DNA from: Takakia lepidozioides
Taxonomy: Eukaryota; Plantae; Bryophyta
Assembly: GCA_030704615.1 (NCBI GenBank)
Contig: CM060734.1
Location: 19,282,001 to 19,346,000, forward strand
Direction: 5' to 3'
Length of the DNA: 64,000 nucleotides
The first letter of the stretch is position 1, and each line of letters opens with the position of its first letter. The translations under genes were made by a program, and so were the position numbers. The notes below the pieces were generated by a model. It did not search any database. It was not told where the DNA came from and saw only the letters and a list, made by a program, of their open reading frames with translations. Shown here piece after piece: positions 1 to 64,000 of this stretch.

Positions 1-180
1 GCTGTGCCTGAGGCCTTTGAGGCTGTGACGAGCTGTGAGGGGCTGTGACAGGCTGTGCCCAGTGGCCTGTGGGACTGTGACGGCTGTGACCAGTGAGCTG
101 TGTGGGCCTGTGCTGGTCTGTGGTGGCCCGTGTTGACCTGTGGACGGCCTGTGCTGACTCGTGGAGGCACTGGTGGACTG
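1..180 (+). repeat. Degenerate ~10-bp (G)CTGTG-cored tandem repeats, probably in the retroelement 5' leader
   Basis: gctgtg/cctgtg/actgtg recurs about every 10 nt. Confidence 0.6.
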
Positions 181-874
181 CCTAAGGACTGGCATGTGGT
201 CTGGAAGGCCGAATTTTGAAGCTCGTGGAGGGCGGTTTGAGGAGTATCTTCATGATATTCCCATGGTCATGCAAGTGAGGGAAGAGAGGAGAGGAAGAGT
301 GTTGGGATGAGGGCCTGGGGTTAGGCATTGCTTTAGCTTCTCTTCCTCGTAGTTTCCCCCCTCTCATTAGGCCAAGACCTTTCCGTAGGTGGAGGCAAGA
401 GTCAGTCCGAGTTTGGGCTGGGGTGTCCTTGCAGGAGCAACACCGTGGAGTTGTTTTTGGTGTGGGGGAGTTGTCGTTCTGATTTCTTGTGTTTGGATCC
501 CCTCCATACCTGCATGCTTGACTGTGCGCCATGCTAGTTTTGTGTGGGCGCTTGTTTTTATAGGTATTGGTCCGGATTTGATCACCGGCCAGTCCTAGAG
601 CATGCTGTCGATGGTGAGGCTGGGGTGATGACCAGCCAGACCATCATTGTTTCTCTTGTGGTGAGGTTGGAGGTGATGACCAGCCAACCATAGGAGTGCT
701 TGCGGTGGATGCAGGTACAGGTGTAGGCTATGTTAGGAACTTAGTATTCCAAACCATAAGCCGCAACAGGTTCTCTACCCGGTTACCTTGTGGAGAGGGG
801 GTTAGGGACATGTTCATGCTGGGGATAGTGCCGGTTCGAGCACTAGCGATACTAGTGGGTACACGAGACGAGGT

Positions 875-2509
875 GTGCGGTTTAGGCCACCTTCACCTCC
901 TGTGTCTTCTACGGAAGGTTCTGATTCGGATTGTGAATCAGGAGGACTCATACCGGCGGTGCAAGTTGTTTCTTTGCCATTGTTGTGGGACACAATGGAG
1001 GAGATGTATGGAGCTACCAAGGGGCCACGAAGGTACTCTGGGGCGGTGGGCACCATCGAGTTGGATGATTTTATCCAAGAGTTTGATAGTTGGTGTGATT
1101 TGCAGCAAATGCGCAATCCACAACTATTTACGCCTTTCATGGCATGGAAGGGGCTGTTTCAGCACCTTGAGGGGCCGCCTATGGATGATTACCATGAGTT
1201 CAGGCGGGGGCATGAGGTTGAGATCGAGGAGTGGAGGATGTACTGGTCACCCGACTATGTCTCCATCACTAGGGGCACTAGAGCCACGAGGGCAGTGGCT
1301 ACACCTGCCGCTGCACCGGCAGCTTCAGCAAGCAGCAGTGGGACTGGTGGTACAGTAGCTACGACGTCCACCCAAGCCACTACCGCACCAGCACTAGCAC
1401 CCGTGCCTGCCTTCAACCCTGTTGTGGAGTTCTTCGAAGAGTTGAGAGGGAACTACCAAGGGGTGAGGACAGAGAAGTTGCGGAGCTTGCAAGAGTTCCA
1501 ACGGAAGCCGACCGAGAGCTTGAGGGAGGCTTTCACTCGCATGAGGCGCTTGATAAATGTAACCCAAGGGGTTACGGAAGCTCAGGCAGTCCAATTCTGG
1601 TATGTGATATTGGACAAGGAGCTGAGGAGAAGGGTGCGGGATGCAACTCTCCTACAAGCGGCCCAACCCACCTTAGCAAGTGGTGCTCCTAGCCAACCAC
1701 CACCTCAACGTGCTCAAGGCAACAAGGGGGCTCAGGTGAAGCTCAGGGAAGGGCAGAGAGGACCTCAGATGCAGGGGTCTCTCCCTTCATTTGCTGGCCA
1801 ACAACGGGCGGATGTGGTGTGCTGGACATGTGGAGGACCCCATGTCAAGAAGGATTGTCCAGAGGGAGGCAAAGGGCCGGCACATGCACAGCCTGCACAG
1901 TTACAGTGTGGGCATTGTGGCAAACACGGGCATGGAGAGGCTCAGTGTTATGGTTTGCATCCTGAGTTGCGCCCAGGCCAGTTCCAAGGGAACAATGGTG
2001 GCCGGGGGCGAGGTGGAGCAGCCCAGAGGGGACGAGGTGGCCAGCCACGAGGTGCAGGCCAAGGGCAAGCTCAACGTGGCCAAGGACGCGGAGGTCAGGG
2101 TGTTGACCAAGGCATGGCCAACCGGCTTCAGCAGCTAGAGCAGAGGCTCGCTGCCATGGCTACAGCTCAGGTGGTACCGGCTCTAAGGCCGGATGGTCCA
2201 CCTCCTGCTCCTGAGGGAGGAGATATGGGAGGCATGGGATTCATGTGTGGAGCAGCACTACCACTAGTGCAGGTGGAGTCTGCTGCAGCCGTGACTCGAG
2301 GAGCAGCACGAGTTCCTGAGCCACGAGGTGCAGAGGTGGAGTTGGATCCACAGCGTGGGGAGGCAAGCCGTCAGGCTAGGCTTCCTCAGTCATTCACATT
2401 GGCGGAGACAGTGTCGACGCCATCCATGGCACCTAGTTCTCGCCCGACTGTTACCGAGGCGGAGGTTACTATGCCATTGGGGAGCTACACGGGTAGCACC
2501 ACTACCTAG
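875..2509 (+). CDS. gag: Gag with two zinc knuckles and a G/Q/R-rich tail (true start uncertain)
   Basis: ORF 875..2509 contains CWTCGGPHVKKDC and CGHCGKHGHGEAQC, plus capsid-like LQEFQRKPTESLREAFTRM. The reading frame continues in another frame after a G-run near 2480. Confidence 0.85.
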   Translation: MRFRPPSPPVSSTEGSDSDCESGGLIPAVQVVSLPLLWDTMEEMYGATKGPRRYSGAVGTIELDDFIQEFDSWCDLQQMRNPQLFTPFMAWKGLFQHLEGPPMDDYHEFRRGHEVEIEEWRMYWSPDYVSITRGTRATRAVATPAAAPAASASSSGTGGTVATTSTQATTAPALAPVPAFNPVVEFFEELRGNYQGVRTEKLRSLQEFQRKPTESLREAFTRMRRLINVTQGVTEAQAVQFWYVILDKELRRRVRDATLLQAAQPTLASGAPSQPPPQRAQGNKGAQVKLREGQRGPQMQGSLPSFAGQQRADVVCWTCGGPHVKKDCPEGGKGPAHAQPAQLQCGHCGKHGHGEAQCYGLHPELRPGQFQGNNGGRGRGGAAQRGRGGQPRGAGQGQAQRGQGRGGQGVDQGMANRLQQLEQRLAAMATAQVVPALRPDGPPPAPEGGDMGGMGFMCGAALPLVQVESAAAVTRGAARVPEPRGAEVELDPQRGEASRQARLPQSFTLAETVSTPSMAPSSRPTVTEAEVTMPLGSYTGSTTT

Positions 2510-2896
2510 TGTTGTCAAGGCTACGGCAGCTAGTGTGCTGCTAGGAGCGGCCACATCTGTGTGCCAGGCTCCATTGTTCTCGGCTACCATGATTGCGACG
2601 CCGGGGGTAAGACCAGCTGAGGTGTTCAGGCTGGCAGCTACACTCTGTGAGAGTGGGGAGGTTACTTCATCTTCTGCGGAGATAGTAGGAGGTGTAGTGC
2701 CGGAGGGATCCTCGGATTTGAGGGTTAAGACTGCCACGGCGGCGCCATGGCAAGCTGCAGCTGCCAGGTTGATGGAGCTGCCAGCTAGGCCAGCCATTGA
2801 GCGCGCCATGGTGACACCTGGAGTTGTCATGTTAGACAACCAGGATGGCATTTTCTGTTTGAGTGGACCGGCAGGCAAGAGGTACCGGCCACTGCG

Positions 2897-3260
2897 ATCT
2901 TGTTGGACTCGGGAGCTCAGCCACTGATGCTGGGCAGAGCTGCTATTGCAGGCTTGGGCCTCACGGAGGCGGATATGGAGCCTTGTCCTTTCCAGATACA
3001 GACGTCTCTGGGAGGATCGGAGCAGGCTCGGGGCATGACACGGCATGAGTTGGCTATCAGACTACGGCCGGATCACCCTACAGATGGCTCAGTGATGCGA
3101 GCCAAGGCCATTGTGACAGACGCAGTCTCATACGATGTCCTGGTTGGTGGGGCAGTGTTGTACCCCATGGGCTTCACCCTGGATTTTTGGGAGGAGTCAG
3201 CTTCCTATAGGCCTGCATGGCAGTCAGGGGAGGGCCGGCGTGTGCAGCTCCCTGTGACGT
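2897..3260 (+). pseudogene. Retropepsin aspartic protease domain of Pol
   Basis: (I)LLDSGAQ catalytic motif near 2900 and YDVLVG (retropepsin ILG-type motif); frameshift just upstream. Confidence 0.8.
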
Positions 3261-3619
3261 TCATAGGAGGAGTTGCGGTTGCCCAGCGAGGCAAGATGCC
3301 GACACTAGCAGCATTCACAGCGGCAGTGAATTGGCCTAGAGAGTTGCTTGAGGGCAATGCTCATTCAGAGGATGTACCACCTCCGGGAGAGCAGGATGAC
3401 ATGTATGGTATGGCGGAGTTGCCTACCATGGTTGCTCAGACTCCATTGTGGGGCACGAGCAAGGATTTGCAGCGGGATGCTGATCGACGGGTGCAACAAG
3501 CCTGGGTGGAGGCTTTTGTACCGTCAGGAGAGGAGGAGAGTGTGGGGATTGCACCAGGACCACCTCAATTGTCTCCATTGGACACCACACCTATTGTGTG
3601 GCAGTCTCCGGATGAAGGC

Positions 3620-4563
3620 ATTTGTCTTCTGGACTTGTTTGGTGGGATCAGCACCGGATTGGCTGCTGTGTTACAGGCAGGTGTACGAGTTCGGTGTTAC
3701 CTGTATGTGGAGAGGGATGAGACTGCACGACGCGTTTCACTTCGCCATGTTGCTCAGTTGGTGCAGCGGTACCCTGAGTTGTTGTCGGTGTCTGCAATTC
3801 GTGGATATCAGCAGGCCTTGCCAGCAGACATTTCGTTGCTGGGGGCGCAGGATTTGGAGCGGGTTTGGCTCCATTGATCTGGTAGTGGCAGGTTGGCCCT
3901 GCCAAGGGCATTCATCAGCCGGGCATGGCAATGGATTGCGAGACTCGAGGTCGGGTCTGTTTTGGGAGATGGTGCAGGGTTTTGCGCCACTTGCAGCTTC
4001 ATCAAGCTGTATCTCCAGCATACATCTTGGAGAATGTGCCACTGATGGGCAATTCTCGGGCCAGGGTGATGGCCAGTGTGCATCAAGTCCGGTCGTGGCT
4101 TGGGTCAGCAGTGTTGCTGGATGCAGCTACAGTGGGGTCACGGGCTCATCGTCCACGGCTATGGTGGACTAACATGATGCCACCCGCACTGCTCAAGCGT
4201 GCATTTGATGGGGTGCAGCGGCCAGCACATCTCACAGTGGATAACATTCTGGACACAGGGAGGCAGTCTCAACGTGTGAGACACGATGACCGTTCGCCTT
4301 TGGCAGTGGTCAACAAGGTGGGTCAACCACGAGCAGCATTACCTACACTGCTCAGCTTCCCAGGATCGCATGCTTTCCGGGATAGTGGACCTGGCCTCCT
4401 GTGGGATGCTCAGTTGCAGCAGTTAGTGGAGCCTAATGCTGACGAGCGTGAGCGGGCAATGGGTTTTACCACTGGTACCACGGCGGTGTCGTCTCTTTCT
4501 GAGGCATCACGTCGTCAAGTGTTGGGGCAAGCAATGGATCTCAATTGCTTGACCTGGATTATC
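3620..4563 (+). pseudogene. DNMT3-like C5 cytosine DNA methyltransferase domain within Pol (two +1 frameshifts)
   Basis: Motif I LLDLFGGISTG, II YVERD, IV DLVVAGWPCQ (PCQ 3897-3905), VI ILENV (ENV 4030-4038), VIII AHRPRLWWTN, IX ERAMGF, X RRQVLGQAM, spread in order over ORFs 2900..3877, 3348..4172 and 3925..4869. Confidence 0.92.
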
Positions 4564-5028
4564 AGCTTGGCTCTAGCTGAGCAACGCAGAGTGCGGAATA
4601 CACTTCCCTCAATGGTCTCTCTGCCTACCGAGACGGTACAGGCAGTGAGTGGGGGCGAGCATATGAGGACCACGGGGTGCATGCATCCATGGCACACGTG
4701 GGAGGTGCTCGAGGTTCAGAGGGAGTTGGCAGCCAAGGCGGCTGTGATGGATGAGGTTGGGGATTCTTCTCGAGTTGAGGAGGTCCTCAAGGATGAGATG
4801 ATGGGGCAGGATGATGCCTTGTCATTGACTGAGCAGGTAGGGAGTACTGCTCAAGAGGTTGCAGCATAGCAACCACGGGACGCGTCCTCTACCTCTAAGC
4901 CCACTGGACTTAAGGTTGTAGTTACGGAGGACAATTGGGAGCCTGACATTGGACCCATTGTCACCGGAGGAGAGAGACGACGTATACGGCGGTTCCTGAG
5001 GGCTTACAGGAATTGCTTTGCCTTCAGT

Positions 5029-5816
5029 TTGAAGGACTTGGGAGCACTGAAGGGTCAAGAGATCCGTATTGAGTTGGCCACTGACACGCCAATCTTTCGG
5101 AGACCCTATAGATACAGTGACATGGAGAGGTCTTTGATTCAGATGAGGACTCAAGATCTCTGGGAGGCAGGTTTGGTGGAGCTCTCTGGTGGAGAGTATG
5201 CTTCAGCCACAGTGATGCCAGCCAAGAAGGATGTCTATGGCAATTGGACGGAGAGACGTATGTGCGGTGATTACCGGCCTGTAAATCGTCAGACCAAGTC
5301 CGATAAGTATGCCATGCCAACACCAGAGGAGATCTTTGATGCCATCGGGCATGCTAAGGCCTTTAGCACTTTGGATTTACGATCCGGATATCACCAGTTG
5401 CCAATCAAGGAGGCGGACAAGCAGAAGACGGCATTCTGGGGGATCAATGAGCACGGCAAGGATTGCCTATATCAGTGGCGGTTCTTACCATTTGGGCTTA
5501 AGAATGCTCCTGCAGAGTTTCAGAGAGTCATGGATAGGATTCTAGCAGGGGTGGACTTTGCTCGGTGCTACATAGATGACATCATCATCTTTAGTGTTAC
5601 GATGGAGGAGCATGAGAGACACCTTCAGGTGGTATTGGAGCGCTTGAGAGCGCACGGATTGAAGTTGCATCCGGGAAGTGCAGTTTTCCACAACCAGATT
5701 GAGTATCTGGGTCACATGATATATCCTGGAGGATTGGGGGTACAGCAGACTAAGGTAGAGGCCATTGCACAAATTCCACGCCCCACGGATGTGAGCCGAG
5801 TTCGAGCTTTCATGGG
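5029..5816 (+). pseudogene. Reverse transcriptase domain
   Basis: RMCGDYRPVN, DLRSGYHQ, KTAF, LPFGLKNAPAEFQ, YIDDII, YLGH; frameshift near 5816 into the RNaseH frame. Confidence 0.97.
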
Positions 5817-7997
5817 TTGGCAAACTATTATAGACGGTTTGTCAAGGGATTTAGTACCATTGCAAAGGCTCTAACCAAGCTGACCAAGGTGGACCAGGAG
5901 TGGCAGTGGGAAGATGAGCAGGAACGAGCTTTTCAAGAGCTCAAGGCGAGGTTGACCTCGGCGCCTATCTTGAGACGACCTATCAGGGGGCGTCCCTTTC
6001 AGCTGCATACGGATTGGAGCATGCTGGGGCTTGGAGCGGTGCTCACACAGGTGGATGATGAGGGAAGAGAGTTCGTAGTGGCTTACGCTAGCCGCTCGAA
6101 CAACGCTGCAGAGGCTAAGTACAGCTCATATGAGGGAGAGTGCTTAGCTGCAGTGTGGGCCGTGGCACACTTCAGGTGCTATCTATACGGCAATCTTTTC
6201 ACCCTTGTCACGGATCACCAGCCACTCAAGTGGTTGATGGAGTCAGACAAGCTTACAGGGAAGCTTGCACGGTGGGCACTTATACTCCAGGAGTATGACT
6301 TTCAGGTTGTGCATCGACCGGGTTTGGTCAATCGGGATGCGGATGGATTGAGTCGCAATCCATGCATGAGCCAGCAGGATGACACTGGAGCTCGGTGGCA
6401 TGGTGAGACGGACGAGGAGATGGTGCCGGGATGGCACGCATCTGCATTTTTGTGTATCTTGGCATCGGGAGGTCAGATTGGACCTACAACAGGGATGACT
6501 GTAGACGGAGTGTCTGAGGACCCTGAGGCTAGTGATGAGCTAGGTGGTGCCAGAGATATACATGAGGATTCGGCTGTGTTGGACTACCTCCGCACGGGAG
6601 ACACGGCAGCCATTGTGACTGCCAGGGAGAGGGATCGGATCCTGCAACGAGCCAAGAGGTTCAAGTGGGAGGGGATACACCTACTTCGAGTGTGGGAGGA
6701 TGGTTGGGTGAGGATTGTGCCTCACCCCACACAGCGTGCACGGTTAGTGCGGCATGCCCATGAGGAGTTGGGGCATTTTGGAGTGCGACGCACTCACAGT
6801 TTACTGCAGGGGCAGTATTGGTGGCGTGGTATGCATACAGAGGTGCAACAGTTTGTGGCTAGGTGCATGGTGTGTGACAGGGTGCGTGCTTCATTCAACG
6901 CCCCTACACCACAGTTGCATCCTTTACCTATCATGGGATTGGGCTACAGGTGGAGTCTTGACTTCGCAGGACCGTTGCCACTGACTATGCGCCACCACAG
7001 ATATGTGTTGGTGATGGTGGAGCACTTCTCCAAGTGGATTGAGTTGGTTCCATTGCCTGACAAGGCTAGTGAGGGGGCTGCGTATGCATTCTTGGATCGT
7101 GTGCTTAGCCGATTTGGTGCTCCAGCTGAGGTACTCACGGACCAAGGGAGAGAGTTCTTGGGGTTTCAGGCTTTGTGTGATAAAGCCTTGATAGACCACC
7201 GCACCACTTCTCGGGATCATCCTGAGGCCGATGGCTTAGCAGAGAGAATTGTTCAGATGGTGAAGAGGGGTTTGCGCAAGTATGGCTTGCAGAAGGGACA
7301 CCTAGGAGATTGGGATCTTCAGGTTCCTTGGTTAGCCATGGGCTACAGGTTCAGCAAACAAGCATCACTTGCCTCCTTCTCACCATATTTCCTTCTCTTT
7401 GGCCGAGAGCCGGATTTGCCTGCAGCCATTCGTAGGGACACTGCTCAAGTCCTTAACCTTGACGATCCGGACGTGTGGGTACGTGCATGTGATCAGCGTG
7501 CAGAGTTGTTCAAGAAAGTCATGCCCATGGCTTTTGAGAACCTTGCCATTGCACAGCACCGTGATACGTTGAGGTATGCCACTATACGTGGTGGAGGATA
7601 TCGTCCTGGGGTTCGGAGGTTTAGCCCTGGTGACTATGTTTATTTGCAGCAGACTGCTCCTACGACTCTGGATGTTACTGCAGGGCGTGTTATTCTGAGG
7701 GTTCGAGAGGTGTTGCCCTCAGGGGTCCTGATCTTAGAGGGTCGGGATGGCATGACTTGGAAAGACCATGTGCGTAATTGTGCGCCATGTCACCTTCCCA
7801 ATGTCGATGGCAGAGTTGACCCAAACTTGGCAGTGGTACCTGCAGGTTTGAGGTGCATGCTCTGTGGGTCTGCCAAAGGGGCAGCCACCATGCTGGTGTG
7901 TGATCGGTGCTCAAGGGGTTGGCATATGGGATGCTTGACACCACCTCTTGAGAAGGTGCCTGACGGAGATTGGTTGTGTCCACACTGCTTGGGATAG
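5817..7997 (+). CDS. RNase H - integrase - C-terminal PHD finger
   Basis: LHTDWS..GLGAVL, YASR, EGECLA, TDHQPL (RNaseH); HEELGH..CMVC zinc motif; D(SLDFAG), D(TDQG), E(GLAER); PHD CMLC..CDRC..WHMGC..WLCPHC at 7854-7997. Confidence 0.95.
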   Translation: MANYYRRFVKGFSTIAKALTKLTKVDQEWQWEDEQERAFQELKARLTSAPILRRPIRGRPFQLHTDWSMLGLGAVLTQVDDEGREFVVAYASRSNNAAEAKYSSYEGECLAAVWAVAHFRCYLYGNLFTLVTDHQPLKWLMESDKLTGKLARWALILQEYDFQVVHRPGLVNRDADGLSRNPCMSQQDDTGARWHGETDEEMVPGWHASAFLCILASGGQIGPTTGMTVDGVSEDPEASDELGGARDIHEDSAVLDYLRTGDTAAIVTARERDRILQRAKRFKWEGIHLLRVWEDGWVRIVPHPTQRARLVRHAHEELGHFGVRRTHSLLQGQYWWRGMHTEVQQFVARCMVCDRVRASFNAPTPQLHPLPIMGLGYRWSLDFAGPLPLTMRHHRYVLVMVEHFSKWIELVPLPDKASEGAAYAFLDRVLSRFGAPAEVLTDQGREFLGFQALCDKALIDHRTTSRDHPEADGLAERIVQMVKRGLRKYGLQKGHLGDWDLQVPWLAMGYRFSKQASLASFSPYFLLFGREPDLPAAIRRDTAQVLNLDDPDVWVRACDQRAELFKKVMPMAFENLAIAQHRDTLRYATIRGGGYRPGVRRFSPGDYVYLQQTAPTTLDVTAGRVILRVREVLPSGVLILEGRDGMTWKDHVRNCAPCHLPNVDGRVDPNLAVVPAGLRCMLCGSAKGAATMLVCDRCSRGWHMGCLTPPLEKVPDGDWLCPHCLG

Positions 7998-8246
7998 TGG
8001 CAGTGGACATGACTGGAGGCAGCTAACAAGACATGGGAGGCCAAGCTCATAGGAGTCAATACATGAGATCCCAAGCTCAAGTTCACAGGTTGCAAGACGG
8101 CGACTAACGATGGGGCAACTCTTGCACCCGGCCTCTTGATCTATCGAGTTTGAGTGTAGTAGGGATAGTGGTGGAGGACTTAGTGAGGCTATGGTCACTA
8201 TCACATCTTGTGGCTACCTGGACTTAGAGGGACCTAAGCACCAGCT

Positions 8247-8257
8247 AGGGGGGCGAT
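8247..8257 (+). promoter_or_regulatory. Polypurine tract
   Basis: AGGGGGGCGAT immediately before TG at 8258. Confidence 0.75.
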
Positions 8258-8963
8258 TGTGTGGACTAGCGACTGCCATAGTGGGCAGCGTAGTGGCAGC
8301 CTAGTGACTGACTAGTTGTAGTCTAGTGGTTGGACTAGTGGTTGGACTAGTGGTAGACTAGTGGTATACTAGTGTGTGGTGTGCACATGTGTTGTGTGGT
8401 TTTGGACAGCGATGTAGTTGTGTAGCGATATGTATGCGCACGACAGCTGTCAAGTTATTTTACCACTAGTGTGAAACTAGCTAGGAAATAGCTAGCTTTT
8501 ACATATTGACATTTGGGATTGGCCCAAGTGTCAATCCAGGGGTCAAGGCAGATTTAGGCCCTGGAGTGGTTATCTTCACGGCAAGCGCGGGAGGCTCATC
8601 TTTCTCGAGTTGAGCCTCACCGCGCCTAGCTATGGCGCCGTAGTGTGGATTCCCCATGGCGTGGGGTGCACTTGGCTTGACTTGTATTTGAGTGATGAGG
8701 TTATATATGCATGAGTTTATGCTTCAGCTTTGTGAGCTCGCATGAGCTGAAGCTTGTATTCTTCTTCTTTATCATTGTGTGGACTAGCGACTGCCATAGT
8801 GGGCAGCGTAGTGGCAGCCTAGTGACTGACTAGTTGTAGCCTAGTGGTTGGACTAGTGGCTGGACTAGTGGTAGACTAGTGGTATACTAGTGTGTGGTGT
8901 GCACATGTGTTGTGTGGTTTTGGACAGCGATGTAGTTGTGTAGCGATATGTATGCGCACGACA
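8258..8963 (+). repeat. 3' LTR region with A-B-A structure (188-bp direct repeats 8258-8445 and 8776-8963)
   Basis: The two 188-bp copies differ at 2 C/T positions by eye; both start TG and end CA; internal 11-12-bp CTAGTGGT repeats; 8448-8963 is bounded by TGTC...GACA. Confidence 0.85.
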
Positions 8964-9476
8964 TCATGGTTTGTGTTGAGGGTTTGGTTTTGTCTGCTGT
9001 TGGTTTTGTGTTTTCTGGTTTTGGGTTTTTGGCGGGTTGCAAATGACGGATTAGGGTTTCAGCAAGCTTTTATAATCCTAATTTTAATTGTCATCCAGTT
9101 TTGCCAAATATTCACCGGCTTTTTTGCCAACCCAAATCCACCGTAGCCTACTCTACTCGTAGGTCACCGTAGACCTTTTCGATGACAGTATTCATAGAGC
9201 CACATTAAACTTCATGAGAAGTACAGAGTGGAGGTACCTGTGAATGTGTGCACCAGAGGCAGAAAAAGGGATGCCATGACCCCAGGAAAAACATTGAGAA
9301 TATCCGACCTCAGTGCTGTAAGAGGAGTTATGATGTTTCATAGTTTATAACGAAATTGGGTAACGAAAGTTAATGACGAATGGGATTGCCGGTGAACGAA
9401 CCTCCACTTATAAAGCGAGGTTCACCCCTTCCTTATAGCACGTTGTTTCCTCCTGTGATTTCCATGTGATGGCAGT

Positions 9477-10277
9477 ATGAAACCACGGAGCGTGGGTGGG
9501 GAACCGGTTGCGGAAGTTGGGGACATTCGTGGACGGGGGCACTTTAAAAGGCGCAGGAGTCGGAGTCCTCTAGGATTCCAGGAATTATGTCACAACTCTG
9601 GCCAGGTAAAAAATCTGTACAATCCGGAGGGCCCAAACAAGACAGCTGTACATGAAAATCTGGATATCACCGGTTGCGGGTCTACCCATATCGCCAGAGT
9701 GACCTTTCCATCAGGGTCCAATGTCTTTAGTCATGATGACAGATCGTGCGGAATCCAACCCTACAAATCGGAAGATGACTTCCCTGGAACAGGGAAATCC
9801 TGTTCAGTAAAAAACCCCAAGTTTTCGTATTCCCCGGGAAATACTCCATATTCACCAGAAAGCAATGGAACCACGAAGGAGACTCCAACGGCAGGATATC
9901 TGGCATCATCTCCTGGATACAGTCCTCCGTCTCCAGACTCCCCTGTACACGCCTCAGGCTCTCCTGGCTATTCGTCTGCGTCGCCAGAATACTACCCTGG
10001 ATCTCCGAGCTCTTCCCCTGTAGAATACACCCGTGCAGACTCTTCCCCTGAGACCAGTAGGACAATTCGAGAGACTCTTCATGAACTATACCCTGCAGAT
10101 AACTATGACACTGACTCTCCTGCCTACTCCACCGGTTCAGTAGAATACGTTCTTGGGTCTCCGAGCTATACCCCTCCAGATTACTCCCCTGAGACTCATC
10201 GGGCGATTACTGAGACCCTCCTTCGTTACAAACATGAAACAATGACCAATATTGAATTTGTGCGGAAGGCATATTAG
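9477..10277 (+). CDS. Ser/Pro/Tyr-rich ORF with RNA Pol II CTD-like heptads
   Basis: 266-aa ATG ORF with in-register heptads such as YSPGNTP-YSPESNG, YLASSPG-YSPPSPD, YSSASPE-YYPGSPS and YDTDSPA-YSTGSVE-YVLGSPS. Confidence 0.55.
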   Translation: MKPRSVGGEPVAEVGDIRGRGHFKRRRSRSPLGFQELCHNSGQVKNLYNPEGPNKTAVHENLDITGCGSTHIARVTFPSGSNVFSHDDRSCGIQPYKSEDDFPGTGKSCSVKNPKFSYSPGNTPYSPESNGTTKETPTAGYLASSPGYSPPSPDSPVHASGSPGYSSASPEYYPGSPSSSPVEYTRADSSPETSRTIRETLHELYPADNYDTDSPAYSTGSVEYVLGSPSYTPPDYSPETHRAITETLLRYKHETMTNIEFVRKAY

Positions 10278-10880
10278 GCTGCGAAATATGATAGCAAAAT
10301 AGGATTATGGATGTTCCTTGTAGGATTTTACGTTTTCCTGTAGGATGATGTATTGATTGGTGAAACAAGCCTCTTTTTATACAAATGTTTTCGAACATTA
10401 CTGTTTGTCATTGTCATTGAGTTTTTTTCAAAGACATTGGAGTTGTTCAGAATGAAAATGTTTCCCAACTTTACTGCTTATCATTGCCATTGACTTTCTT
10501 GGAATTCTGATAGACTTTCTAGTTATTCTGATATCCAGAATAATAACTTCTTCTTTTTCTAAGGTCAAATTCTCCAAACTTCCACTGCACAGTGGAGGTT
10601 ACATAAATCGGTCTGTGGAGTCTGAACATGGATTACACAATTTTCATACCTCTGACACAAATGTTTGTTGTTTTCTGATCAAAGTTCCCACTCCCCAGGA
10701 CTACGTTGTTGGAATGTGCAAAGAGATGTGGACAATTCATATGTCGTCAGTCGCCAAATTTCAAAACACAACACCTCGCCATTTTTAAGCTCTACCCAGA
10801 AGTGACGGAGTGGGGCATCGTCCCCGTGGGTACACCTCCTGAGCACAAACTGACCTTCCAATTTAAAGATTGGTGCTGAA

Positions 10881-13791
10881 GTGAAAGAGCTGAAATACGC
10901 AATCGTTCTCGATATTGAGCTGGAGTTGGATGCTGAAGATCCAATGTTGGTTGTATTCATTATGGAGGACGGGAGACTCCCCAAATCGTTTGGATTTAAA
11001 GTACAGGTACGACGACTCCGAAAGGCCATGATGAGAGAGTCCATAGCAATGGGATTCACGTTTCCCGGTGAGGGCGCTGTCTTTACCGATGAAGGATTGG
11101 CCATGTCCTGGAATATCTTTATGGATATTTTATTCATAAAGGGGTAAGGACAATTTGAAGGAGCAAGCTGCCTCTGGATTGAGGCCAAAGAAGGGAAAAA
11201 GAAAATCCACGACTGGAGCATCTACGGAAGAAAATGAGGCTGGAACTTCCGCGGGGAAAAAGAAACAGAAGGAAGATATTGATCCTGCTTTCATGATAGA
11301 TAATAAGAGACCGAAGGCGGCTGATATTTTTGACAATGACAAGTGCGACAAAATGCAAGACAGCCTCCAGAAATTTTATGGTAACATGTTCCCCTTTGGC
11401 TTCGAACAGATTTTTGAGGTCAAGGTTAACATGATGGAGCTCGCACCCAGGTCAATGGTGTACCAGCCGCTGAACATTAAGCACAAAGCAAAGTGAAAGC
11501 TCGCCTATATCAGCTTCGGGTATTCGACTCCAAACATCATGTTTATTTGGCGCCAAAAAACCCAAACAAGGATAATGAGGTTTCCGCCTCCAAACCGCGG
11601 AATTGGACAGAGATCGACAATGCCAAGTTTTTCGTCATCGGTGGACAACACACCATCGTGGCTGCACAAGTTAGTTTTTGGCCAGCTCCCATCTCTGTAT
11701 GCAAGTGAACCTCCACTGTTCAGTGGAGGTTAAGTTATCCATGACTATGAACTGATGTCTTTCCTATATGATGTTTCAGGAACTTGTCGAAGACCTGGAC
11801 GACGAAGATCTAAAGAAATACTACCGAGAGTGGCTAGCAAAAATTGTTTGGTCTACCGATGGACTTAGGCTTGTGAAAATCTCCAAACTCCTCAACGATC
11901 CCAACAAAACGCATAAATTCGACATCACCTTCCCGAAGAAAGTTGCACACGCGCGATTGTTTTATGGGGAGCAAGGGAGGCCAAAGAAATACAACGACCA
12001 CACCACAAAGTCGGAAACCAAACAATGGAAGGTAAATTTATTTTTGTTCACTTACAATGCAATTCGACTGCTTCCAAGCTTTCAATCTTTTGTCTAATGT
12101 CAGATCAGACATCTAATTTTCGCCGTTGACATACTGGCGGGAATTTATGCAAGCATGTCAACTCATTCTAGAAATGACCAGCATCAAGGAGGCCATGGTT
12201 CTGGACCTCTGTGACGAAGATGTATGGAAGATCTGGGAAGAGGTTTTCAGTCAATGGGAGCAAGGAAAACTTATTGACAATTTTGGAATTCAGTTCTAGG
12301 GTGAGCAGCAGCAACTAACAAAAACCGTTATTGCGAAACTGCAAGGACTTAACAGCCGGCAGTTGAGAAAGGTAGCTCAAAACATCTTGGATTGGGATTT
12401 GAGTATCCGGGGTCCCTACAAGGGTGAAGACAAATCCAAGACCTGCATGAACGATTACATTGACTAGATGAAAATGCGCAGATTTCTTATCGATGATGTT
12501 ATGGAAGTTTTGGGGTGGCCTCGGAGTAGCAAGCAGTGCCCTGAGCCCTACGCAAAGGCTGAGTGGCTGAAGGTCAAAAAAATGTACAATTTCAACAAGA
12601 ACGAGTTTGCGACATTTCGGGACAAGTTGGGGGCAGATTACATTCAGAGCAAGATTAAGATGAATATGGAGACCAAACCTATCACTACTGCTTTCGTTAA
12701 GTACATCTCCTCCATCAAAAAAAGCATTTGAGGAAAGGGAGCATGCCCTTGCAGTCCTCGACTCCAGTTTCAAGTCTCAGTATAAAAGTATGGGGGGGAA
12801 GGAGAAATTCAACAATGCCAAATCTCGCTTGTCAGCGGTCTCAAGGAAACGTTTTGAAACAATAGCGCTGGTGTTTGTGATTACCATATGCGACGATGAC
12901 TCTGTCATGTTCGATGCAAAGGATTACGCAAACATCCTGGAGGCTTTTTCAGGACAAAAGCTCCCATCCAGTGCTTTTGTCTTTCTGTCAACACAGCCCG
13001 CGTCTGCCAATCTTGTGTCGTACATCCGGAATGGTCAAGGATCAAAAACGTATCTGGTGCGGCAGGGATATTATATTCCCGGTGAGTTTGAAAATCCATT
13101 TAAGAACTGCACAAAGATATTCTCTCAGCCAATCCTCTGCCTCGATTACGTGTTTCCGGTCACACTTGAGGAGATGACGAATCCGGATGAGCATATTGGG
13201 ACAGTACTCTTGATTGACCCAATACTACCTATTCTTGAAGGCCCGGACATTGAGTTCTCAGACCTGGAGAAGGACTGCAGGACTTACACCCATGAGCTCC
13301 GCCTGGAAACATACGATTACCTGGTCTCGCTGTTTTGTCGCGACGGGATGTCTTGTGTAAACGTTTTTGGAGGTGTCATGCTAACTTACGTTCTCCATGT
13401 AAGTACCTTCTAACTGTCTTTGTGATTTATTGAACCTCGAACGTTCGACAGTGGAGGATCTCTGACCCCGTCGTTCACTAGTACATCGCTAGCACACAAC
13501 ATTTGGGTATTGGACTTCAACCTGCCCACGAAAACTCAATTCTGCAAAAGCAAGGTGCAAGCCAATTTTAAAATGCTTGCAATAGACAATAATAACCTTG
13601 GCGATGGCGATGAGGAAATACTCGTGAAAGGAAAGGAGATAGCAGACGATGAAGACGATGAAGATGACGGAGACGACCAAGTCGAAGCACTGGAGGGAAC
13701 CCCTCAACACCACCAAGAACTGGTCCAGGATACGGAGCAAGGTGGAGATAACATGACCCAAGACAATGAGGGAGACTGGAATGATGGTTAG
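10881..13791 (+). pseudogene. Decayed spliced gene: ParB/Srx-like domain, degenerate amino-methyltransferase-like domain, acidic tail
   Basis: Collinear + strand ORF pieces; GT-AG intron 11670-11779; FFVIGGQHT..A motif; LETYDYLVSLFCRDGMSCVNVFGG near 13300-13374; several stops and frameshifts. Confidence 0.5.
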
Positions 13792-15269
13792 GGACAATTG
13801 ACGGTGGAGGAGGGCGACGGACAGAACCTTCTGGAGCAGACACATGAGGCTAATGAGTGATCACCTTTCCCCAGTACGTGGAGAGGAGTCAAGCTCTACG
13901 GGTCTGGTCAGATTTGGACTTCATAATGTGGAGGATGGGTTCAAACCTGTTGAAGGAGACGAGCCTCTCCCCATGTCTCCGTCTTCCGCAAACAACCAGA
14001 GGTTGGGAGACATAAGCCAGGCCCCTGATGACTCCCAGCAAGTGACTCTGGATGTACGTACCGTTTGACATAACGAAATGGATTATGTATCCCAAAAATG
14101 TGAATTGAATATTCGCCTTGAGTTCAATTTTTCCTCTGCCTTTGGTCCAATCGGAAATACTGCTCATTTCCAAAAATTTGTAAATCATTCCGTCCACCAC
14201 ATTTTCTCCACTAACGGATTCCCTAGTTTCATGAAGATTCGTGAAGCAAAATCAGAGGATATCACACACACAAGGACTGATTCGATTGAGACTCAAACGA
14301 TGAAGAGGCAAGTGGACCTGACAATCAGGGTCAGCTCATCTGAACTCGTGGGTCAAGTAACGTCATTGCAACTGCGGCAGATTGAGTCGGACGAAATTGT
14401 TTCACGGAGAGAAGGAAAAGAGGAGGAGCACCCCAATAGATGAACCCAGCAACCGCCCCCGAAAATGGTAATGTTTTAACATCTATTTTCTGGTTTCCTA
14501 CTTTGTACTTTGTGTAGATGTTGTTCACAATTAACTTCTATGTTATTCCACATCCTGGTTCTTCACATTGGGTAACATTGTGAGGATTACCGTAAGGATG
14601 GGCTGTAATCCATCTATATCCGCAGGGAAATTCGAGCTAGCTACGCGAATGTGTCTTTACGTCTTCCTGAAATGAGTCGTCAATATTTTTTTGGTTTGTC
14701 TTTCTAACTCGGGAACTGGAATCAATGCCAAGGCCTTGTTCGGCAAATAATATCCCAGGGTCAGAACATGCATCATTTAGATTTTTTTCAAGCATAGAAC
14801 TACCTTCACCGCAAAAATGGCGGAAATTTCCAAAACCCTGTCTACTTTAAACGGCTTTACGACATTTTTGCTGAGGAAGACCCCACTGCTTTCAAAACAA
14901 ATACTCTCCTGGGGAATTGACACTGTAGACAATACTCGATGGACTGAAGCCGCACTTGCTGTATCCGTTCGGATTTAGGAAGGATGCCGTCTAGGATGAC
15001 CCACCGGTCAGATTACTTAGAGGTTGGGAGTATAAGTGGCAAAAGTTCCTTAGTAATACCGAGATACGTGCCGATGTATTGGGACATAAGATATTTTGAA
15101 AGAATGCAATTGTAGTTTGTGTGTAGTGAACCTCGCCTTTGTTGTTCACTTCCTTATGGTCTGGTGGTTCCCTTCCACTGTAGTGTTCCCTATCTATCAT
15201 CCTATGTCTATGAATGACTCTATGGTAGAATGGATCTCCAGTTTCCCCGCCTGCGCAAGGGTTGCGTTT

Positions 15270-15962
15270 GTTAATTTTTTGACGTGAATAGAGTTTTGTG
15301 CAAAATCTTGAAGCACCAGAAGACCTACAATGTCCCCTGGCTGTCGGAAACAGACTACAGAATACCAGCTATTGTTGGGATTCGTCTGGTCTATAGACGG
15401 GAGAAATATCGCGAAATGTGGGCAGTTGCACAAACATTTCTGGTTAGGGATTTGGAGCTGTATGATGCAGAAGAACTTGCAACCTATGCTGGACTTTTTG
15501 TTTCATGGTCTCCCACAGCCCGCATTCGTTATGTCTCAAGAAGATTGTATTTCTTGTCCTACTTTTGTGCACCCTGAATTTATACCAGGATATGACTCTC
15601 CCAGTTTGTTTTTGAAGCCGTTTCTTAAGGTTTGGGAGAGATTTGGTGGTCAGTACAACATGAGTAACACTCTGCTCATTGATGACACGGCTACAAAGTG
15701 TGTATTAAATCCGCCCGACTCTTGCCTACTTCTGAAACCGTTCGAGACGGTGGAGACTGATTGTTGCTATCTTCAGAAGGTTCTCTTGGACTATTTGCTT
15801 GGGATGAGGAAACATCCCACTGTTTCAAGCTATCTCAGGAAAAAGAGGATAGGGTGTAAGCCTTACACCAATGTTTCAAATGATCCTAAGTTTAGGCCAC
15901 TCTTGGATTACATTGGCGATCATAATGGTTTGAGGAATTTCAGATATGATGTATCAAAATAA
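15270..15962 (+). pseudogene. FCP1/SCP-like (NIF family, HAD fold) phosphatase domain, frameshifted
   Basis: LIFDVNRVLC (motif I-like), GIWS and NTLLIDDTATKCVLNP across ORFs 15284..15577 and 15330..15962. Confidence 0.65.
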
Positions 15963-16030
15963 AGATATCTTTCATGAATCCCCTCTGTCCAAATTAAACA
16001 TTTGAATACCTTCTTGGTTTCTATATTGCA

Positions 16031-16144
16031 TTGCTTTATACTCACACATAGAGATTGGTTTCTACTCACACACGATGTTCATTTCACACACGGTGTTGCT
16101 TTGTACTAACACATAGTGTTGCTTTCTACATGCACACGGTGTTG
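16031..16144 (+). repeat. ~24-bp minisatellite, about 5 degenerate copies
   Basis: Unit resembles TTGCTTTCTACTCACACACGGTG. Confidence 0.6.
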
Positions 16145-16856
16145 AAATCTCCGACGGACATTCAAGTCAATTACATACCAGCAGAGTACAGAGTACAGGC
16201 CTGCATACGGGCACATCTGTGTATGTAGTAACCTCGACTTTACAATGGAGGTTCACATTCCAGCATACCCGGATTGCTAATTGTTTCTCTTTCGCAGGTT
16301 CAAGGAGATACCATTGACACCAACCAAACATCACGCCCTGTAGTGAAACTCTTCGGACCGCCTGGGCGTCATAGCATAGAAGGCATTAGGAGGGTTGACG
16401 ATGTTGCTGAGATCGACCGTGGTACTTCAGCCATACTGGTGCCCTCTCTGGAGTTTGGCGATACTATTCTACAATCAGGTCCTCATTCGAAAGTTCATTT
16501 ACTGGATCCTCCTGCGACTGATGTCCATGTTGGAAGTGAACAAGATAATTATACTGGAGATCTGGTTGACCTTGCCCAACAATCCTCACCGTCCCCTTTA
16601 ATTACCAAGGTTGTGGATTCTACATCTAGAAGGGCAACCGAGGAGGACGTGGCTGTGGTTCCACTGCGCCTTCTTCCATCCTTCCTCGAATCTCTCCCCT
16701 GCACGAGGGTTGGACAGCCCAAATCCGAAGGAGTCAGGTGACATAAACTTTATTCTGCTCTCTTACTTACTTTGATGGTTTCATTTACTTTTGGGTCTGA
16801 TGTTCATGTGTCACTCCAGGTCAGAAAAATTGCAGATTATGACCTGTCAAACGACG

Positions 16857-17250
16857 CACTAGTACAGATTAACATTTTTATGACTATGGATATCACTGCA
16901 TTTGCAGTGATAAGTGCTTTTATGACTACCTCACTCTGCAGTGACAAACATGAAGTCAGTTCTACCATGACTACGGAGTGATAAGTGCAAAGTCATGGTT
17001 GTCACTAAGGACGTGGCGTGGGATAGTCATAAAAAAAATAACTACACGACTGTAAGCTATGACTGAGGTTACAACTACATCACTACAGCATTGCGCCTAC
17101 ATGGAGAGGCCTCTGTGTGATACGTGGGATCCTTGGGATTTGACATGTGTATTCATCGCCTGATGGTGCAGTGTCGAGTAGTCATATCTTTATGACTACA
17201 CGACTATAGGTATGACTATATCACTATAACACTACTACAAGCTACAGATG
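16857..17250 (+). mobile_element. CACTA (En/Spm) transposon terminus with subterminal repeats
   Basis: Starts CACTAGTACAGA; dense direct and inverted ATGACTAC / GTAGTCAT / ATCACT repeats follow. No partner end seen. Confidence 0.6.
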
Positions 17251-18266
17251 GCACGTGGACTGGTTGGAGCAGGTATCACTGACACGTGTTGATCATGTAG
17301 ATTTTATAATTTATTAAATATTATTTAATTTTAAATGACTAATTTAGATATTAAATTAATATGAAAGTTAATAAACCATGTGGAGCTCTCATAAGCACAA
17401 CAATTGGCAAAGAGGAAAGGCCATCTTATTTTAAATCTTAAAAAAAAAAAAAAAAAAACCATCTATACCAAAACACAACCCCTCTGCAGGGAAAGAGAGC
17501 ATGCATTAATCTTCCAATGACCAAAGAATCGATCCCAACCCTGCTGGCATATGCAAAGAGTGGCAGAGACATGATACAACATGATACAATATGACAGACA
17601 TAACTACAATCAAACATGCCATCCATAGAAACACCACAACACAACCTCAGAGGACATTACACCTTCGAACGATATTGGATGTTAATACATCAGACACTGA
17701 CATGGTGTTCGAACCAGTCTGCCTATATATATTCCCAAAATATATTTCATTCTTCAAGCACGATGTTGCTAAGCACTACCGCAACAAGAAATTGACCATC
17801 TACCTATGCAGGTTTCTTGTAGCTATCATTCCACAGGGAATCGTAAGTAATCTGGAGCTTGAAATCTGGCCCTCTTGGATGAATTTGGACCCACACTCTA
17901 TCCCTGCTCCTAAAGCTATCCATGCCTCTACACAAATCATGCATACATCCTTGTCTTGCAGCTGATAATGACAGCCTAGATTTGTTCTAGGAAACACCCA
18001 ACTTAGCTTATTACACTAGTTCTATAGTGAATTGCGTCTGCTACTCTCCTGTAATCTAACAGGCATTCACCTTTTTGCCTCGGTGTCCCATCATTGACTG
18101 GGTCAGAAAGAATTCATTCCACAGCTTCTCCTCATCTTTGTTACCTGTTTGTGGATACTTTCTTGTTGTCACATTGGCAGTATCATGTCAAAGTCACTCC
18201 AAACTATCAAAGGTTCACTCAACCACCTAACTTGCAGAATTCAACATTGAAATTTAGGGCCGATTA

Positions 18267-18756
18267 TGATAAGAGGGAAAAACAGGGTGAGTTATTTATA
18301 GGACTTTATACATTTAAATTTGTATTTTGTTGATATTGGGACTTCATTTAGTTCCATGTGCCAAGTGAGGTGGCGAACCTCACTTGGGACGAAGAGAGGC
18401 TTATATCCACGTGAGCCTCATGAAGGCTCATCTTCTTGTAGTTGAGCCTCCATAGCCTCTCTTACCTCCATAGCTTTAGGTATTGAGAGGGAGTGTGTTG
18501 AGGGCTTTGTATAGTGTATTCATTTAGCAAAGGTGCCATTGGCTTGACTTAGTTCATGCGATAGAATGGATTTTCACTAAGAAGGACAAGGGTTTGCTCT
18601 TAGTGTTTGCTTTCATGCTTGGAGTGTTTTCATTATCTTCCACTTCTTCCATTTCTCATCTCTTATCACATTGTGGCATAGCTTTCTAGGATTGTGTGCT
18701 AGGAAGTATGGTCGGGCACCGATGCATGTTGTGGCACGATGCTTAGGTGCACGACA
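18267..18756 (+). mobile_element. Diverged LTR remnant related to the LTR at 8448-8963
   Basis: Shares AGGCTCATCTT..AGTTGAGCCTC, TTGGCTTGACTT and terminal GCACGACA; preceded by PPT-like TAGGGCCGAT. Left boundary approximate. Confidence 0.7.
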
Positions 18757-19494
18757 ATTTCATCTCACTCATTCGAAGTATACTAGAAATGCATACTATC
18801 TTCTTTTCTGTTAACATGCAAAAAGAAGTCTCATTGCAAGTGTAGAAAGACGAGGATGACTAACATGTTTGCTACCATATTGAAATGAAAACAACAGCCA
18901 CACGTTTGTAAACAATAAGGGAATCAGAAGAAAAACAAGAGCAGAAGATTATTCGGGGATTCACAAAACAACAAGGGATCGCACGAAGTGTGGGGAGAAA
19001 GACGGGGAGGAAGTAGAGGTGACATGATTAGGGGAGAGATGTTGCAATGAGTATGACGATTTGACCACCCGACTCCTCAAACGGACTAAAAAGGGAATAG
19101 CCAACAAAAGATCAGCCATCATACTAAGGGGAGCATTGACATGGGACCGACAACAGAGTGAATGATACAACCATTACAATGCATGTTTTATTTTTGCAAT
19201 TAGAGTTGGGATGGGCGATGGAACTTAAGGCATGATGGCACACTAATTCAAATGCGGAAGTTTTTTTTGAATTGACAATTTACAAACTTGCCATCGACAA
19301 AATCTATGAACAAAACAAAAAACCCGGAAAAGCGAAAGTTTGCCACAATACAACAAACTTACTAAAGTCAATGGTGTTTCCTCCATCTCGGCCTGTCCCC
19401 TCCATACTTCTCCAAACAGACACGTAGATAACATCGCGATTCTTGTTGACTGGGGTGAGGAGTTAGGGGGAGCATCCAATAATAATAATATTTG

Positions 19495-19660
19495 ACGCCT
19501 CTCGAAGGAAGTGTAAATTATGGTGACTCTTCGCCCGAAGGGTTACTGCCTTCCGCTAGGAAGGTGGACACCTTTGTGACACCAAGGGTGGATTGAACAT
19601 TGAACTCATAACCACTTCCGAGGTGGTACGTGCCATTACCACCCGTCTACAACTTGGTTG
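19495..19660 (-). mobile_element. tRNA-derived SINE-like repeat, copy 1
   Basis: Box A/B-like TAGACGGGTGG...GTTCAATCC on the minus strand; body shared with 28975-29270 and 35052-35175. Confidence 0.5.
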
Positions 19661-20574
19661 TCGGGGAGCATCCAAGAGGGGAGTGGGAGTGAGAGCAGTG
19701 AGGAGCGAAAAGGGAAGGGGGAGCAGGTTCGAACTGCGGACGTCGGGAGAAAGACCTCTCGTCAAAGAGCAGAAAACCGCGCGGTGTAAGTTGCGGTTGT
19801 TGGCCAACGGCAGTGACCGCGCAGTTTCAACCGCGCAGTTGTTGAGTGCAAGGTGTAGCTGCTTGTGCGGGTACGGTTTCTTTGGTGCTCAGACTGCTGC
19901 AGCCTGCCCCCTCAGCTTCCGGCGTTACAATTCAGGCGTCACTGCTACTGTGCTGTCGGGATTGAGCGGCTATATATTTAGATTGTCGGATGGTGCTCGT
20001 TTGTCGTTGAGATCTCGCTTGGACTAGCATTCTTTATGTTTCCTCGTTTGGAATAGCATCGGATTGCAGACATGTCTTTGGAGAGGGGAAGAAACAGACT
20101 GGGAGTGAATCTTGTCTTCTTTCGCTGCGGTAATTGAAGAGCCTGTGGAAAACCCTGTGTGCACATGGTCGTACTCTCGTTGTTGTCTGTGACGAGGAGA
20201 AGCGTTTCATTTCGGTGTATGTGCATGCCATGGATACTTGTAGTGTCAAGTGTGATGTGAGTGTTGTCGAACGTGAGCTGAGCAATGTCGAGCTTTATTG
20301 CACAGAGGTTGGCAAAATCAACTCGGACATAGATGCAGATAGCAGTAAAGTAGGGTGATTTCGAAGAAATTGTTATACTGAGAGCTTTTAGCCGCATATA
20401 GACCTGGTTTTACGTTTTCCCATTGTGAGAGTTTGGAAAATCCTTTGAAATGAACAATGCGTCGCTTGTTGTTCTCTGGGACCATTCTTGAGTTTTAGTG
20501 TTTAAACTGTGAAGTCGAAAGAGAGAGACAGACAGGGCACGGAGTTGTTTTTAGCACGGTTTTGCGTGTGAAAA

Positions 20575-23488
20575 ATGGCCCAATCGAAGAGGGCAGGCCA
20601 CAGAAGTCGGCACAGGGGATCCTGGACAGAGGAAAGCATGAAGGAAGCAATAAAAGAAGTGAAGAAAGGGGCAGCATCCATAGCTAAAATTGGTGAGAAG
20701 TATGGGATTCCCGAGACTTCAATTCGAGACTGGATGAGCGGGAAAACATCCTCCAAAAAGCGAGGTCCTCGTACCGTCCTGTCAAAGGAGGAAGAAGATT
20801 CCCTAGTTGATTGGTGCTTAGAAATGCAGAGGTCGGGCAATGCGATAACATTCTACATGCTGAGAAGGAAGGTAGCCGACGTCTGTCATGGGAGAGAAAC
20901 ACCCTTTAAGAATGGCGTGCCTGGCAAGAGCTGGATGGATTGGTTCAGGAAGCGCCATCCTAATGTGATGATTGAACCTGCACATGCGCTCAAGGGGAAG
21001 AAGAGGCCCGACACTGAGCGAGATATATTAGGTAATGGACTCGTAATATGTCTCCTGATCGCACTCTAAAATGTACAAGCTATCCCCTTTCTTTAGGGAG
21101 GCAGGACTGGACGTTCTGGCGTTTTAATGGGAATGCATACTCACCTTGTCTGAGTAGGTCACAGCGAGATGGTTTGGATTTCTAATTCTCCTTCTACGGC
21201 AAAGGTAAAGCCCAATTTTGACTACCAAAATTGGGCGTCAGGACGTCAGTAATGTCCATGCAGATTTCAAATTGATTAAGGAGTAAAGACTTCCCTGTAC
21301 AATCTTCCATGGACTCACCATGTACAAGGAGCATGTTATAGATAGAAGAACACGGAAATGGGAGATAGCCAGGTCCATTCTGATTATGCTGGTAGGGCAA
21401 AGAGTCTTCAGTGGTTTTTGGCTCTTAGGTTCAAGTTAGTCAACCTCTTACTCATTTGAATGACAAACATGCTAAAACCCCTTAACCTGGACTCTATGTG
21501 TGAGACCATTAGTACCAGCTACTCTCCTGTCTGTAGATAGGTGGGGTATGCAATGGAGGATACTACAGCCCCTACCCGCCATCCCCTGTAAACGAATGCA
21601 TGACTAGAAGGATGAAGAAGGCAGGTCTGTCTAGTACAGCTTATGTCTGTAGTGGTCTTTGCTTTCCAGCTGTCTGAAAAAAGGTGGGCCTGCTGTTCAT
21701 GTATGTCTCCAGGTCTCCATTGAAGTCATGGGGACAAATGAAAGTAAATACAATATGATATCTGGACATAATGACAGCCTATATAAATGCCTCCAGTTTG
21801 CCCTGGCGGCACCCACAACCGTTCTTAGAGAAAGAGGACAGCTGCCCTATTTGTAAGCACAGCAGATGCCAAATGCATGATCATCTGTTCTTAGGCCACT
21901 CTTTGGAAGTATCAGAGAACTCTGCATATAGCTGAGCAAGTGATGCGATTTGATTTTAGGTGGGAAGAGAGCAAAGACAAGTCCAATTAGAGCACCTGGA
22001 CCAGCAGAGGGCATGATTGAAAGGGGAGAGGAGGCTTCTATGGGGAGAGACTTGTTTGGTGTTGCAGTTAGCGAGCCACCGGATGTGGAGCCTTGTGATC
22101 CGCGTGATATAGTGTCACAGGTGTGTACCAGTACTATTGCAACTTGGGCTTGTGAAACCAACCTCGTGAGAGAAGTGAAATGGGGTCCATGGAATATACT
22201 CTGCGTGTCCAGATTATCACATTCTCATAGTCTGCCTGCAAACAGTATCCGGATAGACATGCTTGGAGCAGTGGTGCTTTCAAGGAAAGAGAACCATGAC
22301 AATCAATATTTGCCATGGCCTTGTCGCTTTGTAATCCCTACCTAGTTTCAAAAGTAGGAATATGCGGGAGGGAAGATGCTACCAATATGCAGGCTGCATT
22401 CTCACACTTCATCTGGATATGTGAAAAGCTAATGCTACAGGAAACCTGTATTGAGGCCCGCATCACGACAACCAGGCGAAGGGAGGGCGTTGGGATGGAG
22501 GAAGGCACACCATTAGCCCCTGGCTATGATCCATGGCAAGGTATTTTCTCCACTTAACACGTTCTTTGATCAGCTCCATACTTTAGATAGAAGTGCCTCA
22601 GCTCAGTTTGGGCCGGTTTAACTCTCGTGTTGTGGTAAGGGAGTGGCGCATTTTGAAGACTTGCTTCATCTGTACTTAATTTTATTTGAACCAAAGTGTA
22701 ACAGCTTTTGTAGAGTTGGTAATCTGCTGGTCAGAGACCATGAGGGATCCCACTTAAGTATTTGTCATATGACTAAAGCTTGACTACAGTGCTTCACAAT
22801 TGTTCTCTAGAGGTGAGTGATGTTTCTCAGGTATTGCTGTTTCTGTCATTCTTGATGTGAAGTAGAGCTCCAATTTATCTTGAATATGTTGAAGTCCGTC
22901 TTAAGTTGCATGTCTTCATTTCATCAGTGTGGATGTTTTTCTTGAAAGGTTCATGTCTGTTTAATGTCCACAGGCCACGAGCACACTGATGGTGGCGGAG
23001 GCATTTCTAAAAGTGACGATAGTGAAAGCTACCCCTCCAGCACTTCAAGTGGGGGCAAAAGGTATACTTCATCATCTCTCTCTCTTCTTGGTCCTGTAAC
23101 TTAAAACAATTATACTGGTTAGGGTGTACTGAAATTCCATGAATCTACTGAGTGAAACCAAATTTCCTTGGCACTGTTTGATATGAACAGGAGAAAGCAA
23201 TGGGTTGAGCTGGCAGAAGGTCTGGCGGGAATTGAGAGGGCAATCAGGGAAAGTGATGACCGCAAGGACCGACGCCTGGATCGGCAGCTGCAGGCGACTG
23301 ACCGCATGGCAGCAGGCTTTATTGGGGCCCTCATGAATGTTGCAGAGTCTATCCGCAGCTTAGGTCCGCGAGGTTTAGTCCCGCCAGGTCTAGGGGCAGG
23401 TCTAGGGGGTCTTGGGGGTTTAGGAGGGAGTTTAGGAGGCGGACTAGGAGGTGGTTTAGGAGGTGGTTTAGGGGGTCACCCTTCCTAG
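20575..23488 (+). CDS. psq-HTH + CENP-B-type HTH DNA-binding protein (pogo/Tigger-derived), exons 20575-21031, 22974-23061, 23191-23488
   Basis: WTEESMKEAI..YGIPETSIRD..LSKEEEDSLVDW..PFKNGVPGKSWMDWFRKRHP; phase-compatible GT-AG junctions lead to a helical, Gly/Leu-rich C-terminus; no DDE domain. Confidence 0.75.
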
Positions 23489-24954
23489 CAAAAAGAGATT
23501 AGGAAGAACCAGCATTTGCAAACAACAATACACCCTAGATAAACAGGGATTGGCATACATGTTGCTTGGTATTGGATTGGGACATGGGATGGAGAGAAGC
23601 AGTTCATCATTTGCAGGGCACAGCACTGCTGAACTAGGCATCACATTGCAGCCATCCTCATAATCCTGAGACTTTTTAATGTTGCTGTATACTACTGGAG
23701 GAAGATGTGTGGATGTTTCCAATTCGAACATGGCCAAGGTGTGTAGCCACAACGGAAGTGGGACAGTGGAAGTCCATATGTGGTCAACTGAACAAAGACA
23801 CATTGATTCGGATTGCATGTATAAAGCTGTTGAACTTTAATAGGTAATTTCAGGATCCTCTGTTGCCCTCTGGGCTGTACTTGGTGCTGTTGCTGTAGAT
23901 TTTGTCAGTGTTTCACATGCACCTGGTGTTCATGTACACCATATGGAGAAGAGCAATCTGAAAAGGAGGTGAGATATCCCAGGTGTCCTTACATTACTGG
24001 ACACATGATGCAATGATTTTTGAAAGTTGATGAACTAACAGTAATGGGGCATGAGTCAATGCTAGGATTGACGCTGAAAGTAGTGCTGACCATGGATATA
24101 AGCATCGCCTGCACTCCATCCAATCAGAAGGATTCGCTTTCGGTTCTGCAAAGCATCTCCACAAATTTGCTGACTATGACAGTCTTGTGTTTTTTTAGTG
24201 TCTTTTCCTTTCTTCATCTTTAGGAAGTCAGAAATTCAAGACCTCCGTAACTTAGGAAAGAATGTGGGAGGATTATAAAGTTGCTATAGGAGTATACCTT
24301 TGTTGATCATTCCCACTCACCTGGGTAAGTTTTACCCATCAACTCTGTCCAGATGCAAGATGAGAATCACCCTTGAACTCCAGCAAACGAGTACAGGCAC
24401 TATCAAAGGTTAGTCACATTCTACATGTTTGGCTAGGCCAGGACAACTGTCTCCACTCCCTGCTAACGTTGGTCTACATACAAAGTGTCTTTGAGATGTT
24501 TATGAACTTGTTCGCATGTTACAAGGGCTTCAGACGATATTGACGGCATATAATCTATTCTAGTCTGTGACCAATGACCAGGGCACTGTTGGAAGAGTGC
24601 AGGTTTGGCCAGGTGCACTTGAGCTTGGTAATGCAAGTGATAACGGAGAGGGATACCAAGGATTGTGTAAGTGCCTGTCAATTCTCCCAGATTTGATGGA
24701 AGGTGTACAGTGAATCACGAATGTGGCGAGGGCGATATTTAAGCAAGAGCTGGAAGGTGACAAGGCCAGGGATTGATCTAGAGCAACTGTCACAGGCCCA
24801 CAATGGGGATCTGTGTGATTGCTCAAAGCAAGGGAATTCAGAGTTTCCAACCGGGTCAAATCAATTCTGTTTCTTACCAGAAATGGTATTGTTTTTTGGG
24901 AAGGAAATGCTCTTTTTCTAGGGAACTTGACTCCAACCTTGACCAAGCACGGCG

Positions 24955-26191
24955 CTACTTCTCCATCATCCTGCATTGCCTCGCCAATTTCTCCCAGGCA
25001 TCCAACAGTCTTCGCTCTTGCAGAAAGTGTCTGAAAGGCCACCATAGCCATCCTCGGATGGCCACTCCTTTTATGACTACTATATAGACCTCCTTTGAAA
25101 CCATCCAAGTTTTGTGCAACAGGCCCAAGCTGTCAACCACACCCTTCATGTGCCCTAAACCCTTTCCCATTGTGCCGACACCACCCCAGTGTAAACTGCC
25201 AATGGGCTGGGGGGCACAAAGTGCATTCTTTGAGAGTTTGTATCCTTTCAACAGTGCGCTCCAACTAAGCAAAATCTCTGGCCCCCCCGCAGCAACCCTC
25301 TTCCCTACCTCCCTAGTCACTTTCACTATCTTCACCCACCCCACCGAGCCTTTTGCCAAAGCCTTGAATTGCTACTTGGCTCTTGCTTCCATGTATCAAC
25401 TGCTCTGCAGTCCCATTGTTCGCACCATCCTGTGTCAGCTTAGTGACTGTGACAAGCCCCTTTGACAGCCTCACTCCCTTCACCACTATCTTCGCTGCTT
25501 TCAAACCCATGACTGCCCCTTCGGCCGCCCCGAGGCCCATCAAAACATCACTTGCAGGTGATCTCAGTCCTTGATAAACCCCTTTTGCCACTTTCACCCC
25601 CTTCACTACAGCACTGGCTACTTTGATGCCTGACACAATTTCTTGTCTGTGCTGCAGCCCCAGAGATAACCCTGCAAGTCCTAGTGTTGAACCTCCCGCA
25701 GACTCCTTTGCTGAATGCTTACTTTCTACCATCCCTGCGGCTTTCCCGGGCTGTGGCCTATCACTCCCTTCATCTGCATCCTCACTGTTGCCTCCTTGCT
25801 GCCCTCTGCCTATCGCTCTGCCATCATTCTTACACCTAATCTCACCTCCTCTGACTTTCCTCTCGCCTTGCGTCCTTGTTGCAAATTGCCCATGGCCAAC
25901 AAGCTTCGAAGTGGATCCCCTTCGAAGCCCTTGCTGAACACTAACATTAGTACTGATTGACTTCACATCTGACCAACCCTCTGACAATCGATGCAAACCG
26001 GGAGAAGCATTGTGGGCGGTATTCAATCCCTTGATAAGAAGGTATGTCAGTTGGAGAGTCTTGAAGAGATCGACTAGAGATGCATTGCTTGGATCGAAAG
26101 CTCTACCATCAGAGGACGAATTTGATGGAGGCAGGGAAGAGAAGAATCTGTAATCGTGAGGCGACGTCCCAAAGGGCCCCATTGTATGCAA
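24955..26191 (-). other. Uncharacterised ORF pair (292 aa plus an overlapping 134 aa in another frame) with G/V/K amphipathic repeats
   Basis: Repeated motifs such as VKGVKVAKG, VKGVRLSKG and LKGYKLSKN in both ORFs; no family recognised. Confidence 0.3.
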
Positions 26192-27616
26192 TCAAAGTGG
26201 AGAATGTATATACGCTCTTCCGAGAGAGAGATATAGAAGAGAAAGCGTGGAATTCCAGATGCCTTGGCAGCCACACGGCCCACAGAATTTGTGGACACAA
26301 TCATGTGGAGTTTGCATTCGACACATTAGCCCTTCAGTTTTTTTCACGCCAGTACTCCATCAGATCGCGCCTTCTGGATTCAGCCCGGTCATCTTCCAAC
26401 GCTTCTGAATTCACTCGAATGATCTGTCATCTGCTATCCAACATCTCGGCTACATCACGACAGTCAAGTAAAGTATAATAACCCTGCCTAGCTTCTCAAG
26501 CTCAAATCCGAACTCTGGGCCACATATTCATGAGTGAACTGCAACCGCTGTGCATGCGAAGTTTAGGTCGAGACAGTCACCCGGCCACAAGAGAGGAGAA
26601 GAGAGAAGGTGTTGAACACCAACGATAAAAAACTCTCCAACAAAACCCACCACCGGTACACCACAGACCCACCACGTTGAAAAACGGCACCCCCACAATT
26701 AAGGAAGGAAGCTGTAAGATTCTTCAGACACAAGAGAGAGATTTGATCCTTGTGATCTCTCTTGTGTCTGTGATCCTGTTTGATTTCCTGCTAATTGAAG
26801 TCTGCCCCTTCAAAGTTTTTATTTCTGCTGCCCAGTAAACGGGGACTTTTGCTTCCGGTCCAGGGCGTACTGACGTACTGACACGCAATCCCTGGGTCCT
26901 CACGCTTCTGCAGGTTTATATGCACGCCGATGCGATCAGAACGATCACAATAGTGTGATGCTGGCAATCTGTGAGTAAGTTGTAGTCCTCTGAATCCAAC
27001 ACTCCCAGCTCGTTTGTCGGTTTATAAGACTTGTGGAGAGCGAGGATAGACAGATTTCCAAGCATTGCTGACCATCATTTGAAAGCGGATCGCAGGCTCA
27101 GTGAGCAGGAGACCTTCGTTGACAAATCTGTGCTGGTCTGTACTTGATACCTTCCGGCTCTTTACGATCAATTGAATTCTGCTCTCATGTGCATCGTCAT
27201 CAGGAAGGATCTCTTTGGTTTCACATTACTCTTAATCATATGATGCTGCCCATGATCGCATTCCTGGACCTAGTGTTGGTGTAGATCATATGCTTGGCAA
27301 GGAGTCTCTTGTGGACAATGCAACTTGGTTTGTGAACTGCCGAAGCCCTTCTACACTTTCATTGCCGTGGGACATAATCTGTCTGAAAGCTGAGCTGAAA
27401 CATCAACCCTTTTTGTATTTCCGCTGGTTTCGTTCTTACCATAACTCTGAAACCTAGCACTTGCCTGAGGGTGTCCACATGTCCTTTTACCAATCTCTTA
27501 AAGTTTGAAAACGTTTTAACTTGTATTGAAGCAAGCAAGTTTTGATTATGGGATAATTGTCCATGCAGAGAAGCGTAACTCCAGCTCTTTGGCACTGATA
27601 CACACTCAGCAGCAAA

Positions 27617-30600
27617 ATGGTGATCAAGTGTATGCCTCCAGTGGATGAGGTGCTACAAGGCAAAGTGGATTATGTACCTTCCAAGATTGTCGGTCTGATA
27701 CTTCTCTTTGATCCTCCTCCCTCAGGGACTAATCTCTTCAGTTTGCCATTCCAGTAGATGTAATAAACTTCTGCTTCTTTTCCTCACCCATCTCTGCATG
27801 TTTGCTTGCTTGAAAATTTTCCAGCAAACTTCTGGATTAACTTGGACTTTGCCAATATTGCAGCTTGGATATGAAAGAGGGTGCATTAGTTTGTTGACTG
27901 GCAAATCATAAACGTTTGTAGTCTTTTTATACTACCTGTTCAATGGTCCATAAGCGATTCAGGAACAACAAACACTTCAAACCCCGTGTAGAATTCTTCC
28001 AGTCAGGTTATCTTAACTGGCACTCGTTTCTGTTTGGCCTCCCTTTTCTGGTATAAACACAAAACAAGAGTTCGACGTAGTTACTGTTTTTGAAAATCTG
28101 TTGATTTGATGCTTTTGTTGGTACTGGTGACAGCACCTGCACTGTCAGGATGGAGACTGAAGACATTTGTTCTTCTTCAAGAAACTTTCATCATTGGTGG
28201 TATCATCAAGTCCAATGTCATGAGAGTGAATCACTTTCCACAGGTTTTAGTTTCACCTCACAGTTCCTTGGTCTTACAAGCATTTCCATGAGAAAGGAAA
28301 ATAGGAACTTCATAACTTCTACAGATGGCCACACGGGCCCATGGGACTGGGTATAACAAACCAAGAACAAAATGTACTGCGTCCACAGGAGGTGCAACAT
28401 GTACATACTGGGTGCATAATTCACTTCCTTCAAACAGGGCAGAGTTACTGTTCAGAAGTATGGAATCATTACTGCTTACACATTATTTCCCTTGTTGTTG
28501 CCAGGTGTTGCGCGACCAACTCATTCCAGATCCTCCCATGTTCTTGCCAGAATACCTGCCCGAAGGTAAGTTGTTGGCCTCTCTGCTGATGAGGACTGGG
28601 TCCGCAGAAATGAGCCCTTGAAGCTGCAAGTCTGTGTTTTGTGTTCAGCTTTAGTACTCCCTGGCAAAGGATTGTGATGAAGGCGTGGTATAAGGGTCTA
28701 CTTATGGTTATGGTGCAATTGGACAGAAACACCCGAAGCTTCTGTGAGACAGTTGGATGTAGGCAGCAACCCCGAAGATCGAGTTGCTGCTGCTGTTGAA
28801 TGTCTGCCACCTCTTTCAACATCATCGTGCCTTCAAGATGGATCGGATTTTCCCATTCAGTATTGGAAAGTACGGGACTATGCTGAGGCCTATAGGACTG
28901 GACGCACCACACCAACTGAGGTGAGTGTTGTTGAGACCTTATGCTACAAGGGTGGCAAAGAGTGTGGAGTCAAAAGGACTCTTGTCGAAGCAAGCGTAAC
29001 TTATGGTGTCGCTTCACCCTGAAGGGCTACTACCTTCTGTTTGGAAGGTGGGAACCCGGAACCGGGGCAACAGGGTTGCCCAACCCTCCCCAAAGGACTC
29101 GAATGTCCCCAAGTACCCACACATTACGAAACCGGTTGACCCAGTTATCCCCCTTTTATAGCTGGGTTGACCATAATGGGTGACATCCCAGATACACCTA
29201 TGTGGCTTTGAACCCATGACCACTTGTAAGGGGGCCTTGTGCCCTAATTACTGGGCCATCTGTTGGATGCTGAGTCAAAAAGTCAGTAATAAAGTGGGCA
29301 CATGCCTGTGAGCAAGACCTGCTTCAGTAAAAAAATCCCACTTAAGTTATTTCTATGTTACTCAGCAATTTTATTGCTGCAGTAGAGTAGTCAGTCACCG
29401 CGCAGAGTCAAAATGACTACTACGTTGGGCCAATGCCTGCACTTAAGCTGCCTTCAGCCATCCATTCCAAATACGTGTAAGTTCTTTCCAGGTGGCTGAG
29501 CGATTTATTGCTGCAGTAGAGGAGTCACAGAAGAAGAATCCTCCCATGAACTTCTTCATCTCCTTTATTGCTGATGATGTGCGCAAGCAAGCTGCTGCAT
29601 CTACCCGACGCTATGCAGAAGGTATTTCATTGTGTATCAACCTGGCCATCATGTAGATTACGTTTTGTTCTCCATAGGTGGAAGGGGGTTGGGAGAGAAT
29701 GGAATGAAATGGTACTTTATAAAATTTATTACATCCACAGGAAACAATAGGGGGTGACTGCAGATTGGGAGCTGAGAAAAATTTGGGCACATGGACACAA
29801 TGCCAATGTCTAACATGAATTCTGCCCCTTCTGTACGCAGGAAGAAGACTGTCAGTATTGGATGGCGTTCCACTTGCTGTGAAGGATGATATAGACTGCG
29901 TTCCTCATCCAAGCACTGGTACTAAGCTACTACTATCTGAATTGATGGGTTTTCCTCAACTTTCAAAGGGTATTTTGTTTGATGCAAGGTAAGATTTGTG
30001 TCATGGCTTTGTATCTTCACTGAGTTTCTTCTGTACTTCAGGACATGGAGAAAGACTGACATTTCTTCACAGAAAAGTATATGCAAAGTTATGGTTTATG
30101 TCTGATTGCGTCCTATGTGATTGCATTTGCTTCAGCTGGAACAAAATGGATGGCCAAAGTGAGAGAAGTGACAGAAGATGCTGTTTGCGTGGCAAGGCTA
30201 AGACGTTGTGGGATGATAATGGTGGGTAAAGCCAACATGCATGAGCTTGGCATGGGGACCACTGGTAACAACCCCTTACACGGGTACTTCCCTCCCTATG
30301 TCCGCTTCTACCTTTTTTTTTGTCCCTCATCTGCACAGGTCCAGCCTCTCCCTTTCTATCATCCTCCTGTCAGAGGTGCTCTAAAAAAGAACTGCAAGAG
30401 ATTTAACCAGAGTTGGATGGTGAACATTTTGGGTCATCATGGAACAGGACACCTAGAAACCCTCATGATGTCAAGCGATATACTGGCGGCTCATCTTCAG
30501 GCTCGGCAGCTCTTGTCTCATCAGGGATGTGCCCAGCAGCTCTTGGTACTGATGTTGGAGGTGTGTAGCAGTGACTCAGAGCATATTTATTTTGCTTGGA

Positions 30601-33600
30601 GTCTGTACATTTTGGAGGGGCTTTCTTGCACCTTCTTCAGCCAGATGAAACAAACTTTCTTGAAGATTAAAAGCAACATGTAAGCAATCTCATCGTTGGC
30701 AGTTGAAGTATTTAGGAGGAAAAATCAAGCTAATGCTGGCTCAGCATGTGTGGCATTCACGTATAACAGAACCAGCTTTGGTTTCTGATTATGTCCTTCT
30801 TTCTATTGGGTGCACCTCTCCCGAGTTTCATAATTGAGTATAGTTGGTGTTGGTATGATTACAGGGTCAATCAGAATTCCTTCATCCTTATGTGGTATTG
30901 TGGGCCTCAAACCTACTTTTGGCAGAACGAGTAATGAGGGGTATGTCCACCCATCTTCATGTGTTTCAATTTTACTTATTTGAGACAAAGATCTAAGTTG
31001 CTCTGTGTGCGCCCTGTTTATTCCAATGTAAGTCTTACTGCGGATCTGTAGCCCTCCTTCCAATACAGAACCTACCTTTGTCAGGGGCTAACGCCGGCAG
31101 TAAGACTTACATTGGAATAAACAATTGATCCGGGTTTTCCAGAGATCCTCTAGAAATCCCTTCACACAAGCATCAATCTGCTGTGTGTGGTTTGCCCAAT
31201 AACTAGGCCCCAAAAGGGCCTGGGCTTTTGGCTCAGCCTCGAGACTTCCAAAGTTGGTAAACAGAGGTACAGGCACAATTCCCTTGAGAGATTTGAGGAG
31301 AGTGTCTCTCTGGTGAGAGAACCCCGGACAATGAATCAGAAAATGAATATTGTCTTCAGGTTGCCCACACAACGGGCAACTGCACTCTCCCTTTCCTCTC
31401 TGCTTCTGTTTGCTGTTCAAAGGTAGGCTTCCCGCCCCAAGTTTAAATTTCAGTCTAGTGCCGAGAGTGGGTAGACCTTTGTGATGTCAAAAGAATGTGC
31501 CCATAAGATGTTTGCTGTCGCCTTGTGGCCATAGACCCCACACCCAGTTTGGGTGGAACAAGAGGGAACTGTGATGTGAAAAGAAAGGGGAAGTTGGGAA
31601 GGTTATAGACAGGCCATGCTTCTATGAAAACTTTGTTGGTATCACTGAGGTGATTCCACTGGAAAGCTGTTTTGTTTCATCTAAATTTGACGTTTTGTCT
31701 CATCTGAATTACAGGTTGGCAGCTGTTGGTTGGAGTATGGAGTCCTGTGGTCCCCTCGCAGCTACCACAGAAGATGCAATGCTTGTGTAAGTAAAGTATG
31801 CAGAAGAAAGGCATAGAAGGATAATACAAAGTGCCGAAGCGGGGATGGGTGGACAGGGAAGGAGAGAATGTACTCATAGGACGTAGCCTTCTGGCCATAG
31901 ACCCCGCGCCCGGTTGAGGTGGAACAAAAGGGACCTTAAACTACTTTTGTGAGGGGCTTACTCTGGTAGTGTGACTTACCTTGGTATAGACAATTAGTTC
32001 GGGCTTTCCAGATATCCTCTAGAAAGCCCTTCACACAAGCATCAATCTGCTATGTGTGAGCAGCCCACAAGCTAGACCTCAACAGGGCCAGAGCTTTGTG
32101 CTCAGCCTACAGGGAAGGAGAGAATGTACTCATAAGACGTTGTTTGCCGTAGCCTTGTGGCCATTGCAGGGAAGGAGAGAGAGCGAGAGAGAGATATGTT
32201 GCTCATTTCACCAAATTGTTGGTGTGGTGTAGATATGCGGCAATGCTAGGCACACATCCTAACGATGTGCTGTACTCTCACCCCGTAAATACCTCTTTCA
32301 CCTCACCTTCCTTTTGAATTTTGTGTTAATCTTCAGTATCTCTGGTTGATTGTTTGAAAAAAATTTAGATTCCATCAAAAGTCAGAGACATTTGAGTTGT
32401 CTATCCTCCTCTTGCTGTTGTCTTCACATGCTGATTTCATCTAGGCCATGGTTTATTTGCAGTTTTTGGTAAGGTGTATGACAATTCCGTGGGTATGGCT
32501 GCAGCTGATGCCTCGTGTACCCCTGTTGAATGAGAACCCACAACCTCATTTGGGCACTCTAAAGCTTGGCAAATACTCCCCTGTAAGGGTTCTTCACTCT
32601 TTCGTGGGGTGAAACCTAATCCACCAACCCCCACACTTCTCTTCCTTCACTTTCTCCTAAAATCCTTTTCTAACTATATTTTTAGGCTACGGCAAACACT
32701 GCATTTTATGGCAAATATGGCAATTTATTGGTGCAGGAAACAACGTCTTATGAGTACATTCTAACCATATTTTGTGGCCTGGCAGTGGTATGATTATGTA
32801 ATGAATCATGAAGTGGCCGAAATCTGCAACAAGAGTTTGGAGCTTCTTCTTGAGAAATACGGTACTGAGGTATGCAACAAGGTGTACTTGTTCCTGCTCA
32901 GGAATGGCACACACATAGTCTACATCAGCTACTGGGCTCAGGGGACATTTATGTGATTGACAACTTCGTAGGCTTGGCATTGGGGACCAAGCAGCAATTT
33001 GTTCTCTGTGTCAGTTCCATTCCTGCAGCCCTGGAACTTGTGGCTTAAATCTTTGAAAAAGCTTTCAACAACTATGCTTTCTCTGATTGTCTCTAAAGAC
33101 ATATAATGTGATGTGTGCACCGTTATATGCAGACCAAGGAGATCTTGTTACCTGAGATGGAAGAGATGAGAATTGGGCATATTGCCACAGTCGGCTCTGA
33201 GTATGCGGCTGGCTTGCAAGCATATGACCATTCAATGTGAGCTGTCTTAACCTGTCACAGTCAATAGCATTCTTCAGCTTTTCACTTATTTTAGGCATTC
33301 AATGACTTAAAACGGGACTTTGCCAGACACATCAAATGCTTTGTGACCAGACGAAATGTGGTTAGGAGCTGTGGCACTATGAATGTGTTACATAATTTCT
33401 CTTTAATAGTAGCATGAATTGCATACCTTGTGCTATGTGAAGTAGATATAGGATCTGAATGTCTTTGCTGCTCACTACAAATTTGTGAGACTATGCAGAG
33501 TGAAGGCGATGTGCCATGAAAGTCAAGGCACGCTGTCTTTTTTCAAGACAATAACGGCTGGCGACTTCCTCTCTGCACAACGCCTTAGGTTTGTTGTTCA

Positions 33601-36600
33601 AATGTCAAGCCCACTCCATTTTACTTTTTCTTGCACCCTCCATGTCTTTTTCTGTGTGTCTCTCTCTCATCATGAACGCTAGAGGCTTTTGGAGGATTTG
33701 GAAGCCCATTCATTATTATATGGAGTGGAGTGGGGCTTTAAGTAGTCACCCCCCAATTTTCCGTCTTTCCTCTGTCTCCCCATCTGATCTAGGCCACAAG
33801 GCCATGACCAGAGCAAGCCTTCTGCTACATGATCATTTCCTTACAGTCACCATCCTTCTTTCCTGCTCTTTTTCCTCCCCTCGGTATCATGATGTGTCGT
33901 TAACAGTCTGCCATCAGACGAAGTGTTTGAGGGAAAAGCCATGTAAGCGTAATTATGAAGGCATGGAGCTTTTCTTATGAGTTCTAAACAGAGCAGTATG
34001 TTTTCTCTGTTGGGCTGTGCAGAAGGCGAGCAATGTATTTCCACATGCAGGCCTTCAAGTCAGTGGATGCCATTGTGTGTCCCACCACTGCGTAAGTTTC
34101 TTCCTCTCGTCAACGCCAATGAGCTGATGGCTTACTTAGGTTCCTGATTTGAACAATCCTGCTTTGTCATTCACAACCTGATTCAGATGATTGTATGTAC
34201 TGCAGTTCATCAGCACCAATAATTCCACCAGAGTCTTTGAGTTCAGGTGAAACAGATTTGGAGAAAACTGGTAAGCTTTCAAACCATTTCCTTCTATTCT
34301 TTGTCTCCATGTGAGGTTCCAATATGTCTTCTACTCTGCTTCACTGGGTGTTCCCTCATGATTTGAACATGACACTTCATTGGAGATGATGGTGATCTAT
34401 TGTTCACTAAAAACATTTGTTTATGGGTCACCCCTAATGCTAGTGGTCATATTCTTTCAACCGCATCCATTGAAAGTGGTTCACTGCTTTTGAAGATAAA
34501 ACAGCTTATCTGTAGGGATGTTACTTACTGGAGCAGGTTTTAGCCAAGTTGACTCTCAAATGATTGACTGTGGGGTATGCATTGTTTGATTGACATTCAG
34601 GGAACCTGATGCGCTTCATGACTTCCCCAAATTTTCTGGGCCTCCCAGCCATCTCTGTTCCGGTACATTCCCTGTACCACTTCTGAGAATTATTATGTCT
34701 GTGTGAGGCCCAAGTTATGAGGAACTGACCTCTGTTCCTTACCTGCATGTGGCACTCCGCCTTCATGCTACCTTTGAGGTGTAGGGACTGTGTGCTTGCA
34801 TGAGAATACCTAGGACATTGTATCAGAAATTGCATGTTGTCTTCTGGCCACCCGTACTCGGGCATTGACATTCTTCCTTTCTTCTGCAGCTGTTTATTGG
34901 TCAAAGGTAGACTGCCCTGCCCTGAGTTCATATTTCAGTCTACTGTGGAGGCTAGGTTGGCCGTTTAGATCATCCTTAAGGTCCTTGCTAAGAAACTTGC
35001 CAGAGATTTCTTGCAAGCTTCTTAGACGTTAGACTGTCAATTTTTATGTTCTAGGGCATAATACCATTTCACTAGTGGTTGTGGGTTCAAAACCACATAT
35101 GTATTGGATATCATAAAGGTGTCCACCATCGGAAGGCAGTAGCCCTTGTGTCACTTGCTTCGGCAAGAGTCCACATTTTTATTTTCAGAGGAGTTGCTGG
35201 ACTGTCGGTCACTGTGAGGCGCAAGTGGAGAATGCTTGTGTGAGATATAAATAGATAGAGAGAAGCTTAATAAGGTCCAAAGTGGGGACAAGGGCCCATG
35301 TGACAGGGCAGAACATACCGGGAACTAACAGATTACATCTAGTGTTACCTGTAGACGAAGTTCCTCAAGCAGAGACAAAGTGTTGAATGGCTAAAAGATG
35401 AAGTGCAACAGAGAGACTGACTGTCAACCAGATGGAATAGGAAAATGAGTTACACTCTAGGTCCTTTCCTGAATCCATCATTGTGTTGAGTGAGCCAGGT
35501 GGGGCATGACTCCAACGGGTTGCCAATTGGATTGCAACTAATAGGGCGCCCATGGCAGGAAGCCACACTCCTTCGAATGGCCACAGCCATCGAGGTGCAA
35601 TTGTCGCCTATCATATCCCACATGTTGTTGCTTGAGTTGTTCTAGAACTACTTCAAGCTTTTATTATCAATGGTTTTGTTCGCTGGCAAGAGGTTGGAGA
35701 GACATACATATCTCTTCCATTCTTTCTCTCTTTGTTCATTCTTTTGAAGTGGGTGCTTGTTGTTCCACTTCGTCAGCAGGTTTCTTCTGTCATGTTTCCA
35801 CTTCTTTTTTCCCATAGGCTCTTTGAGCTTCCTGTGGATGTTTTCCCTTCTTTCTCTCTCATGGTCTTCAATGGCCAGGCTGATCGTAGATTCATCTTCA
35901 ACCAGCAGGAAATTGAGATTGTGAAATCATACCGGTACCTAGGTCTGGTTATCCACTCCCCCAAGTTTCACTTTGCAGCCACTGCCTTGGACAGGTTGAC
36001 TAAAGGTAAGGCGGCCTCCGTCCGCCTTCAGGCCAAATGCAAGCAAATACATCTGCGGCATCCCCCGACCAAAAAGTGGCTGTTTGACACCGTCGTCAGC
36101 CCTGCTACCATCTATGGTTGTGAGTTCTGGGCACCTGGTGTCCCTGTCTCCTGGTGGGAAAAGAATTTGGAATCATTACAGTCATCTTTTCTCCAAGCAA
36201 TGCTTGGCACCAGGAGCACAACTCCATCTCAGATCCTAGGTGCAGAGTTCGCATGTGTACCATTGCAATCCGAGGCCCTCTTCAGGCTTACAATCTTTCT
36301 CCATAGATTGCAGGCCCTTCCACCCAAAGGGCTAGTGGCAAGGGCCCTCACAACATCTATGAGGCTCAAAGCTGCAGGTTTCAGGAACTCCTGGTATGCT
36401 CGAGTGGACAGTTTATTTCAACGTAACGGACTTTCTACTGCTTTCCTATTACCAATGAACCCAGATGAGGTGGACATCACATCCAGACATGACCGCAACA
36501 GACTCATTCGGAGAGAGCTTATGGAATTACATGTCAAGAGAACTTGGATGCTACCCAATCTCACGACAAAGCTCCACTTCTATCGAGAGACATTCTTGGT

Positions 36601-37398
36601 GCTCCGCGATGATAGAATCTTGAGACCAAATTACCTTTCAGCACCCTTATCTCCTTCCCTCTTGAGGGCATTGGGGCGGTTCAGGGTGGGTTCCCACAAC
36701 CTACGGATAGAGACTGGCAGATGGGAAAACCTGCAACGGGAGGACCGCCTATGTCCAGCTTGCATAGGGCGCAGCAAGGAAATTGAAACTGAAGAACACT
36801 TCTTCTTCTACTGCCCTCTATACTGCGAGATCCGTGGGAGATTTCACTGTTTATTCAGTGGAACCCAAACTCTCACTGATGTCTTTCACTACGAGGATCA
36901 AAAATGCGTGGCAGCCTACCTACACGAGGCCTTCACCCTTAGACAATCGCTAGAACATTAATTGTGGTTTCTGGATTTGTTCCTCTCATGTTTTCTTCCA
37001 TTTTGTCCCATAAGCTCTACGAGCTTTCCGCAGACGTTATAAAGCACCATTTCATTTCATTTCATTTCTCTCTCCCCCTCTCCCTCTTTCTTTTGTCCCA
37101 TAAGCTCTTGGAGCTTCCGGTAGACACTACAAGTTTTGTTCATTCTTCATTTTTTCTTTGTCTAGTCTGCAATGATGGTGGGCCTCATTTTATGCCCCCC
37201 TATCCGGCTCAAATTACATTTCACTGTGACTTCTAATGACTTCCTTTCACGGGGGCAAGGACAGGGAACAGAAACCCTAGATCAATGCTTTCTTTCTCAA
37301 TATCTATGGCTGATACCTACCAATTACTTGCTATTTCGCAGGAACTATGTCTACCACTGAGGAAAAGGCCGGGAACATTCTATAATCATTTGGAGTAA
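27617..37398 (+). CDS. FAAH: Fatty acid amide hydrolase (amidase signature family), multi-exon
   Basis: Exons encode [61 protein letters not shown] and [19 protein letters not shown]; ATG 27617, stop 37398. Confidence 0.92.
28975..29270 (-). mobile_element. SINE-like repeat, copy 2, with a ~130-bp internal extra segment (FAAH intron)
   Basis: GAAGGGCTACTACCTTC..GGAAGGTGG and TTTGAACCCATGACCACT match the other copies. Confidence 0.5.
31065..31569 (-). mobile_element. LINE family A 3' fragments, rearranged (FAAH intron)
   Basis: [17 protein letters not shown] zinc knuckle; closely similar to 45868-46660; 15-bp TSD at 31480-31494 and 31570-31584. Confidence 0.85.
31868..32166 (-). mobile_element. 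Two tandem 5'-truncated LINE family A copies
   Basis: Both begin ATGTACTCATA on the + strand; CAGGGAAGGAGAGA occurs at 31854, 32110 and 32167. Confidence 0.85.
35052..35175 (+). mobile_element. SINE-like repeat, copy 3
   Basis: GGGTTCAAAACC box B-like motif followed by AAAGGTGTCCACC..GGAAGGCAGTAGCCCTT. Confidence 0.5.
35860..37070 (+). mobile_element. LINE family B, 5'-truncated: RT C-terminus and zinc knuckle, 3' stem-loop, (ATTTC)n tail (last FAAH intron)
   Basis: ORF 35732..36961 with [21 protein letters not shown] and [12 protein letters not shown]; tail CATTTCATTTCATTTC. Confidence 0.9.
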
Positions 37399-38326
37399 AA
37401 TCACCAGTGCAACCTCTCAAGAGTCCCACTGAATCTCACAAAGGAGTCTGGCAAGTGAGTTCCCAGCTAGTGAGGAAATAAGCTGGGATTTCCTACTATT
37501 AATGGTGAGTTTGTAGCTCTCGTGTTTAGGAAACTTGGGATCTCTAAACCATGGGAAGTTGTGCGAGTAGTGTTTTAAGAGTACTCGCACCAGATCTGAT
37601 GACCAACCCTTTACCCTAGATTCAACATTCCCAATCAGTGACTAGTTTGGTTATATTACAGGTGTTAGGAGGAAGCAGATGCCCAATGGATTTGCCCATC
37701 TTCTACCTTGAGGCTACTCTAGAACTCAAGAGAAAGACAGTGTAAAGACATGAAAAGGTGTACATGAAATTCTGAGTATGATACTCATCTGAGACTGGAA
37801 GATTCTTGTCTGCCCAGATTGCATTGTCCGACTCTCCTGAAATGCAGTGCTGTGTGTAACAATGGGGTTGAATGTTCATAGACAACAGTAGAATATCACA
37901 ATACACTAGTACTCTAGAGAACATATTTCCAAGGCAAATAAGGCTCCGAAGGGGAGCTTCTCCGGGTGAGCCTAGGTCTACAGCACTGTGTTTTCTGTTG
38001 GAGCAATGCTCTTGCAAGGCAGTTCTGCAATTTGTGCTTTCCCTTTGGCAGCTCTCAATCTCCTCCGTCAATTGGTCTACATGCTCCTATCTTGTTCCTG
38101 TGTTTATGATGGGTTGATGGTATTTAAGGTGGCATGTACTTCTGCTACATACTTGTCTACACCTTCTGCTCCCTTGCCTTCCTCTCCGTCATCACCCGCT
38201 CTACTATGTCATCAAGCCACTTGATGTATTCACAGAACAGCAGTCACCGTTTCAGTAGAACGCTCAGTAACACTATCAGAAGGATTTCACCACTAATGAG
38301 GTAGGAAAAAGGAAGGATTAGGGACC

Positions 38327-38882
38327 TGGCCACTTCTTCTTTCTCAGTGCCAAATGTCCGCACCACCCTGGCCAAGGGTAAAGTTTCTTCTGCAACCTGT
38401 GGAACAAAAACCCCTCCTATGCCAGGCAAGTCAATGGCCACCTATTTACTGCATGTCCTTCCTCCCTCACAATAATGTACAAAACTCTGCATACACGTAT
38501 CATGGGCTAAATTCAACCTACCCCATGCTCATCCTCTCCAAACGAGAAGAAAAATAGGAGCAAATAGAGGATACATTCCCCTTGCAAAGATCCATGCTGT
38601 AATGAAGATGACCCCAACATAGATACTCTAGAGATGTATACATGCACAAATGAAAACCACACACACTATGTGCAGGCATTGACGTGGCACATGAGTGCTT
38701 TTCAATCAGCTGCATGGATGAATGTGCATTGAGGCTGTGAGGGTTGTGCACCTGGAGACTGTTACGGAACATAAGTTAACATGGAGATCATTGCCAATGA
38801 TACGTGACACCTGCTGACAGTCGGATCCCAGTCGACTGGTGAGTGCCCCCACTGCCTCAGTCAAAAATTGAGATGTCCTGCA
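38327..38882 (-). pseudogene. ABCB (TAP-like) half-transporter unprocessed pseudogene fragment
   Basis: Exons DISIFD/EAVGALTSRLGSDCQQVSRIIGNDL/MFRNSLQ (frameshifted) and VAEETLPLARVVRTFGTEKEE with splice sites; no nucleotide-binding domain nearby. Confidence 0.75.
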
Positions 38883-39866
38883 ATCACAATCTTTGTTGAG
38901 AAAATGATGTTTAGCCCCACACAGATCAGTGTTGAGTGGCATCCTTCTCATTACTGTGCTAATTTTCTGTGAATTACCAATCATATACAGGGTTTTGATC
39001 CAATCAATGTTAAGTGATACTATCTTCAATGTCTTCAGAGCATCCAGATTGAGGCACCTCCACAATTTCACTTAGTGACCCGTGAAATTGGTGTACTGGT
39101 AAATGTACGGAGTTGGTTCCTAACATTGTTCTGAAGAATCTTAAATCCAGGCAGGAAGGCTATTGCCCAATTCTCTTTCACACGAACATCTCCATCACAG
39201 ATGCACTGGACTTGGAGAAGAGTGAGTGAGGACAAAGGCAGATCTATCTGATGGAAAAGTAATCCAATAAATGATGATGATTATGATAAGTCAGACTGTT
39301 TCTCATCCATTGTAGGGGTCGCCATCCATTAGGTCTAGCATTTGTGGGCGGAAAGGTGCGAGGAGTTGTGGGCGATATGTGGAATCGGAAGTGAATGTCA
39401 GATGGTTTGAAGAAGCAAATGCGGGGCAGTGGAGACAAGTAACTTAGAGAAGGAGGATGTTTATGGACAGGGATGTGAGGAAGGAAGGCAGCTGGAGGTG
39501 CAAAAATTGCAATGGCCGGGCTCACCTTCGGCACGGAACTTGTCAACTCGAGCTGCTATTCAAAAAGCCGAAGTGTAGATTTGGAGAAGCTTTGGACCCA
39601 ATGCTTTGCGAACTCCAGTCCAGTGCTCTATCGAGGTAATAAGGTGAATGCTTGCAGACAACAATATATACTTAGCATATGGGCCAAAAGTGGGATCCTC
39701 TCATCGTGGGGTGTCTTGTTCCACATTGCTGCTGATTTCGAAGAGTGTGGGAACCAACTCTGAAGTCGGCACAAGGTCTAATGATGGAGATGAAGAGAGG
39801 TAGGGAGACATGAGGATGCGGTTATCTAGGATGACGAGGAAGGTGTCTATGTTGGAATTGGTTGTT

Positions 39867-39892
39867 GAGAGAGAGAGAGAGAGAGAGAGAGT
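39867..39892. repeat. (GA)n microsatellite
   Basis: Direct reading. Confidence 0.9.
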
Positions 39893-40463
39893 CCTTATGG
39901 ATTTTCTTGCCAAAGCCCTCGGTTGTGGCTGCGAAATTTGCAAGATATCGCTCCAGTATAGCCTTCTCTTTCCAGTATAGTCTTCTCTGTCGGGACTCTG
40001 GTGCTCTTGCCTGGAGGTTATCGGTGTTTTTGGCTTCACTTTTGAGCTCCGAAAGGGATACCTATTGTACTCTGATTCTTTCTCTCTCTGCGGTATAAAA
40101 TAAAAATTAAAATTACAGACATATAGAGATGTCTGAGGCCAAATTTGCTTTAAGCTCTTAGTAGAATCACATCTTTAATTTAATCACCAAAGAAAGTTTT
40201 TCAAAACCTTTGCAGAAATTTTTGTAACTTGTCGTCAGTTTGAAGGTGAATGATGGTGGATGTGGTTCTCAGTGTGTAGAAGGACAAGTTTGGTATTGCA
40301 GCTGGTCTCTGAGTTGGTTTATTTACCCAGTTACTGTGACCCCGAATATAAGGGTAACCTATTAATAACCATTCTTAGATGCGAAGAGATCTTTCTTCAA
40401 AGTATGTAGGTGCTTTGAGACACTCTCTGATCTGTCAATGTTTGTAACTGAGAGTTTTAAGTC

Positions 40464-42902
40464 ATGCAGATGGCAGGGCCAAATGAGGCACAGTTGTCTA
40501 AATCAGGCTCCTCCACCAAAACGACTGGTTTTGAAAGAGGACCTAAAGAGGGAGTCAACAACAGCTCTTCTGGCTTTTGTGGGGATGTCAGAATACTATG
40601 TAAGGCTGGAGAACGAAAACAGGGGCTGCGATTTTTGAACCAACAAGGCATTTTGGCAGACTCCCAAATTTACATTTGTCTCTTGCAGGAGTGCATCAAG
40701 AGGGAAGACCTAGCAGAAGGAAAGCAGTTGCATGCGTACATTATCCAATGTGGATTGAGACCAAACATCTTTCTAAGCAACACCCTTGTCAACATGTATG
40801 CCAAATGTGGGAGTTTGGTGGATGCACGCCTAGTGTTTGACAAAATGCCCGAACGAGATGTGTCTACATGGAATATAATGATGGCAGGATATGCCAAGCA
40901 TGGTTATGGTAGGGAGGCCCTTGAGGTCTATGTGCAAATGGTACGGGGAGGGGTGAGGCCTAACAGGATCACGTTCATTTGTGCTCTCAAGGCATGTGCG
41001 AGCCTGGCAACCCTAGACAAGGGTAAAGAGGTGCATGCGGACATAATCAGAGCTGGAATTGCTCGAGATGTTATTCTGGAGACTGCCCTTGCTGATATGT
41101 ATACCAAATGCAGGAGCATGAAAGATGCACGTCAAGTATTTGATAATATGATTCGACGAAATGTGGTCTCATGGAATGTGATGATTGCGGGATATGCTCA
41201 GCATGGGTGTAGTAGAGAGGCCGTGCAACTATTTAAGCACATGCAAGAAGAAGGCCTGAAGCCAAATGTGGTCTCCTGGAGTGCGATGATCGCAGGATAT
41301 GCTCAGCACGGTTGTGGTGGGGAGGCCTTCCAGACCTATGAAGAGATGCTACAGGAAGGGTTGACCCCAAATAGAGTCACGTTCATTTGCCTTCTGAATG
41401 TGTGTGCCAGCCTGGCTGCCCTGGAAAAGGGAAAAGAAGTCCATGCTGACGTCATCAAACGTGGAGTTGCTCCAGATGTTATTCTAGAGACCGCCCTTGC
41501 CGACATGTACGCCAAATGCGGAAGCATGAATGATGCACGTCAAGTGTTTGACAATATGGCTCAACGGAATGTGATCTCATGGAATGCAATGATCGCAGGA
41601 TATGCTCAGCAGGGGTATGAGAGGGAGGCCCTTCAACTATTTGAACAAATGCAACAGGAAGGTTGGAAACCGAATGTGGTGTCATGGAATGGCATGATCA
41701 CAGGATATGCTCAGAATGGGTGTGGAAGGGAGGCTATAACGATGTATGAAAGAATGCTACGAAAAAGGGTGAAGCCCAACAATGTCACGTTCATCTCTGT
41801 CCTCAATGCATGTGCCAGCCTGGCAGCGCTGCAAAAGGGCAAAGAAGTCCATGCCAACATCATTGAAGTGGGAATCGCACAAGATATTAAATTGGACAAT
41901 ACTCTTGTTGACATGTATGCCAAATGTGGCAGCGTAAAGGATGCGTGTCAAGTGTTTCATAATATGGCCAAGCGAGATATGGTGTCATGGAATGTGATGA
42001 TCGCAGGATATGCTCAACATGGGTGTAGTATAGATGCCCTGCAACTACTTGAACAAATGCAACAAGAAGGTTTTAAGCCAGATGGTATCACCTTTGTATC
42101 TATTCTCTCTGCATGTAACCATGTAGGTGCAGTGGAAGAAGGTCGGCACTACTTTCATTCCATGAGTGAAGATCATGGCCTCACTCCTGCACTTGAGCAT
42201 TTTTGCTGCATGGTAGACCTCCTTGGCCGTGCAGGGCAATTGGATGATGCAAAGAATTTTATCAACAAAATGCCAATTGAACCAGGTGGCTCTGTGTGGC
42301 GGGCGTTGCTTGGTGCGTGCAGAATTCATGGGAACGTGGAGCTAGCAGAATGTGCTGCAGAATGCCTTGTCAGGTTGGATCCAGAAGATGCTCCAACTTA
42401 TGTGCTGCTATCGAACATCTATGCTGCAGCTGGCAGGTGGGATGATCAAGGAAGGGTAAGAAAAATGATGAATGACAGAGGTGTCAGAAAGGTGCCAGGG
42501 CGCAGCTGCATTGAGGTGCACAACCAGTTCCATACGTTTGCTGTAGATGACGAAGGGCATCCACAGATTGAGGAAATCCATGCTGAGCTGAAGAGATTGT
42601 ATGGGCAAATGAATGGGACTGGGTATGCACCGGACACAAAGTTTGTACTGCACAATATGGCGGAGGATGTAAAGGAATTTTCTCTTTGCCATCACAGTGA
42701 GAAGCTGGCCATTGCTTTTGGGCTCATCAGTACACCCCCTGGGACACCTCTCCATGTCGTCAAGAATCTTCGGGTGTGTGGTGACTGCCACACAGTCACC
42801 AAGTTTATCTCAAAGATTGTTGGGCGAGCAATTGTTGTGCGTGATGCCAACCGTTTTCACCACTTCCAAGATGGGGTTTGTTCTTGCGGGGATTACTGGT
42901 GA
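40464..42902 (+). CDS. PLS-class PPR protein with E1-E2-DYW deaminase domain (organellar C-to-U editing factor)
   Basis: 812-aa ORF; P/L/S repeats; PG box, HSEKLA, CGDCH and terminal DYW. Confidence 0.97.
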   Translation: MQMAGPNEAQLSKSGSSTKTTGFERGPKEGVNNSSSGFCGDVRILCKAGERKQGLRFLNQQGILADSQIYICLLQECIKREDLAEGKQLHAYIIQCGLRPNIFLSNTLVNMYAKCGSLVDARLVFDKMPERDVSTWNIMMAGYAKHGYGREALEVYVQMVRGGVRPNRITFICALKACASLATLDKGKEVHADIIRAGIARDVILETALADMYTKCRSMKDARQVFDNMIRRNVVSWNVMIAGYAQHGCSREAVQLFKHMQEEGLKPNVVSWSAMIAGYAQHGCGGEAFQTYEEMLQEGLTPNRVTFICLLNVCASLAALEKGKEVHADVIKRGVAPDVILETALADMYAKCGSMNDARQVFDNMAQRNVISWNAMIAGYAQQGYEREALQLFEQMQQEGWKPNVVSWNGMITGYAQNGCGREAITMYERMLRKRVKPNNVTFISVLNACASLAALQKGKEVHANIIEVGIAQDIKLDNTLVDMYAKCGSVKDACQVFHNMAKRDMVSWNVMIAGYAQHGCSIDALQLLEQMQQEGFKPDGITFVSILSACNHVGAVEEGRHYFHSMSEDHGLTPALEHFCCMVDLLGRAGQLDDAKNFINKMPIEPGGSVWRALLGACRIHGNVELAECAAECLVRLDPEDAPTYVLLSNIYAAAGRWDDQGRVRKMMNDRGVRKVPGRSCIEVHNQFHTFAVDDEGHPQIEEIHAELKRLYGQMNGTGYAPDTKFVLHNMAEDVKEFSLCHHSEKLAIAFGLISTPPGTPLHVVKNLRVCGDCHTVTKFISKIVGRAIVVRDANRFHHFQDGVCSCGDYW

Positions 42903-45867
42903 CCTGAACCACAATCTGTATCTGGAATTTTATGCTGTATGTTACTGATAAGGAGAATTGGGTGAAATGGATGTTGCGGCAGCAGAAACAAACCGTAAGA
43001 TTTTTTGTCCACTTAGGCTTGTTGAAGAGTATGTCTGGATAAAGATAAAAAACATCCAAATGCAACCACTGATTTCAGATATTCTAAAACCAACTTACCC
43101 ACTCACAAAACCTTTTGCAGCATGAATACCTTCAACATCCTCAACATCATAGTTCACTTCTTTGTTGACAGCTATGTGGTACAAATAGCTTCCTCTCTTT
43201 TGAAGCTTTTTGCAATTTTGACGCAGAAGTAAAGTTTTCAAGCTTCTTAAAACTCGTCGAGTTTTGGGATCACTCTACCACCGTGAATCTTCTCAACTCC
43301 GAGACTCTTCTCAATAATAGCTGACAAAGATGCAGGGGACATGTACCAATACTGCTGATCTCCAGCCATCAGTGCATTGGATGTTGGCTAGGGACTCGCC
43401 CACAACCTCAATCCGTGAAAACCATGGGAGGTTTTCGTAATAGACTTCAGAGGAAATTCTTGGCGAAGGTAGTGCAGGAAAATGTTGTACTCGCCCACAC
43501 ATTAGTGGAGTAGGAGGATTAGTAGATAGTGCAAGTGCAATCAAGTCTCCATTCTTGAGGGCACTAGAACCTGGAGTTTTAGGTGCTTCATTGTAGGTTC
43601 AGTAGTTTTTCCAGTTCTTGTCTCCTTTCAAGCTTATGGAAGTCCTTTGACAAATTAGCATGTAGGGTATGCTCAAAAATTTCTTCAGATTTGGACTTGA
43701 TGTTTGCAAATGTAGAAGCAAAAACTTTCAGCATCTTTCAAATTCTTCAAGATTGTCGTTGGTTTTTGGCTGTCTAATAGATGTTGTTCACTAAGAGATC
43801 CAGAAATGCCCTGCAGTTCAGTCTTGTTTCTCTGAGTTTGATCCACCTAAAGTAATCAGGCTTCTACTGAGAATTTCCTTGCTCAAAATAAAGCTTTCCA
43901 GAGCACAAGAAATCTGACTTATTCTCTTTCTACCAGTGTTCCAGAAGGACTCAGAATATCTCAGCTAAGCTGAGGCAGTGAGGGTCCTTTGTTTTGCAAA
44001 AAGAGAACTCAAGACAATTCACGTATTGATACGACGTTTGCCGATCAGTAGAAGTGACCGATCAGTACCAAACAGAGCCTTGTTGTGCTCCCATGACCTG
44101 CGAGGGGGCCCCAAGCCCCTTGGAACCAGCTGCTTTTCTGCTATGTTCGTTCTCGCGATACTGCTGTATCTCTTCTGGGAGCTGCAGGAAAAATCTCCGG
44201 GGTGCATCAGTTTTCCGAAAATGGGATCACTGTAAAGTTACATTTAAAATGTAGACTGCACACGTTGTTTAATGTGAGATTTGTGCTTCTATGTCATGGA
44301 TTTGACCCCTGGACAACAGAGACAGCAAGAGAGTTGTGCTCATTACCGAGAAGAGTGCAACCAGAGCCTATTCAATGCCATAGACAACTTGCAGTGGGGG
44401 GTTGATCTCCCCATAATTCCTTACTCAGTAGAATCACAAAATAGACACCGTCTTCCCTCATTCTTCACTCTCTGGATTATCTGCAGCCCATTCTACATGT
44501 ACATCCTTCTCACCGACAATAAATCGAAAGTGATGATAGAAAAATTTGGAGGACCCGAGCCACTTGTGTTGTGCATTTCATATCTAGACGGTATCATTAT
44601 ATCCAGCAAGAACTCCGCGTTGTGTGAAATCCACATATGTGACAGATTTCTTGGAGTGTCTGCCTGGCAGAGTAAGGCAAACAGTATTGGAGCATTCTTG
44701 AGTGAAGACGAACTAGCGCCTCCTGAAGGTAAGCAGCATGTAAATAGAAAGACGGGGTCATGAGAGGGAAAGACTCACAGCTGTGTTTTTCTGCTTCCAG
44801 CTTTGGCAGGCCAGCTTGCCCAGCTCCTTTTGCAAGTGCTGGACCCCCTGTATCGAATTACTAAGAAAGACTGCAACTTGCTGGGGAGTGCACGACAACT
44901 CATGAGTTTGCATTTCGGCATTAGCCATCTCTGCACCTTCCTGCACATTACTGCAACAATGTCATGCACACGGTTGGAGAAAGTTGGCCTGATCGGGTAC
45001 TCCTTTCAATCTACAATTTGACAACCAGCTTCATCACAACCGCGAATGGTACCTTGTGGTGAGAGATGCTCATCTCCACCGAGTTCCTGTCCATTTGACT
45101 CGATATGAAGCCCCGAAGATAAGGGGCTGCAGGGAAGTAGAGAGACATGTCTTACTTGCCGATCTACTTGGAGGACAAGAAAGTTTACCCATAAATACTG
45201 TCTCGACTGTGACCCATGTCCATAGTAGTCCTCGGTCACCTTCTCTCCTAGGCTTGCCTCATACTGTTGATCCTGCAACCCTCTCCGATCTACTTGCATG
45301 TTAAGACAATCTCTCTAAAGCCGTGCTAGTTTTGTTTTTTTGTTAGCCTGATGAATCATCCATCTCCAAAATCTTGACTTGTGGATTCAAGTTTGAGGTA
45401 CTCTTCTGATGAAATGTTTTCAGGAGGGCATTGGAGATCTCAACCGAGAGTTCTCGTTTCCGGAAGAGCACCGGTCGAGCTTAGAGTAGACGTCATCCTT
45501 TGTAAAAGAGGAATGACAGAACTCTTTAGGAGAAACAAACTTTGCATGAGGTGTCTGTGATAACCTTCTTCAGGGATTCAAGGTAGTCTTCAAGGTTCGG
45601 CAGCAAGGACAGCAATTCAGACGGATCACTGGGCAGGGCTCCAAGCTCCACGAATTCAGCCCTTCGTAACGCGGCTTCTGCGTCTTCGAGTTGCGTCTGG
45701 GTATGTTTGTACCGCAGCCAGCATTCAAGTGCTTCGTTGTCTTTCTTAAGTACTTCTCTAGACACACCCAAAAATTCATTATACGGTATGGAGTTCATGG
45801 GAGGAAGAACGATCCGACTATTGACTCAATATGCAGAGGTTTATCCAGCTAATGCGGGATGTTTGAG

Positions 45868-46660
45868 AGATTGTACTCATAAGACGTTGTTTGCCGTAGC
45901 CTTGTGGCCATTGACCCCGCGCCCAGTTTGAGCGGGAACAAAAGGGACAGAACCTACCCCTGTCAGGGGCTGACGTTGGTAGTAAGACTTACCTCCATAT
46001 AAAGAATTAATCCGGGTTTTCCAGATATCCTCTAGAAATCCCTTCACACAAGCATCAATCTGCTGTGTGTGATTTGCCCAAAAACTAGGCCTCAGGAGGG
46101 CCTGGGCTTTTGGCTCAGCCTTGAGACTTTCAAAGTTGGTAAACAGGGGTACAGGCACAATTCCCTTAATAGATTTGAAGAGAGCGTCTCTTTGGTGAGA
46201 GAACCCCGGACAGTGTATCAGAAAATGAATACTGTCTTCAGATTGCCCACAAAACGGGCAATTGCACTCTCCCTTTCCTCTCTGCTTCTGTTTGCTGTTC
46301 AAAGGTAGGCTTCCTGCCCTGAGTTTAAATTTCAGTCTAGTGCCGAGAGTGGGTAGACCCTTGAGGTCATCCAAGATGTCCTCCCCCATGTCACAGACTG
46401 GAAACAAGTTCAGGGAAGTTTTCTGCCTAACTTCATTTTCATCAGACAATCTCATGGCAACAGACATGGCTGAGGACACTACAGCCTCTAAGTCAGATTT
46501 ATCCAGCAGGGTCAAGACTTGCGGATCCAGGTCCAGGTCCTTGAGGATCTCTTCTACTCTCTGTTTGAGAGTAAGGCAGAGAGGAAGGCAAATTCTCTGT
46601 GCCACCCTCTTTACCCCTTTTAGCCTGGTAGCCTCTGCCCTTTGGCAGTGGACAGTAGCC
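45868..46660 (-). mobile_element. LINE family A, longest 5'-truncated copy in the window
   Basis: ORF 45877..46605 with KFKLRAGSLPL..CPFC..HFLIHC; 3' end ...TTATGAGTACA. Confidence 0.88.
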
Positions 46661-47204
46661 TGAAAAGCTTGGGAGAGCTTGACCTAGCATTGTTTTGCTG
46701 TATGTGTAATAAAAGCATTAGTCCGAGGGATAGAACAAGGCCATTTTCGGCATGCCAAAATGATTGGAGCCCACTGAGCTCGTCTACTACATTGGGGTCA
46801 CAGAATGAAGTAAACATGTTCAGGTTGTGTTTGAGAATGATCATAGATTACTATATTCAAGAGTAGAACACAGACCGTTGAAAGCGGTTGACTCTTTGCA
46901 TTGCATCTTCCAAGCTTCTCCTCTGTACGTCAAATTGCCTGCGACCCATACCGTGCCTTTGGTCAGGCATACCTCTCCCCTGCGCTCTGTCTGATGTACT
47001 TCTTGGGTTGTTGTCCACCCTGTCCCAGGGGTCCTTGTGGCCATCTGTGGACGTTTTCTATGTACTAGGATCAGAGATGCGTTGCTCACATGTACACCAA
47101 ATTCCCATTCTCAAGAGACTTTCTCCAAGTTGATTCATTGTTTTTTTGTTCTGGTTGCTGGTTGTTGGGGGGGCAAACTTTTCTGTCTTGTTTTCTACTT
47201 TCCG

Positions 47205-47430
47205 TTGTCCCCTAAGCTCTTTGAGCTTCCCCTGGACGTAATAAAATTTTATTCTTTCTTTCAGAAATGAAGATCAGAAATGCGTGGCAGCTTTACCTGC
47301 ACGAGGCACTCACCCTTAGACAATCACTGGAACAATAGTTCTTATCTCTGGCTCTGGTTTTCTGTTTCCTCTCTCATGTTTTCTTTCCATTTCCGGGGAC
47401 ATTATAAAGCACCATTTCATTTCATTCTCC
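47205..47430 (+). mobile_element. LINE family B 3' fragments
   Basis: Matches 36895-37070, including AAGCTCTTTGAGCTT and CATTTCATTTC. Confidence 0.8.
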
Positions 47431-47728
47431 TGTTTTTGGGCAAGGTTTGTTCTTAAGTTGGTTTCTGTGTCCCATGGGCCTCCCGCAAACTGAACAATTT
47501 TCCTCTCCTTTTCTCTTTGGTGGGAGTCTTGGCTCTTCATTCATATCTTTCTCCCAGGAGTAAATACATAGTTAGGACCAAAAGCCTCTACCCAGAAGCA
47601 ACCCCAGAAAGAAACTAAAAACAGCTTCCTAAAAAATCTAGCTCAAGCCCACAAAAGCAGAATTGAGTTGAAGTTCAACATGTAAACATCAAGAAATTGG
47701 AACATATTTAAAGCAAATGAATTACGGG

Positions 47729-48870
47729 GGGCACTTCTCTCTTTTTCTCAGTTCATTCAGCTCCTTTGTCAGGGCGGCTTTCTCGTGCCCCTGCTTCAAC
47801 ACCTGCTTCTTAGCAATCTCCACCCTCTGTGACTCCAGTTTTTCCTGCTGTCCCCATTTCAAAAACCAGTGGTGAATATTTAAGTTCTTCTGTCTCCCCA
47901 GTCTATTAGAATGTACTCATATGAGGTTGTTTGGTGTAGCCTTGTGGCCATTGACCCTGCGCTCACTTTAAGTGGAACACAAAAGGACATAAACTACTTA
48001 TCGGGGACTGACGCAGGTAGTATGACTTACATTGGAACAGACAATTGATCCAAGTTTTCCAGATATCCTCTAGAAATCCCTTCACACAAGCATCAAGCTG
48101 CTGTCTGTGGTTTGCCCAATCACCCCCAGTCCATTAGAGGATGTCTCCAGGAAATGTACTTGTTGAGCTGGGTACAGATTTGGTGTTAATTTGTATCCCA
48201 TTGACGTGGACAGGTTGACTCTTGGGCCAGCATCTCTCTAAAGGGTCAAAATGGATCACTTACATGCAAAAGGGACAAAGAGACTACAGTATTTACCTTT
48301 GGAACAATCTCTCTGGATTTGCTGATGGCTGCCTCATCATGTGACCCTAACTCAGGCTGCAGCGAGCACTTGGTGGGTGGTTGTGATGTAAGGTTCTTCA
48401 ATCTCATCTTCATCTCAATTGTCTGTCAATATGTAAAAGAGTCAACAGTGAAAAGCTTGAAGCAATTGAAGTGTAGGGGATTCCAGGGGTAAAAAGAAAT
48501 GAAATAAAATGAAATGGTACTTTACAACATACTACATTGTCACAGTGGGCCAAGGGACTAGGAAGACATAAAGAATGAAACTTCCAGAGAATGTACTCAT
48601 TAAAACGTTGTTTGGCCTGGGCTTCAAGACAGTTTATTCAAAGGTCATCACTGGAGTGGTAGCTGACAGAGAGAACAGTGGCTGCGCTTCCCACACTGGC
48701 CGCTCCAGCCAGGTCTTACATACTGAAACATGGACAAGTTCTCATCAGTAGGGGACAAGAATGTGGACCTTGATTTCATATTCCATGGCACATTCAAGCA
48801 GCTCAAATTGGAGGTCCTCCACTTCCTTGCTATTCTGCTGCAGTGCACTGTCTGCCTCCATTTCCTTCAG
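47729..48870 (-). other. Exon-like pieces of a coiled-coil protein (gene or pseudogene fragment)
   Basis: AG/GT-bounded open segments EMEADSALQQNSKEVEDLQFELLE, TIEMKMRLKNL.. and QEKLESQRVEIAKKQ..ELNELRKRE. Confidence 0.35.
47911..48123 (-). mobile_element. LINE family A short copy
   Basis: TSD CCCCAGTC(T/C)ATTAGA at 47896-47910 and 48124-48138. Confidence 0.85.
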
Positions 48871-48943
48871 GTGAAAAGAAATTATAATCAGTTTCTTTCT
48901 TTACTTCTTGCAGTCTTATTTGTGAAGACTGGTTCTAGGTTCC

Positions 48944-48998
48944 TTACCAAAGTAAATTATCTTTACCAAAGTAAATTATCTTAGCCAAAGTAAATTAT
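48944..48998 (+). repeat. Three tandem copies of ~19-bp TTACCAAAGTAAATTATC
   Basis: Direct reading. Confidence 0.8.
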
Positions 48999-50430
48999 GG
49001 GGTAGACTATGATGCCAAGAATCAATTTCAGAAATTGCTGAGAGGTAGGTACATTGCATGCCATAAGCAGTGAGATAGAAAGCATTCAGGAATTTGCATG
49101 CAATGACAGAAATGAAATGAAATGGTGCAATGACAGAGAAACAATCGTTTTCTTGCAAGAAAATAATAGAGATGAAGGAAAACAGAAGTCTATTGCAGGA
49201 CGTGGCTGTTTTTTTCTAGTTCCTCTCAACAATATCAACGATTTCTTCACAAACCATGGAATGGAGACAACCTTAAAGATGGATGAGTCAGTAAGGGGTT
49301 GCGTGAGTGTGTGGTTTTCTAGAGAGAGGACAGGAGAAGTAGTGAAGAATTTGAAAGGGTGCCAGGTTAGGAAGGGGCCTATCTTAAATTAGGGAGGCAC
49401 CTAAAAAAGCGGAGGTCACAAAAGTTTGTGGGGAAACCAAAGGTCAGGACGTCAGGACCCTACCCTGACCTTTGTATATCCAGTTGATGCATGCCATGAT
49501 GTACCATACAATTGAAGAACACATCGCAGACACAAGCATCCGTCCCTATTTCGATTTTGCTGAAGGCTGCATATGCCCAAGAACGTACATCCCCTCTCTG
49601 CCGAGCTCTCCAGACGAGCTCTCCAGACGATTCTCCCTAGTTAATCAGTAGGCTAGCAGTCACGCTTCCTTGTCATTCGTTATTCATATAGAACGTATGG
49701 TTTTTTTATTTTATTGCACAGCGCAATCATTGCAGGGATTGGAGGTCCGGCCGTCTATGGACGCCCACCCTGCCCCCTTAGGCCCTTACTTAGGCCTTGT
49801 CATTGCCTTCGGCAGTCTCTCTTCTGTTGATCTCGGGCTCGTCCCGCATCCCATGGATGTGTACCATGCCTTATGGCATCATTGGGGTTATTTTTTCCCC
49901 TCACTAAAGATTTTAAACGGCCTATGCCTTTAAGAGAAAAAAAAGAAGGATGAAGAAAAAAGATAGAGAACACAGTGCGATGATACTGAGAACTCCCAAA
50001 GAAAAGACGACAGGCTCAGCTCGACAGCTGGAGACGTAATGAAAGAGGGGCAAAGCGACGGTGCATTGATTTTGTGGCGGCTCCCCAATCCAGGAACACT
50101 AGGTATACTTGCTTACTCAACAGTTTGAGGAATCCAAAACAGATAGGCCCCATCTCAACAATTTAATCATCCACAATGTACCAAGCTCTTTATTACAAAA
50201 CTGCATAAAAACTGAACGTGCAGCCTGAGAAAGGCTCAGATCCATGAAACCTGAGTGACCGTAGAGAAAGTGAGCTACCACCTCAAAAACTTTCAAAGTT
50301 TTCCAGGGTAGAAGTTGGCTGCCTTATGGCCTCTTACCAGGTTATGTTTTACTTTGACTCACGTAAAAACTGCATTGTAGACCGTGTGAAAAGAAAACTA
50401 CCTGCCTATCTGCCCGTAATCTGAGATTAC

Positions 50431-50520
50431 GGGCCCCAGCCCATGGGCTCCACGGCGTAACAGGACAAGCGGGGATTTTATGCTATTTACAGCCCGCCAA
50501 AACTACACTCGCTAGGGTTT
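50431..50520 (+). promoter_or_regulatory. Putative proliferation-type promoter: site II-like motifs, E2F site, telo-box
   Basis: AGCCCA/TGGGCT near 50438-50448; CCGCCAAA (TTTGGCGG reversed) 50494-50501; TAGGGTTT 50513-50520; about 200 bp upstream of the B3 ATG. Confidence 0.45.
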
Positions 50521-50703
50521 AGCGCTCCTCTCACGCATCAGCTGGTCTGTCTGCGCCGCCTACCTTTGCATCGGTACTGTGCTTAGCGGCGTGAGCAATA
50601 TCAGACTTACTACTTGATTCTACTCGTGTCAGTGCGCAAGGAGGGCAAGAAGTGCTGATAGTTCAAGCTACCTCATAGTCTTGCTCAGCAGAGCTTCTCG
50701 AGA

Positions 50704-52101
50704 ATGGGACCAAATGCAAACTCGTCATCATATGAGGACGTTCGCCGGAAGAGAATCGAAGAAAACAAGAAACGTATGCTAGAGCTTGGCTTCAAGGAAC
50801 TGTCCAAGAGCTTGAACAAGTCATCCTGTCCATCCAGTGCAACAGTTGTGCGGTCATGTAAGAAAAGATGCCTCTCCCTTCAGGAGCTAGGCATGGAGCA
50901 GAGGCGGTCTTCTCGAGTGGCTGCCAAGCCAGTTGTGGATTACAAAGACCATTTTGAGATTTCTTGGCTGCGGGCAAGGTGTGGGTCCAGGGGAGACAAA
51001 CAAAGTCTCCCTCGCCGGTACTTCTCTGATAAGGCTCGCATGGCAGCCATTGAAGCTGCTGAAGAAATCACCAAAGGCTTAGAGAATCCCTGCATCCTCA
51101 AACCAATGCTGCACTCCCATACAGCGAGTGGGTTTTGGCTCGGGCTGCCGGCCGCCTTCTGCAAGGTGCACCTGCCATTACAAGATGGCCGAATTATGCT
51201 GCAGGATGAGCAAGATAAGGAATGGGAGACGATCTATCTAGCGAAAAAGGTGGGGCTGAGTGGGGGATGGCGAGGCTTCTCGCTGGACCATAACTTGGTA
51301 AATGGAGACGCATGCGTGTTTGAGCTCGTTTCTAGGACTAGATTCAAGATCCACATTGTAAGGGCCTCTGAGCAGGACCCAGCATCCCAGGATGCAGATG
51401 AAGCACCGACGGAAGGGGGAACATTGACGGCAGAGAAGAAAGAGACTAAACGTCCCACTAAGAAGTCAACTGCATCGTATCCAGCCAGAGAGAAAGTGGA
51501 AAAGAGCTCGAGCGGGAAAAAATCAATGACGCCTGTATCCAGGAAACTTCGTAAAACAATCAAAGAGGAGATGAACCAAGAAGATGCAGCTGTTCTTGAT
51601 GTGGGTCTGTGCAATAGAGTCAAACAAGGTGCCAAAGAGGACACAGCATTGAAGGTCGTTGAGGCAGCACGGTCTGGCAAACGCAAGAGACAAGTCAAAG
51701 AGGATGAGGTTGTGGTTCTCGAGCACAATGATGAGGAAGGTTCACTGCCTCCTCAGAAGGCCAAGACAAAAGGAGAAAAGACTCGCAGCAAGAAAAGAGA
51801 GGTCGCTGACGTAAATGAGGTGATTGAACTAGAATCTGATGAGGACGACGTTGGGCAGTCAGCAGCAGCACTTCAAAGCTTTAAAGAGACCAGGGGTTCT
51901 TGCCGGACATCACGGAGAGAACCGTCAGGGGGAGAAAGCAAACCATCAGGAAGGGTTTCTAAACCATTGGAGAAGACCGGTAAACCAGCACGTAGGATCA
52001 GTAACTCATCAGGGAGGACCAGTAAGCCAGCTGCAAAATGGCTTGGTGTGAGGCAAGCTAGAAGGCCCCGTTTGTTAGGAAATGCTCCAGTGAGGAACTG
52101 A
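50704..52101 (+). CDS. B3-domain protein (REM-type), intronless
   Basis: YEDVRRKRIEENKKRM N-terminus; KPMLHSH..GFWLGLP..GLSGGWRGFSLDHNLVNGDACVFEL B3 core. Confidence 0.92.
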   Translation: MGPNANSSSYEDVRRKRIEENKKRMLELGFKELSKSLNKSSCPSSATVVRSCKKRCLSLQELGMEQRRSSRVAAKPVVDYKDHFEISWLRARCGSRGDKQSLPRRYFSDKARMAAIEAAEEITKGLENPCILKPMLHSHTASGFWLGLPAAFCKVHLPLQDGRIMLQDEQDKEWETIYLAKKVGLSGGWRGFSLDHNLVNGDACVFELVSRTRFKIHIVRASEQDPASQDADEAPTEGGTLTAEKKETKRPTKKSTASYPAREKVEKSSSGKKSMTPVSRKLRKTIKEEMNQEDAAVLDVGLCNRVKQGAKEDTALKVVEAARSGKRKRQVKEDEVVVLEHNDEEGSLPPQKAKTKGEKTRSKKREVADVNEVIELESDEDDVGQSAAALQSFKETRGSCRTSRREPSGGESKPSGRVSKPLEKTGKPARRISNSSGRTSKPAAKWLGVRQARRPRLLGNAPVRN

Positions 52102-53129
52102 CTGTAGCAAAATGTGCATCCGAAGTAGAAGTGAAGGTGAGTAGATTGACAAATGGATCGGGAATCCAAGGACCAGCTCTCAACATTGTGAGTTGATCAC
52201 GTGTAGTTTTGCGGGGAGAGGGCAAAACCTGTGCCCAGATCGCTGTGGTATGGATCAGATCTTTATGCAATTCAACGGTCGTATCAAAGCGAATCAATGT
52301 GGTAAGGATTAGAAAAGAGAGAGAGGGACAGAGAGTGCCTAGCAGAACCTTAGAACACTGCCTGCATGTGTTGGTGAGATTCTCTTTAAGTCCATCTTTT
52401 TATTTAGAAAATTTCCTCCAGCCCCTCAATATTGCAATGCCAAAAAGCAACTGCAGGAGAAAGGCCTCTCGTTCTTGGCCATTGCAGTAGGACCCAATCC
52501 CCTTATAACTTTGCTTTCTAGGTTTTTTGGATGTTTCTTGCGTGTTTCACCCTTTGCTGTGATGTGTAAGTTGTCATTTTATACTGCGGGCTGAACCACA
52601 CTATCAGCAGCTCACATATTGTCACTGGCTTGGGGGGGTCTGGTTTCAAAACTTGCCAGATAGACCAAAAGCTCTTGGTATGTCACTCTTTGTAAATGTC
52701 CTATACCCACATACCCACATCGAAAGGAACTAACGATTTCAGGTCCGGCCAAAATGGTCTAGCTATGAGGGAATGTGAGGTTCTAACAAATAATTAAAGA
52801 CATCAAATTAAAGTTTGAAAGTGTTCAAGCAATCTGAGTTGCAATGACCTTCCTAGTCAATTGCAAGATTTAAAATGTATACTTAAAAGAAAGTGATTGC
52901 AGTTTGTCTGCTGCCACAATGAAGCGTTCTTTGGACACATCTCCTGCAAAATTCTAGTTTACCTCAAATCTATGACACGTCCAAGGTCTTATGAAATTAA
53001 CTTCATATTAACTTAATAGCTAAGAGATAGTTTCTCTTTCGCAGGGATGTATATCTCTCTGCCTTCCAGCCCCCAAACCTCTCAACAAACATTCTATCTC
53101 GCACTCTAGAATTTCGAACAAGAAGCTGT

Positions 53130-53450
53130 CTCTTTCTCTTGACACTTTTACTCAACTCACCAAACTTCAAAGATGCAGATCCGGCAGCGATGAGCTTCAC
53201 ATGATCACACACGCCTGATCAACTTTCTCAAAACTGTGCGATGACTACATATATGAATATTTCTGGTATGCTCCAGCTGGAAACGTATGAACAGTCAGAC
53301 CACACACTTCTTGCCCTCACACTCCACAGTTAGACCGACGGCGTCAAGAACAGCCTCGGCTATCATCTTTCTAGCTCTAACAGCCCTTACACAGATCCTT
53401 CATCTTTCTCTCTGGGTGGCCACGATTGGTTTCAGAATGTCATCTAACGG
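53130..53450 (+). mobile_element. Highly decayed Ty1/Copia integrase fragment
   Basis: Frameshifted KTVR.D...EY, TSCPHTPQ and LHLSLW, resembling the Copia integrase core. Confidence 0.35.
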
Positions 53451-53837
53451 TTCAACGCTGATGATGCAGTCAATTACTCAAAGCATTTTCAGAGTGTTTC
53501 AATTACATATTAGTATCAGCAGTTATCACTTGTTGGTAAACGGCTGAAGCAATTTGCACTTCCAATTCAAATGAAGTGATCAGTGCCACATCTTGATGAT
53601 AACAAAATGAGAGTGTCAAAGAGCCGGGAATTGTTCTTTGCATATCTCATATGCCTTATTCCAGCGGAGATCGAAGTAAGAAAAGGTCACCATTGCATGA
53701 CAACATTGCAGTAACTCTCACTCCCCCATCGAAAAACTAATGGGTTTAGGGTCAAATTAGTAATAATAGTAGAACTAAACTCCGCATCTTGCGATGTAGA
53801 GGACAAGTTTTAAGATGGACATTTGCCTCCTGAGTTA

Positions 53838-56800
53838 CTACATCTGTGGCCTCGTTTGTACAATGTACAGTTCGCCATCCTTGATCACACCCTCAATGTC
53901 CTGGGCTGATCCCAAGAGCTGTTCCACAGCATAGCCTGCGTCAGCAATCTTCGTTAAGATTGTTTTTTGGAAATTCTCGTCCAGGATCAATTGGTCTGAC
54001 GAATAGTCCACAACCCTTTCGTCCTCCACATCCATGGGAACACTGCCAGCAAATTCATGCCAAGATGTAAACTTTGTGGATATGCAGGAGAGACCAAAAT
54101 TTGCTCTTCCTATACCATCACATTGGCAGAAGCATTTACTGGATCTATCCTTTGACAAACTGGGAAACTCAACGAAGGGAGGTGGAGTAACAATCCTTGA
54201 ACATGCAAAGAGGAGACGTCATTTAGAGAATACTCACTTGACTGCATCGAAAATAGGCAGTTATCCTCACCATCATAGCCACCAAATTGGAGACAAATAT
54301 TCTTTTATTCCCAGCTGGGAGGATGCACTTTGTTGACGAAAAAAGCAGGAAAATAGAACAAAACTCAGAATAAAGAGAAAGGCAACGGACAGATAAACAG
54401 TTCAAAAAAGCACCTGTCATAGAGCCCAGCACCGGCGTATCCCTCTAGGTCCTCCCCGTTCGAATCCGACCTGAAGATGACCGATTGCTTGATAAACAAG
54501 CCTACTCGCTTACTGGGAAACCCCAACACCTGCATTCACAAAGTCATCTCATCAATTGCCCCCTACTGTTGCAATACAAGAGAAAACCAATTTCCTTTGG
54601 ATGTGTAGTTATAGACATCTGGTAGATGTACAAACCGTTATAATGTGTCAAATGTTACAGAAACAATTATGACCAGTGATCAAGCCTCTGTTCTTCTCAT
54701 GAGATGGATTGAAGCAGAGTATCAATGCATCTTGTGAACATAAGTAATATCATATTTTGACCACTGTCCTTCAACATGTAACTGAAATTCTTTCTACTTT
54801 GTACTCTCTTGTAGTAATCATTGGTTTGAGCTACCATAGAACCATAGCCCCTTGTAACCACCCATAGTACCATTTCATTCCATTTCATTTCATATTTTGT
54901 TCTCATGAGGCTCACTACTCTCTACCTTGGATTGTTGGGCTGCTTGATGGGGCCCACCTATATTTCCTTTGTCACAGTGGCTGTTATAAAATTCTTTTCT
55001 TTATTTTTTTTCAGGAAACAATGCCTCACTGTTCTCAAAGATCACAGAGGTCACAAGCCCGTCCACTCACCTTTGGTGACTTGAGATTTAACTTTTTGGC
55101 AACAAAGCTGAGTGCACGTCCTGAGTAAGCTCCCACCAGTGTCTCTCCCAACCCTTTCACCACCTGTCCAGTAAAAGAAAATGTGGGATTAGATTCAAAA
55201 GACCAAACAATCCTTCGTCATTCGTATGCTCTCATTGAGTTACCTGCTGTGCTCATCCCCTCTCTCACACACATTCTCTATAGATTCTATCAAGGTAAGT
55301 CATACTACCAGAGTGAGCCCCTCACAGAGGTAGTTTCTGGTCCCTTTCATTCCGCCCAAACTGGGTGTGCAGGGTCAATGGCTACAAGGCTATGGCAAAC
55401 AAAGTCTTATGAGTACATCTCTATAGATTCTCTATAGCTTTGTCAGAAAATACAAGCCAATGCAGTATTGCAGGCAGAGCAGATTGTATACCTCTGCGTA
55501 AATTTCAGTGTCATCTCCTGTTGCTGGATTAATGGTATGAATGACAAAAGCATAATCAGCTCGGATAATTTCTTGAACCAAGACAGCCATGCACAGATCA
55601 CTGTGGTCTATCTTTGCCTTGCGGGTACTGAAATAGGCCCTCTCATTCCATTTTGAGGCCCACACCTGACGAAAAGGTCAGAGAGACAAAACAAATATGA
55701 GAATATACTTCTTCAGCAATATATGCTCATATTCATGGCACAGCCCATTGGATGTGAACTAACTCCAAGAAGAAAACCTGCGAATTAAAACCTACAAAAC
55801 CCCTGCCTTTGCTTGGTGAGCATGTCGAATAACAATCAAGCGCCAATGGACTGTACTCAAGCATTGCAGTGGAACTTGGAAATCTAGCAAGAATATCAAC
55901 GGAGAGATCTAGTCCGTCCGAGGGAAACAGGAACTACCTGTGAGACACCTGGGCTAGGTGCAAAAGGGAAAAAAGTAAATATATTGTTGCCAACTTACTC
56001 GCTTGATAGCTGTCCAGGCTTGCTCCCATCTCTTCTCACCTTCCTCTCCAGGCCATGGCATACCCGAGCCTTTCATAGTACTCTTTAAGTCACTAACCTG
56101 CAAACACACCACTCCACCCCTCAGAAGTATGATTCAGGTGCCTACGGGAGAATAAATCTCTAATACCAATCCTTGGTCAATAGAGGAATCAGAGGATCAT
56201 CTCTCCACATCCTTCCCTCCCTCTTTCGTATGCAGTTCTATTCTACATGACAGACTAGCAATCCTTCATAGAAGTCCACAGTAAATGGCTGACACTAACT
56301 GGATGCCAGTAATTATCACTTGATAATGCAAGTGTGCACAGTAAGACATCTGTGTACCAATTGTGAAGGAGCTTGAAGACCCAACACAGCCTTGCGCGCG
56401 TCCTTCAGTTTGCTGAAGTCACCGTCATGTAGAACTTTACTTAGTGCTGCGATCTCTGAGGCCACATTCTGCAACATATTTTGTTGTTATATGACACATG
56501 TAGCAACAGCAATTAACAATCACAAAATACAAAATGTTTTTCAGTACACTGCACATGTATGCGTGCATGCATGTCATGGCTAGGTTAGGTCAGTCTTATC
56601 ATTTACTGATGGTGAAGCCACAAGTCAGTGTAAGCAAAGAGAAATTCCCTTTCCACCCAAACAGAAGTCAAGAATCAAGACCTCCAGATACTGCCTTATG
56701 GGATGGTCAGACATCATAGCACAGGGTTGATGTGGCCAGGAAAGTATCATGGCAGCTACCTCTGCAGATACAGAGCTTAGCAGGCCACACCACATTGCTC

Positions 56801-59800
56801 AGTACTTACCAGGGGTAAATGACCCCTGCTATGGGCATGTTGAACCCTACAATGTGCCCTCCCATAAGGAGCTAAGTGCACTTGACGTTACAGCTAGGCT
56901 TTGCTGGTACGATCCCTCCTACAATTGAATATCCACTAAAGTAAATCATAAGTACCCTGCTGACATGGCAGTTAAGTCAAGTTAGTAGTGTCTTCCTTGA
57001 AGTGAGCTACCACCGTGTATGGATGGATCAAGTTATACGTCCCTGTGTAGATGGATCTCCCAACTCACCTTATTAATTCCCTCTGATAGCACCTTCTCAA
57101 AAACTCCAAATGGCAGAGCCACTGATGTTGGCAGGTGTATCCATGATGGCAATTTCCCCCTCAAGTTTGCAATATTGCGAGACTTAGCACCCACCTGGAA
57201 GACAACAAGGTCACATTGTCACAATAGTTTTCACTACCCCTCCCTGGGAGCCCTTCATTTAAGACTCCTGCTCTCACTGTCAGCTACCACCTACAGAAGT
57301 ATGGGCAATCTGTACTTATACATCCCTACATATACAGGATTTCAACCATTCCCACATTCAATGATCAAACAAGAGCAGGAAAAATCAGAAACACTGACTG
57401 TCAGAATCCTCTCTTCAGCAAATTACTAGCTACAGCTTTTCAGAAACCCATAGTCTTCTGGCCACAAGATACAGGACAGTGACAATAGGGTTTGTTGACA
57501 GACCAGATCTGGTGTGAATTCGTCCGCTGACACAGCATATTTCCCAGCAAACTTCTTCTTCTTCAAAATGATCCCTGGAGGGGGCCCACTTTCTTCTAGC
57601 GCGCCCCCCTCATTCAATACTTCAGCCTCAGTAATGTCACTGCAAGTGATGGATGACAAGCGAAGCTGTCAACACACAACTTGCTTTACCATTCTCTGAG
57701 AATGTTCTATGATGTTGTGAAAGTAGAAAGTTGTGTAACCAGCCAAACATGGGCACTCTCACTGTAGCCATGAGGAATCCCAATCGCAGGGGGATGTGCA
57801 TGCAAGAAACAAAATTACAACAAAATACAATATCTGCCTTGTTGTGTCTAGCAAAATCCCTACTCTGTTTTGAGCTGACTTTGAGCTGAAGAGTAAGTAA
57901 GTGTTCGACCTTCACTGACAAAATACTTGGAGCTACACTAACCTGTAACTCAGGTCAGCATTAGCTGTAATTTGAAGTGCAACCGCCCTCTTATCTTTAC
58001 TTCGTAGATCACTCAGCACATCTGGATCAAAACATGTTGCAAAACAAATCTGCAGTTCCCACCCAAACATTCAAAGATGGCCAAAGTCTGTAGGTGACTC
58101 TTCCTCTGCAAAGTGACTTTCCAGCAACAACAGTTTTACAATTTCTTACTGCATGGATGCTTAATTAAAATGGAACCTCACCTTGCCATTGCGAGCACGA
58201 ACTGAAACGTGGGATAATACATCAGGCATGTCGGGTGTCAAAACAGCTACTGCACCATCCGGAATCTCTTCCTCTCCCTTCACTCGCCCAGACACCAGGA
58301 TTGTGGGCCTCTTGAAAACTTTGTCCTGTACATGCTCCAGTTCATCCACAACCTCCACAAAGCCAACCACATCGACAGGGCTAATTACCTGCCAACTGCA
58401 AACCCCAACAACATGCAAGTTTCCCATTCTCAGACACCGAGCCAAGTGCAAAAGAAATGAAATGAAATGGTGCTCTATAAACGTCCACGGAAAGCTCAGA
58501 AGCAAAAGAGAAAGTAAAAGAAAACAACCTCATGAGAAGCTCAAACATCTTATGGTACAAGGAAAGAAGGAAACTATATAGCATCCAAAGTGAAGACCCA
58601 AAGGAGTATGGGGCAAACTTAAATAAAGTAAGGTAGGAACTTTAATACCGTCCAATGGGGGATGTCGAGAGCCCACTGGAAAAAGTAGAGCAAGAAAGAA
58701 AGAGACTTCACACCATTGACAGGAAGCTCAAAGAGCTTATGGCACAAAATGAAATGAAATGGTACTTAAATTACGTCCGCGGAAAGCTCAAAGAGGTTAT
58801 GGGACAATGAAAAAAACATGAGAGAGGAAACAAAACCAGAGCCAGAAAACAGCCCAAAAGAAAACAGGCAAAAAGAAACATAGTAGGGCCCTCTTCACAA
58901 TTCAGAAAAGATATTCTCTACAAAGGACTCCCTCAAGCAGACATGCCACCAGGCATTGATCCTCATAATGAAACATCAATGAGAGATTGGCCCCAGAGCA
59001 GGAGCAGTAACGGCCCCGGATTTCTTTGCAGAGTAGAGATTAGAGAGAGAAAAGACAGCCTGGGCATGGGAGTGTCGGAGAAATAGTAGGAGGGAGAGAA
59101 AATAATGTGATGTATCCAAACAGACAGGATTTTGCTCCAAAACCAGTTTTCTAGGTCTGACATTTTGGCAAACTAGAACTGAAATGAAATGAAATGAAAT
59201 GGAACTTTATAAAGAAATACATAACCAAAAGAAACAAAGAAGATGGTAAGCTGACCACTAACCTGCCCATGTGAGCCTCCTTCCGAAGTACTGGGTCAAG
59301 TCGATTTAAGAGCTGTGACAGCGATGCTGCTGACCCTGCCCTTATCATTTCCTCGGTGAAAATATCAATCTGCAATACCAGAATCCACCCATCACCACGA
59401 TCGCTAAGTTAACTTCATGCATGAACACATGTTTCAGCCTCATGACACTCATCCGATTTCTGGATGGGTGGTGTGGGGGCCAAAGTGACAGGGCGAGATG
59501 TGACACAGTAGGAAGGATTCTCCACTGTTTCAATAAAACCTTGTTGGACCAAAAGGTGCTCCTTAAATCAAGAAGGTGAATAGAAGCACAAAATAAGCAA
59601 ATGCAGAGTGATCATGTTGTGGAACTCACAGCCCACTGTTCGACTTCCAGCAGTCCTCCAAGATACTCAGCAGTTGGTTGCAGGATCTTTTGATAATACT
59701 CAGCTTTGTCAGCCAATGCTAGGCGTGTACGATCAAGCACTGCTTTTGCTCGCAGGGCCCATTGATCAGTTTTTTTAGTGATATATTCAGTTGTGTGGTA

Positions 59801-62800
59801 CCAATCCTGCAGGCAATACCAACTGAGCATCAGATCACAATACAAATTGTCAACAAAATCACTAGATGCTATGGTTGTGTTTTTGGGCTCCTCTACAATA
59901 ACAGTTTGATACCCTTTAACCCCTGCTACCTATTCACCAAGATCCCTGTGTTTTCTCCTCTGTGGCCACCAAACAGCAGTACTCCCAAGAAATATCTTGT
60001 AGAGTCCCTCTCTAACATTAAGGTTACAAGTCTCAAGGATTCAGCAGGCAATCAGTCTCCATGGGGCAAATGGGAGAGATTTCAGTGCGCTGAATGCTAT
60101 GCCTCGCCTGTCCTACAGAAGATTGACAGGAGATTGGAGACTGGTGAACATTTCTTCTTTTGCTATCCACACTCTGAAATCAGAGGCTGCTTCTACCGTC
60201 TCTTCAGAGGCAGCCAATCCCTGACAAAAGATCATCCATTATGAGGACCAGTGATGCGTGGAAAAATATCTAAATGAGGCTCTTAGACTTGGAGAATGTC
60301 TCAATAGAGTACATCTTGGGGTTGTTTAGGACCCCAGTTTCCCATAAGCTCTTTGAGCTTCCTGCAAGCATGATAAAGTCCCTATCCTTCATTGTTTTTG
60401 GGCTGCTTGTGCATGGCACCACTCTTCAACTTGTTTCATACTTTTCCCTGTCCCATAAGCTCGTGCAATGTTATAAAGTAGCATTTGTCTTGGAAGACTT
60501 CCACCCTCATGTACATAGAACTATTTAAGTTTCCAGAGATTGGATGCTCCAGAGGGTGGGAGCCATACCTTCAAGCAGTAAATAAGCTCTTCATTGTTGT
60601 TGCTGGACAAACACAAGTTCTCAACCACCATGCTGATGATTGATGCCAGTTCCTGAAATTCAGAAATTTATCCACCCTCTCAACCACATGGGAAACCAAG
60701 GTTTGTGCTGACTTCACTTCACTTTATTATTTGTTCTTATGCATGTTGGTTGCAGATGAATGATACTAGCCAGAGATTTTGGGATAATTCCCCCAAAGAA
60801 ACCAGGATTTACTTAATAGCCCGAAATTTGCAGTTGCATTGTGTAAGCACCAACCAAGATGATAAACTCAATGTGTGGTTTGCAAGCTTAAAACCTTCTC
60901 CATCACCACTCGTAAGGAAACAACAGCAATTTGTGACAAGCCTTTCTGGAACCCAGACAACCAGCATGCCAAGATTAGAACATACCAAAGGTCCAGCATT
61001 TGATAGCCCCTCGAAACCCCTCTCAACTGCAGTTCGAACTGTCGAGTCAAGGGCCAGGTCCAAGAAAATGATATCCCGCAGTCGGTCATGAGGTTGTTGA
61101 AGAGTGGGCCGCAGCTCCCTCCGTGCTTCCAGTAGTCCCTACATTACTCATTCTGAAGTTAGCCATAGTTAAGGGTGCTTTAACAGAAAGTGGAAAATAG
61201 ATTGCCTTAGCACTGGTGTCCAAGTAGCATAACTAACTTTACCCCCAGTGCTCTTGAATCTTTAATAAAGTACAAAATAGTGTAACATTTGCCTGATTGT
61301 CTCCAAAATCTGGAGTCAGAACTTAGAAATTACTCATGTCCTGAGATGACATCTATGTGTTCGAAGTCTGGACAGATGAATAGTTCAGGTGAACTCACTT
61401 CAAGTAAAGGGATTACTTCCTTGTCTTCCACGTGCTCCAATACAAATTGGAGGAGATCCTTCATTCCACAAATGCATACCACATTACCCACCAGCTGTGA
61501 GAATTCTCTATTGTATACTCCAGTGTCCAAGAAGGACATAAGCTTATTGACAGGCAGCAAAACATTCTCTTTGACAAGTTACCCTCCGCAACTTAGTGTG
61601 ATAAAAGTTTGGTAGACATTTGGGTGATTGGTGATAGACATAATGTACCGGCAGAGCGGATGACAATCCACTAATTGGAGAGATCTTCACACCTTTCATG
61701 AACCCACTTCCCTGCAGCATACAGCAAATTCCTGATGAGATTGATTATCATAAAGGCTGAAACAAGCTCGTTGCTCTCACATACCTAGTCAGGCAGAATT
61801 TTTCCTTGAAATGACTTACTGAGCAAATTCTACATCTATCCAGATTTTTCCTTGAAATCTACTGCAGCCAATTGGTGGAGAACCTTTACTTGATCACCTG
61901 TCACGGACAAAACACCTTCCTTAAAGACACTGCCCAAAAAGGTTCTAAAACATGCTGTCCCCAGTACTAGACGTTGTATGGGATAGAAAACCCTACAGAA
62001 TCATGAGCAATAAGGATCAGTTGACACCTGTGAAGAATAACCCATGCACGTTTGAATGGCAGATTCCAGGTCTGCTCCCGAGTGCACAGCCTGGCACCAT
62101 CCCTTCCTTGTCAGCATGCACAGGCAGAGACCATCGAACATATGGCTAGCCTCTCGAAAAACTTGCTATATGTCCAGTAGGTATATTATCACTCTCCTGA
62201 ATTAAGTTGTAATTTAGGGAATTAAAAGAATGGAATGGAATGGAACTTTATAACATCCGCAGAAATGAAATGAAATGGTACTTTATAATGTCCACGGAAA
62301 GCTCAAAGAGCTTATGGGACAAGAGATAGAAAGAAAACATGAAAGAGAGGGGTCCTCCACAAGCAGCCAAAGCAACCTTATAATGACCACAGGGGTCCAC
62401 AAGGGCCCATAGGACAGGGTGGAGCAAATAATGGTACTTTATACCATCCACAGCAAGCTCAAAGAGCTTATGGGAGAGAAATGAAATGAAATGGTACTAT
62501 ATAACATCCGCGGCAAGCTCAAAGAGCTTATGGGACCAAATGGAAAAAACAAGAGAAATGAAATGAAACAAAACCAGAGACAAAAAAAAGCCCAAAAGCA
62601 ACTACTGCTCAAGGGATTGTCTAAGGGTCAAGGCCTTGTGCAGGTAAGCTGCCAAGCAATTCTGATCCTCATAGAAGAAATGAAATGAAATGAAATGAAA
62701 GTAAAGTCCACCAGAGAGAAGTAAGGAGCCAAGTACTCTTGATCTTAATTATGAATGACTTTGCAAAGGCAATTGTATCTCCCTCTAATCCATAATATAT

Positions 62801-64000
62801 GGCAGGAAAAAAAGAAATGATGTTTTGTCTCTGCTTCCCGAGGTTTGAAAATTGGACTGAACTTGCAACGTTAAGCAGCAAGTAAATCGATAATAATAAT
62901 CCCTCAGGGACAAAGCACACAAGTCCAACTATATCCAAAATTTTCAATCAATCGCCACTTCAGATACATAGCACAGACCTTCAAAGTTCGCAAATAAGCT
63001 GTTAGGTCGCGGATGAGACCATCCTTCTGATCAGGCCTTAGTTTGGGCTCTGACTGTATGGATCGGTCATAGCTTCTCATTCGCTCTTTTGTGACTCCAT
63101 TTTCATTCAAAGTCTTCCAGTAGGCCTCCATACTGAAGTCACTTCGAATGTGATCCAGAAGCGCCTGAATTCACATATATGGGGCTTGAATTAAGCACAT
63201 AACAGAACACAGCATGCCTTCATATGTTGAGAAAGAACCCTAACCTGCAACCAAATCATGACCTTTTCCAACCAAGAAGGTAGGAGAGTCACGCGAGGAC
63301 AAAGTAGGATACCTGGCAAATGACAACATCATCAGGGCTGGTATTGTTATGAAGCTTCTGGTGCCACTCCTCCATCATTCCACCTGCACAATCATTGTTG
63401 CGCTGCATTCCCACATTCCATTGCATGAGCTATGTATATAGAGTCCTCTCCTATTCACTGCATTTAACGAATGCACAGACTACCCCTTCACTACATAATA
63501 GTTGCCTGCACTAAAAATTAAGGTAGGGAAGAAGACCAAAATTCAAATATACATCAACAGAGGTCCCAACAGCATGGAAATGAGATGAAATGAAATGGAC
63601 AAAGCAGAAAGGCAAGCAAGCACTTTATGTCCACAGGCAGCACAATAAAGAGAGAACACGAAGGAAATTTTATCACCACAGGAGGCCGCAATGTCTCATC
63701 GGACAAATCTTTGTGATCAGCCCTCAGATACAGAGTGGTCTGCCTGAACTTATCTGAGAGGAGAAAAATAACACCTGAATAACAAGAATTTCATCACGAA
63801 TGCGCTGCCCAACATCACCCTCTCCTCCACGACCCACAGTAGTCATTATAAGGCGAATCAATTCCCGATTCTCAGGTTGGTCACGGTACATGCCCTGCAG
63901 TAAACCCGTGAGCCTATCCTGTGCAGCACTAATCTCCCTGCCAGACCATCACATTTCAACAGTAGAACTGCCTTAGTAAGACTGCTATACTAACACAAAC
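53838..64000 (-). CDS. GWD: Alpha-glucan water dikinase, 3' part (5' exons beyond window)
   Basis: Exons encode GRGGEGDVGQRIRDEIL, EWHQKLHNNTSPDD, AVHSGADLESA, the phosphohistidine PDVLSHVSVRARN, WASKWNERAY and DIEGVIKDGELYIVQTRPQM*. Confidence 0.96.
55289..55417 (+). mobile_element. LINE family A short copy (GWD intron)
   Basis: TSD TCTCTATAGATTCT at 55275-55288 and 55418-55431. Confidence 0.85.
58455..58850 (-). mobile_element. Cluster of LINE family B 3' tails
   Basis: GAAATGAAATGGT..GGAAAGCTCAAAGAGCTTATGG repeated. Confidence 0.75.
60100..60480 (+). mobile_element. LINE family B 3' fragment and tails
   Basis: ETGEHFFFCYP..EIRGCFYRLF matches the end of the 36961 ORF; CCCATAAGCTCTTTGAGCTT. 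Confidence 0.75.
62225..62600 (-). mobile_element. Tandem stack of about 4 LINE family B 3' tails (GWD intron)
   Basis: Repeated (GAAAT)n-GGTACTTTATA..AAGCTCAAAGAGCTTATGGG. Confidence 0.8.

Follow-up and report, generated by a model that had tools for sequence, protein, structure and literature searches.

We found that a moss genome carries a Gypsy-type retrotransposon encoding its own cytosine methyltransferase, an enzyme that can fairly be called DNMT3-like. The window, a 64,000-nucleotide stretch of Takakia lepidozioides (contig CM060734.1, positions 19,282,001 to 19,346,000), holds at positions 1-8963 a decayed Ty3/Gypsy-type element with gag, protease, C5-methyltransferase, reverse transcriptase (RT), RNase H, integrase, and PHD finger. 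The left edge of the window falls within the element, whose own 5' end lies outside. Our preferred reading, to which we assign a probability of about 0.6, is that this is a decayed copy of an abundant moss family, which would supply Gag, protease, and methyltransferase at capsid level ahead of a leaky stop and would methylate its own new DNA. Why retrotransposons carry the silencing enzyme of their hosts has been an open question since 2018, because the carriers known so far are algal and offer little in the way of genetic tools. The features of the element are as follows.

1..994, + strand: 5' non-coding region, with the 5' repeat A upstream of the window (high depth from position 1; the 3' repeats have no copy in 1-1000)
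995..2896, + strand: gag, with zinc-knuckle-like motifs at 1820-1843 and 1907-1933, interrupted by a deletion (near 1680) and by shifts of frame (near 2480 and 2896) (motifs; 50% identity to Marchantia P0005)
2897..3250, + strand: aspartic protease, DSG motif at 2900-2923 (motif)
3620..4575, + strand: DNMT3-like C5 cytosine methyltransferase domain, its frame broken near 3864 and 3976 (motifs, Pfam, relatives, structure matches)
4576..4866, + strand: C-terminal tail of ORF1 beyond the methyltransferase (open frame; proteins of relatives end likewise)
4867..4875, + strand: in-frame TAG, conserved, with CAR-YYA after it; predicted to be a read-through stop that parts ORF1 from ORF2 (stop and CAR in 38 of 47 close sequences; motif from PMC3159437)
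4870..5813, + strand: reverse transcriptase, with YIDD at 5569-5583 and its frame shifted near 5682 and 5813 (RVT_1, E 1e-28)
5814..6359, + strand: RNase H of RT (RT_RNaseH, E 7.8e-36)
6693..7541, + strand: integrase, with its zinc-binding domain (Integrase_H2C2, E 1.4e-16) and its core domain (rve, E 2.2e-13)
7845..7997, + strand: PHD finger, end of ORF2 (PHD, E 1.1e-10)
8244..8255, + strand: G-rich polypurine tract adjoining repeat B1 (purine-rich tract ahead of B1 in 10 of the 10 sequences printed)
8256..8445, + strand: repeat B1, 190 nt, CA at its end (99% identical to 8774-8963)
8439..8452, + strand: palindromic CA-nn-TG where B1 meets A, a predicted attachment site for the integrase (present in 14 of the 24 sequences whose 3' DNA extends far enough, with one of the matches doubtful)
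8448..8773, + strand: repeat A2, TG at its start (position; relatives repeat their 5' end here at 84-94%)
8774..8963, + strand: repeat B2, which closes the element on the right with CA at 8962-8963 (depth drops by at least three orders beyond it; a flank contig starts at 8964)

The order gag-protease-RT-RNase H-integrase, with a DDE integrase, is that expected of a Ty3/Gypsy LTR retrotransposon. An rve integrase stands in place of the tyrosine recombinase of DIRS/Ngaro elements, and Pfam scans of the window pieces and of the ORFs of an uninterrupted relative, L032, gave no match to recombinase families. The Retrotrans_gag match in the window (E 0.0026) lay under the Pfam cut-off, as did the Asp_protease_2 matches in relatives P0006, P0035, and L032; the protease piece of the window itself had no Pfam match. 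In relative L041, repeat A begins ~1500 nt ahead of gag. The window copy has lost the coding capacity for its proteins through the gag deletion near 1680 and indels near 2480, 2896, 3864, 3976, 5682, 5813, and 7162. At 3864 and 3976, most of the depth from sister copies disagrees with the window (97% at both in run X5; 62% and 100% in run X6; two independent samples); thus, these breaks are either private to this copy or to a minority, or assembly errors. Because B1 and B2 are 99% identical, the insertion is young. Its host is a land plant, as had been proposed: beyond the element, the window carries a PPR gene of the DYW type, a B3 gene, and exons that belong to an amidase and to a glucan-water dikinase. 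The best B3 matches (55-69% identity) are to clusters that include Sphagnum proteins; Physcomitrium and Ceratodon come next, and ferns and seed plants rank lower. This makes the host probably a moss, though one other than Sphagnum.

The C5-methyltransferase motifs reported by the first-pass annotation were all found where it had placed them and in unpermuted order: motif I at 3632-3658 in frame 2, the frame of the protease motif; motif IV (Pro-Cys) at 3873-3908 in frame 3; motif VI (ENV) at 4024-4041; motif VIII at 4144-4173; motif IX at 4444-4467; and motif X at 4519-4545 in frame 1, shared with RT. The middle piece of the domain clears the Pfam cut-off for DNA_methylase (PF00145) alone (E 2.4e-8, 34.2 bits against 22). 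Taken alone, the N- and C-terminal pieces gave no Pfam match and drew weak DNMT3A matches from the PDB (E 0.015 and 0.46). With its breaks bridged by X, the domain reaches 74-75% identity, over 318 amino acids, with uninterrupted proteins of Calypogeia and Marchantia. We then compared a profile of 24 relatives with known structures. DNMT3A, 3C, and 3B ranked at the top (E 1e-22 to 8e-17), with DRM (3e-12), bacterial enzymes (3e-8, HaeIII), and DNMT2 (8e-5) below; DNMT1, MET1, and CMT structures were absent among the matches listed, an absence that does not exclude them. A model of the uninterrupted L032 domain, which is 53% identical to the window in the C-terminal half of the domain and stands in for the window copy, had a pLDDT of 91.6 and showed the two-lobed C5-methyltransferase fold throughout. 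Its best structural match was DNMT3A/B (Z 28.5, rmsd 2.7 over 270 residues); ranks 1-33 were all DNMT3, followed by a bacterial CpG methyltransferase (Z 25.4) and HhaI (24.4). We therefore regard "DNMT3-like" as a fair label by sequence profile and modeled fold, as distinct from membership in a tree. The loop after the catalytic cysteine differs from that of DNMT3A in the profile alignment, and thus the sequence specificity of DNMT3A is not transferable to the element enzyme. Domains, profile, and fold together bear out the earlier claim of a Gypsy-type element with an intronless DNMT3-like methyltransferase between protease and RT.

The domain is not peculiar to this copy. In contigs from four runs, which represent three samples, depth over 1-8963 stands at least three orders above that of the flank. 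Summed depth, which is taken from run contigs and is not a copy number, was 0.72-1.31 million over all element bins against 91-201 in the flank for run X2 and 420-1868 against 0-1.3 for run X5. Methyltransferase bins matched RT bins in depth among sister copies of the same organism; among the contigs listed, no single host contig crossed the protease-methyltransferase joint. In 80 metagenome loci, the protease lies ahead of the methyltransferase in 61, RT follows it in 64, both hold in 49, and 19 run in full to the PHD finger. These loci fall into six DNA families besides that of the window, one of which holds 49 loci, and they include 10 pairs of near-duplicates.

A search with the C-terminal half of the domain returned 62 longer proteins; of those with a name, 17 came from Marchantia polymorpha, three from Sphagnum, two from Calypogeia fissa, and one from Monoraphidium. 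A separate profile search (649 clusters at E 1e-30) was inflated by RNase H columns and does not count the family. No fern, lycophyte, hornwort, or seed-plant name stood among the matches to the C-terminal half or among the 120 of 142 matches listed by a further search; most of these matches carry no species name, and annotations mask transposons. The family includes at least 17 M. polymorpha gene models, mostly labeled as hypothetical proteins, which opens the question of why such elements carry the enzyme to experiment in a model plant for which methylation mutants exist. Transposons are reported to be up-regulated in Marchantia met mutants (10.1101/363937). A Marchantia methylome paper counts, in the passages found, five DNA methyltransferases, and the gene models of this family are not among them (PMC5784723). 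According to a 2019 paper, in the part available, land plants such as tracheophytes lack methylase-coding transposons, a loss from which the paper develops a hypothesis (PMC6338049). Bryophytes evidently keep them.

Selection on the domain was estimated from 19 pairs by a simple codon count, in which many between-family pairs were saturated at synonymous sites. For L032/L033, dN/dS was 0.11 and 0.13 in the two methyltransferase halves and 0.05 in RT; for L056/L066, the halves gave 0.11 and 0.08. Unsaturated between-lineage pairs ranged from 0.05 to 0.18 for the methyltransferase, except for L056/L069 (0.21 and 0.56), and the window compared with loci of close families gave 0.07-0.18 (0.12-0.18 against four loci) or was saturated. 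With between-family dN/dS of ~0.1, the domain is, by this measure, a family trait under purifying selection. None of the three results named beforehand as refuting the first-pass proposal was observed, within the limit given above for the protease-methyltransferase joint. Close copies of the largest family gave higher values (methyltransferase halves 0.40-1.03, RT 0.49-0.57), which we read as probable decay after insertion.

The first-pass annotation had assigned the enzyme to Pol, in frame with the protease at one end and with RT at the other, and continuous apart from one TAG. The shared frames stood, but the continuous Pol did not, as the stop is conserved and has a read-through context. 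The TAG at 4867-4869 is real and lies in the RT frame. TAG or TAA followed by CAR occurs in the RT frame at the matching place in 38 of the 47 close sequences with RT, the window included; 11 further close sequences without RT in their contig fall outside this count. CAR follows stray stops inside domains in 13 of 510 cases. The nine close loci without the signal have a deletion, insertions, a frameshift, or a mutation, and one was missed by a counting offset. The stop-CAR signal appears in five of the seven DNA families: it was seen in that of the window, in the largest, in those of L050/L051 and L032/L033, and in L044, which is without RT; CAR is kept across families only ~50% identical in protein. 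Positions 4867-4875 lie outside the 40 best-supported variable sites of sister copies (out of a set with 49 more), and 4864 and 4877 are among the 40.

UAG-CAR-YYA is the tobacco mosaic virus read-through consensus (PMC3159437). The strict form with an in-frame ORF2 is found in five of the 38: the window, L032, L033, L050, and L051. Thirty of the 38, mostly from the 49-locus family, read CAA-CCC and then an in-frame ATG, and eight have TAA. A potential RNA stem 3' of the stop had z scores of -0.8 to -2.9 and two-sided changes in 2 of 22 pairs, which supports it weakly. In L032, which is uninterrupted, an ORF1 of 1369 codons (Gag-protease-methyltransferase) and an ORF2 of 1047 codons (RT, RNase H, integrase, PHD) are parted by one TAG. 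The first methionine of ORF2 lies inside RT, at residue 85 in the window and 117 in L032, and 18 of 30 protease-plus-methyltransferase proteins terminate 60-145 amino acids past the domain. The TAG at 4867 is thus no lesion but belongs to the design, as a predicted read-through stop where ORF1 gives way to ORF2. Conserved in this context, it indicates that in the window's clade the enzyme closes a Gag-protease-methyltransferase ORF rather than sitting within Pol.

The arrangement is not shared by the whole lineage. In a more remote family (22 loci), methyltransferase and RT follow each other with no stop in between; none of the 18 distant loci that include RT carries one. Here gag apparently terminates at a common TGA, and protease-methyltransferase-RT occupies an overlapping frame (four loci). 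This suggests that capsid-level supply of the enzyme is not needed across the lineage, which is predicted to have two ways to dose the enzyme, the window's clade supplying it at the level of Gag. The predicted read-through stop would fix the likely dose.

Two equal terminal LTRs were not found; the repeats are split. Five full-length loci have the layout A-coding-B-A-B, with A pairs 84-92% and B pairs 93-94% identical, and the window shows the B-A-B part. A starts with TG and the last B finishes with CA. A 4-bp target duplication flanks four of the five (L041, L056, L057, and L069, but not L062). This layout together with the duplications suggests a circular intermediate. From the layout, we infer that the integrated form is probably a two-LTR circle opened at an internal site of one LTR; the other way of opening the circle was not seen among the loci.

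The preferred reading can be laid out as a series of predicted steps. Most ribosomes would halt at TAG-CAR, and a few would continue into ORF2, because ORF2 has no methionine ahead of RT. The protease would release the methyltransferase within the particle. RNA from A1 to A2 would be copied, with the plus strand primed at the tract ahead of B1, to give linear DNA with a true LTR of the form B-nn-A. The ends of the linear DNA would join into a two-LTR circle, which the integrase would open at the LTR-internal CA-nn-TG, leaving A-coding-B-A-B and a 4-bp duplication. The enzyme would methylate the extrachromosomal DNA, and the new copy would arrive pre-marked like host DNA. Observed/expected CpG is 0.51 in the element, 0.44 in the flank, and 0.27-0.64 in other loci; the element is not CpG-poorer than its flank, a result uninformative on self-methylation. 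In its fullest form, the scheme describes an ancient Gypsy lineage of green plants, still living and common in mosses and liverworts, that makes a read-through-controlled, capsid-level methyltransferase, methylates the circle in the particle, and integrates through the LTR-internal opening. We advance this form only tentatively; if it is true, a land-plant transposon would be writing an epigenetic mark of its own.

The same anatomy could serve an enzyme that acts on chromatin, either at the insertion site together with the PHD integrase or in trans on older copies, thereby limiting the element. A PHD finger ends the integrase in the window and in most relatives, and self-limitation is among the options raised in PMC5890265. 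In the window's clade, however, the methyltransferase is on ORF1 and would be fused to the integrase only in rare read-through products, and Pfam scans found no targeting domain of its own, so we consider action on chromatin unlikely. Whether the stop leaks at all can also be questioned, since ORF2 might be reached by re-initiation or splicing past a plain terminator. The largest family would suit re-initiation, with its in-frame ATG two codons past the stop and a sixth position that departs from YYA. The window, L050, and L032 have no such ATG, their first methionine lying within RT, and the retention of CAR across such diverged families also speaks against it; a single stop in an intact frame is unlike an intron. 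We rate this explanation as quite improbable.

Still harder to credit is retention of the domain for a task other than catalysis or one that does not concern DNA, such as nucleic-acid binding in the particle or RNA methylation. Glu-Cys replaces Pro-Cys in motif IV of 76 of 193 classified related domains, 12 of 51 among those with the methyltransferase before RT, and the one Gypsy DNMT tested in yeast, from Klebsormidium, gave no methylation, a result its authors call inconclusive (PMC5890265). Yet related domains show little or no variation in the motif IV cysteine, ENV, and the motif VIII arginine, and the window's clade retains Pro-Cys; DNMT2 (E 8e-5) ranks well behind DNMT3 (1e-22) in the profile comparison. 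Breaks at several places in this copy could hint at a chimera confined to a single Gypsy copy, formed from a retrocopy of a host DNMT3 or by a join in the assembly. Flat family-wide depth, the 49 loci with the same order, selection, and named relatives in three bryophyte genera refute it, leaving it a negligible chance.

Returning to the preferred reading and the age of the lineage it invokes, we built trees with FastTree (midpoint-rooted, element domains only, without host enzymes, partial domains left out). In the tree of 193 domains, methyltransferases located between RNase H and integrase, with Scenedesmus, Monoraphidium, and Cymbomonas as named hosts, group weakly (0.53) apart from those before RT, whose named hosts are Closterium and bryophytes. 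The window groups with elements of Calypogeia, Marchantia, and Sphagnum (support 0.92-0.95), and the bryophyte group has a counterpart in the RT tree (0.99). The Klebsormidium models make up a separate clade (1.00) and are 36-39% identical to the window domain. These trees, which give no direction, suggest an old green-plant lineage and not a fresh capture in moss. The 74% domain identity between moss and liverwort would be compatible with horizontal transfer. Capture from a land-plant host DNMT3 is not favored, given related domains in Klebsormidium, Closterium, and chlorophyte elements. A search for a viral or phage donor found no close one: the best IMG/VR match was 35% over 185 of 328 residues, phages gave 23-26%, and the Atlas only generic methylase clusters.

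An element of this kind is already known from one alga (PMC5890265). In the open literature searched, its published names appear in two papers, and neither the read-through arrangement nor the opening of a circle, nor a range that extends to land plants, came up. No land-plant description of the family was found there either, although the supplementary trees of PMC12344493 and a 2026 preprint (bioRxiv 10.64898/2026.05.21.726589) may hold bryophytes. Both speak of "streptophytes", citing or echoing the 2018 work, and bryophytes are unnamed in the passages found; the preprint names the streptophyte Gypsy-DNMT3 a distinct acquisition. The EpiLTR and DAM-LTR elements that it describes are likewise LTR elements with DNA methyltransferases and a chromatin reader, but their DNMT is presented as sister to DNMT4, accompanied by DAM and a chromodomain, in Cymbomonas and Euglena. 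Among host enzymes, DNMT3 (animal DNMT3A/B structures; moss PpDNMT3b, PMC6453930) is the nearest solved sequence and fold and shares the unpermuted motif order; the element enzyme is only 26% identical to it and is without PWWP, ADD, and the plant N-terminal domain.

KnitGypsy-Dnmt3 of Klebsormidium nitens, as described in passages of PMC5890265, has the same Gypsy domain set, an intronless Dnmt3-related domain under purifying selection, and DIRS-like split repeats, and Klebsormidium model P0394 carries the methyltransferase ahead of RT, as in the window. It differs in being algal and in belonging to the separate Klebsormidium clade, whereas the window family lives in land plants and is far more abundant. 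It is also reported to hold the domain in its Pol ORF, whereas a conserved stop parts methyltransferase from RT here. In this respect, the window family resembles the read-through of TMV and of MuLV gag-pol (PMC3159437, PMC3441728), where one in-frame stop followed by CAR likewise separates the structural ORF from the polymerase. Here, where read-through is predicted from sequence, the stop comes after protease and methyltransferase and not after gag. The dinoflagellate SymbioDIRS-Dnmt3 (PMC5890265) has a tyrosine recombinase, in contrast to the DDE integrase and 4-bp target duplication of the window family, but it too combines a Dnmt3-type domain with A-coding-B-A-B repeats, and DNMT3 domains of Symbiodinium retrotransposons methylated CG de novo in yeast (PMC5890265). 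The repeat layout of the moss family would tie methyltransferase carriage to circular intermediates, as in DIRS elements.

The coding layout of the distant family was compared across L056 (8415-13279), L061, L069 and L075, related metagenome loci in which gag appears to end at a common TGA stop. In all four, protease, MTase and RT lie in a frame that overlaps gag. This arrangement suggests that the distant family uses a frameshift instead of read-through. Among the related proteins recovered by searches, Glu-Cys replaces Pro-Cys at motif IV in 76 of the 193 DNMT domains and is commonest in those of algal type. One relative, P0351, is 94% identical to the domain of L032, an uninterrupted relative of the window's element. 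Its source is labeled as a bacterial metagenome-assembled genome; P0351 is likely to be plant or algal DNA inside a bacterial bin.

Beyond the retrotransposon, the window holds the following features:

9459-10277, + strand, Ser/Pro/Tyr-rich ORF
15312-15962, + strand, NIF-type phosphatase ORF (E 1e-4)
20572-21069, + strand, Pogo/Tc5-type transposase DNA-binding fragment
40461-42902, + strand, DYW-type PPR gene that lacks introns and contains internal repeats of 408 nt
31013-32108, 45868-46683, 47908-48123 and 35636-36961, dispersed repeats with open frames

The Ser/Pro/Tyr-rich ORF had no Pfam match; it is reminiscent of RNA polymerase II tail repeats. The phosphatase ORF lies 5 kb beyond it, with unassigned ORFs in between. 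Together they possibly form a single uncharacterized mobile element that served as the insertion target of the retrotransposon. The dispersed repeats with their open frames appear similar to LINE 3' ends; the repeat at 35636-36958 had no Pfam match.

In P0050, P0057, P0086, P0087, P0106, P0114, P0119, P0137, P0177 and P0203, the C5-MTase sits between RNase H and integrase. The C-terminal parts of these proteins also carry, downstream of the C5-MTase, a putative SAM-binding motif of the amino-methyltransferase type. Pfam returned no amino-methyltransferase match for P0050. These may be double-methylase elements resembling EpiLTRs, the known LTR elements with DNMT, DAM and chromodomain, but distinguished by a PHD finger.
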